Assembly (NCBI GenBank): GCA_965222605.1
Contig: OZ244960.1
Span: forward strand, 5,792,001-5,856,000
DNA length: 64,000 nt
From: Candidatus Latescibacterota bacterium
GTDB lineage: Bacteria; Latescibacterota; UBA2968
Direction: 5' to 3'
Positions 1 to 64,000 of this stretch are shown here, in pieces. Positions within the stretch are counted from its first letter, which is position 1, and each line of letters starts with the position of its first letter. Both the position numbers and the translations under genes were made by a program. Under the pieces are notes generated by a model. It did no database searches and had not been told where the DNA came from. It saw nothing but the letters and a program-made list of their open reading frames with translations.

Positions 1-1289
1 TCATTGGTCCACATCTGTCGGAGGGATGCGGGACAGATCACGAGTGCCTTTTGGCGCAGGTGATAGGCATAGTCCTCCAACAATTTCTTGCCGATCCACG
101 TCTTGCCCAGTCCCACAGAATCGCCGATCAACACACCGTCATAGCGCGCCAGAATTTTGCGAGCTTTTTTAACCGCGTCTTCTTGGAACTCAGACAGCTC
201 AATGACTGATCGCGTAGAGGTCGGCATATCGGATTCGAGGTCATCTTTGAAATACTCGAAGAGGGCCTTCAAATACACTTGATAGGGCGTGTACTCCCTT
301 TCGCCAAACTTGGAGGCATCCAACAATTCTATGAGGTCCTCTTTGAAATCACGGGACTGTTCCCAATGCGCTTGGAACCATCTGTCTAATTCGGCGATAG
401 CCTGAGCACCTACGCCACTTGCCAATTGGCGACGATGCTCCATTTCTTTTTGTCCATCAACCAGCGGTGGACCTATCTGGGCCATTTCTTCTTCGGCAAG
501 TACTGTCTTGTGGGAGAGGTTGAGTTCTTTGTTGGTAGTGAGGCCAGGGCCAGTAAAATTGCTGGAGCCGACAATGGCCGCGACGGGCTGAAAGCGATCT
601 GCACCTCCTAAGGGTAGGTCGCCGTAGAAGAGGTAGGTCTTGGCGTGGAGGAATCCGTTCTGGTAGGCGCGCACCTCTACCAGGTCGCGACGCAAAAAGG
701 CGATGAGATCTTCAACGGCTCGGAGGGTGGCTTCATCAAAGGGGGTAGCGTTCAGTTCATCTGCCAACCCAATAGCAGCACGGGGACGCAGTCCTACTGT
801 CTCGCCATCCTTTGGTTCATCACCGAGTAGCAGGCGAAAGCTACCAAGCCCTTTTAAGCCTTCCTGGAGCAAGGTGAAGCCACGGACATTGAAATAGGCA
901 GTGGCGATATCGAGAGACTTGCCAGAGTGCTTTGCCAAAATCTCATTGAGTACATTGGCCATTCGGTGCTTCTCGTTGTCTATGACGTAAGGTATGTGCG
1001 CGGGCGACTTCGTCCAGAACCGGTAGTTGGATATGTCCTCTCTGTTTGCCAGACGTACCTGAGATGCCAAGACGGTAGCAATGGCAACTGTACCACCATC
1101 TGGATCGAGGAACTCCACATCAAGGACTTTGCCATTACCCTGTATATACACAATTGTACCGACATCGCCAGCTTTCAATCCATCCTTTGGATTGCCATTC
1201 TTGATTAGCGGGCTGCTGGATGGAATATCCCATATATGATCGGGCGGAATTTCAGTTGTAAGCACTACAACGTCTAATTCTTTGAACAT
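1..1289 (-). CDS. DUF4926-like domain fused to PLD nuclease and SF2/SNF2-type helicase (runs off the window edge)
   Basis: Manual translation from ATG at 1289 (RBS AGGAGG upstream): MFKELDVVVL...GLKAGDVGTIVYIQ...VEFLDPDGGTVAIATV (DUF4926-like), then IPYVIDN...FLHAKTYLF...GSSNFTGPGL (PLD HxK/GSxN), then EFQEDAV...DSVGLGKT (helicase motif I). No stop codon seen. Confidence 0.85.
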   Translation of the reverse strand, partial: MFKELDVVVLTTEIPPDHIWDIPSSSPLIKNGNPKDGLKAGDVGTIVYIQGNGKVLDVEFLDPDGGTVAIATVLASQVRLANREDISNYRFWTKSPAHIPYVIDNEKHRMANVLNEILAKHSGKSLDIATAYFNVRGFTLLQEGLKGLGSFRLLLGDEPKDGETVGLRPRAAIGLADELNATPFDEATLRAVEDLIAFLRRDLVEVRAYQNGFLHAKTYLFYGDLPLGGADRFQPVAAIVGSSNFTGPGLTTNKELNLSHKTVLAEEEMAQIGPPLVDGQKEMEHRRQLASGVGAQAIAELDRWFQAHWEQSRDFKEDLIELLDASKFGEREYTPYQVYLKALFEYFKDDLESDMPTSTRSVIELSEFQEDAVKKARKILARYDGVLIGDSVGLGKTWIGKKLLEDYAYHLRQKALVICPASLRQMWTN

Positions 1290-1298
1290 ATTTGCCTC

Positions 1299-1634
1299 CT
1301 AATCAGCCGGATACGCCGTAACCAGCTTGGGATAGTCACTCCCCTTGTCAATCTGCCAGACAGCCCTCACGTAAGGGTTCCGTCCATCGGGGGTTTCAAG
1401 TGGTCCGTCTATAATATACTTTATGCCGTGATCGGTTTCGATAGTCCTGACAACTTCGCGGCTCGCTCCATGATCTCGCAATGCGTCCGCCAAAACCTGC
1501 CACTGCTCTATGCGAAAGCCGAATCGAGAGAAAAATTTAGCTTTACTTTGACCATCGAGGTTATTTGTTGAAAGCAGATAGTCTGTAATTTTCTCTTTTT
1601 TAATGTGGGTCTTCTGTGCGCTGGGCAGCCTCAA
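1299..1634 (-). CDS. DUF6883-like protein (putative toxin/nuclease)
   Basis: KITDYLL...G.SKAKFF..FGF...W..L..AL...G.KY...G.L.TPDGR....VW......PKLVTAYP pattern; lies directly upstream of a DUF4926-like domain. Confidence 0.7.
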   Translation of the reverse strand: MRLPSAQKTHIKKEKITDYLLSTNNLDGQSKAKFFSRFGFRIEQWQVLADALRDHGASREVVRTIETDHGIKYIIDGPLETPDGRNPYVRAVWQIDKGSDYPKLVTAYPAD

Positions 1635-1848
1635 TATCTATATCCCTTCCCAAGATTTCACGATATTTCTGTGCATCAGACAGCTCAGACACTAGAAAAT
1701 TCACCCATTCATCAGTATATATGAATATCGCATTGGCTGTAAGTCTTACTATAAAGGGTATCTTACTGATATTGCAGCAAACTTGCATTCGTCAAATGAC
1801 AAATGTATCGCTGAATATCATCTCGACCAGCACATTGAGATGTTAGTA

Positions 1849-2749
1849 ACCTTTGGTGCTAGTAGCTAAAAGGTTGTAAGTCGCCAGAAGTTTACCTATG
1901 CTGTATGAGTTAGGGACTCATTCATTCACAGCAGAAAGGTAAACTCCATGACGACTGAAATTCTGATCATTGACCTGTTCTGTCGTGTAGATGATCAAAC
2001 GCACGACCTTGAGAAACATCCTCAAGCCAAGCTCTATCCCAGCGAAGTCATCACGTTGGCCTTGCTTTTTGCGATTAAAGGGGTGGGCAATCGCGCCTAT
2101 TATGACTGGCTGATAAACGATTGGCAGCACCTGTTTCCCAACTTACCCCATCGCACGCGCTTGTTTCGCCTCTTTTTAAGGTATCAACACGCCACAAGCC
2201 GATTCTTGGCGCAAAAGAGCGTGTTGGGCATCATTGATAGCTATGGCATTGAGTTGATTCATCCGATCCGAGAAGGCAGAAGTCCTGCTCAGATCGGGAA
2301 GAAAGGCAAATCGAATTATCGCTGGATTGTCGGTGGCAAGCTGTGTTTGTTGATCAATCAATGGGGTCTCATCGTGGATTGGGACTGTCAGACAGCTAAT
2401 GTTCACGATACCACCTTCCACCATCTCATCAAGCAGGTGCAATCAGATATGGTGGTCTTTGCCGATGTCGGCTTTCAAAAAGTGCAAGACAACCCAGAAA
2501 ACTTAAAAATCTGTCCGCGTGGCACTTGGAATGAGCGCATGGTGGTTGAAACCATCTTATCTATGATGACTTTAGTCTGGCATTTTAAGAAAGTCATGCA
2601 TCGGGTCTGGAACTATTTTGCGATGCGATTGGCGTTTACCATGGCCGCCTTCAATATCTTGGTGCAATGGCAGGGCTTTAAACCCGATGAAGACGGTTTC
2701 TTTAAACTTGCCATCGCACACTTCAGAATTTAACACTAGCACCAAAGGT
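1849..2749 (+). mobile_element. IS982-family insertion sequence
   Basis: Perfect terminal inverted repeat ACCTTTGGTGCTAGT / ACTAGCACCAAAGGT. Flanking direct repeat TAGTA, within GTTAGTAAC at 1842-1850 and 2748-2756. Confidence 0.9.
1948..2733 (+). CDS. IS982-family DDE transposase
   Basis: IIDSYGI, VFADVGF and RMVVET motifs; lies inside the inverted repeats. Confidence 0.9.
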   Translation: MTTEILIIDLFCRVDDQTHDLEKHPQAKLYPSEVITLALLFAIKGVGNRAYYDWLINDWQHLFPNLPHRTRLFRLFLRYQHATSRFLAQKSVLGIIDSYGIELIHPIREGRSPAQIGKKGKSNYRWIVGGKLCLLINQWGLIVDWDCQTANVHDTTFHHLIKQVQSDMVVFADVGFQKVQDNPENLKICPRGTWNERMVVETILSMMTLVWHFKKVMHRVWNYFAMRLAFTMAAFNILVQWQGFKPDEDGFFKLAIAHFRI

Positions 2750-2767
2750 TAGTAACGTCCGAGTATT

Positions 2768-5700
2768 TTAGTCCTCAGAGGCACGAAATTGCTCATCGTA
2801 TTTATCCAAGTATTCGAGTTCTTGCTCAACCAATCCATAGTGCCTGGCCAGATGGCGATCTACTTTCCTCACCGCGTCTCGAGAAAGCCTAGCATGGACT
2901 TCGTCCATTTCTATAACTCGTCCGCCAGCCCGTATTTGCTTTCTGATTGCTTTCTGATAGAAGTCATTCACCAGATTATCGACAGCCTTATGAAATTCTT
3001 TATCAGACACCAAACTGGAAGGAAATGCAAAATTTTCTACTTGCTTACGTAACAGATGAAACTCATCGGATTGAAGCATCCACCAATAGTAAAATAGACT
3101 TGAATTTACTATTCCAACCGCAGATTTTGCTATATCAGGCGATATAGCATTCATTATCACTAAATTAGATGATATTCCTTTTTTGCCGTCTCGTGCAAAA
3201 TAAGGAGGGTTCAAGTATGCTTTTAACCAATACCGCCCCACCGAATGAAAATACCATTTAGAAGGCTCTTGTGTATTAGTACTATCAGCGCAATAGTCTT
3301 TTATGGATATGTCTATCAAAAGAATCTTCTTATAAATCATTGATCCTATTTCATCGCCGACTCTTGGAATGAATCCCTTTTCTAGAATACCCACGTCGCC
3401 AACTTTGGCTTTCAAGACCACATCTTTTTGTTCACCGTCTCTGAATCTATAAAGCTTTGACGAATGTACTTTACACGGACTATGACCGGCACCGGTGCAA
3501 ATGATAATTGATGTTCGTTGATCAACCTCGGGAAAAATCTTGGCAGGACGAATAGAATAATGAGTTGCCCTTATCTTTCCAAAGTGATTATAAACAACCC
3601 GCCGAACGTTTTCAAAGTCTTGTCCACTAGTAACTGATAAGGGGATAATCATCCCTAGGCTACCCATATTGCTGGCCATTGCACATCCCCGAACTACAAA
3701 ATATCCGGCAAGATTTGCACAACCTTTTGCCAAACTCAGGCGGTCCCAAGACGATTCTTGTATGACATCATACGGCGGGTTTCCCACTACCGCGTCGAAT
3801 CCTTGGTCTTCCTTGCGCTTCCATCTACTTCCCTCCAAGTCAACAAAAGCCTCTGGGAACTCCAGGTCCCAATGGAAAAAGCCTTTCTCTTTACCTATTT
3901 CGACTGCCTTGTTGATGGTTTCGAGGTATTTAGGCGGCGGAGTACTGCGCCCTGCTGGACGTATCTGTTCCACTAAATCAGACCCTGATAAGGTCAAGTA
4001 TTCCTCTGCGAGTTTATTGCCAAAGTGACGGGTGACCCAAATGTCGAGCGCAATTTTGTAGGGGGCCTGGCTCTGTTCAAAGTCTGCAAAGAGGTTGCGG
4101 CTATTCTCGACTTCAGCAGCCGTGGCGTCGGGAATACGTCTCAGTTCCTCAATGGTTGCCGTAGCTGTGAGAAGCCCTTGGAAGGGGCCACCGAATAGGT
4201 CGGCCTGATTGTCCAGTTCCGTTTGTACTTCCTGTACCGTCGTACCGATGAGCGCGTTGCCGCACTTGAGGTGGTGATCCAAGAATGATAGCGGTGCGCC
4301 TATGGTGAAGCAGTCCAACCACAGCGACACCTTGGCCAACTCTACGGCCATGGGAGTCAAATCAATACCATATACACAACGCTTGAGCACATGACGTTTT
4401 AACAAGTTGATGTCAGTCAGACGACTGGCGTCAACCGAAACTCTCTGTCGCTCCATCTCCGAAATGACAGCCTGGCGAGTATTATCGAGAAACTTCGTCA
4501 CAGGATTCCAGGGAAATGCCCGCAAAAAACCCTCGCGTTCTCCGAGGATGTGGTCGCATATAAAGTCCACCGCTTCTACCAGAAAGTGCCCTGAACCCAT
4601 TGCAGGATCGAGAACCCGCAGGTCGAATAACTCATCTACAAGAGGTTGGTAAGTATTTGCAACCTTGTTTGGGTCGTCTGGTTGCAAACCTTGTTTTTTG
4701 AGAACCTCTGCTTGCTGGGACTTTTTGCGGTATCTCTCCTGAGCTTGTCGGAACTTGGGGCGCAGTTTTTCGAACTTATCTTCGAGCACAGGCCCCACCG
4801 TGTTTTCGACGATGTACTTCACAACATGTTCGGGGGTATAATACGAGCCGGTAGCTTTGCGCTCTTGCTGATCATTTTCGAGGTACACATCACCGGGCAG
4901 GTACACACGTTCTTGGGCGTTGCGCGCTCTGCCCTTTTTCAAAACTTTCTTCTTAGATTTCGCCAAGTCTTTGTAGGGGATGACCTCTTCGGTCCGCTTG
5001 CCCTTGACTACAGCCATCTTCTCAGAAGCAATACGGATTTTGAACTCCAATAGCCCCTCATATATAGAGCCAAGCTGCCGCACACCTAAAGATTTGTAAT
5101 CAATGAAAACAAGGTCTTGCCGCTTGTCGTCCAAATCCCTCGTCAGCAAATCCAACCCCTTGGCCAGGTAGCGATCAGGAATTTTGTTCTTTTGCAAAAA
5201 ACGGGCGTTTTTCGCTTCCGAACTACTATCTTCAGGATAAGGCTCTGTAATGAAAAGGCCACCATTATACAGAGGAACGTTTAATTCCCGGTTTCCCCGA
5301 TCAATGGTTGCAAACAATTTCATCAGTCTGTCGTACAGGTCGGTGGTGTCGGTGCGATAGGCTGTATCGAGCTTTGTGGGAGCTTCGTCGTAGATTTTTC
5401 CCGCCTTCTCTGCTATATCCTCTTTTAGCCTGGTGAGGCTATGCTCATAGTATCCTCGCTGTTCTCGAACCGGCAGTAGGCCACGAGCCTCTGCGTAGAG
5501 CAAGAACAACAGGCGGTAAAGCAGGATCAGTGTCCCTTCGAACACTAAACGGCGAAATGTCTCATTCGGTTCCTGTTTAAGAGATAATTGTTGTACAATT
5601 GGAAACAGCATTTTCTGCTGAGGATCGGCGATACCTGGTTGCCTTTTCAGGTGTTCGATAAATCCTTCAGCGAAGTGTGGAAATACCTGATCGAATACGC

Positions 5701-6925
5701 GTACTTTTAGACGATCACCAAGGCCCTTAGCATAGGTCTCACTTTCTTCAAGAAGTTTATCCAAAAAGCATATTTGCTGAGGTTGGCCATCGCGTATCTG
5801 TTCTTCGGGCACAAAGGCGGCGGCGCGGAAGAACAGATAGAAATAGCGGAATGGTTCATTGGGATCATCCATTGCCAAAGTCTCTTCAAGGTCAATCTCA
5901 TAGTAGTTGGTTGCACGAGAATGTGTGCGTGCGGAGTAGAGACGCCAGAGTTTGCCATTAGTCACGATAGCCCAGGGAACTTCGCCCGATTCGAGGACAG
6001 TGACCACACGCGCGCCGGGATTTTCTTCAGGAGAATCTGTGTCGCGGGGCTCATCGCGTCCGTCGAGGTAGCGATTCCAATTATAGGCCAGACAGAGAGC
6101 AATGGGATTGCCGGAATTAGAAGGGGTAAATAGAGAATAGCCGGCTTTTTGCTCTGAGCTATCATCCTCTGGGACAGCATGGAAACCAAGAGCTTTAAAA
6201 GCTGGCTCTAAGAGGTTTTGCTTTGTGGTTTGGGTATCAGCGGCTAAGTACGCGCGCAGGTCTGTGAATAGTGCTCGCAAACTGTGGTATGTCGTCTCAG
6301 GGCGCTCCCGCCACTCTGGTAGGTCGGGGAGTCGCTCATTCAGATAATAGTCGGAAAATAGGGCGCGGTTGTTGAACAATGGTTCAGACCATTCAGCGAT
6401 AGTATAGGCAGATAGCAGTTTATCGTACTGAGCATCTGAGTCCGCCTCGGTACAGGTGAACCGCCTGAGGACTCGCAGATCGACTTTCGATGGGTTTCGT
6501 CGATTGACCGTAAGGGTGCGTGGCATAACGGATACCTGGCTTTGGGAGAAACTTGAACTACTCAGTTGGGGCAGGATTCTTTCGAGCAGAACGAAGTCTA
6601 TCCTCTCATAGTCATTCGTGAGGACGAGAAGGTAGTTGCCCATTCTGTTCCTGAGGGCACGAGCCAGACTCTGCGTAGCCGCAACCGTGACGGAGGTCAA
6701 TTCCACGAGATAAACGTAAAGTGGTTCCGCTCCATCATCTTGAACGGCGAGTTGCTCTATATCCTTGATCTGACGCTGAAGCGATGCCGCCGTGATACCC
6801 AGGGCGGTAGCTGTCTGCGGCAAACGCGCTTCTGTGTCATAACCGAGTGTGGCAAAGAAAGCTGCTATGCCTTCCTTACTACTTAATGTCTGAATATCTT
6901 TGGACTTCAGATCATTGTCGTTCAT
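2768..6925 (-). CDS. Type IIG (Eco57I-like) restriction-modification enzyme / N6-adenine methyltransferase
   Basis: TNGKLWRLY, YNGGLF, LGSIYEGLL, GSYYTP, VLDPAMGSGHF (motif I), FHWDLEFPE, GNPPY (motif IV). Probable start MNDNDL follows GGAGGA. Confidence 0.9.
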   Translation of the reverse strand: MNDNDLKSKDIQTLSSKEGIAAFFATLGYDTEARLPQTATALGITAASLQRQIKDIEQLAVQDDGAEPLYVYLVELTSVTVAATQSLARALRNRMGNYLLVLTNDYERIDFVLLERILPQLSSSSFSQSQVSVMPRTLTVNRRNPSKVDLRVLRRFTCTEADSDAQYDKLLSAYTIAEWSEPLFNNRALFSDYYLNERLPDLPEWRERPETTYHSLRALFTDLRAYLAADTQTTKQNLLEPAFKALGFHAVPEDDSSEQKAGYSLFTPSNSGNPIALCLAYNWNRYLDGRDEPRDTDSPEENPGARVVTVLESGEVPWAIVTNGKLWRLYSARTHSRATNYYEIDLEETLAMDDPNEPFRYFYLFFRAAAFVPEEQIRDGQPQQICFLDKLLEESETYAKGLGDRLKVRVFDQVFPHFAEGFIEHLKRQPGIADPQQKMLFPIVQQLSLKQEPNETFRRLVFEGTLILLYRLLFLLYAEARGLLPVREQRGYYEHSLTRLKEDIAEKAGKIYDEAPTKLDTAYRTDTTDLYDRLMKLFATIDRGNRELNVPLYNGGLFITEPYPEDSSSEAKNARFLQKNKIPDRYLAKGLDLLTRDLDDKRQDLVFIDYKSLGVRQLGSIYEGLLEFKIRIASEKMAVVKGKRTEEVIPYKDLAKSKKKVLKKGRARNAQERVYLPGDVYLENDQQERKATGSYYTPEHVVKYIVENTVGPVLEDKFEKLRPKFRQAQERYRKKSQQAEVLKKQGLQPDDPNKVANTYQPLVDELFDLRVLDPAMGSGHFLVEAVDFICDHILGEREGFLRAFPWNPVTKFLDNTRQAVISEMERQRVSVDASRLTDINLLKRHVLKRCVYGIDLTPMAVELAKVSLWLDCFTIGAPLSFLDHHLKCGNALIGTTVQEVQTELDNQADLFGGPFQGLLTATATIEELRRIPDATAAEVENSRNLFADFEQSQAPYKIALDIWVTRHFGNKLAEEYLTLSGSDLVEQIRPAGRSTPPPKYLETINKAVEIGKEKGFFHWDLEFPEAFVDLEGSRWKRKEDQGFDAVVGNPPYDVIQESSWDRLSLAKGCANLAGYFVVRGCAMASNMGSLGMIIPLSVTSGQDFENVRRVVYNHFGKIRATHYSIRPAKIFPEVDQRTSIIICTGAGHSPCKVHSSKLYRFRDGEQKDVVLKAKVGDVGILEKGFIPRVGDEIGSMIYKKILLIDISIKDYCADSTNTQEPSKWYFHSVGRYWLKAYLNPPYFARDGKKGISSNLVIMNAISPDIAKSAVGIVNSSLFYYWWMLQSDEFHLLRKQVENFAFPSSLVSDKEFHKAVDNLVNDFYQKAIRKQIRAGGRVIEMDEVHARLSRDAVRKVDRHLARHYGLVEQELEYLDKYDEQFRASED

Positions 6926-7027
6926 AAGTCCTCCGAATGTTCTTGATGGACTCCGGGATGCAAGCACAGACTGTAGGATAAAACTGAGAAATGTCTAAGT
7001 CTTTGTAATAGCAGCGAATAATAGGGA

Positions 7028-7056
7028 AAAATAGTCCAAAGCATGGGTGTTGTCAA
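7028..7056 (-). promoter_or_regulatory. Putative sigma-70 promoter for the R-M gene
   Basis: TTGACA-N17-TATTTT on the minus strand. Confidence 0.5.
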
Positions 7057-7204
7057 GATATTGGGGAGTGGGGTTGGGGAAGCGTTAAGAGATTGAATTT
7101 ATGGGGAGGATTATTGTAATGTAATATGTACAGGAGATATGATTAGCAAAGATAAATACGCAAGTCACGTTTCGTATTGTCTCATTCTCATCAAAATTCC
7201 CAGC

Positions 7205-8251
7205 TTATTGTCGAGGTGGTGTCTGGGGAGATGTAATCGTACGTGAGAGATTATCAACTACAACTTTTGGGACTTGGATTGATTCGTCCTCTTTTCGGAG
7301 AATGCCTGAACTACCAAAATGGGCAATAGAATCGACCAATTGTGCCAAAATCAGATCTCTTTGTTCTGGTGTAACGGCAGATTCAACAAAAGCCTCAATG
7401 CTATTTGCGACCCTTTGTCGATGTTGGTTGTGTTGTGCCATATGCATGTGCGCCCGTAACATCCTTAAACAGAAAGCGACAATTCCCCCCAATGCTCCAA
7501 TAATTGTAATGCGAACAGCCGAAAAATATAGTATTGACTTTGTTTCTCCTTCAGGTAGATCGACAAAGAAAAATATCACAGCGACGCCAAAGAAGAAAAA
7601 TATGCTGATGCCATTTAACCAAGTCCAAAGCTTTACCCGTTTGTCGTGATCTTGTTGAGCAAGATGAAATTGTTCCTGGGCCGCTTCAACAGAAATCCCA
7701 GACGCTGTGCGTCTCGCCCTATTTTCTATCCCTTCGGCTAATGTGCGTGCTTCCTCGATAGTCTTATTTGCTTCTACCTTTACACGGTTAAGAGCATTTT
7801 CTGATTCTTCCTTCATTGTCTCAATGGCTTGATTGTATTCTTTTTTAATTCCTTCATCTTCTAAGAAGCCTCGGGATTCAATTGTTGCGGCAATGATATG
7901 CGGCCAATATTGGCTAACTCCATCAAATTGTGTTTGGAAATCACGGAGAAAATTTTGTTTTTCTGCAACGTATGCCGCTTCAGCTCTACCAGCTTGGTTG
8001 CTCATATATTCGTAAATGGATGAGAGGTTATTACTTAAATTATTTACTACATCATCGGGAAGATCTGAAGTAGATTGGAGGATAAGATCAACTCTTTTGT
8101 CCAGGGCGTCCAGCTTAGGTATCAGGTCTTTTTCCAGAGAAGCGGTTCCAAGTGATGACCGTAACAATTGTTCTCGATCAATAGATCTTAGTTGTCCCAC
8201 AGTTTGTATCAGAGTAGCGATTTGTCCTTCGTTTGCCATCTTGATCTCCAT
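7205..8251 (-). CDS. Hypothetical coiled-coil protein with two C-proximal TM helices
   Basis: Helical E/K/Q-rich N-terminal region, then two hydrophobic segments (LWTWLNGISIFFFFGVAVIFFFV; ITIIGALGGIVAFCL); AT-rich. Confidence 0.75.
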   Translation of the reverse strand: MEIKMANEGQIATLIQTVGQLRSIDREQLLRSSLGTASLEKDLIPKLDALDKRVDLILQSTSDLPDDVVNNLSNNLSSIYEYMSNQAGRAEAAYVAEKQNFLRDFQTQFDGVSQYWPHIIAATIESRGFLEDEGIKKEYNQAIETMKEESENALNRVKVEANKTIEEARTLAEGIENRARRTASGISVEAAQEQFHLAQQDHDKRVKLWTWLNGISIFFFFGVAVIFFFVDLPEGETKSILYFSAVRITIIGALGGIVAFCLRMLRAHMHMAQHNQHRQRVANSIEAFVESAVTPEQRDLILAQLVDSIAHFGSSGILRKEDESIQVPKVVVDNLSRTITSPQTPPRQ

Positions 8252-8291
8252 AAAAATAAGACACTTACAAACGCAAGTGCCTAAAAAAAAG

Positions 8292-8364
8292 TGGAGCCGA
8301 GCGGGATCGAACCGCCGACCTTTTGACTGCCAGTCAAACGCTCTCCCAGTTGAGCTACGGCCCC
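8292..8364 (-). tRNA. tRNA-Ala(GGC)
   Basis: GGGGCCGTAGCTCAACTGGGAGAGCG...TTTGA-CTGGCAG-TCAAA...GGTTCGATCC...CGGCTCCA; upstream TTGACA-N17-TACCCT. Confidence 0.95.
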
Positions 8365-8539
8365 ACTGCTATGTGTAGTCAAGGGTAACAAAATGGGATG
8401 AATGTGTCAAGTAAAAAGCCGATCACGGATTTTGCAGATTACGGGATGGCGCGGATTAAATTCTGTGCTCAGTCTTTGATGAAGATGCAGATGAACTGCT
8501 GTCGCAGTCATGCACGAATGACACGCCTTCATACATTGC

Positions 8540-10639
<2,100 letters not shown>

Positions 10640-10650
10640 TTAAGGGTTGG

Positions 10651-10722
10651 TCAGGTCCGAAGCGATGGATTCTCCCGGTCTTTTCCCCAGCGGGCGGGGT
10701 TGTCCATGATGTATTGACGAAT
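10651..10722 (-). pseudogene. C-terminal remnant of a REP-associated tyrosine transposase (RAYT)
   Basis: Translates as IRQYIMDNPARWGKDRENPSLRT*, matching the RAYT catalytic-Tyr motif IRxYIxxNPxxW..D.ENP; no upstream coding part. Confidence 0.65.
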
Positions 10723-10820
10723 TCAATGCTGCGTTTAGTATAGCCAATTTTGTCCGCATATTCAAGGTGGGCGCGGTGTTTACCTGCCAATAATCTTAGC
10801 CAGCAACCCCACGTTAGTTC

Positions 10821-11660
10821 TTAAGCAAAAAGAAAAGCGGAGAGTCCAAGTAGCATCCCGGCCTTGAGGAGTTTGTTCAAAAACCCGAGTGCGCTGTTTT
10901 GCCAGAGGCGGATGAGGACGAAGATGAGCAAAAAATTGAGGAGGAGAATCAGGCTGAGATAAATCGAGCTGTAAACGCCGAGGAGCGCGGGTAAGGGGGT
11001 TGCGATGATGAGGATTGTAAAGATGCTGGTGATCAGAATGCGCGCGCTGTTTTCGCCCCAGGAGATGGGTACGGTGCCGCCGGATAACTGGCGGTCGCCC
11101 GCACTGTCTTCGAGGTCTTTGAGAAGTTCGCGACCCAGGTGAAATAAAAAAGCAAAGCCCGCAATGAGATAGGGGGCAGATATGTTCTTAACGGCTGCGC
11201 CTCCGTAGAGAAATGCCAGACCGCCGAGCGCACTTATTGTGAGATTTCCGACGAGGGGTACGCGTTTGAGATAGATATTGTAAAAGATCAGGCTTGCGAT
11301 GGCGGTGAGGGCAATGGCGATGGCGGGCGTTGGCAAAGGGAGGGCGAGGAGAATGCCTGCGAGGAGGAAAATACCCATTTCTAAGCGTGCGATGCTGGGG
11401 GATAAACGCCCTGAAGGGAGTGGGCGGTGTGGTTTGTTGATGCGGTCTTCGGTTATGCCGCACAGGTCATTGAGCGCGTTGCCCCCCGCGGTGATGAGGG
11501 CGGCGGACAGCGCGGCAAAAAGCAGAGGTTCGGTGATCCTGTGAATCCCCATCCAGCCGCCGAGGAGTACCGAGGCAAAGGTTATGAGACAATTGATCGG
11601 ACGAGGTAGCTCAATCGCGGCGTAAAATCTGGTCTTGCGGAAGGCCATCGCGGGGGTCAT
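10821..11660 (-). CDS. UbiA-family prenyltransferase (DGGGP synthase-like)
   Basis: RPINC, GNALND.....EDRINKPHRPLPSG, RELLKDLED..GD; multiple TM segments. Confidence 0.9.
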   Translation of the reverse strand: MTPAMAFRKTRFYAAIELPRPINCLITFASVLLGGWMGIHRITEPLLFAALSAALITAGGNALNDLCGITEDRINKPHRPLPSGRLSPSIARLEMGIFLLAGILLALPLPTPAIAIALTAIASLIFYNIYLKRVPLVGNLTISALGGLAFLYGGAAVKNISAPYLIAGFAFLFHLGRELLKDLEDSAGDRQLSGGTVPISWGENSARILITSIFTILIIATPLPALLGVYSSIYLSLILLLNFLLIFVLIRLWQNSALGFLNKLLKAGMLLGLSAFLFA

Positions 11661-11723
11661 TTTATTTCTTATACCTCACACAAAGGCACAAAGACACAAA
11701 AAGGGATGAGGACATCTTACGTC

Positions 11724-13412
11724 TCACGCCTCTCCAAAGACATCGTCTGCGTCTCGAATGGTGTAGCGGTAGCCCTGTTCGGTGAGGAAGGTCTGGCGGT
11801 TTCGGGCAAATTCTTGTTCGCGGGTATCGCGCGTGACAAGGGTGTAAAAATGAGCCAGGCTGCCATCGGATTTGGGACGCAATATGCGCCCGAGACGTTG
11901 GGCTTCTTCCTGGCGCGATCCGTACGTGCCAGAGAGCTGAATGGCGACGCTGGCGTCGGGCAGATCGACGGCAAAATTGGCGACTTTGGACACGACGAGG
12001 ATCTTGATTTTGCCCTTTCGAAATTCTTCGTAGAGGTGATCGCGATCTTCGGTGGGAGTTTTGCCCATAATCAACGGCGCGTCGAGTTCTCGTGCCATAT
12101 ATTCGACCTGGCGGATATATTGCGCAATGACGAGGATTTGGTCGCCTTTGTGTTTTTTCAGCAGGTGTTTGACCAGGTGGATTTTGTCGGCATTTTCCGA
12201 TGCGATGCGGAATTTGGCGCGTCTATCTGCTATGGCATAGCTGAGCCGCTTGCCCTGTGGCAATGGCAGGCGAATTTCACAGCATTCTGCAGTTGCTATC
12301 CAGCCGCTGGATTCAAGCTCTCGCCAGGGCACGTCGTAGCGTTTGGGCCCGATGAGTGAAAAGACATCGGTTTCGAGGCCATCTTCGCGCACGAGGGTGG
12401 CTGTGAGGCCCAGACGACGCCGGGATTGCAATTCGGCGGTAAAGCGAAATACGGGTGCGGGAAGCAGGTGAACTTCGTCGTAAATAATGAGGCCCCAATT
12501 GCCCTGATTAAAAATGCTGAAGTGGGGGAAGTCTTCCTCCCGGCTTCTGCGATAGGTCAAGATATTGTAGGTGGCAATGGTAATGGGCCGAATTTCTTTG
12601 CGCTCGCCGGAATATTCGCCAATCTGGTCGTCGGTGAGGCTCGTTTTGTCGAGGAGTTCTGCTTTCCACTGGCGCGATGCCGTGATGTTGGTGGTCAGGA
12701 TCAGGGTTTCGCACTGGAGGGTATTCATCGCGGCCATGCCCACCATGGTTTTACCCGCGCCGCAGGGCAAGACTACCGTGCCGCTTCCGCCATCGGGACC
12801 TCCGCCCGCGTGGAATATATCGACGGCTTCGTGCTGATAATCGCGCAATGCAAAGGGATTCCCCGATAGGGCAATCTGGCGATGTCGAAATTTGAGTGTT
12901 CTGCCTTTGAGATATCCAGCGCGATCTTTGACCGGGAATCCGATGCGCGTAAGAGCCTGTTTGAGGTGCCCTCGATAGAGGGGCAAAATGCTGATGCGGT
13001 GGGCGTCGAGTCGCTTTTCAATATAGGGCTGGACGGCTTTTTGGCGACAGATTTCAAGGATGATCAGTGGGTCTTCAGAAGACAGGATGAGCGCGTCGTC
13101 TTCTTTGTCGAGATAGACTTTGCCATAGCGGCTCATGGCCTCGCGGATTTCGACGCCCACATTCTGAGGGATGTCGTATTTGCCGTAGGTTTCGAGGGTG
13201 GTGATGATTTCTTCGGTGGAGACGCCGGCTGCGGCTGCATTCCAGAGCGAGAGGGGATTGATGCGGTACGTGTGTATGTGCTCGGGACTTTTTTCTAACT
13301 CGGCAAAACGCACGAGCCGGTCTCGCGCCGCTTCGTATCTGGGCGAATTGACTTCGACGAGAACCGTGAGGTCGCTCTGGATGATGAGGGGATTTTCTGG
13401 GTTATAGGTCAT
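11724..13412 (-). CDS. XPB/Ssl2-like DNA repair helicase
   Basis: NPLIIQSD, AELEKSPEHIHTY, VLPCGAGKT, DEVH, GLTAT, QRLGRILRPK. Confidence 0.93.
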   Translation of the reverse strand: MTYNPENPLIIQSDLTVLVEVNSPRYEAARDRLVRFAELEKSPEHIHTYRINPLSLWNAAAAGVSTEEIITTLETYGKYDIPQNVGVEIREAMSRYGKVYLDKEDDALILSSEDPLIILEICRQKAVQPYIEKRLDAHRISILPLYRGHLKQALTRIGFPVKDRAGYLKGRTLKFRHRQIALSGNPFALRDYQHEAVDIFHAGGGPDGGSGTVVLPCGAGKTMVGMAAMNTLQCETLILTTNITASRQWKAELLDKTSLTDDQIGEYSGERKEIRPITIATYNILTYRRSREEDFPHFSIFNQGNWGLIIYDEVHLLPAPVFRFTAELQSRRRLGLTATLVREDGLETDVFSLIGPKRYDVPWRELESSGWIATAECCEIRLPLPQGKRLSYAIADRRAKFRIASENADKIHLVKHLLKKHKGDQILVIAQYIRQVEYMARELDAPLIMGKTPTEDRDHLYEEFRKGKIKILVVSKVANFAVDLPDASVAIQLSGTYGSRQEEAQRLGRILRPKSDGSLAHFYTLVTRDTREQEFARNRQTFLTEQGYRYTIRDADDVFGEA

Positions 13413-13417
13413 ATTTT

Positions 13418-15106
13418 TTATTCGCGCTCTACCGTCACGTAATACGCACCGGCGAGGCGATTGCCTTTCGCGTCTATCCACCACGTTTGCAAAGTCGCGG
13501 GACCACTCGACAAATCCACTGTAAATGTTACGGATAGGTCATCTGGGCGCACGTCCATTTCATGTTCAGAGCCGCCGATCTGCATCCACGCCCGATCTAC
13601 GGGGAGCGCTTTTCCAGCCATCAATGTACCGTCAACGCCTTCCATCACGGGAGCCGGTGCTGTAATTGCGAGATTCGATTCTCGGGGCCAGCGCCGCAAG
13701 GTGATGTCGTATTTTCCGGACTGTGCAACCGCAAGTTGCCAGATACCGCTGTCCATCACACACCCGCGCACGCCCCCGGGATTATCGCAATAAACGCCCA
13801 TCCAATCGCAACTGGACAATCGCGAGGAGTTTTCTTCGTCTGTCCCGATGGAAATGGGGAAGTAAATATCGAGATTTTCGCCAACCTCCTCCCACCACGC
13901 ATCGTAATGCGCCCGCATATTTTGCACGACATTGGGGTGTTGGTCGGCGATGTTGTGTTCTTGTGCGGGATCGCTGTCGAGGTGATACAGTTCGGTATAA
14001 TCCACGAGACGCCATCGATTCCACAAAACTGCGGCATTGCCTTTGCGCGTGGTTCGATTCCCCTTTGGGACATTGTGACCGTATTGTACGACGAGCATCC
14101 GATCTTCCAATTCTTCTCGTTCGCGCAAGAGGCCGGTTAGAGAAACGCCATCACAGGCAGTGTCCTGGGGTTCGTCGAGACCGCAGAGGGAGATCAGGGT
14201 TGGCAACACATCTGTACCGTGCGTGGGATCGGGTATATCACGGGGGTCTCCCAACTGCCCTTTGGGCCAGCGAATAAAGAACGGAACGCGGTGACCGCCT
14301 TCATAGAGCGTGGTCTTTTTTCCGCGCATGCCGGCGTTGTACACCGTTTCTCCGTTTGCCGTCCCATTATCGGTCATAAAAATCAAAATGGTATTGTCGC
14401 GCAGTCCGGTTTTGCAGAGAAAGTCGTCGAGTTTGCCCATGTTTTCGTCGATATTGGCAATCATTCCGTAAAAACTGGCGACATTATATGCGACATGCTC
14501 GAGATAGGGCTGGCGGTATTTGTCGGGAACCCACAGCGGGGTATGGGGTGCGTTGGTAGCGATGTAAGCAAAAAACGGCGCGTCGCCCTGTTTCTCGATC
14601 CAGTTCATAGCTTCGTCAAACCACACATCTGTGCAATACCCTTCAAAAGCTTTAATTGTTCCATTGTGCCGATAGTAGTCGTCGAAATAGTCATTTCCAA
14701 AATAATCCGCAGCGGATGTAATTCCCCAGGCGGGATGGTGAATCGTTTCGTGAAAACCCCTATCCTGTGGGCGGTAGGGATAATTGTCGCCGAGGTGCCA
14801 TTTGCCAAAATGCCCCGTGCGATAGCCATTCATGGCGAAAATATCCGCCATGGTCGGCAATTCGGGATTCATCAACGACCGCCCCATGCACACAAATGTG
14901 GCGCCATTTCGGAGCGCGTCTTGGCCTGTCAACAATTCGCCGCGCGTTGGCGTACACATGGGTGCGACGTGGAAATCTGTGAATCGGATGCTCTCGTCGT
15001 GTAATACATCTAAATTCGGTGTTTTAATGATCGGATTGCCATGGCAAGCGAGATCGCCATAGCCCTGATCATCGGTGAGAACAAAAACCACATTGGGTTT
15101 GTTCAT
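13418..15106 (-). CDS. Arylsulfatase (Cys-type)
   Basis: PNVVFVLTDDQGYGD, CTPTR (CxPxR), GKWHLG. Confidence 0.95.
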   Translation of the reverse strand: MNKPNVVFVLTDDQGYGDLACHGNPIIKTPNLDVLHDESIRFTDFHVAPMCTPTRGELLTGQDALRNGATFVCMGRSLMNPELPTMADIFAMNGYRTGHFGKWHLGDNYPYRPQDRGFHETIHHPAWGITSAADYFGNDYFDDYYRHNGTIKAFEGYCTDVWFDEAMNWIEKQGDAPFFAYIATNAPHTPLWVPDKYRQPYLEHVAYNVASFYGMIANIDENMGKLDDFLCKTGLRDNTILIFMTDNGTANGETVYNAGMRGKKTTLYEGGHRVPFFIRWPKGQLGDPRDIPDPTHGTDVLPTLISLCGLDEPQDTACDGVSLTGLLREREELEDRMLVVQYGHNVPKGNRTTRKGNAAVLWNRWRLVDYTELYHLDSDPAQEHNIADQHPNVVQNMRAHYDAWWEEVGENLDIYFPISIGTDEENSSRLSSCDWMGVYCDNPGGVRGCVMDSGIWQLAVAQSGKYDITLRRWPRESNLAITAPAPVMEGVDGTLMAGKALPVDRAWMQIGGSEHEMDVRPDDLSVTFTVDLSSGPATLQTWWIDAKGNRLAGAYYVTVERE

Positions 15107-15122
15107 ATCCTCTCCAGAAATA

Positions 15123-16136
15123 TCATTTGTCTTGAAAAAACGCGCGGTTGATTGTAAAAGATTTGGCGACGAGATCTACCCGTCTCAAGATGGGAGCCTT
15201 TTTTTTATTGGGCGCGTAGAGTCCTATATCGATAAAGAAAAGTCGGTTGAGATCGACATCGACAAAAGCATAGCTTTTGAAGGGACCACCTTTCCACTCG
15301 GCTTCGTTTTCCCAAAGGCCCTGAAGTACTACGGCGAGTTTGCCCGCAAATTCGACCTGCCGAACAGTAACTTCGCCCAGGACAATGCGGTCGCCGCCAA
15401 ACCACTGCCCCATGATGTCGTCGCGCTTTTGAATAACCCAGTCTTCGGTGAGTTGATCGGGGTGTACATCGTCTTCCCAATAAACGGAAAGCCAGCGGTT
15501 GGGGTTGTCTCTGGCGAGTACGATAAAGTTGGGATAGGTTTCGAGGATGCGATAGCCAAAGGGCACACGCACATTCCAACCATAGGTCTCGGCGAGTTCC
15601 TGGGTGACATCTTTGCGTTCGCCAAAGCTGTAAACATTTTCTCGCACACTGTGATCAACGGCATTTTCCAGAGTGCTATACAAACGATCAGATTCCACAT
15701 AGAGGTTTTCAACGGTGGTCTCTATATCTTTTCCCGATACGATATAGAGGGTTTGATCTTTGGCCCACACGTCTTCTTTCCAGGTTACACCCGCGCGACC
15801 GTCCAAAATGGTTTGTTGCACTTCGGGGCTGAGTATTTCTTTGACGAATTGCGCGGTGGGGTGATTGGCATTGAGGGGCGCGATAACCATGAGGCTTTTG
15901 CGCTGGTCGTGTTTGTGTGCCCTGAGGAAATTGACATCGCCCTGTGCAATTTCATAAACGCGTTCGGCCTGGGGCGTATAGATAACGGTTTCAAAAATTT
16001 CGCGGAGGGGGTCTTCCAGGGTTTGCCAATCGGTGGAATCGGCCAATACGATGATTTTGCGAGCAGGACCGAGGGATTCGGGTAAGTGGTCGCCACATCC
16101 GATGCACAAGAGGAAAAAAAATAGAAAAAGGCGCAT
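15123..16136 (-). CDS. DUF4837-like lipoprotein
   Basis: Signal peptide ending IGC; TPQAE, DVWAKDQ, GLWE....GGPF motifs. Confidence 0.75.
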   Translation of the reverse strand: MRLFLFFFLLCIGCGDHLPESLGPARKIIVLADSTDWQTLEDPLREIFETVIYTPQAERVYEIAQGDVNFLRAHKHDQRKSLMVIAPLNANHPTAQFVKEILSPEVQQTILDGRAGVTWKEDVWAKDQTLYIVSGKDIETTVENLYVESDRLYSTLENAVDHSVRENVYSFGERKDVTQELAETYGWNVRVPFGYRILETYPNFIVLARDNPNRWLSVYWEDDVHPDQLTEDWVIQKRDDIMGQWFGGDRIVLGEVTVRQVEFAGKLAVVLQGLWENEAEWKGGPFKSYAFVDVDLNRLFFIDIGLYAPNKKKAPILRRVDLVAKSFTINRAFFQDK

Positions 16137-16216
16137 AACAATATCGAAAAAAAGGTGGTTGAGTATAACAAAAAATAAAGATAACAGGATTTGGAGACAG
16201 AAACAATGTTCAAGTT

Positions 16217-17332
16217 TTACGGAATATAGTGCCGGGGAAGACGCGCGCCGAGCAGAGAAACAACTTCGTGTGAAATACAATTTCCCCATTGGGCGAGGTC
16301 GTTCACGGTGATTTTGCGGTTACCCTGTTGTCCGAGGAGGACGACTTCTTCGCCGACGGAAACGGGCGGTATATCGGTGACATCGATCATGATGATGTCC
16401 ATGCAGATTGCACCGACAACCGGGCAGGGTTTTCCGCAGATGAGGACATGGGATTTATTGGACATGCGGCGGTTGTAGCCATCGGCATACCCCAGGGGCG
16501 CAAGGGCGATGCGAGAGGGGCGCGCGAGTGTGTATGTGCCGCCGTAACTGAGGGTTTGGCCGGTAGAAAAATTTCGCACTTGCGCGATCCTCGCTTTGAT
16601 GGTTAGCGCGGGAGAAAGCGAGAGCACGCCTACACCTTGCGTGGGGGGAATGCCATAGGTGAGCAATCCCACGCGCACGAGATCAAAATGCGATTCGGGC
16701 ATGTGAACGGTCATGGCGCTGTTGGCGGCGTGGCGCCAGGGAACCGAAATGTCTGTGAGTTTGGACAGGCATGAGGCAAATGTTTTTATTTGATGGCGCG
16801 CCTTGTCCATGTCTTCTGCGCGTTCCCATGCCACATGTGTTGTGATACCCTCGAGGAATAAGTAGGGATTTTCGGCGATTTTTTTTACAAAGGCGGGGAC
16901 CTCGTCGGATAATAGGCCAAGGCGCCCCATGCCGGTATCGACTTTGAGATGTATGCGGGCGCGTGTATTGTGGCACTTGGCCGCGGCTTCCAGCGGTGGT
17001 ATCGCGGCGGGATGACCGATGGTTTGAGACAGGTTGTGGGCAACGATGCTGTCGGCCTGTTCGGGCATGGTGGGGGCGAGTACGACAACTGGCGCTGTGA
17101 TGCCCGCACTGCGAAGGGCAACGCCTTCTTGTAGCAGGGCAACGCCGAGTGCAGATGCGCCGCCTTTTATGGCTGCTTTTGCAGCGGGTATGAGACCATG
17201 GCCGTAGGCATTGGCTTTGACAATGGCCATGACCTGCGTTGTTGGCGAGACGAAATGGCGGACTGCGGAAATATTGTTCGCAATGGCCGATAGATTTACT
17301 TCGAGCCATGCGGGTCGGTCGGGTTGGGGCAT
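16217..17332 (-). CDS. alr: Alanine racemase
   Basis: VKANAYGHG, HLKVDTGMGRLG, GYADG, GAICMD. Confidence 0.97.
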   Translation of the reverse strand: MPQPDRPAWLEVNLSAIANNISAVRHFVSPTTQVMAIVKANAYGHGLIPAAKAAIKGGASALGVALLQEGVALRSAGITAPVVVLAPTMPEQADSIVAHNLSQTIGHPAAIPPLEAAAKCHNTRARIHLKVDTGMGRLGLLSDEVPAFVKKIAENPYLFLEGITTHVAWERAEDMDKARHQIKTFASCLSKLTDISVPWRHAANSAMTVHMPESHFDLVRVGLLTYGIPPTQGVGVLSLSPALTIKARIAQVRNFSTGQTLSYGGTYTLARPSRIALAPLGYADGYNRRMSNKSHVLICGKPCPVVGAICMDIIMIDVTDIPPVSVGEEVVLLGQQGNRKITVNDLAQWGNCISHEVVSLLGARLPRHYIP

Positions 17333-20300
17333 TTAGTAGAGTACCTCAAAGCGCGATCCCAGATCGGGATATTTGGTGACTTCGATGCGTACGGGAAATG
17401 CCTGTTTGAGCGATTCAATGTGGGTAATGACCAAAATTTTTTCAAAATCCCCGCTGATGGCCTGTATGGCTTCCACAAGGTGGTCGAGTCCTTCGGCATC
17501 CTGGGTGCCAAAGCCCTCGTCAATGACCAGGGTTCGCAGGCGCGTGCCCGTGCGGCGGGCAAGGAGTTTGGACAGGGCAATGCGGATAGAAAAGTCAATG
17601 CGAAAAGCTTCTCCACCCGAATAGAGTTCGTAGCTGCGTTCGCCGAGTTCGTCGCTAATTTTAATGTCGAGGGTTTCGCGCGTTCCCCCGGTTTTGAGAT
17701 CCCGCAGAGATTCCAGGGCGATTTGGGTGCGGTTGTCTGTCAGGCGCGCGAGAATGCGATTGGCTTCTTCTTCGATTTCTGGAATGGCTTGTTCGATGAT
17801 GAGTGCCTGAATGCCGTCTTTGCCAAATGCGGTGGTCAGTTCGCGGTAGATGCGGATATCGCGTTCGCAGGATTTGATTTTTTCTTTAACTGCGTTTTGT
17901 TCTGCGCTGAGTGCATCGCAGTGTTCAATTTGAGATTGCAGAGCGGCATTTTTTTGTAGCAGGCTGTCGCGTTGGGCACGCATCTGTGCAATATTTTTTT
18001 CCAGAGTATTGGCTTCTTCAAGGGTTGATTCGGCGCGGTTGATGGCTGCGGCGATTTCTGTCAGGCGTTGCCGCGCTTGCTCGTTGCGCTCTGTGAGTTC
18101 CGAGAGGCGTTTTTGGGCGGTTTTGAGTTGCGTTTGTGCATTTTCGAGGTCGCGTTCGGCTACTTGAAGGCGTTCGTATTGTGCTGGGGCATCTTGCAGG
18201 GCGGCGAGTTGCTGAGAGATGCGCTGGTGGTGTTCGGCATTGTAATTCAGGGTGTGGATACGATGGCGCACCTGTTCGCGTTCTGCCCGTTCATTGGGCG
18301 CGTATTTGGCTTCGTCCAGCCATTGTTGTGCGAGGTCGCGTTTTTTGCGAAATGTGGGCAATTCCACGAGGATTTTTTCTTTTCGTTCTTCGGCGAGTTG
18401 GAGTTGGGCATTTTGCGCTTCAACAGAATCGAGTGCTTTGAGTTTTTCGCGCAGGGTGCGGTGTTCGGCCGGGTTATAGCTCAGGTTTTCAAGCGCACTG
18501 CGGGCCTGGGATAGGGCACGTGCATCCGGGCTGTTCTGGGTTTGTTCGCGCAATTGGATTTTAAGGGCGCTGATTTCAGCCGACAATGACTCGCGGGTTT
18601 GCACGGCATTTTCGGCTTCTTTTAGTGCGGCTTCGGCTTCGGCGAGGCGTTGGGCGATGCCTTCGCGCTGTGCGAGTTGATTTTTAATCTCTTGATAGCG
18701 ATGTCTGTGTTGTTCGCGTTCTGCTTCGGCTTTTTGAATATCCGATTCCAATTTTGTGGTCAACGTCTGTTGTTCTCGCAACTGGTTTGAGAGTTTTGCA
18801 GCTACTTCTTCGCGGTGGGTCTGGTCGAGTTCGCTGCCGCACAGGGGACACGAAGCGTCCTGAACATTTTGCAGAATTTGCTGCTGTTGGGCGATGTCTT
18901 CACGGGTTTGGCGCAGGGTGTTGAGGCGATCGAGATCGTTTTCGATCTGAATTTTGAGGGCACTGCCTTTATTGCGAATCCCATCGCGTTCTGCTTCGAG
19001 GGATTGGATTTCTTCGGCTTGTGCGCGGAGAGATTGCCGCGTTTCTCTGCGCGCTTCATCGTCGGCTATCAGTACATCGGTTTGCTGTCTGTGATGTGTG
19101 CGGGTGTTGATATCTACTTTTATATTTTCAACAGCACTATCTATTTGTCGCTCGAGGTCTCGAATATTGCGTTCAATGCGCTCTCGGTTTTCGCGTATGT
19201 CTTCCCATTCGCGGTCCTGTTGCCTGGCTTTGTGCAATGCTTCGACCTGGGTTTGAATGGTTTGGCGATCGGATAGAAGTACTTCTGTTTCTCGCAATGA
19301 GCGTTCTGCATCCCCAATGCGTATTTGCCATTCGCCGAGGCGGCGTTCCACTTCGTGACGCTGGTCGGCGATTTTTTGATCGAGTTCTCCTGCGCGTTTT
19401 TCAAGCGGTCTCAAGGCGTGTAGTTTTTTTTGCAGGTCTGCGTCTTCTTGTTGGAGTGTCCGATATTTTTCGGCGGCGTTTGTGACTTCGGCGCTTCTGT
19501 CGAGGATTTCGCGATAGGCCGACACGTCTTGCCGCGCTTTTTCACATGTGGTTTGTTGTTCCCGCATGTCCGATTCGATGCGGGATACATCCTTTTGAAG
19601 GGCCTCGCTCTCGGCTTCATGGCGTTCGCGTTGGGTGCGTATTTTTCTCAGTGCTTCGCGGCGATTTTCCGCGCTTTCCAATTCGCTATTGCAGGTATGG
19701 AGTTGTGCGTTGACGCTATCGCGCTGTGCTACAAATTCATCGCGTTTTTCAATGGTTTGCGCAATGTCATCTCTTTTTGCGCGAGCAGTTGCAAGTTCTA
19801 TATCTCTCTTGCGCGCGTGTTCTCGCGCAAGAGAAGACAGGTCGTCGTAATGCGATAAACCGAGAATGTCTGAGAGGAGGGCTTTTCGCTGGCTCGCTTT
19901 GCAGCGCGTAAATTCGTCTGCGCGACCCTGAAGCAGAAAGGCCGAGTTGATAAAGGTCTCGTATGTCATTCGCAACAGGGTATCGATGCTGGCCTGTGTT
20001 TGGCGTATAGCACTTTCTTCCGAGAGGGTTTTGTATGCGTTCGTTTCTGGGGAGTAAATTTGAAATTCGAGACGAGTGGTCGCGCTTTTGCCAGTTTTGC
20101 GAAAGCTGCGGCTGATGCGATAGCGGTCATTTTCGAGGAAAAATTCAAAATCGACCCGCATTTCAGTGGCGCCAATCCGCAGCAGACCGTCGCTGGGACG
20201 ACGTTCACTGCCGGATTTGCGGGCTTCTCCCCACAGTGCCCAGGTGATGGCATCGAGCAGGGCAGATTTGCCGTGCCCATTGCGTCCAGATATACAGGCG

Positions 20301-20383
20301 ACGTGAAAGCCCGAAAAGTCGAGCGGGGGCACGTTTTCGCCATAGCTGAGGAAGTTCTGGAGGGAAAGGCTTATGGGAATCAT
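17333..20383 (-). CDS. sbcC: SbcC/Rad50 SMC-family ATPase
   Basis: GRNGHGKS Walker A, long coiled coil with CPLC hook, YSGGE, IDEGFG. Confidence 0.93.
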   Translation of the reverse strand: MIPISLSLQNFLSYGENVPPLDFSGFHVACISGRNGHGKSALLDAITWALWGEARKSGSERRPSDGLLRIGATEMRVDFEFFLENDRYRISRSFRKTGKSATTRLEFQIYSPETNAYKTLSEESAIRQTQASIDTLLRMTYETFINSAFLLQGRADEFTRCKASQRKALLSDILGLSHYDDLSSLAREHARKRDIELATARAKRDDIAQTIEKRDEFVAQRDSVNAQLHTCNSELESAENRREALRKIRTQRERHEAESEALQKDVSRIESDMREQQTTCEKARQDVSAYREILDRSAEVTNAAEKYRTLQQEDADLQKKLHALRPLEKRAGELDQKIADQRHEVERRLGEWQIRIGDAERSLRETEVLLSDRQTIQTQVEALHKARQQDREWEDIRENRERIERNIRDLERQIDSAVENIKVDINTRTHHRQQTDVLIADDEARRETRQSLRAQAEEIQSLEAERDGIRNKGSALKIQIENDLDRLNTLRQTREDIAQQQQILQNVQDASCPLCGSELDQTHREEVAAKLSNQLREQQTLTTKLESDIQKAEAEREQHRHRYQEIKNQLAQREGIAQRLAEAEAALKEAENAVQTRESLSAEISALKIQLREQTQNSPDARALSQARSALENLSYNPAEHRTLREKLKALDSVEAQNAQLQLAEERKEKILVELPTFRKKRDLAQQWLDEAKYAPNERAEREQVRHRIHTLNYNAEHHQRISQQLAALQDAPAQYERLQVAERDLENAQTQLKTAQKRLSELTERNEQARQRLTEIAAAINRAESTLEEANTLEKNIAQMRAQRDSLLQKNAALQSQIEHCDALSAEQNAVKEKIKSCERDIRIYRELTTAFGKDGIQALIIEQAIPEIEEEANRILARLTDNRTQIALESLRDLKTGGTRETLDIKISDELGERSYELYSGGEAFRIDFSIRIALSKLLARRTGTRLRTLVIDEGFGTQDAEGLDHLVEAIQAISGDFEKILVITHIESLKQAFPVRIEVTKYPDLGSRFEVLY

Positions 20384-21621
20384 TCGCTACCTCTGAGTTC
20401 GGCTTCGAGTCGCGCGCCGTAATTCTGAAGGTCTTTTTCCATTTCTTTGAGGTCGGGGTGGTTTTGCAAGTATGCGTGGAGCGCGTCTTTGATGCCCATA
20501 TCTTCTGAAATGCTGGCTCTGCGCTGCTGTTTTTGGACTCTGGGCTTGGGCGCAATGCTGGCGATCATGAACGCGTCTTCGAGCGCGTTTTTGACGGCTT
20601 TGAGGTCAACGGTATCTGTGTGGTCGCCGGGCAAATCGTAGATGACGCGCACAATAGCATCGGTCAGGGTGTGTTTGTCGATGGCTTCGAGTATGGCTGT
20701 TGTAGGGTCCTGATCTGGGGCGATATCAACCGATATCGTGGAAAAGGGACGGGCCGGTGTGCGTACAAATTTGTAAGATGTCGTCCTGCCTGTCTCCTGA
20801 GTCTCAATTGTGACCATGACGACGCCTTTGGTTTCTCGCTCTTCGCCAAAATCAATGCGTTCAATGCTGCCGGAATACACGACAGGGGGTTGAGCATTGG
20901 GGTTGAGGTCCTGAAATTTGTGGATGTGGCCCAGGGCGATGTAGTCAAAGGCGAGATTGGCGAGTGTGCTGGTGAGAAAAACGGGATCTCGCCCAATTAT
21001 TGCGGTTTGTTCAGAGCCGGATAAGGTGGCGTCGGCAGCGGCGAGATGGCCCACGAGAACGGAGGGGATAGCGGGATTGACCTGTGCGGACAGACGGTCA
21101 ATCAGGAGGGCACCCAGGTCTTGAAGTTTTTCGACAACTTCTTCTTGCGACAGGTTGTGATAGGGCCCCTGGGTTAACAGGCGGCTGCGGTGCAGCCAGG
21201 GCAAGCAGGCAACTTGAATGGGGCCAGATTTTGTGTCAATGTCGATGAGGCGGTCTCCAGAGGCAATATAGACGCCTTTAGTGCCCAATGTGCCAAAGAT
21301 GTCAACAGATGAGGCTTTGCCATAAGATACGGGGCTGTCGTGGTTGCCGGTGATCATGACGATGGGTATGTCGCGGGCGCTGAGCATGTGAATGAGGGAT
21401 GCAAATTCGCGCTGGTGCGTGGGCGTGGGATCGCATGAGCGATAGGCGTCACCGGCGAAGAGGACGAGATCGACCTCTTCTTTCAGTGCTTCTTCAAACG
21501 CAAACCGAAGGCTTTTGATAAAGTCTTGCAAGCGCGTGTGAAGGCCCGTGCCCGAATCGAGACGGCCGTAATTTTCAACGCCAATATGGGTGTCAGCAAC
21601 GTGTAGAAATTTGATGGACAT
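20380..21621 (-). CDS. sbcD: SbcD/Mre11 nuclease
   Basis: HVADTHIG, AGD, GNHD, ALGHIH, YSGS. Confidence 0.93.
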   Translation of the reverse strand: MSIKFLHVADTHIGVENYGRLDSGTGLHTRLQDFIKSLRFAFEEALKEEVDLVLFAGDAYRSCDPTPTHQREFASLIHMLSARDIPIVMITGNHDSPVSYGKASSVDIFGTLGTKGVYIASGDRLIDIDTKSGPIQVACLPWLHRSRLLTQGPYHNLSQEEVVEKLQDLGALLIDRLSAQVNPAIPSVLVGHLAAADATLSGSEQTAIIGRDPVFLTSTLANLAFDYIALGHIHKFQDLNPNAQPPVVYSGSIERIDFGEERETKGVVMVTIETQETGRTTSYKFVRTPARPFSTISVDIAPDQDPTTAILEAIDKHTLTDAIVRVIYDLPGDHTDTVDLKAVKNALEDAFMIASIAPKPRVQKQQRRASISEDMGIKDALHAYLQNHPDLKEMEKDLQNYGARLEAELRGSE

Positions 21622-21704
21622 GGTAGATAGGTTATTATGGGGAGGAAGAAGGTAGGGGAAATTTAAGGAAGAAATAGGAAGGTGAAAAGAGCAAAGTGCT
21701 ACCA

Positions 21705-23522
21705 CTACGGTCTTACCTCTGGCGAGAGTTTTACTTTAATCTGCAGAGTTGTGACGTCTGTAAAGTGAATCGCCAGTTTTCTGCGGCCTGTGTTATCGGC
21801 TTGTTTGGGATTGGGGGAGGTGGGCAAGGGGGTTGCGTCGAGAACTGTGAATACGGCTTCTGATGGTGATAAAATTTCCGCTTTGAGATGCTTGCCCCTG
21901 CGCGTTAGAAGGGCGGTTTGACCGTCGAGTTTGACGCTGGCTCTCGTGTGCATAAACCACCAGAGTTCAGACGGAGATTTGGCTTCAATGTCGTCGGTAA
22001 TCACGACATGATTTTGGTCTATCATCTCAAAGGTGCGCTGTGCGCGCGTTGCATCATCGGCATAAACGTCGGTGAGGTCGAGAATAGCCGTCGCGTGATT
22101 GGCCTCGGATTTGAAGGATGTGATGGGGCATTTGGCTTTGGGATTCTGATCCGGGCCATTGCCGGGGTTGAACACGAGGGTGTTGTGCCCTTCGGCGCGG
22201 ATGCGATAAAATTCCCACCGTTGGCGTTTGTTGCGATGTCTTTGATAGGTTTCGCGTTCCGTGCCCGAGTCGATAGCCCATCGCTCGCCAAGTGCTTCAA
22301 GGATGAATGTGCCTTGATCGAGGTGCCGGTGCATGCCCAGATTGTAATTGCCGCCAGCCTGAATGCCCAGGACCAGCGCATTGGGGTCGGTCCACGATGT
22401 GCGGAGAGTGGCAACATCAGCTTTGCGAAAGTGTTTGTTGAGGGGGAGGGTGCTCGGATCAAAGTCTTTTGCGCGGTCATCGAACCACAGCAAGTCGAGC
22501 ACAGTTCCCCTGCCGTATTGTCTGAGCGTATCGTAGCGAAACCAACTGTAGTGTTGTATGTCGTAGTGCTTGCCCATCCAGAAGTGCATGGGGGAACTCA
22601 CGCGCCGAAACCCGCAATCGGCAAAGTCAAAACTGTAGCGATCTGCCCCCGAAATGTAAATCTGATAATCTCCGCTTTCTTTGAACCCGGGGGTGGCTGC
22701 GAGATCAAAATCTGTGCCGAGTGCGCTGAACAGGCTGGACAAAAAGAGCACGTTGTAACGCGCACCATAATCCCAATAGGTGACGCCTTCGATACCCGCG
22801 CCATCCGGGGCGTAAAAATGCATCGCCAGAGGAATGCTTTTGACGCCCGCGTGGAGAATTTCGCCGGCGAGTTCTGGTTCTTCATCGGCTATGACGAGCG
22901 CGCCCATGCCAAGTCCGCCGTTGCAGACCTGGTTCCAATTGTTGTGATTGCGCGTCCACCAGGCGTTTTCGCGATAGGCCATCAAGCCGGGTTTGAGACC
23001 CTTTTCCGCTATGGCTGTGCGAAGCACGCGCCGCTGCTCTTCTGTCCAATGGTTATACAACCAGTCGTATCCAACGGCAAAGGCATAAGTCATTTCTGCG
23101 GTGTCGAGAAAGTGATCGGGATTCCAATCTTTGAATTGCGCTGCGGCTTCGAGTTCGGCCCAGGCGCGTTCCAAATGGCGTTGTTCGCCCTCCATGAGAT
23201 AGAGAAAGGCGAGTTGTCGCACCCGCTCTTTCACGCGGCGGCTGGTGGAGAGCAACCGCCTTCCATCCGGGATGCTGTATTCCGAAGGTTTTTGCGTGAG
23301 TATTTTCTGGGTTTCTCGCTTGATCCTGCGATAGATTTTTGCGGCAACAGTGTCCTGGGCAATTTGTTTTTTGATGCGTACGAGGGTGTTTGCATCCATC
23401 ATCAGGCGCGGGTGGCCAGGTTTTAAGGTCATTAGAATCTGATCCCTATCCGGAGGGGTGAATGCTTCTGCGTGAGTTTGGATACTCAGTGCGAGGATGA
23501 TTATTGAAATGATTGATTTCAT
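21705..23522 (-). CDS. Secreted heparinase II/III-like polysaccharide lyase (DUF4962-like N-terminus)
   Basis: Signal peptide, HPRL, WNPDHFLDTAEM, NNWNQVCNGG, EGVTYWDY, H.HLD.GTF, GHNT. Confidence 0.85.
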   Translation of the reverse strand: MKSIISIIILALSIQTHAEAFTPPDRDQILMTLKPGHPRLMMDANTLVRIKKQIAQDTVAAKIYRRIKRETQKILTQKPSEYSIPDGRRLLSTSRRVKERVRQLAFLYLMEGEQRHLERAWAELEAAAQFKDWNPDHFLDTAEMTYAFAVGYDWLYNHWTEEQRRVLRTAIAEKGLKPGLMAYRENAWWTRNHNNWNQVCNGGLGMGALVIADEEPELAGEILHAGVKSIPLAMHFYAPDGAGIEGVTYWDYGARYNVLFLSSLFSALGTDFDLAATPGFKESGDYQIYISGADRYSFDFADCGFRRVSSPMHFWMGKHYDIQHYSWFRYDTLRQYGRGTVLDLLWFDDRAKDFDPSTLPLNKHFRKADVATLRTSWTDPNALVLGIQAGGNYNLGMHRHLDQGTFILEALGERWAIDSGTERETYQRHRNKRQRWEFYRIRAEGHNTLVFNPGNGPDQNPKAKCPITSFKSEANHATAILDLTDVYADDATRAQRTFEMIDQNHVVITDDIEAKSPSELWWFMHTRASVKLDGQTALLTRRGKHLKAEILSPSEAVFTVLDATPLPTSPNPKQADNTGRRKLAIHFTDVTTLQIKVKLSPEVRP

Positions 23523-23544
23523 GATGCCTTTTATTTTTAACAAC

Positions 23545-23580
23545 AACGAGTTCGCCCAGTCTCCACTGAGCGAACTCGTT
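23545..23580 (-). terminator. 16-bp stem hairpin downstream of the LRR genes
   Basis: AACGAGTTCGCCCAGT-CTCC-ACTGAGCGAACTCGTT. Confidence 0.6.
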
Positions 23581-23620
23581 TGGTTATGATCTGAGATTTT
23601 CACAGGTATCTCATTTGTCT

Positions 23621-24391
23621 TTAGTCCATGGACTCCATGGCGTCCATGTTTACCTTAACGCCTTTTTTCTTCAAGGCGGCAACATGCGTGTTCATTGACA
23701 TGTCATTCAGAGCATTGCGCCTGATATTTAGTGTTGCCAGGTTGGCCAGGCCCGCGGCTGGCGCTATATCCATGACTTTGTTGTTGTTCAGCCCTAAGGT
23801 TTTCAACTCAGCCATGCCCGACACTGCCGAAATATCTGCGACTTTGTTGCCGGAAAGATTCAGATTTCTCAGTTTGGTCGCCTCAGAAAGTGCCGAAATA
23901 TCAGAGATGTTGCGGTTCACACTGAGATTCAGTATTCTCAGATTTTTCAAACCGGAAAGTGCCGATATGTCGGATACATTATTGCGGGTCAGATTTAGCG
24001 TTCTCAGTTTTTTCAAACCTGAAAGTGCCGAGAGGTCAGAGACGGCGTTGCTGTTGACGACCTTGTTTTCCACGCGCGTAGCACCAAGATTCAGTAATGT
24101 CAAATTTTTGGCATGCTCGAGGCCGCTCAAATCGCTGATGTTTGCATTTTGCGCAACAAGACGCTTCAGTTTAGCCATGTCAGCCGTGGTGATCACCGCA
24201 TCGCTCGCCATGCCCAGAGAATCTGCAATGACTGCGCGCAAATTGGCGTCGGCAATCATGACTGGTTTTGGCTCCATTTGTTTAGCGCTTTCGCTTTTTT
24301 GCTCGTTGGCTTTGTGATGGGCGGCGTCACTCGCGCCATAGCTGCATGCAACGAGGAGTGCGAGAATAAAGAGAAGATGTCGATACGTCAT
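23621..24391 (-). CDS. Internalin-like LRR protein, probable lipoprotein
   Basis: LVAC lipobox; DANLRAVI cap; repeats of L..LNL..N.ISDISALSGL. Confidence 0.9.
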   Translation of the reverse strand: MTYRHLLFILALLVACSYGASDAAHHKANEQKSESAKQMEPKPVMIADANLRAVIADSLGMASDAVITTADMAKLKRLVAQNANISDLSGLEHAKNLTLLNLGATRVENKVVNSNAVSDLSALSGLKKLRTLNLTRNNVSDISALSGLKNLRILNLSVNRNISDISALSEATKLRNLNLSGNKVADISAVSGMAELKTLGLNNNKVMDIAPAAGLANLATLNIRRNALNDMSMNTHVAALKKKGVKVNMDAMESMD

Positions 24392-24456
24392 GGGTAGTTC
24401 CTCCAAATGGATTTTTCGTGTGACGGTGAATGGAACTGTGAACTTCTCACAGATAT

Positions 24457-25332
24457 TTAGCTGTCGGTATTTACCTTAACGCCTCTTTCTTTCAAGGCGG
24501 GAATTTGCGTGTTCATTGATGTCTCACTCAGCGCGTTGCGCTTGAGATTGAGTGTTTCCAGCTTAGCCAAACCGGCGATCGGCGCGAGGTCCGCGACTTT
24601 GTTGTTGTTGAGACTCAAGGTTTTCAACTCAGCCATGCCCGACAGTGCCGAAAGGTCAGAGATTTTGTTGACATTGAGCGTCAGTTGTCTCAGATCGGTT
24701 AGACCCGATAGCGGCGCGATATCCGAGATGCCGGTGTTGCTCAGACTCAGGTTTCTCATCTTGGTTAAGCCCGATAGAGACGAAACATCGGCTATCTTTT
24801 TGTTGGCGAAAAACGACAGTACTCTCAACCTGGTCAAGCCCGACAGGACTGAGATGTCAGATATCATGTTGGCACCAAGACGCAGTTGTCTCAGATCGGT
24901 TAGACCCGATAGCGGCGAGAGGTCGGATATTGAGGTGGCGCGTTCAAGGTCCAGGTTTCTCAGCTTGGTCAAACCCGACAGCGGCGAGAGGTCGGATATA
25001 TCATTGCTGTTGACGGCCTTATTATCCACACGCGCAGCACCGAGGTCCAGATGCATCAGGCCGGTTGCATGCTCTAAGCCAGTCAAATCGCCGATGTTTG
25101 CATTTGGCGCTACAATACGCGTCAATTTTGCCATTTCAGCCGCGGTGATCGCCGCATCGCTCGCCATGTTCAGGGAATCTGCAATGACCGCGCGCAGGCT
25201 GGCATCGGAGATGGTCACTGTTTCGGTGCTTTCACTTTTTTTCTCGCTCATTTTGTGATGGACCGCATCACTCGTGCTATAGCTGCATGCAATGAGGAGG
25301 ACAAGAACAAAGGGGAGATGTCGATACATCAT
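24457..25332 (-). CDS. Internalin-like LRR protein, probable lipoprotein (tandem paralogue)
   Basis: LIAC lipobox; 22-aa LRRs; clear similarity to the neighbouring gene. Confidence 0.9.
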   Translation of the reverse strand: MMYRHLPFVLVLLIACSYSTSDAVHHKMSEKKSESTETVTISDASLRAVIADSLNMASDAAITAAEMAKLTRIVAPNANIGDLTGLEHATGLMHLDLGAARVDNKAVNSNDISDLSPLSGLTKLRNLDLERATSISDLSPLSGLTDLRQLRLGANMISDISVLSGLTRLRVLSFFANKKIADVSSLSGLTKMRNLSLSNTGISDIAPLSGLTDLRQLTLNVNKISDLSALSGMAELKTLSLNNNKVADLAPIAGLAKLETLNLKRNALSETSMNTQIPALKERGVKVNTDS

Positions 25333-25539
25333 TGAAATTTCCTCCAGAAGAGGGTGAATGAGACACGCAAAGTGCCCGTGCCAAATGGATGTGATATTGA
25401 GCACAACAACTTACGAGAGATTTCCTCCTTTCTGTTGTGGGTGCGTGTTCTTGTGTGCTCTAATCTGAGGTATGATAATATAAAAGCGGTTGATTAGTCA
25501 ATAAAAATAAGAGGTAAAATGTAAGAGAAGAGGGGATGG

Positions 25540-27288
25540 CTAACGCTTGAGGTCGAGTTGTGCTGACCACGAGGAGGTGCGGTGGTGGCTGTAGCGCGTT
25601 GACAGGCGGAAATGCGCGTTTGCCCAGGTGAGGCGCAAGCCGCGATTGGTGCCGTCTCCTGAGAGGGTGAGCAGGCGTATGCCGCCCCAGACATGGGGTT
25701 CAATGTCGTAGATACGCGCGTTGTAGGATGAGATTTTGTGGTGGGTGGCCCAAAGTGCGAGGGAAAAGCCCGTTGATTTGCCGAGTTGCATGCGAAGTCC
25801 GGCGGCGTTTCCCGAGGTACCGGCGTGAGCGCGCTGGAGCCATGCGGTCATGGTGCGTGCGGGGCGTTTGTAGATGAATGCAAGGCGAAGACTTTGGCGG
25901 GGTACGCGATTTGTGGCACTTCTGGCATCGGCGGTTAGACGTGCAGAAAATCCCCTGCTGAAGCGGTGGGTAAAATTGAGCCGCAAGCGAGCACCTCGTT
26001 CTGGCAGTGCGCTTTTCTCTGAAAGGAGATGGCCGTAGCGGTCAAGGGCGATATCGAGGCGTTTGCGTTTTGATACGCGCCAGGTCAGGCCAAAAAATGC
26101 GCCCCATTCGTTGTTTGGGGGGGAGCCGTATGCGGCATAGGGTGCGCCGTGCAAGCTGTGAAAACTGGTACCATAGTATCTGCCAATGAGGTGGAGACGC
26201 AGGATAGGCGTACCGGCGACGAGGCCGGTTATAAAAGCTCTGGGGGCGATTTCACCAAACAGGGCGATACGGTTGGTGCGGTAGAGGCCGTTCAGGCTGA
26301 ATAACATGCCTGCCTGAGCAGTGCGCGGTACGGCGGAATCACTGGCTATGTCAGACGCGATGGGTGTAAAGGCCGTGTTGAGGAATGCCAATCCAATGTG
26401 TTTTTGCGAGGAGCCAATGGCTATGTTCGCGCCTGTGAGGCGTTCGCGGAGTGCGTTTTTGCGCGCTTGTGAGGTTTCGGTGTGGTGAAGGCCGCTGGTG
26501 TAGATGCGCGTGTCAGAGCCAAAGGTCGCATCCCATGTCATTCGGCCATACATCAGGCTCCAGAACAAATGAGTGTGTGAGCCGCTCAGGTAAATGCCGC
26601 GCAGGGCACCGTGTTCTGTGCTGGTGCGATTGCCCGATTGCGTGGCAGTGCGGGCGCGTGCATAGCTCAAGCCGGTCGCGCTGCGGGTGCGGCGAGAAAA
26701 GAGCAATCCCTGTCCCCATTCTGGACGCACATCTCCGAGGATGATATCGATGTGAGAAAGGGGCAGGGCAATATATCCGGTGACGTGATCGGTAAGGGTC
26801 GGTTCTTCTGGGTCGCGTTCGGTCAGGAAAAAGGCAGAGAGATGTGCGGGTGAAGAGATTTCGAGTCGTTGATAGAGGCGCATGTCGCCAAAGCTATTGG
26901 CGCGTTTAGAAGGGCGCGTGACGCGGGATGTATATTGCAAACGCCAGGGGCGCGAGGGTGCGATGGACAGATAGGGCGCGATGAGGTCGATATGTTCTTC
27001 CGATAAACCCTGTACCTTGGCGAGTTCTGCAAGGGCGCGATAGGGGCGACGGGCGATGATCCGCCGGACGAGTTCTGGGGTGAGACCGGGCAAAATGAGC
27101 AGGTCTTTCGCGCTTGCGCGATTGAGTTCGAGGCTTATGCCTTCGAGGTCGCGCAACAAGTCATTATACGCTTCGGCTTCGTTTTCGGTGTAGATGGCGG
27201 GCGGTTGCGCGAATAGGAGCGCGGGAAGGCACAGGGTGAACACAATGTGCCATGCGAGCGTGCGGATGTGAAAGATGTGTTCTGGCAT
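25540..27288 (-). CDS. ComEA-like helix-hairpin-helix protein with probable beta-barrel C-terminus
   Basis: LNRAS..DL..LPGL....RRII..RPY..L.EL..V.GL; ERDPEE and WGQGL motifs; signal peptide. Confidence 0.75.
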   Translation of the reverse strand: MPEHIFHIRTLAWHIVFTLCLPALLFAQPPAIYTENEAEAYNDLLRDLEGISLELNRASAKDLLILPGLTPELVRRIIARRPYRALAELAKVQGLSEEHIDLIAPYLSIAPSRPWRLQYTSRVTRPSKRANSFGDMRLYQRLEISSPAHLSAFFLTERDPEEPTLTDHVTGYIALPLSHIDIILGDVRPEWGQGLLFSRRTRSATGLSYARARTATQSGNRTSTEHGALRGIYLSGSHTHLFWSLMYGRMTWDATFGSDTRIYTSGLHHTETSQARKNALRERLTGANIAIGSSQKHIGLAFLNTAFTPIASDIASDSAVPRTAQAGMLFSLNGLYRTNRIALFGEIAPRAFITGLVAGTPILRLHLIGRYYGTSFHSLHGAPYAAYGSPPNNEWGAFFGLTWRVSKRKRLDIALDRYGHLLSEKSALPERGARLRLNFTHRFSRGFSARLTADARSATNRVPRQSLRLAFIYKRPARTMTAWLQRAHAGTSGNAAGLRMQLGKSTGFSLALWATHHKISSYNARIYDIEPHVWGGIRLLTLSGDGTNRGLRLTWANAHFRLSTRYSHHRTSSWSAQLDLKR

Positions 27289-27435
27289 TGGGCGCGTTTG
27301 CGATATAAAGGTCTGAATTTACAGTAAGTTGCTTTGTTGTTGCAATAGACCTTATGCAAACGGTATGCCAGCACAGTGAACTGGTCTGGACTGCGACCAG
27401 TCATGCTCGATTTACTCGCCTTCATACACCGATCC

Positions 27436-29280
27436 TCATTTTTGATACAGTTCTATTCTGCGATTGCGGATGGTGAGCATATACATCCATGCATTTTCCC
27501 GATGGCCTTTGCCAAAGGATATTTGGCCGGTTGCACCGGGTATGTCGGTAAGGGTTTCAAGGCGGTCTCGCAGGCGGTCTCGGGTGGTGCCGCCCGCGTT
27601 TATACCGTGCAGGATGGATAGCATGGCATCGTATCCGAGGGCGGCAACGATATTCTGTTCTTTGCCAAAGCGCGAGCGGTAGGCGTTGACGAAATTTTGC
27701 ACGGATTCGAGGTGGCTCTGGTCGTAATATTTTGCGACAAAAACAGCACCATCGACATAATTGCCTCCGTCGCGAGCCACTTGATCGTGGTTCCAGCCAT
27801 CGCTGCCGAGTACCTGCGAAGAGACGAGGGCGGAGTGAAATTGAGGCGCAATGAGTAAGATGTCTTCTGCACCGCCCGCAATGAGGATGCCGTCCAGGGC
27901 TTTGACAACTTCGAGTTGCACTGTGTCGGGGTCAACTACGACGGGCGGTGGGGGGGCGATGTGTATGTTGCCGAGGATTAAGGAGTCAATTTCCGAAGCG
28001 AGACTGTCGGGTACTTGAAGTGCCAGTCCCGCGCTGCGGATGCGTTCAAATTGGCGGCGATAATCCGTGGTGCCCGGTTCATACCATTCTTGAATGAGCA
28101 CTTCGGCACCGAGATCTTCGGCTCTGGTGGCAAATTCACGGGCGATGGTCCGGCCATAATCATCTCGAGATGCGAGTGAGGCCAGCGTTCGCAAGCCCTG
28201 TTTATTCACGGCGTGTTCTGCAATATGCCTGCCCTGCGCGCCCGGTGTTGCGTTGACTTGAAAAACATAGGAACTGAGGGATGCAATGCCATCGTCTGAG
28301 GCTGTTGGAGCCACCAGAGGCACTTTTTTGGCACTGAGCATGGTTGCGATAGGCGTGGTTTCCGCGCTTGTGAGAGCGCCGATGATGGCGAGTACTTCGC
28401 GTTCTTCAACAAGGTGCTGTGCCGCGCGTGCTGCGCGAATGGGGTCGCCTTCGGAATCTTCAAATATTAATTCGATCTGGTCGTGAGATACGAGTGCATT
28501 GCGGTCTCTCGCAAGTGTGATACCGTTGCGAAGGTTTTCGCCGTTTGGGGTGCCCAATGGGGCGATGACGCCAATTTTATAGCGCGCATTTTTGGGTTCT
28601 GGAGCGGGTTGGGACGATGGAGTAGCGCGCGCGCGTATGAGGATTTGGCGCGCGTGTGCGGCAAATTGTCCGTTTGGATGGTGATCGAGAAAGAAGGACA
28701 GGTGTTTGTTGCCCGTTTTGAGGTTGCCGAATTTTATGTGCCAGTGCGCTTTGCCAAAGGCAATGGCTTCATCGATGATGGCGCGATTAAAGTCGATTTT
28801 CAGATTTTCGACCTCTGCATCGGTCAAGTTTTCGCTGCCAGATAATTGGCCCAGGCGGTCGGCTGCACGCGCTTTGGTGCGTATGTCGGCGCGGCTGGTG
28901 AGTACGCGCACATATTGTGTGGCAGCATTGTAAATCTGGTGCTGGTGAAAATAACAGTCGCCAATGATCAGGTCGGTTTCGGAGACGTATCGGCTGCGCG
29001 GGTAGTGATGTTGAAGCGCGATGGCCTCGTCCAGAGCCAGATCGTAAGCTTTCAATTTGTAGTGCGATTTTGCCAGCAGAAATCGCGCGGCAGAGGTGCG
29101 CTGGTTGGGGGGGTGTTGTTCGATAAGTTCGATAAACCCATTCCGGGCGTCTGATAATTTGTCCTGGTTATAATGGGCAAGTGCGCGTTGGAAAAGGGTT
29201 TCCGCTTTCTGACTGAAGATCTCACCCGATATTTGGGCAGAGAAGAGCAGGATAAGAAGGAGTATAGATAATTTTTTCAT
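27436..29280 (-). CDS. TPR plus type I periplasmic binding domain protein (LppC/LpoA-like)
   Basis: Signal peptide, N-terminal TPRs, KIGVIAPL...ED..GDP...AIIG, ALGYDA, GATGQISF. Confidence 0.75.
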   Translation of the reverse strand: MKKLSILLLILLFSAQISGEIFSQKAETLFQRALAHYNQDKLSDARNGFIELIEQHPPNQRTSAARFLLAKSHYKLKAYDLALDEAIALQHHYPRSRYVSETDLIIGDCYFHQHQIYNAATQYVRVLTSRADIRTKARAADRLGQLSGSENLTDAEVENLKIDFNRAIIDEAIAFGKAHWHIKFGNLKTGNKHLSFFLDHHPNGQFAAHARQILIRARATPSSQPAPEPKNARYKIGVIAPLGTPNGENLRNGITLARDRNALVSHDQIELIFEDSEGDPIRAARAAQHLVEEREVLAIIGALTSAETTPIATMLSAKKVPLVAPTASDDGIASLSSYVFQVNATPGAQGRHIAEHAVNKQGLRTLASLASRDDYGRTIAREFATRAEDLGAEVLIQEWYEPGTTDYRRQFERIRSAGLALQVPDSLASEIDSLILGNIHIAPPPPVVVDPDTVQLEVVKALDGILIAGGAEDILLIAPQFHSALVSSQVLGSDGWNHDQVARDGGNYVDGAVFVAKYYDQSHLESVQNFVNAYRSRFGKEQNIVAALGYDAMLSILHGINAGGTTRDRLRDRLETLTDIPGATGQISFGKGHRENAWMYMLTIRNRRIELYQK

Positions 29281-29786
29281 TGAACAAAGTTGATAAAATC
29301 TTCTGGATGCAGTTTTTGGAGTCGCTGTTGAAGGCGTCCGGGGGGGTGTTTTTTGGATAGTTCGGCACTTTTTTTCATCACTTTTTCATCTATGTAGATT
29401 GGCGCGTCAAATTTGAGTGCCATCAAGATCGCGTCGCTGGGGCGTGCGTCGAGTTCCAGAGGGGTTCCAGGGGAGGTGAGATGCAATTGCGCGCGATAGA
29501 TGTGGTCTATGATGTCTGTGATGAGTGCGTGTTGAACGCTGGCTTGCAGGTTTTTAATGACTGTTCTGATCAAATCGTGTGCAAATGGACGCGGCGGTTT
29601 GTAGTCATCGCCTGAGATATGAAGGGCAAGTGAGAACATTTCGCCCATTTGAATCCATATTGGCACGCGGTGGTCGCCGTCTTTTTCTTTGAGCATAATG
29701 ACCGGTTCTTCGAATTGGCGGTCGATAAATATGCCTTCGATTTGGGCTTCATAGACCATGGACGCGACCTCTGTGAGTTTTACCAA
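29277..29786 (-). CDS. Bifunctional nuclease family (DUF151)
   Basis: VPIWI, PPRPFAHDL, LDARPSDAI. Confidence 0.9.
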   Translation of the reverse strand: MVKLTEVASMVYEAQIEGIFIDRQFEEPVIMLKEKDGDHRVPIWIQMGEMFSLALHISGDDYKPPRPFAHDLIRTVIKNLQASVQHALITDIIDHIYRAQLHLTSPGTPLELDARPSDAILMALKFDAPIYIDEKVMKKSAELSKKHPPGRLQQRLQKLHPEDFINFVQ

Positions 29787-29868
29787 ATATAAAGGAGGGC
29801 AATGGAAGGGTCAAGCGGTCAGTCTAAACATACCGAGAATGATGCGGTAGTAATTTTAAGACATTTTT

Positions 29869-30315
29869 TTAGACATCAACGGTTTTTGGATGAGTTTGTG
29901 GATGTTCTTTGCGCCATTGGTCAATTTTCTGTGCATCTGCTTCTGTCAAGACAATATGCCCTTTCGCGCTGTTTGGGAGGCCAACCCCAATACCTGCTTT
30001 CGCCATGGATTTGATAATTTTTTTAATGGTGTGAGGGGAGACATTCCAGGATTTTGCCAGGCTCGATACTGTGAAAATTTCTGAAGCCTGTCCGTTAATC
30101 GTATTTTCAGGATTTTGTATGATGTCTGACAAATTCACAGCCTGGGTCGCTGCATCAATTGTGATAGATACGAGCCTCCCCTGATCGTCGTATGAAAAGA
30201 GAATATTGTCATGTTCACCATCAACACCGGCATTTTCGGTTTTGGATACGAGGCCCTGAGCCAGCGTAATTTCCAGGGTATCTGAATCGGGGAAATACAT
30301 AAATGGCTCTTTCAT
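29869..30315 (-). CDS. DUF2283-like domain plus C-terminal HTH
   Basis: YFPDSDTLEI...ILFSYDDQGRLVSITID; TVSSLAKSWNVSPHTIKK. Confidence 0.65.
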   Translation of the reverse strand: MKEPFMYFPDSDTLEITLAQGLVSKTENAGVDGEHDNILFSYDDQGRLVSITIDAATQAVNLSDIIQNPENTINGQASEIFTVSSLAKSWNVSPHTIKKIIKSMAKAGIGVGLPNSAKGHIVLTEADAQKIDQWRKEHPQTHPKTVDV

Positions 30316-30508
30316 GGTTTACTCCATATTTCCACTGTCAACTGCATCGATAATTGTCCGCAAATTTCTCAGTGTTTCAGGATGTTTTTCGAGCAGCACG
30401 GTGACAAAATAATTCGTGACGTTCATGCTCCAGCCTTGTAGCAAATTTACGCAACTACGAGAGTTATGACAACTGTAGATGGGATGTTCGCAGATGTGAA
30501 CGGCACAT

Positions 30509-31153
30509 TTAGTCCAAAACGAGTGAGACGGCGAGCCAGCCGCCTACGGGTATGATGTTGGATATGAGTTTGGGGTGGTTGGCAACGCGGCGGTTGTAGT
30601 CCTGTATGCCTCGGCGACCATCGCCTTCGGATAGTGCGCGGTGTGCGTGCCCGTGTCCATTGGCATTGTCGGCGATGATGAGGCCGCCCGGGCGCGTGTT
30701 TTCAAGGGCAAAGTCGAGGTATTTGGGATAGCTTTCTTTGTCCGCGTCGATGAAGATGAGGTCAAAAGGTCCGTCCTGCGCCGCGTTTTTCATGAGTTCT
30801 GCGCCGTCGCCCAGGCGCACGTCTGTTCGGTCTGATAGCCCGGCTTTTTCGTAGTTTTGCTGCGTGACCTCGGCGTGTTTGGGCTCAATTTCCAGGGTGA
30901 TGAATTGCCCGTTTTCGGGCAGTGCGCGGGCGAGCCAGATACCCGAATAGCCAGCGAGCGCGCCAAATTCGAGAATTTTTTTTGCGCCGATTGTCCTGGC
31001 GAGCAAATACAGGGTCTGCCCGGCTTCGGGGCTGACGGAGATTCGCGGAATACCCTGTTCGGCAGCGTTGGGCATGATGCTTTTGAGCAAGTCGTCTTCG
31101 CGGGCAAATACTTCCCGTTTATATGTGTTGAGATCGGGATAGGTTTGTTGCAT
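30509..31153 (-). CDS. O-methyltransferase (Methyltransf_3)
   Basis: ILEFGALAGYS, FDLIFIDADK..YP.Y, IIADN. Confidence 0.92.
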   Translation of the reverse strand: MQQTYPDLNTYKREVFAREDDLLKSIMPNAAEQGIPRISVSPEAGQTLYLLARTIGAKKILEFGALAGYSGIWLARALPENGQFITLEIEPKHAEVTQQNYEKAGLSDRTDVRLGDGAELMKNAAQDGPFDLIFIDADKESYPKYLDFALENTRPGGLIIADNANGHGHAHRALSEGDGRRGIQDYNRRVANHPKLISNIIPVGGWLAVSLVLD

Positions 31154-31180
31154 TGGATTATCCTTTCACTTTTCGCGCTT

Positions 31181-32224
31181 TTAGAATGTGATTCTTCTGC
31201 CTTCTTTAGCGGATTGATACGCGCCGAGGATCATTTCGACGGAGATGCGCCCCTCTTCTGGGGAGACGCGCTCATTGCTCAGACCGCGGATATAGTTGAT
31301 AAATGGACGGGGTATGGCGGCGATGCGCTCGCCCTGCCCTTTGGGTATGTCCATTTTGAATTCGGTCCAGCGATCTTCACCGAGGCGGATGTATTTGAGT
31401 GGTACGGCGTCTTCTGGTCGCGGTGCAGAGGTGGAAGGCGCGTCGCCGTAGTCCTGGATTATGGTTCCCTTGTCGCCGTAGATTTCAGTGGTGTTGACGC
31501 CTGCGACGGTGGTGGAGCCGTTGAACAATATGCCCATCATGCCAGTTTCAAAGCGGAATATTGAGACGCCGTTATCATCGGGCGCAGTATCTGTCACGAT
31601 GTTGTCGATTTCGGCCATTACTGAGACGGGGCGGCCAAAGATCCAGTAGAACCAGTCGACGGCATGGGTGGCGTCGTCGAAGTACATTCCGATATTGGCA
31701 ATGGGGTCGAGGTGCCATCTGGACGCGCCAGTGACAAAGTGGGGATTGAGCAGTACCGGGATGCAATGTCTTCGGCGAACAACCGCGATATTCCCCACTA
31801 TGCCTGTGTCAACGAGTTCTTTGATTTTGCGGTTGACCGGGTCCTGCCGCATCTGAAAGGCCATGCTAAATTTGACGCCCGATTTATTTACGGCCTCAAT
31901 GATACGATCGCAATCTTCAAGGGTGGTGGCCATGGGTTTTTGGAGCAGGATGTTTTTGCCCGCCTGAGCGGCCATCAGCGCGTATTCTGCGTGGCGATTG
32001 GTTTCGATGCCGATCATGACGGTGTCGATGTTTGGATCGCCGAGTACAGCGTCTAATGACGTGCGAAATTCCATGCCGAATTTGTCGGCGTTTTCGCGCC
32101 CGCGGTCTTTGTTGTCGTCCCATGTGGCGATGAGTTCGACATCGTCATAATGCTGCATTTGACCACAATATGCGTTGATGTGTCCGTGTGCGTGGCTGAT
32201 TACGCCAATATGAACTTTGTCCAT
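31181..32224 (-). CDS. Gfo/Idh/MocA oxidoreductase
   Basis: N-terminal Rossmann fold, LQKPMA, H.VD motif. Confidence 0.9.
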   Translation of the reverse strand: MDKVHIGVISHAHGHINAYCGQMQHYDDVELIATWDDNKDRGRENADKFGMEFRTSLDAVLGDPNIDTVMIGIETNRHAEYALMAAQAGKNILLQKPMATTLEDCDRIIEAVNKSGVKFSMAFQMRQDPVNRKIKELVDTGIVGNIAVVRRRHCIPVLLNPHFVTGASRWHLDPIANIGMYFDDATHAVDWFYWIFGRPVSVMAEIDNIVTDTAPDDNGVSIFRFETGMMGILFNGSTTVAGVNTTEIYGDKGTIIQDYGDAPSTSAPRPEDAVPLKYIRLGEDRWTEFKMDIPKGQGERIAAIPRPFINYIRGLSNERVSPEEGRISVEMILGAYQSAKEGRRITF

Positions 32225-32232
32225 AAATATTC

Positions 32233-33225
32233 CTATTTCACGTAAACAACGGTTTCGTTGTCGAGCGATTCAATTGCTGCGGCAATGACTTTTTGCACGG
32301 CGAGGCCGTCTTCGCCCGAGCCGTCGATGTCTTCGGGGGCAACCCCGTCTCTGACCTGGTGGAGAAATGTGCCGATGCGGTCTCGAAAGGTGTCGATAAA
32401 GTCTCCAAATCCCCCAAAAGCCGGGTCTGTGTACACGGTTTTTTCGAGGTTGCCCGCCGGGTAGAGGGTGAGTTCGTACCACATGTCTTCAAGGACGAAG
32501 CGACCGCCTGTTCCGGCGACTTCACAGCGTTCCATGGGATGCCCGCGTTCGATGTCGTAACTGCCCGTGAGTGAACCGACTACGCCATTTTTAAAACGCA
32601 TGTTGAATTGCGCGGTGGACCATATTTTACGCCCCGGTGCTTTGGTGGCGAAACATTGAACCGCTTCGATATCGCCGCAGAAATAGCGCATGACGTCAAT
32701 GGTGTGTGGGTGGAGCGCTTTGAGGTGATAATATGGCGAACTTTCCGCCGGGTTCATGATCCACATCGCCATATTGATAAAGAGCAGATGGCCCAGGCGA
32801 CCTTCATTTACCCATTTTTTTGCAAGGCGAGCAGCAGGGGTAAAGCGGTGGTTGAGATCAATGCCATAGCAGACGCCCATTTTTTTTGCTTTGGCGACCA
32901 TTTCTTCGCCGTGTAAAATATTATTTGAGATGGGTTTTTCACCCAAAACGTGACAGCCGGCTTCGAGGGCTTGTATTGTGGGTGCGTAGTGATCGCTGCT
33001 GTATTCATATCCGCCCGTGGCTACGCTTACCACATCGGGTTTGCGTTCTTCAAGCATTTTCTGAACGTTGTAAAAAGCGGTGACGCCCAGGCGCTGTGCG
33101 GCCGTATTGGCGCGGGTTTCGTCAATGTCGCATACGCCTACAAGCTCGGACAATGGGTTTTCAACATAAATGTCAGCGTGCCGGTTGCCAATTGGCCCCA
33201 GTCCGATGACGCATACACGTAGCAT
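32233..33225 (-). CDS. Gfo/Idh/MocA oxidoreductase
   Basis: Start MLRVCVIGLGPIG; GEKP; HTID. Confidence 0.9.
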   Translation of the reverse strand: MLRVCVIGLGPIGNRHADIYVENPLSELVGVCDIDETRANTAAQRLGVTAFYNVQKMLEERKPDVVSVATGGYEYSSDHYAPTIQALEAGCHVLGEKPISNNILHGEEMVAKAKKMGVCYGIDLNHRFTPAARLAKKWVNEGRLGHLLFINMAMWIMNPAESSPYYHLKALHPHTIDVMRYFCGDIEAVQCFATKAPGRKIWSTAQFNMRFKNGVVGSLTGSYDIERGHPMERCEVAGTGGRFVLEDMWYELTLYPAGNLEKTVYTDPAFGGFGDFIDTFRDRIGTFLHQVRDGVAPEDIDGSGEDGLAVQKVIAAAIESLDNETVVYVK

Positions 33226-33253
33226 AAAGGTACTCCATATTTGGGATTGGTGC

Positions 33254-34300
33254 TCAATCATCCAGCGTTTGCCGGCGACGACGGGCGAGTTCGCGCAGGT
33301 CGTCAACGCGGTCGGATTCATCGACGATTTCAGAGCCGAGAATTTCTTCGAGTACGTCTTCAAGTGCCAGAACGCCAGCGAGTCCCCCGTATTCATCGAT
33401 GACGGCAAAGAGGTGTTGGCGACGGTCGAGAAACATTTGCAGGATGCGGTCGAGGCTATGCGATTCGGCGACAAAATGCACGGGTTGCATGAGGTCTGAT
33501 AATTTGCTGTGGTCGCGGTCATCGGTAAGTGCAGCCAGGATGTCGCGCCGCAAAACAATGCCGACAATGTCTTCAAAATCTTTCTCGAAAACGGGAATGC
33601 GGCTGTAAGACCATATTCCGCGCTGGTTGCGGGCTTCTTCAACGGTGAGGTCGTCTTTGAGTGAAAAGACAACGGTTCGGGGGGTCATGATCTCCCTTGC
33701 AGTTTTGGATTTGAGGGAGAGTATATTTTGTATCACGCGCGCTTCTGTGGGGTCTAATGCGCCACTGCGCCTTCCCAGGCGGGCGAGTGAAATGAGTTCT
33801 TCATCGGAAATATCCTGTTCTTTTTGTTCTTTGGCAACCAGGCGCGTGGCCAGGCGCGACAATACAATAAATGGTGCGAATATCCAGACCAATAACTGGA
33901 GGGGGCGGGCAATGATGCTCGCCAGCGGGCGCGCATAAACCACGCCGATTGTTTTGGGCAGGAGTTCGGATAGGAATAAGATGGCGAAGGTCATTGCGAT
34001 GGAAAAGGCAATGCCAGCAAAGGACTCGCCGGCTGTTTCTTCTCCCATAACCGCTGTGGCAAAAAGAAATCCAGCGAGGCTGACGCCACCGGTGTTTGAT
34101 ATGGTGTTCAGAGATAAGATGGCGGAAATTGGGCGGTCAACGGTTTGGCGCAAGCGTCGCAAGATGAGGCCAGAGGTTTTGTTTTCTTGCGCGAGGATTT
34201 CGATATGGCTGATGGGCACAGAATAGAGTACGGCTTCAAAGAGGGAGCACATGGCAGATATTAAAATAACAGCAGCAACAACAATAATAAGCTCGATCAT
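33254..34300 (-). CDS. CNNM/CBS hemolysin-family membrane protein
   Basis: SAMCSLFEAVL, SELLPKT, IMTPR, SRIPV, IDEYGG. Confidence 0.92.
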   Translation of the reverse strand: MIELIIVVAAVILISAMCSLFEAVLYSVPISHIEILAQENKTSGLILRRLRQTVDRPISAILSLNTISNTGGVSLAGFLFATAVMGEETAGESFAGIAFSIAMTFAILFLSELLPKTIGVVYARPLASIIARPLQLLVWIFAPFIVLSRLATRLVAKEQKEQDISDEELISLARLGRRSGALDPTEARVIQNILSLKSKTAREIMTPRTVVFSLKDDLTVEEARNQRGIWSYSRIPVFEKDFEDIVGIVLRRDILAALTDDRDHSKLSDLMQPVHFVAESHSLDRILQMFLDRRQHLFAVIDEYGGLAGVLALEDVLEEILGSEIVDESDRVDDLRELARRRRQTLDD

Positions 34301-34529
34301 GGGATTTTGTCTCCTTGCGCAGTTTGGCAAGACTGGGAGGTTTCATCTTTTTATTTAAGCATAAATTTTTTTTCGTCAAGATGTTTGCGAGGCGGGGTAC
34401 AACTTTGGCAAGAGTTTAACCTCTGGCTTGCAATAAGGTATTTTTCCTTGCCAAGTGTGTTTGAATCCGCTAAATTACGGCGTCATAATTTTCGAAATTT
34501 TACGGGGATTATCATTTTTACAAAATGCT

Positions 34530-34910
34530 ATGAAACGCGAAAGAATACATTATAACACGGTGCGCGAAGTTTGTTTTGCGCCGGAAGATCTCGTTCGTCT
34601 TTCCGATAATTTGCAGGAAAACGGCGCGCCATGTCATATCCGCCATTTAATGCCCGGGGAGGCAGACCCCGTGCGTTTGGCTCAGGTCAAAGACGTTATT
34701 GAAACGGTACTGACAGGGCGCAAGTACGAGGTTTTGTTGCTGCGCTCGCAGGGCAAGACTTTTACAGAAATCGCGCTGCTTTTAGAGATTTCAAAAAGTG
34801 CGGTGCAAAGTCACTACCGCCTCGCCATACGGCGGGTGCAACGCGCTCTGGGTATAGAACCCGGACAAAAGGTCAAACCCCCGTCACCATCGCCGTATTC
34901 CATGGTCTAA
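34530..34910 (+). CDS. Small protein with sigma-70 region-4/LuxR-like HTH
   Basis: LTGRKYEVLLLRSQGKTFTEIALLLEISKSAVQSHY. Confidence 0.75.
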   Translation: MKRERIHYNTVREVCFAPEDLVRLSDNLQENGAPCHIRHLMPGEADPVRLAQVKDVIETVLTGRKYEVLLLRSQGKTFTEIALLLEISKSAVQSHYRLAIRRVQRALGIEPGQKVKPPSPSPYSMV

Positions 34911-35075
34911 CTTTCCTCTGTTTGTTTTGTCAATCAGGTTCCGCTTTGCGCGACCTGTTTTTTTTTGCTCCAAAGCCTCCAGTCCCTCGCCTTTTTCTAA
35001 AAAATGTCGCAGGAGACCCGTGCTTGAGCACGGAGAGGAATGTGACGTGATTGAATGTGGTGTTGCATGTAGATG

Positions 35076-35104
35076 TTGACATTCATACCATTTGCAAGTA
35101 TATT
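35076..35104 (+). promoter_or_regulatory. Sigma-70 promoter for tnpB
   Basis: TTGACA-N17-TATATT. Confidence 0.65.
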
Positions 35105-35174
35105 GGAGTATGATTAAGCTAATAAAAACAATAGTTTGTGTCTATGAATCTGCATTGCGGAGGGTCAATTTTAG

Positions 35175-36413
35175 ATGCAATACCTGACAATAAAAGCCCA
35201 TCTTCGTGGAGAACCTGAACGCTTTGCCATTCTCCGTGACGCAATGCTGTCTGCGACCAAAGTCTATAATGGCTTGATCTTCCATCTGCGTGAAGAATAC
35301 GACCAGCATGGGAAAGTCTGTTATTCGGTCAGCCATCTCAACCGTATCGCCCGCGGATTGCCTCGCCACAAGGAATTGTACTCCGATGTGGTGGACACCA
35401 CGCGACAAGAGGTGGGGTGGGCTTTTCGGTCGTTCTTTCAAAAGTGCAAGCGCGACAAGAAGGCACGGCCTCCAGGGTTCAGGAAGAAGACGTGCCTGTC
35501 TCCGCTGCGCTATTCCCACCCCAATAATGGATCCATCAAAGTGATCCACAAACGCGGGATGACATATCTTCGCATGTCCCTTGGCACCACCCGACAGGAC
35601 GGTGTGCGCCATATCGTCTTTCGTCTCCACACCCGCCCAGATATTGACCTTCAGAGGTTGAAAAACGTCCAGATCATCTACGATACGCACACACGGGATT
35701 TCCAAGTCCGTCTGGTGGTCGAAGTGGATATTGTTCAAAAGCTGAGAGAGGCCACCGTTGGTGTAGATATAGGCGAAGACTGGCTCATCGCCGCAGATTT
35801 CTGTGACAGCACGCGGTATCTGATCTGTGGACGTGAACTTAAGGCCACACGCCGATACTGGCAGAAGGTCAGAGCAAAGGTCAAACCGCCCAGCCAGGAC
35901 CATCCCAAGATGTCGAGACGCTATCGCCAGATCGCCCGAAAAGAAGCCCGACAAATCACGCATGCCCTCCATATCGCCAGCAGACGGTTTGTGGATATGT
36001 GTGCCGATAAGGGTGTGGGCACTATCATCCTGGGAGACCTGACCGGCATCCGACAGCACATCGCTTATGGCACAAGGATGAATCAACGCCTGCACGCCTG
36101 GCCATATGATAGGCTCAGGGCGATGATTGAATACAAGGCCGCACTGTGTGGCATAAAGGTCAAAGTCGTCTCGGAAAAGTATACCTCGCAGACTTGCCCG
36201 CACTGTGGTATAAGAAAGAAATCCAATCGCAAACATCGTGGTTGGTACTCCTGCCTATGTGGCTTTGAAGGTCAAGCGGATCTGGTAGGTGCTTTCAATA
36301 TCCACCGGCAGGTATCTGGGGTTCCCAGTAGTGGGCGTTCGGCACGCCCCGTGGTCTTGGTGTATGATCACCATACGGTCCACGAAGCTGCAAGTTCTCG
36401 AGAGGCAGCCTGA
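35175..36413 (+). CDS. tnpB: TnpB RNA-guided endonuclease
   Basis: RPPGFRK, VGVDIG (RuvC-I), GDL, W.Y..L..MIEYKA, EKYTSQTCPHCG...CLCG, ADLVGAFNI (RuvC-III). Confidence 0.93.
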   Translation: MQYLTIKAHLRGEPERFAILRDAMLSATKVYNGLIFHLREEYDQHGKVCYSVSHLNRIARGLPRHKELYSDVVDTTRQEVGWAFRSFFQKCKRDKKARPPGFRKKTCLSPLRYSHPNNGSIKVIHKRGMTYLRMSLGTTRQDGVRHIVFRLHTRPDIDLQRLKNVQIIYDTHTRDFQVRLVVEVDIVQKLREATVGVDIGEDWLIAADFCDSTRYLICGRELKATRRYWQKVRAKVKPPSQDHPKMSRRYRQIARKEARQITHALHIASRRFVDMCADKGVGTIILGDLTGIRQHIAYGTRMNQRLHAWPYDRLRAMIEYKAALCGIKVKVVSEKYTSQTCPHCGIRKKSNRKHRGWYSCLCGFEGQADLVGAFNIHRQVSGVPSSGRSARPVVLVYDHHTVHEAASSREAA

Positions 36414-36534
36414 AAGTCAGGGCAACTCCCGGAATCCCTCGACTTTAGTCGAGGGAGCACGTCGAGTGTATCTTTGGTGTTTATCACAATAGTTGTGAAT
36501 CGCGTTTTAATTTCATTTTTGAAAGGAGTTTTCC

Positions 36535-36912
36535 ATGGCTGTATTTCTTCATACGCGCATTCGCGTGAGCGATTTGGATAAGTCGATCCAGTATTATTGC
36601 GATCACTTTGGTTTTGTGCTAAAGAGCCGTTCGGAGAAGTCGCCAGCGGGCAATCAGATCTGCCATCTGGAATTGCCGGGCAACGAGCATACGCTGGAAT
36701 TGACGTATTCCGATGATTACGAGTTGAATGTGCCCGAAGATTTGATGCACTTTGCGATCGGCGTGTCCGATTTGATTGCCTTTTGCGATGAGCTAGAAAA
36801 AAATGGACTCGAAATTTGGCCCGGCGATTGGCGAGAGACTTTCCCCACAGGTCGCAAAATGGCGTTTGTCGATGATCCCGATGGGTATGAAATTGAGTTG
36901 TTGGAACGATAA
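36535..36912 (+). CDS. VOC/glyoxalase family protein
   Basis: LHTRIRVSDLDKSI, LELTY, HFAIGV, DPDGYEIEL. Confidence 0.92.
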   Translation: MAVFLHTRIRVSDLDKSIQYYCDHFGFVLKSRSEKSPAGNQICHLELPGNEHTLELTYSDDYELNVPEDLMHFAIGVSDLIAFCDELEKNGLEIWPGDWRETFPTGRKMAFVDDPDGYEIELLER

Positions 36913-36918
36913 AAATTA

Positions 36919-36950
36919 AGGGATCGCCTGACTGAAATAAGGCGGTCCCT
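36919..36950. terminator. Hairpin between convergent genes
   Basis: AGGGATCGCCT...AGGCGGTCCCT. Confidence 0.55.
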
Positions 36951-37023
36951 CAAGTTATTTTATTAGTAATTGCCGGGTTTTATTTTTGAAAGGGGATACA
37001 GGATGCGGTGGGATAGATATCAA

Positions 37024-37323
37024 TCAGTCGGATGGTGTAGTGATTACAACGCGCTCAACCTGAATCTCATCGGCCTTCTGCATGACCTGTGCCAAGTCGT
37101 AGGCCGCCTGCATTCGGTACCATGTGATTGCGCCTCCGCCGAAGGCTTTGTCCAGGCGAATCGCCATCTCAGGCGAGATGCCAGCCTGGCCGTTCACGAT
37201 ATCCGATAGTTCCTCGTAGTCAACGCCGAGTTTTTGCGCGGCTACAGCCACACTCAGCCCAAGTGGTTCCAGGCAATCGTAGCGTACTGACAGCCCCGGA
37301 TGGGGCGGATTCTTCATCGGCAT
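37024..37323 (-). CDS. higA: HigA antitoxin
   Basis: [23 protein letters not shown]. Confidence 0.92.
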
Positions 37324-37332
37324 TTTTTCTCC

Positions 37333-37611
37333 TTAGTGGTAGTCAATCAAGTCCACGTTACGAGCATTTTCTCCTTTAAACTGAAACACGATGCGCCAGT
37401 TACCCGACACACTGACCGACCAGTATCCCATGCGGTTACCTTTTAACGGATGTAGTCGAAAGCCCGGTAGGTTCATGTCTCCAGGTACTGTCGCCTCATC
37501 AAGGCGGGCTAGAATACGCTCTATTTTGTCAGCGTATTCAGGTTGAACATATCGCCGATTTCCTTCTTCATAGAGGGATTTGAGACCTTTGTGGCGAAAA
37601 CTGAGGATCAT
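37333..37611 (-). CDS. higB: HigB toxin
   Basis: MILSFRHKGL, PGFRLHPLKG, VSGNWRIVF, DYH. Confidence 0.93.
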   Translation of the reverse strand: MILSFRHKGLKSLYEEGNRRYVQPEYADKIERILARLDEATVPGDMNLPGFRLHPLKGNRMGYWSVSVSGNWRIVFQFKGENARNVDLIDYH

Positions 37612-37695
37612 AAACCAAATATAACCTATCTTCTTCCAGAATCAAAATATCACCTAAATTCAGCATCGATTGCAGAATGACCAGGTCCAGAACTG

Positions 37696-38151
37696 ATGTT
37701 ACCCAATTTAACTGTGCGTCCAGCGCGGGTTTCTGATAGAAAAGCACTTAATGAATTAGTAAAAATGATTGGACCGCAATGCGTTATGGAGTTGCCGGGC
37801 GGGCACGTGTCCATAGATGTGGAGCAGATACTTGTGGCCGTGCAGAGCGATCAGGTGATTGGATTTGTGGCATGGCATCAAGATGAGATGCAGGCCGCGA
37901 TTGTGGGGCTTGGGGTGTGTGATACGCATCGGCGCTTTGGCGTGGCAACGCAGTTGGTCAACGCGCTGACTGAGCATTTGCGGGAGGCGGGGTTGCGGTT
38001 GTTGGAAGTGGTTGTGCCCGGCGATGGGGTAGGCGCGATGGCCGTTTTTGAATCGGTAGGGTTCAGGCGGCTGGGGCGCAGTGCTACTGGTGCGTTTACT
38101 TTTGAATATCGCTTGTGGGGACGCAGAAATCGGGCAGATGGATTTGCGTGA
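37696..38151 (+). CDS. GNAT-family acetyltransferase
   Basis: VRPA..SD, V...HRRFGVATQL, FESVGF. Confidence 0.8.
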   Translation: MLPNLTVRPARVSDRKALNELVKMIGPQCVMELPGGHVSIDVEQILVAVQSDQVIGFVAWHQDEMQAAIVGLGVCDTHRRFGVATQLVNALTEHLREAGLRLLEVVVPGDGVGAMAVFESVGFRRLGRSATGAFTFEYRLWGRRNRADGFA

Positions 38152-38203
38152 TCTGTTATTAGTTTGGGAGCAATGTCAGGCAGGTGATTGAGAAAGGTGG
38201 ATT

Positions 38204-40159
38204 ATGGCCGAAGTACAAACCTCAAATACAACAGATGTAGCAACGCGCGAGGGTATTACGCTCAGGGCTGTTCTTTTTGGTATGGTCGTGGTGCTGTGGA
38301 TTGCGTTTTGGAATACGCATGCCGAGTATCTCGCCCATACATCGCGTATGAATATCAGCCATTTTCCAATGGTATTGTTGTGTACCTATGTGCTGGTGGT
38401 GTTGCTGAATCAGTTGGTGCGCTGGATAAAGCCTCGATATGCGCTGTGTCAAACCGAGTTGCTGATGGTGTTGGCGATGGGGCTTTTGGGTGCGGCCATT
38501 CCCGCTTATGGTTTGACGAGTTTTTTTCTGGGCATGATTTCGGTGCCGCATTATCTGGCGACGCCCGAAAATCAATGGTCGGAATTTGTCCATCCCCATT
38601 TGCCCGATTGGCTGGTGCCGAGCAATGAAGGCCACGCCATGCAATGGCTTTACGAGGGCCTGCCTGCGGGACAATCCATTCCCTGGGATGTGTGGGTTGT
38701 TCCGCTGTTCTGGTGGTTGAGCGTTATTGCAGCCATTGTTCTGGCGTCTATCGCGCTTTCAAGTATGTTGCGAAAACAGTGGTCTGAGCACGAGCGCGTG
38801 GCCTATCCCGTGCTCGGTCCTCCGGTAGAACTGGCCTCGGCTGCCGACGCGCCAAAGCGGGAAGGCATTTTGTACAATCGGTTGTTCTGGATTGGATGCG
38901 GCCTGATTTTTTTTGTTAAAGCGTGGAATATTTTGTCGTATTTCAACCCCGGTATTCCCATTATCTGGTTGGGACAGCAGTGGTTTTATTTTGCCCGATT
39001 TTATCCGCCGCAGCATACAGGGGTGAATTTTTTTACCATTGGCTTTGCGTATTTTGCCAATGTGGATGTGTTGTTTTCCATTCTGGTATTTCATGTTCTA
39101 TACCTCAATGAGATTGCTTTTTTTCGTCGAATTGGGTTCACATTGACGGCCAAAACGGGTCCCGGCGATGCGGTGGCTGGGCTGCAAAGTGCCGGTGCAT
39201 TTATTGCTCTGGTCTTCTGGACATTTTGGACGGCGCGGTTGCATTTGAAGGATGTGTTTCGCAAGGCGTTATGGGGCGACGATACGGTGGATGATTCGGA
39301 TGAGTTGATGTCGCATCGCATGGCGGTTATTTCGCTTGGGGTCAGCGTGTTGTTCTTGCTGTTGTGGCTGCGTACTATGGGATTGGAATGGAATTTTGCG
39401 TGTCTGTTAACCCTGGGTTTATTCATCGCTTATGTTGGGCTTGCCCGTGTGATTGCCGAAACCGGCGTGGTGTATATGAGCATGCCTATCAGCGAGGCCG
39501 GTTTCGCAGATCTGTTTTTTCATCCGGCAGATTATTCGGCGGGTGCGAGAACTTCGATCACGCTGTTTTCTGCCTTGCGTTGCCAGAGCAAGGCAATGTT
39601 TATGGTGCCTCTGGTTCACGTTGCCAGGTTGGGCGAGTTGATCCAGCAGCAAAAGGGGCGTTTGTTGATGACCGTGCTTTTGACACTCATCGTTGGGATC
39701 GGTGGGACGGTGATTCTGACGCTTTTTTTGAGTTATACACACGGCGCGTATAATTTTAATGATCTTCCTTTTACGCGCTATCCGCCGCGGGTGTACGACG
39801 GTCTGGTCAACGCCTTAAAAGAAGTGCCCGAATACAAACCCGAACGCTATTTGTTTATCGGTGCTGGAGCACTCATTTTTAGTGTTATGAGTTTTTTGCG
39901 GTATCGCTTTACATGGTGGCCCCTGCATCAGATTGGGATGATTGTGCCGGTTGGTCACGCGATGCATTCGACTATGTCTATTTTGATTGCGTGGAGCGCC
40001 AAAGCTATTATTCTTCGCATTGGGGGAGCTTCGCTTTATCGGCGCAGTCGGCCCTTTTTTGTCGGGATGCTGGTGGGCTATGGGCTTGCCGTGTTCACGT
40101 CCTATGTGGTGGATCAGATTTGGTTTCCCGGGCGGGGGCATCACATGCATTCGTGGTAG
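38204..40159 (+). CDS. Large polytopic membrane protein (DUF6785/DUF6784-like, putative transporter)
   Basis: Many TM segments; ATPENQW, RKQW...ER..YP, WWPLH, PFFVGML.G. Confidence 0.7.
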   Translation: MAEVQTSNTTDVATREGITLRAVLFGMVVVLWIAFWNTHAEYLAHTSRMNISHFPMVLLCTYVLVVLLNQLVRWIKPRYALCQTELLMVLAMGLLGAAIPAYGLTSFFLGMISVPHYLATPENQWSEFVHPHLPDWLVPSNEGHAMQWLYEGLPAGQSIPWDVWVVPLFWWLSVIAAIVLASIALSSMLRKQWSEHERVAYPVLGPPVELASAADAPKREGILYNRLFWIGCGLIFFVKAWNILSYFNPGIPIIWLGQQWFYFARFYPPQHTGVNFFTIGFAYFANVDVLFSILVFHVLYLNEIAFFRRIGFTLTAKTGPGDAVAGLQSAGAFIALVFWTFWTARLHLKDVFRKALWGDDTVDDSDELMSHRMAVISLGVSVLFLLLWLRTMGLEWNFACLLTLGLFIAYVGLARVIAETGVVYMSMPISEAGFADLFFHPADYSAGARTSITLFSALRCQSKAMFMVPLVHVARLGELIQQQKGRLLMTVLLTLIVGIGGTVILTLFLSYTHGAYNFNDLPFTRYPPRVYDGLVNALKEVPEYKPERYLFIGAGALIFSVMSFLRYRFTWWPLHQIGMIVPVGHAMHSTMSILIAWSAKAIILRIGGASLYRRSRPFFVGMLVGYGLAVFTSYVVDQIWFPGRGHHMHSW

Positions 40160-40178
40160 AGGATGTGCATGAACAAAA

Positions 40179-41633
40179 ATGGGGGAGGATGTGAGCAGTC
40201 AATCTCTGGCAACACGAGCGGTGCGCGGTGCGTTTTGGACCAGTGGCGGGTTGGGCGTGCATCTAATCGTGACACTGATTTTTTTTCGGATTCTAAATCT
40301 GGAAGATATGGGGTATTTCATCTGGGCACAGCGCGTTTTAATTTTGTTCCAGATGGTTGGTGTATTGGGTTTAAATGATGCCCTGGTAAAATACCAGAAT
40401 GCCTCTCGCGTCCACATTTCTTCTGCTTTTTGGACCTGTCTTTTTGTGGGCGTGGTGCTTTTTGCCGGGTTTATTGCAAGTGAGTGGCTTCTGATTATCT
40501 GGTTGGGGAGAACGCCGAATATTGCGGCGTTTTTTGATATTGCAAAACCCATGGCTTTGATCATTCCCCTTGCATCTGTTTCGGGCATTGTGAAAGCGAT
40601 TCTGGCTCGGGAATTGCGCTTTCAATCCATAGCAATAAGTGAAATGGCCGCTGCGTTGATTGCGGCAATTGTTGGCATTGGCCTTCTCGTTGGTGGTTGG
40701 GGCATAAAAAGTGCGGTTTGGAATACAATAGCGAGAGAGATTGCATTGTTGGGCGGTTTGTGGATTGCCGCTGCCTGGATGCCGTCGCTGTCGTTTAGTT
40801 GGGCAAAGCTGAAGGATCTCCTGCCATTTGGATTCAATGTTTCTGGCGCGAATCTGCTCAACAATATCAACAATAATCTGGACAAGGTCTATTTTGTTCC
40901 CGTTTTACTGGGGCCTGTTGCTGCGGGTATGTACGCTTTTGCCTATCAATACACTATGGTTCCATTGAATCGGGCAAGTGTTGTGCTTACGCGGGTAATT
41001 TTTCCGGCTTTTTCCGTGGTGCAGAGCGATAATCGGACTTTGCGACGGGGATATACGCGCACTATTACTGCGATTGCCCTTTTGGCCTGGCCCGCGCTCA
41101 TAGGTGGTTTTATTTATGGGCGAGAGATTTTGTTGTTCGTAAAAGGCGAGGAGATATTGCCGGCTCTTAATTCACTCAGGCTGTTGGTTTTAGCTGGTAT
41201 GCTTAAAGCTGTGGGTACGGTTGTGGGGTCAGTTTTTCTCGCCAAAGGAAAGGCAGACTGGTCATTCCGATGGACGCTTGTAAATCTGATTGTTTTCGTA
41301 CCCGCGCTCTATTGGGGGGTGCGCTATGGTATCGATGGGATCGCCGCCGTGCTTTCAGCGGCTGCTGCGTTATTTCTCGTGGTTACGCAAATACTGGTCA
41401 ACCGTTTGATCAATCTGCGAATGGCCAATTATTTGAAATCATTTGTTCGACCATTGCTGACAACGCTATTGGTCGCCGCTGCGCTGGTTGCGGTTCGTTT
41501 ATTGACCGATCTGGGGCTTGTTGAAACTCTGTTGTTGGGAGGAGTGATTGGGAGCATTGCCTATGCTATTGCTGTTCGTTTGTTTGCGTGGGCATTTGTG
41601 ATGCGGTTCTGGCGTGATTTCCGGGGGCAATAG
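40179..41633 (+). CDS. Polysaccharide flippase (WzxC/MATE-like)
   Basis: RAVRGAFW, L.REL.F, LLG..AAG.Y, FPAFS. Confidence 0.85.
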   Translation: MGEDVSSQSLATRAVRGAFWTSGGLGVHLIVTLIFFRILNLEDMGYFIWAQRVLILFQMVGVLGLNDALVKYQNASRVHISSAFWTCLFVGVVLFAGFIASEWLLIIWLGRTPNIAAFFDIAKPMALIIPLASVSGIVKAILARELRFQSIAISEMAAALIAAIVGIGLLVGGWGIKSAVWNTIAREIALLGGLWIAAAWMPSLSFSWAKLKDLLPFGFNVSGANLLNNINNNLDKVYFVPVLLGPVAAGMYAFAYQYTMVPLNRASVVLTRVIFPAFSVVQSDNRTLRRGYTRTITAIALLAWPALIGGFIYGREILLFVKGEEILPALNSLRLLVLAGMLKAVGTVVGSVFLAKGKADWSFRWTLVNLIVFVPALYWGVRYGIDGIAAVLSAAAALFLVVTQILVNRLINLRMANYLKSFVRPLLTTLLVAAALVAVRLLTDLGLVETLLLGGVIGSIAYAIAVRLFAWAFVMRFWRDFRGQ

Positions 41634-41733
41634 ATCAAAAAATAGGCTCGAAATTGTGATTGTGTTGTCATCTACTTCATGGCATAATGCAAGCGTTCGG
41701 CTGTAAAATGGGATTGTGAATAGGAGGTGCGTT

Positions 41734-42816
41734 TTGAAAACCTATCGCGTGGGCATTATTGGATTGGGACGAATGGGTAGCACCATTGACGATGAAGGGC
41801 ATGCTGTAAAACCGTATTCTATTGCGGCCTGTTGTGAGGTGATAGATCAACTCGAACTGGTCGCTGGCTCCGATTTGCAGGCAGATAAGCGGGCAGCTTT
41901 TACCCGGCGATGGGGTGTGGAGGCTGTGTACGAAGATTATCTGGAGATGGTGGATCGAGAGTCGCTCGATCTGGTGGCGGTGTGTACAACCGCATCGGGT
42001 TTGTTTAAGCCTGCCCATGAAGCACCCGATGCCAATTTCAGGGGCGATTCGCATGCGGATTTAACCGTGAGCCTTGCCAATGCTGGGGTGCCGATGTTGT
42101 ATGTGGAGAAGGCCATGGCGAGTTCAATAGCGCGGGCAGATGAGATTTTGGAAGCGGTACGAGCAAATGGCACTGTGTTTAATACGGGTGTTTTGAGACG
42201 ATTTAACGAAAGTTATCACACGGTGCGACGCGCAATTGCCGAGGGTGAAATTGGGGAACCCAAAGCAGCTGTTCACTACGCGGCCTCGTCTTTGATGCAC
42301 GGGCATATCCACTCCATAGATACGCTTTCTTTTTTGCTGGGTGACCCGGAGATTGAAGCGGTGCGGGGTGAATTGTTGCCACGAGATTTTGCGATTGAGA
42401 ACAATCACATTGCTTTTGATCCGAGCGCGACTTTTCAATTGCGATTTGAAAATGGCATAGAAGCCTGGTCGGTACCCGCTGGTGGGTGGGAATTTGAGGT
42501 GATAGGGACAAAAGGGTGCATCCGGTCGATTAATAACGGCGATGGCATAAAGCTGAGAAAAACTGGTACTATGGTCGGCAAACGCCAGGGATGGGATGAT
42601 GCGGAGGTCGCGCCTGTTGTGCCCAAAAGCCATGTGGTGTCGTGTCTCGAGGATTTGATAGACGCTTATGAGCAAGGGCGTCCAACGCTGGGGCATGTGG
42701 AGGTCGCTCATCACATCACTGAGGCTTGTATTGCTGTGGCAGAGAGCCATCGTCGGGGGAGTGCGTGGGTAAATCTGCCGCTAGAAGAAAGGGATTTGTA
42801 CATCTTTCACGTTTAA
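41734..42816 (+). CDS. Gfo/Idh/MocA oxidoreductase
   Basis: IIGLGRMG, VEKAMA; TTG start after AGGAGG. Confidence 0.88.
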   Translation: MKTYRVGIIGLGRMGSTIDDEGHAVKPYSIAACCEVIDQLELVAGSDLQADKRAAFTRRWGVEAVYEDYLEMVDRESLDLVAVCTTASGLFKPAHEAPDANFRGDSHADLTVSLANAGVPMLYVEKAMASSIARADEILEAVRANGTVFNTGVLRRFNESYHTVRRAIAEGEIGEPKAAVHYAASSLMHGHIHSIDTLSFLLGDPEIEAVRGELLPRDFAIENNHIAFDPSATFQLRFENGIEAWSVPAGGWEFEVIGTKGCIRSINNGDGIKLRKTGTMVGKRQGWDDAEVAPVVPKSHVVSCLEDLIDAYEQGRPTLGHVEVAHHITEACIAVAESHRRGSAWVNLPLEERDLYIFHV

Positions 42817-42836
42817 GCCATTATTGGGAGCAGACC

Positions 42837-43913
42837 ATGAAAACATACCGCGCAGCACTGATTGGATGCAGTCGGATGGGAGCATTTATCGACAATGAGG
42901 TGGACAACACGCTGGCGTATTCCCATGCAGCGGGATACGAGGCATGTGATCGAACGGATTTGGTCGCGTGTTCGGATCTGCGCGAAGATGTGATGGCGCA
43001 GGCGGGCGAGCGATATGGGGTTCCAAAATCGCGGCAGTACACGGATTACCGGGAACTTATCAATACGGAAGAGCCAGATATTGTGAGCGTGGCCACGCAG
43101 CCAGAGCAGCGCGCAGAAATTGTGGTGTATGCTGCCGAGCATGGGGCAAAGGCGATTTATGCGGAGAAGGCGATGGCGGCTTCTATGGCGGATGCCGATG
43201 CGATGGTCGATGCGTGTGAGCGCAATGGTGTGTTTTTCAATCTGGGGACCAATCGGCGATGGGATCGAGGGTATGACAGTATGAAAGCGGTGATTGACAG
43301 CGGGCGTATTGGGCAATTGCGGTCGCTGATTATTCATCAGACGAGTTCTCTTTTCAATGGTGCGAGTCACAGTTTTGATCTGTTGATGCGCCTCAATAGC
43401 GACCATCCCGCATTGTGGGTGCAGGCGCATTTATCACAGGGGGCGGATGAGATTGAGGGGAATATTTTGAAGGCGGATCCGGTGGGGCATGGGATTATCC
43501 AGTTTGAAAATGGCGTGACGGCTTATGCCCTCAATTCCGGACGCGGTTTGGAGGTTGAAGCTGTGGGCGATGCGGGGGTTGTGACGAGTTTGCAAAATGG
43601 CGCGGGGTGGCAGGTGCGCGAGGTGGTTGGGCACGATCACAGGGGACGGAATGTGCTGGGGTTTGGGGATTTTCCAGAGGTGGAGCCGACGAGTTCTACG
43701 GTACATTTGATTGAAGACCTGGCACACGCGCTGGATACGGGCGAACCGACGCGGTGCGGTGTGCGGTTGGCACATGCCAATCAGGAATTGATTTTTGCTT
43801 TTGTCGAATCGCACCAGCGAGGGGGCGAGCGGGTGCATCTGCCGTTGAAAGACTGTCCCTATCGCATGGATCGCGGTTTTGCACCCAGGCAACCGAAGTT
43901 TGAACGCGAATAA
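42837..43913 (+). CDS. Gfo/Idh/MocA oxidoreductase
   Basis: LIGCSRMG, AEKAMA, HSFD. Confidence 0.88.
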   Translation: MKTYRAALIGCSRMGAFIDNEVDNTLAYSHAAGYEACDRTDLVACSDLREDVMAQAGERYGVPKSRQYTDYRELINTEEPDIVSVATQPEQRAEIVVYAAEHGAKAIYAEKAMAASMADADAMVDACERNGVFFNLGTNRRWDRGYDSMKAVIDSGRIGQLRSLIIHQTSSLFNGASHSFDLLMRLNSDHPALWVQAHLSQGADEIEGNILKADPVGHGIIQFENGVTAYALNSGRGLEVEAVGDAGVVTSLQNGAGWQVREVVGHDHRGRNVLGFGDFPEVEPTSSTVHLIEDLAHALDTGEPTRCGVRLAHANQELIFAFVESHQRGGERVHLPLKDCPYRMDRGFAPRQPKFERE

Positions 43914-43924
43914 AGGAGGTTATT

Positions 43925-44941
43925 GTGGAATATCGCGAGTTTGGACAGACGGGTTTGAAGGTTTCGGCAATCGGTTTTGGATGCTGGGAATTGGGCGGGG
44001 GGTATGGGTCTATTGATGACGCTGAGGTCGTTGCTGCGGTCAATCGCGCCATCGATTTGGGGATCAATTGTTTTGATACGGCTCAGGGATATGGCAGTGG
44101 TACGTCTGAGCGGTTGCTTGCACGGGCATTGGGACCGAGGCGTAAAGATGTGATTTTGGTCACAAAGTTTGGTATTGGCTATAAACACGGCAGGGACAGC
44201 AGCAAAGAGATGGTCCACCGGGCGATTGAGCAAAGTTTGGAGATGCTGAATACGGATTACGTCGATGTGTATCTGGTGCATTGGCCCGACCGCGATACGC
44301 CTTTTGAAGAGACCATGGGTGCTTTGGAAGAAATCGTCCAGGCCGGGAAGACGCGGTTTGTGGGGCTGTCGAATTTTACGCCTCCAGAAATTGCGCGGTG
44401 TATGGATGCGCGTCACGTGGATGTGTTGCAATACGGCTGTAATTTGTTCGATCGCCGCCATGTGAAATGGACGTTTCCATACGCGGAAGCAAATAATGTG
44501 GGGGTGATGACGTACGGTTCTCTGGCTTATGGCTTGCTCGCTGGCGCGTTTACAGAAGATACGGTTTTTGAAGATAATGATTGGCGGAGAAGAGGCGGTA
44601 GCAATACGACTTTGCGCCTGTTTGATCCGGGTATATTCCAGCGCAATGTTCGGGCGGTGAATGAGTTGAAGAAAATCGCCGCAGGACTGGGCAAAAATCT
44701 GCCGCATATGGCGCTGAATTGGGTGTTGTCTCACCAGGCTGTGAGCACGGCACTGGTGGGTGCGCGAAAGCCGGAAGAGGTTGAAGACAATATGGGTGCT
44801 CTGGGGTGGACATTGGGTGAGGATACAAAGCGGGCAATTGATAGGGTTTTTGCCAAATACGAGATTGATACTGCGCCCAATAAGTGGGGCGAAACTGATG
44901 CGAGGTGGATAGATATTGATCCCGCGGAGTGGACAGGTTGA
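43925..44941 (+). CDS. Aldo/keto reductase
   Basis: VSAIGFGCW, FDTAQGYG, TKFG, VHWPD, GLSNF. Confidence 0.95.
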   Translation: MEYREFGQTGLKVSAIGFGCWELGGGYGSIDDAEVVAAVNRAIDLGINCFDTAQGYGSGTSERLLARALGPRRKDVILVTKFGIGYKHGRDSSKEMVHRAIEQSLEMLNTDYVDVYLVHWPDRDTPFEETMGALEEIVQAGKTRFVGLSNFTPPEIARCMDARHVDVLQYGCNLFDRRHVKWTFPYAEANNVGVMTYGSLAYGLLAGAFTEDTVFEDNDWRRRGGSNTTLRLFDPGIFQRNVRAVNELKKIAAGLGKNLPHMALNWVLSHQAVSTALVGARKPEEVEDNMGALGWTLGEDTKRAIDRVFAKYEIDTAPNKWGETDARWIDIDPAEWTG

Positions 44942-44948
44942 GGAGGAT

Positions 44949-45896
44949 ATGATGGATAACGTACGCGTTGGTGTAATTGGATGTGGTGGCCGGGGCAGGG
45001 GACACATCCGAATCTTGAATGAATTTGAAGATGTGCATCTCGCAGCGGTTTGCGATCCGGTTGTGGAGATCCGCGAGTCCGTGTGTGATGAGTATGAGAT
45101 CGAAGGACAATACGGCGATGTTTCCGCGTTGCTCGAAGGCGAGGCTCTCGACGCTGTTTTTGTCGCGCCTCCTGCACACTTAAATGCCACGCTTGCATTG
45201 CCGTGTCTGGAGGCTGGCGTAAATACCTTTTTGGAGAAACCACCGGGTTTGAGTCTGAAAGAAACCAAAGCGTTAAAAGCTGCATCTGAAGAAACGGATG
45301 CGAAAGCCATGGTGGGATGGAATCGGCGATTTCATCCGATTATTGTCGAGGCGCGCAATCTGGTGCTGGATCGCGGTCCCGTGACGCAATTGGTGGGGGA
45401 GTTCCACAAGAGTATCACGGAGTTGGGCAATTCGGGCAAATTTGCCGAGGTACTGATGGATTGTATGCTTTTTGAAACGCCGATTCACGCCATTGATACC
45501 ATCCGCTTTTTGGCAGGTGCTGATGTTTCTGAGGTACACAGTGTGGTGCAGCGGTCTATGTCCGGCTATCGGGATGTACACGCGGCTCTCGTCGCGTTTG
45601 AAAATGGCGTTGTCGCGCAACTTATTCACAATTATACGACCAATGCCAGGCTGGAGCGTTATGAGATCCACGGGCACGAGATTTCGGCTTATATGGAGGG
45701 TGTGTCGCGCGGAGAGGTTTTTTGCGATGGTGAGAAGATGGCGTTGAGCGGGAATGGGTCGGGAACAGATGAACAGAACCGATTTTTCATCGATTGCGTC
45801 AAAGAAGATCGCCCAGTCGCGCTTCCCGCGGCAAATTTGGATGAGGCGATTAAAACGATGGAATTGGCCGAGGCGATTATGGCGGGGACGCGATAA
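44949..45896 (+). CDS. Gfo/Idh/MocA oxidoreductase
   Basis: VIGCGGRG, LEKPP, NRRF, HAID. Confidence 0.9.
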   Translation: MMDNVRVGVIGCGGRGRGHIRILNEFEDVHLAAVCDPVVEIRESVCDEYEIEGQYGDVSALLEGEALDAVFVAPPAHLNATLALPCLEAGVNTFLEKPPGLSLKETKALKAASEETDAKAMVGWNRRFHPIIVEARNLVLDRGPVTQLVGEFHKSITELGNSGKFAEVLMDCMLFETPIHAIDTIRFLAGADVSEVHSVVQRSMSGYRDVHAALVAFENGVVAQLIHNYTTNARLERYEIHGHEISAYMEGVSRGEVFCDGEKMALSGNGSGTDEQNRFFIDCVKEDRPVALPAANLDEAIKTMELAEAIMAGTR

Positions 45897-45912
45897 AACC
45901 GGCTTCTTTCTA

Positions 45913-45941
45913 TTGACAATATTTTCCGAATCCCATACTTT
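45913..45941 (+). promoter_or_regulatory. tRNA promoter
   Basis: TTGACA-N17-TACTTT. Confidence 0.6.
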
Positions 45942-45952
45942 TAAATCAGAAA

Positions 45953-46029
45953 CGAGGTGTGGCTCAGTCCGGTAGAGCACCTGCTTTGGGAGCAGGGGGC
46001 CGGGGGTTCAAATCCCTCCACCTCGACCA
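45953..46029 (+). tRNA. tRNA-Pro(TGG)
   Basis: CGAGGTGTGGCTCAGTCCGGTAGAGCA-CCTGC-TTTGGGA-GCAGG...GGTTCAAATCC...CACCTCGACCA. Confidence 0.96.
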
Positions 46030-46032
46030 ATA

Positions 46033-46074
46033 AACAAGGGGTTGTGAGTTTTTGCTCGCAACCCCTTTTGTTTT
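46033..46074 (+). terminator. Intrinsic terminator after tRNA-Pro
   Basis: AAGGGGTTGTGAG-loop-CTCGCAACCCCTT followed by a T tract. Confidence 0.8.
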
Positions 46075-46291
46075 GAGGTGTAGTGGAACCGCTATAAAGG
46101 CTAATGAACGGGGCAGGACATCGCCCCGTTTTACACCGCTTGACATTGGGCATCAACGTGGTATTTTCTCACACAGAGATAGTGTCAAATGTTGTGGATG
46201 GCGTCGCGCGCAGCATTGAATTAAAGCGTGAACGGGCCTGGACCAGTTGTAATCCGTCCCCAATGCAAGCGCGTGATAATAAGGGTTTTTT

Positions 46292-49200
46292 ATGCTCAAA
46301 TCACTTGACCGCATGGGTACCTGGCGGACTTATTCTCTGGATAGCGGCCTTGCCGGGCTGCGCGTTGAACATATCGCCGAGGACAACGAGGGGTGTATCT
46401 GGTTCGCCACCTGGGACAACGGTGTTAGTCGCTTCGACGGGGACGAGTTCCGGAATTTTACCAAACAGGACGGCCTTGTTAATGATCATATTTATTTTGT
46501 TTCACAAGACAGTCAGAATCGATTGTGGTTCGGTACAGAAAAAGGCGTCTGCTGGTACGACGGGGTGGGTTTCCATTATTTGAAGGGCGATGGGATCGCA
46601 GGCCGATCCGTGCAATCTATCTACGAAGATCGTCAGAGGCGTATATGGTTCGGTGGCACGAGTACCCTGGGGTATTACGATGGTACTGTGTTTCACGACA
46701 TGATTCCGCTCTACCTCCAGCACTACGAGCAGCCTCCTTCTCATCAGTGGGCCATGTGTTGGGGTATTACTCAGGATCCGCAAGGACACCTGTGGTTTGG
46801 CTTTGACCGCCTCATCCGCTTTGATGGTGAATTCTTCCACCGCTATGAAGAGAAAGACGGTTTTCCCTACGAAGGGACCGCCTATGTCGTGGGCCAGGAC
46901 CATACCGGCAAGGTGTGGATTGGTCGGTTCGGAAATCGAGATGAACTCTGGTGCTATGCCGATGGTGCCTTCCAATCTGTTCAGGTAAATTTGGGAGGCT
47001 GGCTACGCAAAATTCAGTGTGACCGTGAAGGGCGAATGTGGTTCTGCACCTCGGAAGGGGTATTGTATCAGGACAGTGACGGATTCAGCAGGTTTCCCCT
47101 TGCCGATGGCTTGTCCCATCCCGCAGTCAAAGCCGTGTTTCAGGATCGCGATCATCAGTATTGGTTCGCCACCTGGAGCGGCGTTGGACTTTACGATGCT
47201 CATAGTATCAGCGTTTTTGACCTCGGTAAGGCTTTTCCCAAAGACAAAGAGCCGAGCGAAATCTCGCAGATCGTACAAGATCGGCAAGGTGATATATGGA
47301 TCGGGTGTGTGTCACCCCTTCTTACTGACCTGCCCCAAAGCGTCGCCCGCTTTGATGGCGAGCACTTTACATTTGTAGGCTCCGAGCAAGGCTTTGATAT
47401 CAACAACTGTTTCTCTATGTACGAGGACCACGAGGGGTATCTGTGGTTTGGCGGCCTCAACGGCCTGTTCCGCTACGATGGGCAGGAAATAAAAAAAATA
47501 AAAATAGCTGCGGGTTCAGGCGACAGGAGTATCAGTACAATTACCCAGGACGCGCAAGGTCAATTCCTTTTCGGCTATTGGGGAAAGGGCACCTATAAAA
47601 CTAAAATCGGATTCAAAAAAGAAGAGTTTTCGACCAGCCCATTAGAGATCATTTACCAGCGGGGCGAGGCGTTCCAAACCATTTTTGTGGAGGATGAAAA
47701 GAAAGATATTTTAGACCGCATTGGCACTGTGATTGCCGGGCGCAACAGCGAGATCTATTTTCATTTGGCCTGCCACAATTTCTCAGTTGGCAACAGGGGC
47801 TTCGCTCGCTGGCATCCCGAAGATGGCCTTAAATTTTATGGAATTGAAGATGGTTTGATAGACCCCAAGGTCAACGACCTGCTATTAGACCGCGCAGGCA
47901 ACCTGTGGATTGCCACTTTGAGCGGTCTCGTTCGTTTTGATGGCTACACTTTCCACACATTCACGACTGAAGACGGTCTGCCGAACAACCGCATTCGGTG
48001 TCTATTCGAGGATCGGCAAGGACACCTCTGGCTCGGGACAGAAGGCGGTGTAGTTCACTACGATGGTCAGCTTTTTCAGACCATCAAGTCACCGCATATA
48101 GGATCGGTTTCTCAGATATTCGAAGATCGCGACGGAACGTTCTATTTTGGCACTGCTCTGGGTTCTATAATACGCTATCGCCAGCGGCAAACTCCGCCCC
48201 AGATTCGCCTGATTCAGGTTGTCGCCGATCAGGTCTATGAGAACTTAGACGACATCATCTTGTCCACGGCAGGACAGCAGGTGATTTTCGAATACAAGGG
48301 GATGAGTTTTTCCACACATCCGCGCGACATGCTCTATGTCTATCGCCTGAAGGGATACGACTCCGACTGGCGTCCAGCGACCCGAAAGATGCGGGCCTTT
48401 TACCGGGGCTTGCCGCCGGGAGACTACACCTTTCAGGTCAGGTCTATAGATCGCGATCTCAATTATTCAGAGATCGCGCAGGTAAGACTCTCGATAACGG
48501 CGGACCCGCGTATCGAAGCATTTACGGACATAATCAACCGTCGAGGAAGCCAGAAGTTTATCGGGCATAGCGAGGCTCTGCGCGAGTTTCTAATCAATCT
48601 TGAAAAAATCGCATCTACCAATATAACTGTGCTGATTATGGGCGAGACAGGTGTGGGCAAGGGACTGGCAGCACGGGTGCTACACGCGCTGAGTAACCAT
48701 AGCGATGGGCCTTTTATAGAGGTTAGTTGCGGTGCATTGCCCGAGGCGTTGATCGATAGCGAACTTTTTGGTCACGAGCAAGGGGCTTTTACCAGCGCTA
48801 TTTCCCGCAGACTGGGCAGGGTGGAACTGGCGGAGGGTGGCACGCTCTTTTTGGATGAGATCGGCGATATGGCTGTGGAAACGCAGGTCAAGCTGTTGCG
48901 CTTGCTGGAAGAGGGCACGTTTGAGCGCGTTGGGAGCAGCGAGACGCTGACGACAAAGACGCGGATTGTGGCAGCGACGAATCGCAATCTGGAAGAGATG
49001 GTCAGCACAGATGATTTTCGGGAGGATCTCTATTACCGCCTCAATGCCTTTCCGATGTATTTGCCGCCGCTGCGCGAGCGCAAGGAGGATATACCATACC
49101 TTGCCGAGTTTTTCAAGAACCGCATGGCGACACATTTAGATAAGCAAATCGGCCCTTTGACAGTAGAGGTTATAGAAGTGCTGCAAGCCTACCATTGGCC

Positions 49201-49498
49201 AGGCAATGTGCGAGAACTGGAGCATACGATAAACCGCGCCGTAATCGTGTGTCAGGATTCTCGAATTGACGTTGGGGATATCGGCCTCATAAGCAGTAGC
49301 TCTCCTGTTTTTACAGACCGAGAAATCGTGCCTTTGGCTGAATATGAACGCGATTACATACTCAAAGTGCTCAAAGCGACCAACTATCAGATAAAAGGTG
49401 TTCATGGTGCAGCGGCACTGCTGGGACTACACCCTTCGACGCTGTATGGGAAAATGAGAAAACAGGGTATCAAACGCCCAGGTAAAGATCATATATAA
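46292..49498 (+). CDS. Sigma-54 enhancer-binding protein with Reg_prop beta-propeller repeats and Y_Y_Y domain
   Basis: Repeats of D..G.LWFGT..GV.RFDG; YVYRLKGYD..W......Y..LPPGDYTFQV; GETGVGK, LFGHEQGAFTSA, FLDEIGD, FREDLYYRL, WPGNVREL; Fis-type HTH. Confidence 0.93.
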   Translation: MLKSLDRMGTWRTYSLDSGLAGLRVEHIAEDNEGCIWFATWDNGVSRFDGDEFRNFTKQDGLVNDHIYFVSQDSQNRLWFGTEKGVCWYDGVGFHYLKGDGIAGRSVQSIYEDRQRRIWFGGTSTLGYYDGTVFHDMIPLYLQHYEQPPSHQWAMCWGITQDPQGHLWFGFDRLIRFDGEFFHRYEEKDGFPYEGTAYVVGQDHTGKVWIGRFGNRDELWCYADGAFQSVQVNLGGWLRKIQCDREGRMWFCTSEGVLYQDSDGFSRFPLADGLSHPAVKAVFQDRDHQYWFATWSGVGLYDAHSISVFDLGKAFPKDKEPSEISQIVQDRQGDIWIGCVSPLLTDLPQSVARFDGEHFTFVGSEQGFDINNCFSMYEDHEGYLWFGGLNGLFRYDGQEIKKIKIAAGSGDRSISTITQDAQGQFLFGYWGKGTYKTKIGFKKEEFSTSPLEIIYQRGEAFQTIFVEDEKKDILDRIGTVIAGRNSEIYFHLACHNFSVGNRGFARWHPEDGLKFYGIEDGLIDPKVNDLLLDRAGNLWIATLSGLVRFDGYTFHTFTTEDGLPNNRIRCLFEDRQGHLWLGTEGGVVHYDGQLFQTIKSPHIGSVSQIFEDRDGTFYFGTALGSIIRYRQRQTPPQIRLIQVVADQVYENLDDIILSTAGQQVIFEYKGMSFSTHPRDMLYVYRLKGYDSDWRPATRKMRAFYRGLPPGDYTFQVRSIDRDLNYSEIAQVRLSITADPRIEAFTDIINRRGSQKFIGHSEALREFLINLEKIASTNITVLIMGETGVGKGLAARVLHALSNHSDGPFIEVSCGALPEALIDSELFGHEQGAFTSAISRRLGRVELAEGGTLFLDEIGDMAVETQVKLLRLLEEGTFERVGSSETLTTKTRIVAATNRNLEEMVSTDDFREDLYYRLNAFPMYLPPLRERKEDIPYLAEFFKNRMATHLDKQIGPLTVEVIEVLQAYHWPGNVRELEHTINRAVIVCQDSRIDVGDIGLISSSSPVFTDREIVPLAEYERDYILKVLKATNYQIKGVHGAAALLGLHPSTLYGKMRKQGIKRPGKDHI

Positions 49499-49601
49499 TC
49501 TCAAGGATCATATATGATCTTTTGTTGTTAAAATACTATTATTAAGATACTTAAGTAATACATAAGAGTTAGACTGATTATTTTTGAGATCATATACGAT
49601 C
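49487..49601. promoter_or_regulatory. Three palindromic putative upstream activator sites GATCATATA(T/C)(G/A)ATC
   Basis: GATCATATATAATC 49487-49500, GATCATATATGATC 49506-49519, GATCATATACGATC 49588-49601. Confidence 0.7.
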
Positions 49602-49702
49602 TCGAAAATATAAAATACAGTCTAACTCTTATTTTTTTATAATAATTCTATCCTGATTAAAAATAACATCTTACGAGTATAGTTATTTGGGTCCATTCAC
49701 AG

Positions 49703-49718
49703 TGGCACACATATTGCA
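49703..49718 (+). promoter_or_regulatory. Sigma-54 (-24/-12) promoter
   Basis: TGGCAC-ACATA-TTGCA consensus, 65 bp upstream of the next gene. Confidence 0.85.
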
Positions 49719-49782
49719 TTATATCTATGTGTTTAATGCCATAAAGGAGAAGATTTAGACTTCAAAGAAAGGAAGGTAGAGT

Positions 49783-50625
49783 ATGAAACATTTTTTGGTA
49801 TTTGTGGTCATTGCAAGTTGCTTGTGGTTATCACATCCGGCGGCGCATGCCGAGTCAGATAGGGCATTTTTGAAGAAGACCATTAAGGAAAACTTGGAGG
49901 GCGCGAGTTCGTCGGAAATCATTTTTGCCAGGTACGGGCGGCGCACCATCACGTTGAAACCCCTCGCGACCAGCCAGTATGAAATGCGCCTGGCACTCTG
50001 GACTTTGATGGGCGAGCCGGTTGAACTTTATGAATGCCTCATGCCGCACTTGGGGAGCCTGATCTTTGGAGCGAACGACGGTTACGCCAATAGAGTTGAA
50101 ATTGTCAGCGTCGGTGATAAAAACGAGACTGACATATCATTCTACGGCGATAGCAAAGTGTACGTCAGCCAGGACGTGTTGGACAAAATCGATTACGTGG
50201 ACTTTAGCTTTTCGATCGTGACCTATGACCTTTTTGAATTGCCGGACGAGTTCTATTCGAAAGACAATAGCATGCGTTTTGGTACTTTTAAAGCGTATAT
50301 CCATTTGAAGAACCCTGGTGTTTTGGCTTCACCCGGCAAATGGGGCTGGGACACGCCAGGAAGTCCTGAATGGGAAAAATTTCTGTCGAAGTATCAATTT
50401 CCTTTGGATGAAGGTAAATACAAGTTGCCGGAAGACCATTACATGGACGAAAAGCAGGCTAAGGAGGCATTTCGCCGCATGCGCTGGCGTTACCACAAAA
50501 AACAGGACTTATTCGTTAAAAACTGGTTCGATATTCATCATTTGCGCGTGAATCCGGACCGTATCCTGGACCTCATCCGCAAACACAGTCCTGAAGCCTA
50601 CGCCGAGATCATGGAAAAAGAATAA
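49783..50625 (+). CDS. Hypothetical secreted protein
   Basis: Signal peptide ending AHA; no recognised domain. Confidence 0.7.
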   Translation: MKHFLVFVVIASCLWLSHPAAHAESDRAFLKKTIKENLEGASSSEIIFARYGRRTITLKPLATSQYEMRLALWTLMGEPVELYECLMPHLGSLIFGANDGYANRVEIVSVGDKNETDISFYGDSKVYVSQDVLDKIDYVDFSFSIVTYDLFELPDEFYSKDNSMRFGTFKAYIHLKNPGVLASPGKWGWDTPGSPEWEKFLSKYQFPLDEGKYKLPEDHYMDEKQAKEAFRRMRWRYHKKQDLFVKNWFDIHHLRVNPDRILDLIRKHSPEAYAEIMEKE

Positions 50626-50811
50626 AGCAAGTGAGGTGGAATATGAAACGTTTTTGGTTGTGCTTGAGGTGGATTGATGATTTGCATTTTTCTACCTGGC
50701 TTGTGCAACAGAAAGGCGGTTTACTTATGAGAGGTCAAAGCATAAGTAAAGCAAGTTATCAGTACAAAATAAGACGTGCCTGTTTTTAAGACTACAAGAA
50801 AGGGGTTCAGT

Positions 50812-51582
50812 ATGTGGCGCATGTTTGTCGTCTTGGCCGTTGTGGTGAGTTGCTGGACGGTGTATTCTGTGTATTCCGAACCGAGTTTTCCAATGCCTGA
50901 GATGGTGATGATTCCGTCGGGCAGTTTTCAGATGGGCTGTGTGTCGGGTAGGCGCTGCTCGGACGCTGAGAAACCTGTGCATGAAGTGATGATAGACTCG
51001 TTTGCCCTGTCGAAGTATGAGGTGACCTTTGAGGAGTATGATGCATTCACCGATGCGACGGGACGCGAGCGGGCAGACGATGAAGGTTGGGGGCGTGGTC
51101 GGCGTCCGGTGATCAATGTTTCGTGGTTTGATGCGATGGCCTACACGCAGTGGCTGTCGTCACAGACGGGCAAGACCTATCGTTTGCCGAGCGAGGCGGA
51201 GTGGGAGTATGCAGCGCGCGCGGGAACTGAGACGATGTTTAGCTGGGGGAATGATTCTGGTTACAACCGCGCCAATTGCAATGGCTGTGGCAGTCGGTGG
51301 GATAAAAAACAGACGGCACCAGTGGGATCATTCGAGGCCAATGGCTGGGGCCTTTACGACATGCACGGTAATGTATGGGAGTGGGTACGAGATTGTCGGA
51401 ACGAGAGTTATAGGGGCGCACCGACAGATGGTTCTGCATGGATTGGAATTTGCTCTGAGCGCGTGTTGCGTGGTGGTTCGTGGTACTTCAGCCCGTGGGT
51501 CTTGCGGTCGGCGTATCGCGACTGGTACCCCTCCGGCTATCGGGACGACGTCATCGGTTTTCGAGTTGCCCGGTCTTTTTAG
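50812..51582 (+). CDS. Secreted FGE-sulfatase/C-type-lectin-fold protein, DGR-target-like (intact)
   Basis: PEMVMIPSGSFQMG, EKPVHEV, YEVT, PVINVSW, RLPSEAEWEYAARAG, GLYDMHGNVWEW, RGGSW...GFRVAR. Confidence 0.92.
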   Translation: MWRMFVVLAVVVSCWTVYSVYSEPSFPMPEMVMIPSGSFQMGCVSGRRCSDAEKPVHEVMIDSFALSKYEVTFEEYDAFTDATGRERADDEGWGRGRRPVINVSWFDAMAYTQWLSSQTGKTYRLPSEAEWEYAARAGTETMFSWGNDSGYNRANCNGCGSRWDKKQTAPVGSFEANGWGLYDMHGNVWEWVRDCRNESYRGAPTDGSAWIGICSERVLRGGSWYFSPWVLRSAYRDWYPSGYRDDVIGFRVARSF

Positions 51583-51705
51583 CTCCTGATTCTTTACATC
51601 TTTACTTCATTTGTGGGGCTGGGGACTGGCGGGGGTTTTACGATTTTTTTAGCGACCACTATGATTGCACTTGAGTCGGTGAACAAGTATCTAAAGGAGG
51701 CATCT

Positions 51706-51969
51706 ATGTGGAACCATATTATGTTGACCATTTGTTCGGTGTTTGTGTTGACAGGTCCGGCATCGACTGGAGACATGACCCGTGACCCGGACAAGGACTT
51801 CAATAAGCTAAGCACCGCAGGAAACCAACGCCCTCAAGGGATCTGGTCGAACGGAACGACCATGTGGGTGGTGGACTCCTATGACCAGAAAATTTATGCC
51901 TACAACCTGAGGACCAAAGCCCGTGACTCGAACAGGATGATAGCTGGGACCGCGAGAATCGTCCTGTGA
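51706..51969 (+). pseudogene. Truncated secreted protein with a GIWSNGTTMWV-type repeat
   Basis: RBS AAGGAGG; signal peptide; DKDFNKL..AGN..P.GIWSNGTTMWVVD...KIYAY; runs out of frame into FGE copy 2. Confidence 0.6.
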
Positions 51970-52442
51970 TGAATGTGAGCTGGGAAGATGCCCAGTCTTA
52001 TGTTCGCTGGTTGTCTGGCAAGACGGGAAAACCCTATCGTTTATTGAGTGAATCGGAATGGGAGTATGTGGCGCGTGCAGGTACAGAGACGGCGTATAGC
52101 TGGGGGGATCATATTGGTGAAAACCGTGCCAATTGTGATGGTTGCGGCAGTCAGTGGGATGGTAAGCAGACGGCGCCAGTGGGATCATTCGCAGCCAATG
52201 GCTGGGGCCTTTACGACATGCACGGTAATGTAAGGGAGTGGGTGGAAGACTGCTATCATGGCAGCTATGCGGGCGCACCTACTGATGGAAGTGCACGGGA
52301 GTCTACGGAGGGGTGCTGGCGCGTGTTTCGTGGTGGTTCGTGGGACCTCGAACCGAGGAATTTGCGTTCGGCGTATCGCAGCAGAGGCACCACCGATGTT
52401 CGGTACTACAGCATCGGTTTTCGAGTTGCCCGGTCTTTTTAA
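51936..52442 (+). pseudogene. 5'-truncated FGE/C-type-lectin DGR-target-like copy 2
   Basis: Frame begins mid-domain (DDSWDRENRPVMNVSW); high DNA similarity to copy 1; ends RGGSW...GFRVARSF. Confidence 0.8.
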
Positions 52443-52622
52443 CTCCTGATTCTTTACATCTTTACCTCTTTTGTGGGGGAGGGTGGGGGGTGGGGGCTTG
52501 GGGGTTGGTTTTAGACGGGGGGTTTTACGATTTTTTTTCGAGGGAGGGTTTACGTGGTATGTTCGAAGAATTTTCCCCATTGAACAATCCTGTTATAGGA
52601 TAGGATATCAGGAGTTAGGCTT

Positions 52623-53081
52623 TTGAATGACCAGTCAAATGCTCGGGCACGTCAAACTGGACCGGCATTAGAGGCACATTACCAGTTCATTCTGTGGCTG
52701 GTGCCCACCCTGGAGCGATTTCCCCGCAATCAGTGGGATGCAGAGAAGACAGCTCCAGGGGGCTCGTTTAGTGCCAACAGATGGGGTCTCCACGACATGC
52801 ACGGTAATGTGGCAGAGTGGGTGCAAGATTGTTGGAACTGGGATTACAAGGGGGCACCTGCAGACGGTTCTGCGTGGGAGTCTGGGGACTGTTCTGAGCG
52901 CGTGTTGCGTGGTGGTTCGTGGATAAGCGAACCCTATTCTGATTTCAGTCTTGCTATCTGCTCGGCATGTCGGGCCAGCATACTCCTCAAATCTCGCCAA
53001 AGAAGGATTTTCGGTCATATAGTTGGAGGTGAAATTTTCCGAAGTAGCACCGTCGGTTTTCGAGTTGTCCGGTCTTTTTAG
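52623..53081 (+). CDS. Chimera: DGR Avd N-terminal fragment fused to FGE C-terminal half (copy 3)
   Basis: ARQTGPALEAHYQFILWLVPTLERFPRNQ (Avd-like) joined directly to WDAEKTAPGGSFSANRWGLHDMHGNV. Confidence 0.75.
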   Translation: MNDQSNARARQTGPALEAHYQFILWLVPTLERFPRNQWDAEKTAPGGSFSANRWGLHDMHGNVAEWVQDCWNWDYKGAPADGSAWESGDCSERVLRGGSWISEPYSDFSLAICSACRASILLKSRQRRIFGHIVGGEIFRSSTVGFRVVRSF

Positions 53082-53132
53082 ATCCTGATTCTTTATTTTT
53101 TCCCTCTTGTGTGGGGGAGGAAGGAGAAAACC

Positions 53133-54788
53133 ATGCGTAAACGAATCACGACTGTTGTTATCATCGTCACCACGCTTTTGATCTATCCGCTGTCTCAGGT
53201 TCCTGGGAGTAGTCACGATACATGTGATACGCCGCCTAACAGGGCCCCTATGGCGAAGGGCACCATTGATCCTGTGACGCTGGGTGTTAATCCTGATACT
53301 ATAGATGTATCGGACAAATTCAAGGATGATGACGGAGATACGCTGACATACAAGGTATTAGTGAGTGCAGACGCCATTGTAAAGGCGCATATGGATAGCA
53401 GTAAAGTGATAATCGGTCGGGACAGTGTGTTCCGTGCGACAATTACCGTGGTGGCTACAGACCCAGACAGTTTGAAGGCAACGCAGACGATAGCAGTGAA
53501 GGTGAATCAAGCTCCTTTGGCGGTGGACTCGATTGCTTCCGTGATGCTGGGTGTTGATCCCGACACTGTGGATGTATCGGACAAATTTAGCGATGCGGAC
53601 GGAGATACACTGACATACAAGGCGACGGTGAGTGATACAGCTATTGCAACGGTGAGTATGGATGATGGCAAGGTGACCATCAAGCCTGGGACGAAGGAGG
53701 GCAATACGATGGTGACGGTGACAGCGGAAGATCGGTGGGGATTGCAAGCAAAACAATACATTGCTGTGGTACAAGTGGATCCGATAATCAAAGTCATTGA
53801 ACACATAATCATTGTGTTTGTAGTAACTGGAATTGGAGCTTTGCTTTTAAAATTCGCCTTTAAATTTAATTTTAACTTTGATACTCGTATAGGTGAAAAA
53901 GGTAAGGTTCAGGAAAATAAAGATGCGCTTAGGAGGCTCCAGTATATCGTCGGAGTTCTGGGTATCGGACTGCCGCTTCTCCTGCTCATTGCATGTCTGT
54001 ACGATTACGGGTCTAATACTATGATGGTAGAAGATTTCAGTAAGTGTGTCAAAAATTCAATCAGTGCGTATTACGATAGCGCGAGTCGAGACGTATTCGT
54101 TGGGATTCTATGCGTAATCGGTGCATTTCTGTTTGCCTATAAAGGCTATGACACTCGGGATGACCAGGCGAGCCATCTCGCGGGATTGTCGGCGTTCGGA
54201 GTTGCACTCTTCCCCGCGACAAGCAACAACAGAGCGGTAGAGGCGATGCATTACTTGTCTGCCATATTGCTCTTTTTGACGCTGGCCTATATTTCGCGGT
54301 ATCGTTTTACAAAATCGAAATGTGAGTCTATACGACCAGGAACGCTCAAGGCGAAACGGAACCAGGTGTATAATTGGTGTGCTTATATGATGATATTTGG
54401 CCTGCTTGCTATCGGTGCATTTAAGTGCTTGAAATTGCCCGCGATGAACGACTACAAGATGATGTCCGCCGCCGTGCTACTTTTGGTACTGACCTATTTT
54501 TTAATAAATGCCTATTTTTCATGGCATTCTACAGAAAAGGCTAAACAGAATAAGAAAAGCGCACATGTGATAACATTTGGCCTCTTCGCTATTGGAGTTG
54601 GGGTTTGGACACAATATTATCTGACTTCGTTTCCCTTTATGTTTGTGACCGAAACCGTGCTGTTTTTAGCGTTTGGCATTTCGTGGTTGGTCAAGAGTGA
54701 CACATTGATATTATTACGCGATAAAGATGAAAATGATGTCGATGATGATCAAAATGGTGCCGATGACGATGAAAATGATAGTGCGTAG
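53133..54788 (+). CDS. Signal peptide, two Ig/cadherin-like repeats, then a DUF998-like multi-TM domain
   Basis: Duplicated N.AP....I..V.LGV.PDT.DVSDKF.D.DGDTLTYK; SISAYY....RDVFVG.L...G.FL..YKGY; acidic tail. Confidence 0.75.
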   Translation: MRKRITTVVIIVTTLLIYPLSQVPGSSHDTCDTPPNRAPMAKGTIDPVTLGVNPDTIDVSDKFKDDDGDTLTYKVLVSADAIVKAHMDSSKVIIGRDSVFRATITVVATDPDSLKATQTIAVKVNQAPLAVDSIASVMLGVDPDTVDVSDKFSDADGDTLTYKATVSDTAIATVSMDDGKVTIKPGTKEGNTMVTVTAEDRWGLQAKQYIAVVQVDPIIKVIEHIIIVFVVTGIGALLLKFAFKFNFNFDTRIGEKGKVQENKDALRRLQYIVGVLGIGLPLLLLIACLYDYGSNTMMVEDFSKCVKNSISAYYDSASRDVFVGILCVIGAFLFAYKGYDTRDDQASHLAGLSAFGVALFPATSNNRAVEAMHYLSAILLFLTLAYISRYRFTKSKCESIRPGTLKAKRNQVYNWCAYMMIFGLLAIGAFKCLKLPAMNDYKMMSAAVLLLVLTYFLINAYFSWHSTEKAKQNKKSAHVITFGLFAIGVGVWTQYYLTSFPFMFVTETVLFLAFGISWLVKSDTLILLRDKDENDVDDDQNGADDDENDSA

Positions 54789-55331
54789 GAGTAATTGTGC
54801 AGAAACCGAGCCTGATAGAATGTCTTGCCATTAAACGAAAGAGAAAAATGTAGTTAGAGTTTCGGGATAGCACTCATCATCAAGAACCCAAAATCTCCAA
54901 TGTCTTTTTTCGCTGGCGAATACAGGTTTGTCCTCTAAGCACAGCCACCAATTCAAATAATCCCGGCCCAAACCCAACGCCGCAAAGTGCAAGGCGCGTT
55001 AATGCGTTTGGAACCCAACAGGTCGGGTTCACCAGCCAATGTGTACGTGTGGCGTCGCACGCAACGATAGTAGGCGAAAATTGATAAAAGAAGAGACAGC
55101 ATGCGAAGAGTGATCACAAGTATTTTTGTTCTATTTTTACTGGGATTCTCCACAGTTGCATTCGCCCAACTGCCACCGGAGGTCATGGTAGATAAACATC
55201 TGATGCAGGCAGAACAGCTACTTGAGAAAAAAGACTATATAGTTGCGTTCAACATGATGGACAAAATCATCGCGCTGCAAAAAGAGCACAGTCTCACATT
55301 GCCAGACGAGTTCCACTTTAAGTATACACAG

Positions 55332-56405
55332 ACGTGATGTGTGACTTTAAATAGCGAAAAAGAGGTTCCTCGGCTATCTTGAATTGTTCACTAAACAAGA
55401 AGCCATTCAACGAAAGGAACCTCCAATGTATAATTTAGACCTTTTTGTCATTGCAATCTACTGTTTTATTGAAGACGAACTTTATTCGGCTTTCTGTAAG
55501 GTACATGGCAAGCCCCGTCAAGCAGGCTTTGAGCCCGGTCTAAGTGATGCCGAATGTCTCACCATAGAAATCGTGGGTCACTTTCTGGGATATTCAAGCC
55601 AGAAAAAACTTTATGAGCAGATGAAAGAACACTTCATAGATTGGTTTCCCACTTTGAAAGACCGTCCTGCCTTTGTGCGTCAATGTGCCAATTTGTGGGT
55701 TGTCAAGATGTGGATGCAACAGCGGATTGTTGCCAGCTTGGAAGGGCATCAGGCATCCTGCCAGATCATAGATACGCTACCCTTACCGATCTGTAAACTG
55801 GCAAGGCGACATTATCGCAAGATATTTACAAGAGAGCCAGTCTTTGAGTTCCCACCCCCTTCAAAAGGCTTCTGTGCTGCCAAAAGCGAAGCGTATTTTG
55901 GTTTTAAGGGTGGCCTGAGGATCACGGATTATGGCCTTATTGTCCACGCGCCGATCTTGAAAGCGTATGGACACGACAAGAACTGCCGAGAGGCACTCCT
56001 TGATGGCACAATGGGAGATACAACCGTCTTGGCCGATGCGGCCTTTATGGATTTGGACTGGCAAAAAAGGTGCTTTGATACCTACCGAATACGCATAAAG
56101 ACACCCTTAAAGTCCAATATGAAAGACAATCCTGAACGCACCCCTTTCATTTTGCCCAAAGCGAAGAAAGCCACAAGGCGATTAGTCGGAGCGGTGTACA
56201 ACTTCGCAGAAGTTCAACCGTTTATGCACAATTGACAGAACGCTTGCATATTGCCCGCATGAAAGTGCGAGATGCATGGCATTTATTGAACTTGTGGCAT
56301 ACCAAAATCTTAACCCATACTATGTGTGTCTTTCTCAATATCATCAATTATCGAGACCCTCTTGATTTTGATGGCCTCGTGCAATTTTGAAGTCACACAT
56401 CGCGT
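55332..56405 (+). mobile_element. IS982-family insertion sequence with 9-bp target-site duplication
   Basis: Inverted repeats ACGTGATGTGTGACTTTAAA / TTTGAAGTCACACATCGCGT; TSD TATACACAG at 55323-55331 and 56406-56414. Confidence 0.93.
55426..56390 (+). pseudogene. IS982 transposase, frameshifted near 56190-56215
   Basis: LSDAECLTI, IIDTLPLPIC, YFGFKG, LADAAF; the C-terminus (TVYAQLTERLHIARMKVRD...KILTHT) is in another frame. Confidence 0.85.
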
Positions 56406-56546
56406 TATACACAGATTGCCTTTTCAACAGGCTCGATGCAGACCGCTGTGAACGGCAGGGAGCAGGAATGATGACAGACGAGACGGCGGAGCTTGGCCCG
56501 TAGTGCCTTTATATGGGAACCGTAACTATCTGGGCTAAGATGTGCG

Positions 56547-56792
56547 TTATTTGGCGCGTTGACGCCATCCTCTTATTCTTTCTCTCTGTTGTCTGACAAG
56601 TGTGACGACTTCTTGCGTAGAGATGTCTGCCTCGATTGAAGGAACATCCAGTGGTGACCCGGAGAGGCGTTCTGGCACCAGGGCATAAGTCCTGCCGTCT
56701 TTTCTGCGTATAAGGACCTTACCCATTGATTCGGCTTTGTCGAGTACGCTGGAGAGTCTTTGTCTGGCTTCTGAGTACGTATATACTTCCAT
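56547..56792 (-). CDS. Phd/YefM-like antitoxin
   Basis: YTYSEARQRLSSVLDKA....VLIRRKDG. Confidence 0.85.
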   Translation of the reverse strand: MEVYTYSEARQRLSSVLDKAESMGKVLIRRKDGRTYALVPERLSGSPLDVPSIEADISTQEVVTLVRQQRERIRGWRQRAK

Positions 56793-56793
56793 C

Positions 56794-57192
56794 TCATTCC
56801 TCCAAATTAACGAGGTTGATACCGAGTGCATCTGCGGCACGTTTAAGTGTTCGATCCAGTGTTAATAAGGGTGCTGCATGCCGCAAGGCGCAGTCCAATA
56901 AGTACGCGTCGTATGCGTATGCGTTTACCTGAGCCGCGATGGACAGAACATTTGCCATGTCAATGTTCACGTATTGCAGGGGGATGCTATCGAGAATCTC
57001 CAGCCCCCGCTGTGCATCCGCGACGCTGATGCGATGTTGCTTGATCATCGCAGAGAAGGCATTTCCGATTTCCCAGGGAATGGAACCGGGACCGATAAGT
57101 GTGTGACCCGATGTGGCTGCGATAATCGCGTCTCTTTCAGGTTCAGCTACGATCACCGCAATGATCGCTGACGTATCAATTACAATGTTCAT
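56794..57192 (-). CDS. PIN-domain (VapC-like) toxin
   Basis: VIDTSA, EIGNA, YDAYLL, LLTLD. Confidence 0.9.
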   Translation of the reverse strand: MNIVIDTSAIIAVIVAEPERDAIIAATSGHTLIGPGSIPWEIGNAFSAMIKQHRISVADAQRGLEILDSIPLQYVNIDMANVLSIAAQVNAYAYDAYLLDCALRHAAPLLTLDRTLKRAADALGINLVNLEE

Positions 57193-57214
57193 TATGGTCT
57201 CCTCAAGACACTAT

Positions 57215-57244
57215 CAATTGTACAATTGTCTGAAGAAATGTCAA
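57215..57244 (-). promoter_or_regulatory. TA promoter with overlapping palindromic operator
   Basis: TTGACA-N16-TACAAT; perfect palindrome CAATTGTACAATTG at 57215-57228 covers the -10 box. Confidence 0.7.
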
Positions 57245-57402
57245 GGGATATATACTTCAAAGGTGCCTCGTGCTGAAAGAAATTGACCAGGAAAAGATAG
57301 GTGTAGTATGAAGCGTCTTTGTATCGTGCTTGCAGTCGTTGCAAGTTGTCTATGGGTATGTTTGATCAAAACGGCGTAATACCAAAATAGAAGGAAAAAC
57401 CA

Positions 57403-59721
57403 ATGCGTAAACAGATTCTGTTTCTCTTATCAACACTCGCGCTTTTGATATATCCGCTGTCTCTTTCGGGACAGAATAGTACGGCAGGTGATCAAGACCT
57501 TACCCCGGACTTTGATGGGGATGGTCAGGTTGGCTTCCCTGACTTTTTGGCGTTTGTGGGTCAGTTTGGGGCACGTGAGGGGGATGGGCGTTATGATGTC
57601 AGATATGATCTGGATAGTGATGGCGAAATTGGATTTTCCGATTTTCTGCTCTTTAGTGCCAGCTTTGGCAAAGGGGAGCCTGCCTCTGGCGGTGATGGTG
57701 CAACGATGGTTGCTATTCCGGATGGGAACCTGCGTGCTGCTATTGAGGCTATTCTCAACAAGGTGAGTGGTGCGCCGATCACTCAGGGTGAGATGGCGGC
57801 CTTGACGCGCCTTGATGCCCGGAATGCGAATATCAAGGACTGGGCCGGGCTTGAGTTTGCGACTAACCTGATAGATCTGAATCTTGAAGACAACAACCTC
57901 TCGGATGTATCTGCGTTGTCTGGCTTGACTCGTCTGGAAGTGCTGAATCTTGGGTCCAACGACCTCTCAGATGTGTCTGCGTTGTCGGGCTTAACCAACC
58001 TGACATTTCTGAATCTTTCTGACAACAGTATCTCGGACCTCACGCCCCTATCGAGTTTGACTAACCTGACAACGCTGGATCTTTCCGGCACCGGCGTCAG
58101 GGATTTGTCAGCGTTGTCTGGCTTGACCAATCTGGAATCGCTGGATCTTGCTAACAACAGGATCACGGATGTATCTGTATCGTCATTGTCAGTTTTGACC
58201 AATCTGAGGTCGTTGGAACTTTCCTCCAACTTCATTGGTGATGTATCTGCATTGTCAGTTTTGACCAATCTGAGGTCGTTGGATCTTTCCTCCAATTTCA
58301 TCAGGGATGTGTCCGCGCTGTCTGGCTTGGTCAATCTGACGGATCTGGATCTTTCCTTCACGAGCATCAGTGATGTGTCAGTGCTGTCTGGCTTGATCAA
58401 TCTGGAATCGCTGGATCTTTCCTTCACCAGTATCAGTGATTTGTCAGTGCTGTCTGGCTTGATCAATCTGGAATCGCTGGATCTTTCCGGCACCGGTATC
58501 AGGGATTTGTCAGCGTTGTCTGGCTTGACTAATCTGACAAGTCTGAAACTTTACAAAACCAGTATCTCAGACCTCGCACCTCTGGTCGCAAACACGGGAT
58601 TGGGCAGTGGAGATGAGATTGATGTGAGAGAAACTCCGTTGAGTGACACATCACGCAAAACGCATATTCTATCCCTTCTGCGTAGAGGAGTTGAGATTTC
58701 TTTTTATGTAAGTATCCCAGATATTAATCTGCACGCTGTTATTGAGGATAGTCTCGGCAAGGCGCAAGGGGCACCAATTGCGGTAGCTGAAATGGCGGCC
58801 TTGACGCGCTTTAGTGCCCGGGATGCGAATATTAGGGACTTAACAGGGCTTGAGTTTGCTGCTAATCTGGTATGGTTACATCTTGGTTCCGGTGTGATTG
58901 ATCCGTTTTCCAACAGCAACGAGATATCCGACATCTCGCCCCTTTCTGGCTTGACCAACCTGACTTATCTGAATCTTTTTCTCAACGATGTCTCGAATAT
59001 CACCCCATTATCAGGCTTGACCCGTCTGGAATGGCTGAATCTTGCCAACAACAGCATCAGTGATGTGTCCGCGCTGTCAGGCTTGACCCGTCTGGAAGGG
59101 CTGAATCTTAACAATATGAACATCACAGATGTGTCAGCACTATCGGGCTTGACCCGTCTGGAATGGTTGCGTCTTACATTCAGCGACATTGTTGATGTGT
59201 CCGCGCTGTCAGGCTTGACCAACCTGACTTTTCTGTTTCTTGGTTACACCAACATCTCGAATATCACACCATTATCAGGCATGACCAATCTGGAAGAACT
59301 GCGTCTTAACAATAACAACATCAGTGATGTGTCCGCACTCTCAGGCTTGACCCGTCTGAATTACCTGGTGCTTACCCGCAACAACATCAGTGATGTGTCC
59401 GCACTCTCAGGCTTGACCAATCTGGAACAGCTGTGGCTTTACAACAACAGCATCTCGGATCTTGCGCCTCTGGTGGCAAACACGGGATTGGGTACTGGAG
59501 ATGTGGTTGGTGTGCAGAATAATCCGTTGAGTGCCATATCGCTCAACACGCATATTCCAGCCCTTCAAGACAGAGGAGTTGAGGTGCGTTTTGGCGCGTT
59601 GAAGCCCGCGGTGGAGAAGGAGGAATCCTCAGGGCTTGAGGAGTGGGAGGCAGGAGATTATATTTTTCGCAGGCAGGTGGAGAAGGGAAAGGACGCGCTC
59701 AAATCCGCGACAGAGCAGTAA
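57403..59721 (+). CDS. Secreted EF-hand/dockerin-like plus internalin-type LRR protein
   Basis: Signal peptide; DFDGDGQVGFPDF...YDLDSDGEIGFSDF; two LRR blocks built from ~66-bp repeats. Confidence 0.92.
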   Translation: MRKQILFLLSTLALLIYPLSLSGQNSTAGDQDLTPDFDGDGQVGFPDFLAFVGQFGAREGDGRYDVRYDLDSDGEIGFSDFLLFSASFGKGEPASGGDGATMVAIPDGNLRAAIEAILNKVSGAPITQGEMAALTRLDARNANIKDWAGLEFATNLIDLNLEDNNLSDVSALSGLTRLEVLNLGSNDLSDVSALSGLTNLTFLNLSDNSISDLTPLSSLTNLTTLDLSGTGVRDLSALSGLTNLESLDLANNRITDVSVSSLSVLTNLRSLELSSNFIGDVSALSVLTNLRSLDLSSNFIRDVSALSGLVNLTDLDLSFTSISDVSVLSGLINLESLDLSFTSISDLSVLSGLINLESLDLSGTGIRDLSALSGLTNLTSLKLYKTSISDLAPLVANTGLGSGDEIDVRETPLSDTSRKTHILSLLRRGVEISFYVSIPDINLHAVIEDSLGKAQGAPIAVAEMAALTRFSARDANIRDLTGLEFAANLVWLHLGSGVIDPFSNSNEISDISPLSGLTNLTYLNLFLNDVSNITPLSGLTRLEWLNLANNSISDVSALSGLTRLEGLNLNNMNITDVSALSGLTRLEWLRLTFSDIVDVSALSGLTNLTFLFLGYTNISNITPLSGMTNLEELRLNNNNISDVSALSGLTRLNYLVLTRNNISDVSALSGLTNLEQLWLYNNSISDLAPLVANTGLGTGDVVGVQNNPLSAISLNTHIPALQDRGVEVRFGALKPAVEKEESSGLEEWEAGDYIFRRQVEKGKDALKSATEQ

Positions 59722-59786
59722 TTCAAAGAAAAACAAAAGGCCGTAAGTATTGCTCAATTGCAACAAAAACTTACGACCCAAAAAAT

Positions 59787-59860
59787 TGGTTGCCCCTCAG
59801 GGATTCGAACCCCGATACCTGGAACCAAAATCCAGTGTCTTGCCATTAGACGAAGGGGCA
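59787..59860 (-). tRNA. tRNA-Gln(TTG)
   Basis: TGCCCCTTCGTCTAATGGCAAGACA-CTGGA-TTTTGGT-TCCAG...GGTTCGAATCC...AGGGGCAACCA. Confidence 0.96.
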
Positions 59861-59954
59861 ATAACTTGTGTTGAGGGGTAAATATAAATTTTTAGCCGAT
59901 TACTGGCAACACACTTTTTAGAAATTAGCAGTCAGCGGTCAGATAGAACCTTCT

Positions 59955-60043
59955 GGGATCGCGGCTAAGCATGCCCCCGTAGTGTTTTTATACGGGGATC
60001 CTGCCGCGATGACGCACGGGACAGCACGGGGGCCGTCCCCTAC
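59955..60043 (-). repeat. REP-like palindromes (CGTC-headed nested hairpin and GTAG-headed hairpin)
   Basis: ATCGCGGC...CCCCGTA-N9-TACGGGG...GCCGCGAT; minus-strand GTAG-GGGACGGC-CCCCGT-GCTGTCCC immediately after the glnS stop. Confidence 0.6.
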
Positions 60044-61729
60044 TTACTTTTTATTACCACTTCTCACTCTCGCCCATGTGTCGCGCAGAGTAATTGTTCG
60101 GTTTAATACGAGCTTTTCATCTGATGAGTCTGTATCGACACAGAAATAGCCCAGGCGCTCAAATTGGACTACGTGACCAACTTCTGCCCCTTTCATGCTC
60201 GGCTCGACATAACAGGTGGGACGCACTTCCAGTGAGTCGGGATTTAAGTTGGCTGTGAAGTCCTCTCCATCTTTGGTTCGGGTTGGGCTTACAGTCATGA
60301 ACAGCCGATCAAATAATCGCACTTCGGCCTCCAGTGCGTGTTTGGCCGATACCCAGTGCAATGTCGAGCGAACCCGGCGTTTATCGGGTGTTGTTCCACC
60401 TCGGCTTTCGGGATCCCAGGTACAGCGCAGCTCGATCACGTTGCCGTCGTCGTCCTTCACGGCATCCTGGCAGGTGATATAACACGCCGCGCGCAACCGC
60501 ACTTCGCGTCCAGGCGCAAGACGGTAAAATTTGCGCGGGGGATCTTCCATAAAATCTTCCCGCTCGATGTACAGTTCCCGCGAAAAGGGAACGGGGCGCG
60601 TGCCCGCATCGGGGTCTTCGGGATTGATCATCGCTTCAAATGTCTCTTCTTCGTCTTCGGGATAGTTTTCAATGACCACTTTTAAGGGATCGATCACGCC
60701 CATTACCCGGGGCGCGACTTTGTTCAGGTGCTCGCGAATATAGAATTCAAACAAATCTATTTCTGCCGTTGTATCCCGCCGGTTCATTCCCACGCGCCAG
60801 ATAAAATTCACAATGGCTTGTGGCGGTATCCCGCGCCGTCGCATCCCCGAAAGCGTGGGCATGCGCGGGTCGTCCCATCCGTTTACGAGATTGCGTTCGA
60901 CCAGTTGGGTCAGCATGCGCTTGCTGGTCAATGTGTAGGTGATATTCAACCTCGCAAATTCAATTTGCCGCGAGGGAAAGATCTCTAATTGCTGGATGTA
61001 CCAATCGTACAGGGGGCGGTGTTCCGCAAATTCAATGCTGCACAGCGAATGCGTCACTTGTTCAATGGCGTCGGATTGCCCGTGTGCCCAATCGTACATT
61101 GGATAAATACACCACTTGTCACCCGTGCGGTGGTGTGACGTGTGTTTGATGCGATACATTACGGGATCGCGCATGTTCATATTTGGCGATGCCATATCGG
61201 CCTTTGCGCGCAATGTACACGCGCCATCGGGAAATTCTCCATTTTTCATCCGCGCAAATAGATCGAGATTTTCCGACACGGTGCGATCTCGATAGGGGCT
61301 GTTTTTCCCCGGTTCTGTCACTGTTCCGCGGTAATCGCGTATCTCCTGTGGACTCAGGTCGCAGACATAGGCTTTCCCCTGCTGAATGAGTTCCACAGCA
61401 TAATCGTAGAGTTGGTCAAAATAGTCAGAGGCAAAGTACAATCCGTCGCCCCAATCAAAGCCCATCCACTTCAAATCTTCTTTGATGGACTCGACGTATT
61501 CGGTGTCTTCTCGGTCTGGATTGGTGTCGTCAAACCGGAGATTGCACTGTCCGTCAAATTCCTCGGCGAGACCAAAGTCCAGACAAAAAGCCTTGGCATG
61601 ACCAATGTGCAGATAGCCGTTTGGCTCTGGCGGAAAGCGCGTTACGATTTTTTTGTGTTTGCCATTTTTTACGTCTTCGCGAACAATTTCTCGGATAAAA
61701 TCCGTTGGTGCGTCTTCGGTTATTGCCAT
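60044..61729 (-). CDS. glnS: Glutamine--tRNA ligase
   Basis: [42 protein letters not shown]. Confidence 0.97.
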
Positions 61730-61776
61730 TTTAAAACCTTTTGGGTTGTTAGTTGTCAGTCTTCAGCTTTTTCACT

Positions 61777-63489
61777 TCACACTTCACACTTCACACGTTC
61801 TATCACCTGATCCAGAGGCACATCTGAGCGGTCATCTTCATGTCTCAGTTTCATCTCCACCTGTCCATTGGCCAGGCCGCGCGATCCCACGGTCAACCGT
61901 ATTGGAATGCCGATCAAATCTGCATCATTGAATTTTACGCCTGCGCGTTCATCGCGGTCATCGAGCAAGACATCCAGGCCCGCGGCCTTTAGTTGCTCAT
62001 ACAATTTCTCGGCGGCTTCCAGTTCTCCTGCGGGTTTTCGACCCGTCAGAACTACGATTTGTACCTCAAATGGCGCGACGGATATCGGCCAGATAATGCC
62101 GTGGTCATCGTGATGGGCTTCGATAATACACGCCAATAGCCGGCCCACGCCGATGCCGTAACAGCCCATGACGAGGGGCTGCATTTTGCCGTTTTCATCC
62201 AGGACCTTCGCGCCCATGCTGTCGCTGTACTTTGTGCCGAGCTTGAAGATATTGCCCACTTCAATGCCGCGCGTGCTGTCGAGCGGGGTTTCACATTCTG
62301 GACAGGGCATGCCTTTTTCTACGGCGATGAGGTCTGTGACGATGTCAGGCTTAAAATCGCGTCCGACATTGACATTTAAGCAGTGATACCCTTCCTCATT
62401 TGCGCCCGATACAAAATTTGTTCCTTTTGCGATGGCTTTATCTGCGACTACGATAGCATTTTTTACGGCCATTGGCGACGCATATCCCGGTACTGCGTCA
62501 ACTGCTGTGATTTCCTCATCTGTTGCAGGACGCAATGCCTGCGCCTTTACCACATTGGCCAGCTTGGTTTCGTTCAACTCGTGATCGCCGCGCAATACCG
62601 CAAATATAAATTTGTCTTCGCCATTTATTGTGCCGATTAAAAATACGGCTTTGGCTGTTTTGCTCTGCGGCACATCCAAAAACGACGCGACTTCTTCAAT
62701 GGTTTTGCAATTGGGAGTCGCCACTTTTTGCAGGGGTTCTTCGCTATCTGCTTCAATGGCTTCTCGCTTATATGTCGCTATCTGTCGATTGGCGCGATAA
62801 CCGCATGTATCACATAAGAGCAGGGTGTCTTCACCGCCCGGGTTTAAGTACATAAATTCGTGCGCTTCTGTCCCGCCCATCATACCCGGGTCGCTTTCTA
62901 CTGAGATGACGTGATCGCCCAATCCCGCGCGTTCAAATATCCGCTGATATGCTTCGTACATGCGCGGATAATACGCATCTAAACCCGCCTGGTCGATGTG
63001 AAAGCTGTATCCGTCTTTCATCGTAAATTCGCGTACGCGAATCAATCCGCCCCGGCTGCGTGGCTCGTCGCGGAATTTGGTTTGAAGTTGGAACGCGCTC
63101 AATGGCAATTGTCGGTAGCTCTGTACCATGTGGCGCGCCAAATCGGTTACGACTTCTTCGTGCGTCATTGCCAAACACATGTCGCGGTCTGCGCGGTCTT
63201 TCATGCGCATCATTTCCTGTCCCACATCGTCCCACCGCCCGCTCTCGCGCCAGATTTCCGCGGGTTGCACCACGGGCATTGAAATTTCAAAGCAATCTGC
63301 TCGTTCCATTTCCTCGCGCAAAATCTGTTCGATGTTCCGCTTCACGCGCAATCCCAGCGGCAAGAAACTAAAAATTCCCGATGCCAGAGATCGGATCAAT
63401 CCCGCGCGCAGGGCCAACTGGTGGCTGATCGCTTCTGCATCCGCGGGTACCTCGCGCAGGGTTTGTGTCAACAATTGAGAATAACGCAT
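61777..63489 (-). CDS. proS: Proline--tRNA ligase (with editing insertion)
   Basis: THEE, KFRDEPRSRGGLIRVREF.MKD, GIEVGNIFKLGTKYS, MGCYGIG. Confidence 0.97.
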   Translation of the reverse strand: MRYSQLLTQTLREVPADAEAISHQLALRAGLIRSLASGIFSFLPLGLRVKRNIEQILREEMERADCFEISMPVVQPAEIWRESGRWDDVGQEMMRMKDRADRDMCLAMTHEEVVTDLARHMVQSYRQLPLSAFQLQTKFRDEPRSRGGLIRVREFTMKDGYSFHIDQAGLDAYYPRMYEAYQRIFERAGLGDHVISVESDPGMMGGTEAHEFMYLNPGGEDTLLLCDTCGYRANRQIATYKREAIEADSEEPLQKVATPNCKTIEEVASFLDVPQSKTAKAVFLIGTINGEDKFIFAVLRGDHELNETKLANVVKAQALRPATDEEITAVDAVPGYASPMAVKNAIVVADKAIAKGTNFVSGANEEGYHCLNVNVGRDFKPDIVTDLIAVEKGMPCPECETPLDSTRGIEVGNIFKLGTKYSDSMGAKVLDENGKMQPLVMGCYGIGVGRLLACIIEAHHDDHGIIWPISVAPFEVQIVVLTGRKPAGELEAAEKLYEQLKAAGLDVLLDDRDERAGVKFNDADLIGIPIRLTVGSRGLANGQVEMKLRHEDDRSDVPLDQVIERVKCEV

Positions 63490-63608
63490 TTCTATTCCTT
63501 TTGAAAATTCCTGGAAAATATAAACAAAATATGAGGATCAGAGCCAAATATTGTATTCGGTTTGATATTGTGGACGATTCGGCGTTACATAAAGTTTCAC
63601 GATAGGCA

Positions 63609-64000
63609 TCATGCACGCCCAAGTGCGATTAACAGATCTGGACGATTTGAGCCGACGGCATCAACCCCCAGATCGATAACACGCTGTATCTCCTCAACCG
63701 TGTCGGGGTTCCAGGCACGGATCATGAGGCCGTGTGCATGCGCTTTCTGAACGAGCTGGGCGTCAATATTCGGATGCAGGATGTGTATCGCTTCCGCCCC
63801 CATATCGACAGCTTGTTCACACGCATCATCTGGTGGATTCGACCACAACGCACCCAGCGCCAGGCTCGGATTCAACTGACGCGCTTCGCGTAGTCGCTCA
63901 TGGACAAACGAAGTCAGAAGTACCTCGCTTTCCATACTATTTCGCTCAACCGTCCGGACGACAGGCTCGGCGGTGTCGGGCCCTTTCAGTTCAATCTGAA
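63609..64000 (-). CDS. Glycerophosphodiester phosphodiesterase (5' part outside the window)
   Basis: IELKG, TSF, AH.HGL...AW, LGVDAVGSNRPD. Confidence 0.8.
   Translation of the reverse strand, partial: QIELKGPDTAEPVVRTVERNSMESEVLLTSFVHERLREARQLNPSLALGALWSNPPDDACEQAVDMGAEAIHILHPNIDAQLVQKAHAHGLMIRAWNPDTVEEIQRVIDLGVDAVGSNRPDLLIALGRA

Follow-up and report, generated by a model that had tools for sequence, protein, structure and literature searches.

How does a run of genes come to bear the ends of diversity-generating retroelement (DGR) targets when no diversifier lies beside them? The question is raised by three FGE-sulfatase (PF03781) reading frames that stand in tandem, according to the ORF list and a Pfam profile search, in the 64,000-nt stretch of DNA analysed here (the window). 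The original prediction described three FGE/C-type-lectin genes with neither a template repeat (TR) nor a reverse transcriptase (RT), and neither was found within the 64,000 nt. Our analysis leads us to conclude that the three copies in the window are very probably what is left of genes targeted by a DGR, one that has since died in this genome.

One Intact Gene and Two Fragments

The three frames are all of the FGE type (PF03781), as predicted; only copy 1 is an intact gene, the other two being fragments. The frames and the pieces between them are as follows.

50776/50812-51582, plus strand: copy 1 frame, PF03781, 206 bits, profile positions 2-255
50812..51582, plus strand: copy 1, intact FGE-type C-lectin-fold gene, 256 aa from ATG 50812
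51706..51935, plus strand: 5' remnant of a repeat-protein gene, with a signal peptide and one ~47-aa repeat
51936..52442, plus strand: copy 2, 5'-truncated FGE fragment, profile positions 93-255, TGA just upstream in the FGE frame
51966-52442, plus strand: copy 2 frame, PF03781, 132.5 bits, profile positions 93-255
52433..52545, plus strand: post-VR spacer, common to the spacers upstream of avd in locus L001 and in the congener G016
52623-53081, plus strand: copy 3 frame, PF03781, 75.2 bits, profile positions 154-230
52632..52733, plus strand: N-terminal stub of Avd (bAvd accessory protein), residues 9-42 of 132
52726..53081, plus strand: copy 3, FGE fragment, profile positions 154-230, delimited by alignment, junction and shared 3' flank

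The copy 1 frame is open from GTG 50776, its N-terminus is a hydrophobic, signal-like segment, and its C-terminal FGE-sulfatase/C-lectin domain carries the VR at its end, 8 codons short of the stop. Among solved structures, its best match is PvdO (5hha, E 7.8e-46, over residues 28-255), and the Treponema denticola variable protein 2y3c is matched with an E of 2.5e-16; alignments to true FGEs end at query residue 225 or before, which is the start of the VR core. Structure prediction from an 8-row paralog alignment was poor (mean pLDDT 43.9, pTM 0.44). An FGE-like catalytic role for the copy 1 family appears unlikely, because the C-terminal segment is hypervariable among paralogs, and the product of copy 1 is probably still a secreted binding protein whose specificity is fixed.

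Copies 2 and 3 are fragments made by deletions. Copy 2 is devoid of profile positions 1-92 and of any signal peptide, and the remnant of the repeat-protein gene, whose full-length paralog lies in locus L002 (3561-4793), is joined to it out of frame at 51935/51936. Repeat-gene homology stops by ~51934, FGE homology begins at 51936, and the query homology breaks at 1335/1336; on this sequence evidence, copy 2 is a pseudogene produced by an out-of-frame deletion. The spacer that follows holds, on direct reading, a G-rich tract and the motif GGGGTTTTACGATTTTTTTT. The Avd stub behind it is 79% identical to the Avd of G016 (E 3.3e-13) and has nucleotide homology to the L001 stub across 52647-52733; its ORF gave no Pfam match. 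Copy 3 is a chimera of this stub and an FGE fragment, fused in frame at an 8-nt imperfect microhomology (52726-52733). VR-like ends had been ascribed to all three copies, which holds for copies 1 and 2. In copy 3 the flanks alone are shared (3' flank, 53055-53095), and 132 nt that are not of the TR type (52923-53054) stand in place of the 72-nt VR core.

An Adenine Signature in the Variable Cores

The VRs of copies 1 and 2 and the segment that follows VR1 are delimited as follows.

51460..51572, plus strand: VR1, TR-homologous 113-nt block, variable core 51484-51555, TR/VR identity ending at 51572
52320..52432, plus strand: VR2, TR-homologous block, variable core 52344-52415
51573..51623, plus strand: conserved segment 3' of the TR-homologous block, including the stop codon 51580-51582, absent from the TR

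Between GGSW and GFR, copies 1 and 2 were said to have 24 codons each and to differ at 26 of 72 nt, with 21 of the differences at codon positions 1-2. Comparison of 51484-51555 with 52344-52415 gives exactly these figures (14, 7 and 5 at positions 1, 2 and 3, respectively). The flanks are indeed nearly identical, differing at 1 of 24 nt on the 5' side of the core and at 1 of 27 in the 3' coding flank; past the stop, 4 of 41 nt differ. The gene bodies upstream of the core share only 70.9% identity (111 of 381 nt differ, distributed 32/27/52 over the codon positions), so the core with its 63.9% is not much lower. The standout features of the core are a reversed codon-position bias (positions 1-2 account for 21/26 differences versus 59/111 in the body; Fisher p = 0.014) and the islands of near-identity around it.

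Could these features have arisen without any DGR, in an ordinary paralogous FGE-fold family in which the C-terminal loop is under positive selection and gene conversion evens out the flanks? Bodies that are already ~71% identical, a core whose 64% is not extreme, and a codon-position contrast that is modest for a single pair would all fit such a history. What tells against it is the TR of the congener G016, which encodes RVLRGGSW-NNKPRNLRSANRNRNTTENRNNNN-GFRVA. The AAC-rich template that had been deduced from the window copies equals it save about two residues, and the original prediction, which had been made to depend on an A-rich TR in this or a related genome, is borne out on that point. 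Four G016 VRs differ from their own TR at 17-18 of 33 A sites and at 0-1 of 80 non-A sites. In the seven VRs of our genome (G000), columns with at most 5/7 agreement coincide with the G016 TR adenines (29/33 TR-A columns versus 9/80 others; Fisher p 5.6e-15, in a test that counts paralogous VRs and neighbouring columns as independent), as expected from the adenine-specific mutagenesis that had been proposed. Across the 7 aligned paralogs, NNC third positions are invariant, and so are CCG, TTG, CGT, TCG, GCG, CGC and CGG codons. Together with the stubs of RT, TR and Avd in the same genome, this makes a history without a DGR extremely improbable.

Measured directly against the G016 TR, the G000 VRs deviate at 16-23 of the 33 A sites and at 9-19 of the 80 others. 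Many of the non-A deviations recur in every VR of G000, implying that the genome once had a TR variant of its own. Since that TR had to be reconstructed from the VRs themselves, the non-A counts against it are partly circular and represent lower bounds: they range from 1 to 13 of 80 over the seven VRs, with at least 3/80 for VR1 and at least 5/80 for VR2, next to 23/33 and 16/33 changed TR-adenine sites, respectively. Compared with the 50-nt TR stub that the genome still holds, each VR shows 8-13 changes at the 18 A sites and 1-8 at the 32 non-A sites; gene E, which adjoins the stub, has a non-A value of 1/32. The genome bears the historical TR-VR signature and holds no present TR-VR pair.

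The 3' boundary of the VRs is likewise that of a DGR. VRs and TR share the block GGTTTTCGAGTTG(C/T)CCG, after which the VRs go on G-TCTTTTTA... and both the TR stub and the G016 TR go on C-ACGCTCG..., such that the VR 3' end (IMH) departs from the TR 3' end (IMH*) directly after the shared block. The segment 51573..51623 beyond it is a candidate target-recognition (IMH-side) element. A shared sequence past the stop had been noted for all three copies; it corresponds to a 48-nt 3' block (repeat family D12) that is 90-100% conserved among them. Conservation of the non-coding 3' segment (~90%) exceeds that of the gene bodies (~71%), which points either to a recent death of the system or to another function of the segment. 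DNA folding of five post-VR segments yielded z values from -0.73 to +0.27, no better than shuffles. By eye, a short CCTC...GAGG hairpin, without statistical support, recurs ~35-45 nt 3' of the VR.

The Diversifying Machinery Is Reduced to Stubs

Where, then, is the machinery? Assembled into one contig, the genome measures 6.34 Mb and is 98.68% complete. A PF00078 search of it gave 0 matches; the same search was positive in 3/14 control genomes and scored the G016 RT, its positive control, at 62 bits. The full G016 RT (375 aa) as query found one match, which covers its residues 63-177 and lies on the minus strand at 6092403-6092747. This RT stub, some 249 kb away from the window, is fused to a ~50-nt TR 3' end. 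An Avd search of the genome detected three N-terminal stubs only (residues 14-68, 13-55 and 9-42 of 132). When the VRs were compared by blastn with the whole genome (word size 7, E up to 10), the check suggested originally, no full TR emerged, and the ~50-nt 3' stub was the only trace. An Rfam scan (E up to 0.1) had 0 matches in either the cassette locus of G016 or the stub locus of G000. Neither an intact RT nor an intact Avd, both of which a functional DGR must have, was found in this genome. Decay also extends to a target, gene D, which is broken into three ORFs. Gene E is a Ser/Thr-kinase-FGE fusion.

Since no other RT or TR was found in the 6.34-Mb genome, the VRs are probably fixed alleles. 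The original prediction had left the choice between frozen products and remote targets served in trans. We favor the former for the present and, given that the sole RT/TR stub lies ~249 kb away, consider service in trans to be the probable past; trans service of the window VRs today is unlikely. A plasmid or phage carrying RT and TR could be absent from the assembly, given its completeness of 98.68%.

It may nevertheless be asked whether the VRs, as live remote targets, are still being diversified in trans by an RT/Avd/TR set that resides outside the assembly, on a plasmid, in a prophage variant or in a structural variant carried by some of the population. Trans action, together with structural variants that keep intact RT/TR in part of the population, is described for Thiohalocapsa PB-PSB1 in the accessible part of PMC10907252, and targets more than 100 kb away in that of PMC5758913. 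Moreover, the recognition end past the TR block is 90-100% conserved in all three window copies, and two other VRs (D and E) carry just 1-2 non-A changes. The window VRs themselves carry 3 and 5 such changes, however, copies 2 and 3 are no more than gene fragments, and the single-contig, nearly complete genome has yielded neither an RT nor a full TR. Contigs from two sequencing runs (X1 and X2) point in the same direction, albeit weakly, as they give one sequence per VR and contigs drop rare variants. Taken together, live targets seem improbable.

All four sequencing runs were used as Logan contigs, in which rare VR alleles, starts, ends and expression are invisible; no RNA run is listed as containing the stretch. 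In X1 and X2, contigs over VR1 (51346-51583) and over VR2 and copy 3 (52203-53200) had 0 differences among the matches listed, and the VR bins were at single-copy depth. Runs X3 and X5 contributed small shares only, with pieces from relatives or paralogs. Contig joints (for example from 51600 to 52647, with 37 letters between) were considered as a variant of the window locus and rejected; they fit the paralogous locus at 2.70 Mb instead.

An Intact Cassette and Decay across the Genus

The congener G016 retains an intact cassette, in which three kinase-FGE (STK-FGE) targets are followed by avd, RT and then TR. Its Avd belongs to PF22296 (67.2 bits); no solved structure matched this Avd at E up to 0.01. 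For the 375-aa RT, the top hit among solved structures is chain 8ub7_A ('Reverse transcriptase', 328 aa, E 7.1e-41), which we take to be the Bordetella phage bRT. Within the genus, a DGR-type RT is intact in 1/21 genomes, and differing stubs occur in G000, G014 and G008; each of the three may have been made independently. FGE-family DNA matches were obtained in 18/20 congeners, and among the 13 loci of 12 congeners that were scanned, VR-type FGE blocks occur in loci of six (G003, G008, G012, G014, G017 and G020).

Did the window itself once contain a complete cis cassette that was later deleted, or was it merely a set of targets for the remote element at 6.09 Mb? The point falls within the dead-DGR explanation and does not compete with it. 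An Avd stub directly follows copy 2 and is fused by deletion to the downstream FGE fragment; a G014 locus in the same gene neighbourhood (sigma-54 activator homolog, repeat-protein and FGE genes) continues into an RT stub (residues 227-346); and at 2.70 Mb the paralogous locus, too, closes with an Avd stub, behind which the Ig-like gene of the window recurs. We considered the window stub as proof of a lost local cassette and rejected it, because G016, whose array is intact, has an N-terminal Avd stub behind every one of its tandem targets. Stubs hence travel with duplicated targets, and the one in the window is no proof that a whole cassette stood there. With no RT or TR trace found in the window, a former cis cassette is conceivable, though we lean against it.

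A Model for the Probably Frozen Targets

We envision a scenario, based on the protein family and on the G016 cassette, whereby the RT, aided by Avd, copied TR RNA with errors at adenines. The resulting cDNA would have overwritten the 113-nt C-terminal block of each gene with a matching 3' recognition end, and would thereby have changed ~22 codons on the ligand-binding face of the FGE-type C-lectin fold. Targets would have resided at no fewer than four loci (the window, 1.44 Mb, 2.70 Mb and 6.09 Mb), in which case at least some of them were served in trans. Two microhomology-type deletions then cut back the sole cassette, at 6.092 Mb, so far that an Avd stub, residues 63-177 of the RT and the final ~50 nt of the TR are all that survives. 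We hold it highly likely that the window copies are the frozen targets left behind by this DGR, whose death appears to have been recent.

From a broader perspective, the genus might harbor a DGR-built receptor repertoire that outlives its diversifier, hypermutation having served as a burst generator. We offer this as a speculation that is less likely than not. If it were true, the products would persist as a fixed, germline-like set of binding proteins, both secreted and kinase-linked, and the conserved recognition ends would leave the genes addressable upon reacquisition of a cassette.

The locus provides a clean and datable example of DGR death, since within one genus a cassette survives intact, RT stubs occur with three different truncations, and orphaned variable genes are numerous. 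It permits tests of how long DGR-made diversity persists after loss of the diversifier, and of whether orphaned targets stay recognisable. For annotation, the FGE-sulfatase genes of this genome are predicted to be frozen hypervariable binding proteins and not sulfatase-maturing enzymes, and two of the three 'genes' in the window are fragments.

Relation to Known Systems

How does the element compare with characterized DGRs? The Bordetella phage BPP-1 DGR (bRT-Avd-TR, with the target Mtd) resembles it in its RT family, in a bAvd-like accessory protein (PF22296), in adenine-specific TR-to-VR differences, and in the divergence of VR and TR right after a shared GC-rich block. Unlike that of BPP-1, the present element is chromosomal, has many targets, which are of the FGE type and not Mtd-type C-lectins, and shows no significant hairpin just 3' of the VR in folding against shuffles. 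The gene order differs as well: G016 has avd-RT-TR, with the TR downstream of the RT, whereas in the Bordetella phage the TR lies between avd and RT. True FGEs and PvdO share the Pfam family PF03781 with the window copies, but in the latter the segment from the VR core onward is hypervariable among paralogs. Among the closest known systems are the multi-target chromosomal DGRs of the T. denticola TvpA and Lineage-4 types (Wu et al., 2018; PMC5758913), which also place a C-terminal VR in an FGE-sulfatase fold. In contrast to these, the RT, TR and Avd of the present genome are stubs, and the element therefore no longer qualifies as a DGR.

The accessible part of PMC5758913 describes multi-target DGRs whose TR is rich in AAC and whose several targets can lie over 100 kb from the RT, features that all apply here. 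According to the part available to us of Doré et al. (2024; PMC10907252), incomplete DGR loci, candidate remote targets in trans and degraded redundant components are known, so this kind of element is, as far as these two sources go, not new. In the case treated in that part of PMC10907252, intact RT/TR copies survive either within the genome itself or within a fraction of the population, most loci still diversify and the damage stems from transposon or MITE insertions; here, none was found intact, and the damage consists of internal deletions. The same part reports that in multicellular bacteria duplicated target C-termini have been recombined with different N-terminal domains, and it describes kinase- and STAND-FGE 'antigen sensor' targets, a design that recurs here in the Ser/Thr-kinase-FGE fusions of gene E and of the G016 targets.

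A decayed array with one intact gene

Three FGE-sulfatase (PF03781) frames follow one another head to tail in the window, accompanied by a segment of a secreted repeat protein:

50776/50812-51582, plus strand: copy 1, 206 bits over the whole profile
51706-51935: secreted protein of ~47-aa repeats (GIWSDGTTMWV...KIYAYN); full-length paralog at 3561-4793 of L002, another locus of this genome
51966-52442, plus strand: copy 2, 132.5 bits, profile positions 93-255
52623-53081, plus strand: copy 3, 75.2 bits, profile positions 154-230

The original prediction counted three genes, but only copy 1, with a full domain and a hydrophobic N-terminus, is intact. Copy 1 matches PvdO and a T. denticola variable protein. 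None of its alignments with true FGEs extends beyond residue 225, where the variable repeat (VR) begins. Upstream of copy 2, whose profile match begins at position 93, repeat-protein homology stops by ~51934 and FGE homology starts from 51936. Since these parts are in different frames, with a TGA closely preceding the FGE part in its own frame, copy 2 is a deletion product. The 5' part of copy 3 (52632-52733) encodes residues 9-42 of the accessory protein Avd, joined to the middle of the FGE domain via an 8-nt imperfect microhomology (52726-52733); copy 3 is an Avd/FGE chimera. Between the common flanks it carries 132 nt (52923-53054), against 72 nt in copies 1 and 2, and this stretch does not follow the template. 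Resembling copy 3, an FGE gene of the congener G014 (L038, G014:C1:4890000-4906000, reverse strand, ~4400-4520) has a long C-terminal segment, not of template repeat (TR) type, ahead of the common GGTTTTCGAGTT end, and the genus may hold a second, longer class of C-terminal segments with the same recognition end.

Several segments of the genome are paralogous to one another, the window locus among them (window 46292-54788; L002 339-7958; L003 4133-6513). L002 contains a paralog of a sigma-54 activator with propeller/Y_Y_Y domains (46292-49498), and in L003 the FGE gene is flanked by paralogs of a 280-aa protein (49783-50625) and an Ig-like membrane protein (53109-54788). Several genomes of the genus encode the ~47-aa-repeat protein beside FGE targets, with copies in tandem; it scores below the curated cut-off for every Pfam family. 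Farther downstream, about 2.3 kb beyond the target array, a plus-strand ORF (55384-56235) weakly resembles a DDE transposase (PF13612, 25.8 bits, narrowly short of the cut-off of 27). Leucine-rich-repeat proteins (23621-25404, minus strand; 57403-59721, plus strand; LRR_4 up to 263.7 bits) have 66-nt periodic DNA repeats.

Variation concentrated at template adenines

Between GGSW and GFR, copies 1 and 2 have 24 codons each (51484-51555, 52344-52415) and differ at 26 of 72 nt, exactly as first counted, the first, second and third codon positions contributing 14, 7 and 5 of these. The flanks are near-identical, as claimed (1/24, 1/27 and 4/41 nt differ), and the expected common 3' end running past the stop is found as a 48-nt block in all three copies (90-100%). 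The gene bodies show a third-position excess (32, 27 and 52 differences by codon position). The proposed contrast between core and gene is present, but less stark than claimed, since the bodies themselves are only 70.9% identical; for this single pair, the codon-position contrast has p = 0.014.

A blastn search with the VRs across the source genome, a single contig of 6.34 Mb in which the window spans 5792001-5856000, recovered the block in five further genes, along with a divergent FGE paralog that lacks it and a partial match of 44 nt at 6.0924 Mb:

1.4435 Mb: VR-block gene
1.4459 Mb: VR-block gene
2.6986 Mb: VR-block gene
6.0892 Mb, minus strand: VR-block gene
6.0931 Mb, minus strand: VR-block gene

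On the minus strand of L001, the locus at ~6.09 Mb, kinase-FGE gene D (5145-7155), downstream of a PP2C phosphatase gene, falls into three ORFs of 327, 188 and 158 aa and is another target in decay; kinase-FGE gene E (644 aa) beside it is intact. In the alignment of seven VRs, the CCG, TTG-CGT-TCG-GCG, CGC and CGG codons and many third-position C's are fixed, and the first two positions of the remaining codons vary freely.

The congener G016 holds an intact cassette: three tandem Ser/Thr-kinase-FGE genes, avd (PF22296, 67 bits), a 375-aa reverse transcriptase (RT; best solved match chain 8ub7_A, named 'Reverse transcriptase', E 7.1e-41) and, directly after the RT stop, a TR encoding RVLRGGSW-NNKPRNLRSANRNRNTTENRNNNN-GFRVA. 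The AAC-rich template proposed from the window almost matches this real one. Four G016 VRs differ from it at 17-18 of 33 adenines and at 0-1 of 80 other bases, which is the textbook signature of an active diversity-generating retroelement (DGR). Across the seven VRs of the source genome, variable columns take up 29 of the 33 TR adenines as opposed to 9 of the 80 other sites, bearing out the predicted adenine-specific mutagenesis. Taken singly, these VRs differ from the G016 TR at 16-23/33 adenines and 9-19/80 other sites; because many non-A differences are common to all seven, the TR of this lineage differed from that of G016. Relative to the genome's own 50-nt TR stub, 8-13 of 18 A sites and 1-8 of 32 non-A sites are changed, gene E, which adjoins the stub, having the fewest non-A changes (1). 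Set against a TR reconstructed from the VR consensus, a partly circular comparison that gives lower bounds, non-A changes of 80 number 3 and 5 in copies 1 and 2, and 8, 13, 5, 2 and 1 in genes A to E; such numbers are in line with a degree of ordinary mutation after the last homing.

Remains of the machinery

With a full-length congener RT as query, the source genome gave a single match (residues 63-177 of 375; 93% identity to the G016 RT), and a congener Avd picked up three stubs, covering residues 14-68, 13-55 and 9-42; the 9-42 stub lies in the window. The PF00078 profile had no match in the genome; as a control, it scores the G016 RT at 62 bits. This assembly therefore yielded no RT, TR or Avd in functional form. 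In L001, again on the minus strand, gene E is directly followed by the post-VR spacer known from the window, an N-terminal stub of Avd, a fused RT fragment, the fused last ~50 nt of an AAC-rich template and a divergent continuation. The avd-RT-TR order of G016 accounts for this arrangement by two internal deletions; the second deletion sits at a short RT/TR microhomology.

Directly 3' of the G016 TR (L015 11095-11235, plus strand) and of the TR stub (L001 8215-8355, minus strand), ~140 nt form a stable predicted RNA fold with a long terminal hairpin (z = -3.46 and -2.98; 0/200 shuffles as good). Changes between the two genomes fall, by eye, on both sides of the hairpin. This RNA has no Rfam match, and may be a priming or structural element of avd-RT-TR-type DGRs.

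Probably frozen products rather than live targets

Of the two fates originally offered for the window VRs, frozen products or remote targets served in trans, we consider the first highly probable, because the single contig, 98.68% complete, has no RT or TR, only one of the three window copies is unbroken, gene D is split into three ORFs, non-A changes have accumulated, and contigs of the two sequencing runs that contain the stretch cover the VRs with 0 differences at single-copy depth. Live service in trans would be compatible with rare alleles, which contigs hide, and with extrachromosomal elements that may be missing from the assembly, but we regard it as very unlikely. Some caution about freezing comes from the non-coding 3' segment, which is ~90% conserved against ~71% for the gene bodies; this suggests a recent death of the system or another role of the segment.

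The window itself might once have held a cassette, now lost, as its Avd stub could indicate. A G014 locus with the same neighbours (sigma-54 activator homolog, repeat-protein genes, FGE genes) continues into an RT stub (residues 227-346), and the paralogous locus at 2.70 Mb comprises an FGE gene, an Avd stub and the same Ig-like gene. However, the same Avd stubs lie between tandem targets in G016, so that they travel with duplicated targets; a lost local cassette is conceivable but somewhat doubtful.

The genus and known systems

The full RT query gave DGR-type matches in 4 of 21 genomes:

G016: intact
Source genome: residues 63-177
G014: residues 227-348
G008: residues 1-114, with a stop

Matches in G013, G015 and G020 were rejected as other RTs (24-30% identity, long frames of 584-654 aa). 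DNA matches to the FGE family occur in 18 of 20 congeners, and VR-type blocks were found, among 13 loci scanned, in those of G003, G008, G012 (two), G014, G017 and G020, with changes at 18-26/33 adenine and 10-18/80 other sites of the G016 TR. From these comparisons, the DGR looks ancestral in the genus and to be decaying independently in several species. Of all the results, this pattern of orphaned variable genes across the genus most merits follow-up.

Two papers already describe multi-target DGRs, FGE-type targets and remote targets >100 kb off (PMC5758913), as well as incomplete DGR loci, diversification in trans and degradation of redundant components (PMC10907252). The window locus as it stands falls outside the functional DGRs, because the genome's RT, TR and Avd are not intact. 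The observation behind the proposed DGR relic is confirmed and its interpretation supported, once copy 2 is recast as a deletion product and copy 3 as a chimera with an off-template segment. The locus once worked like the DGRs of both papers, and belongs to a known kind of relic.
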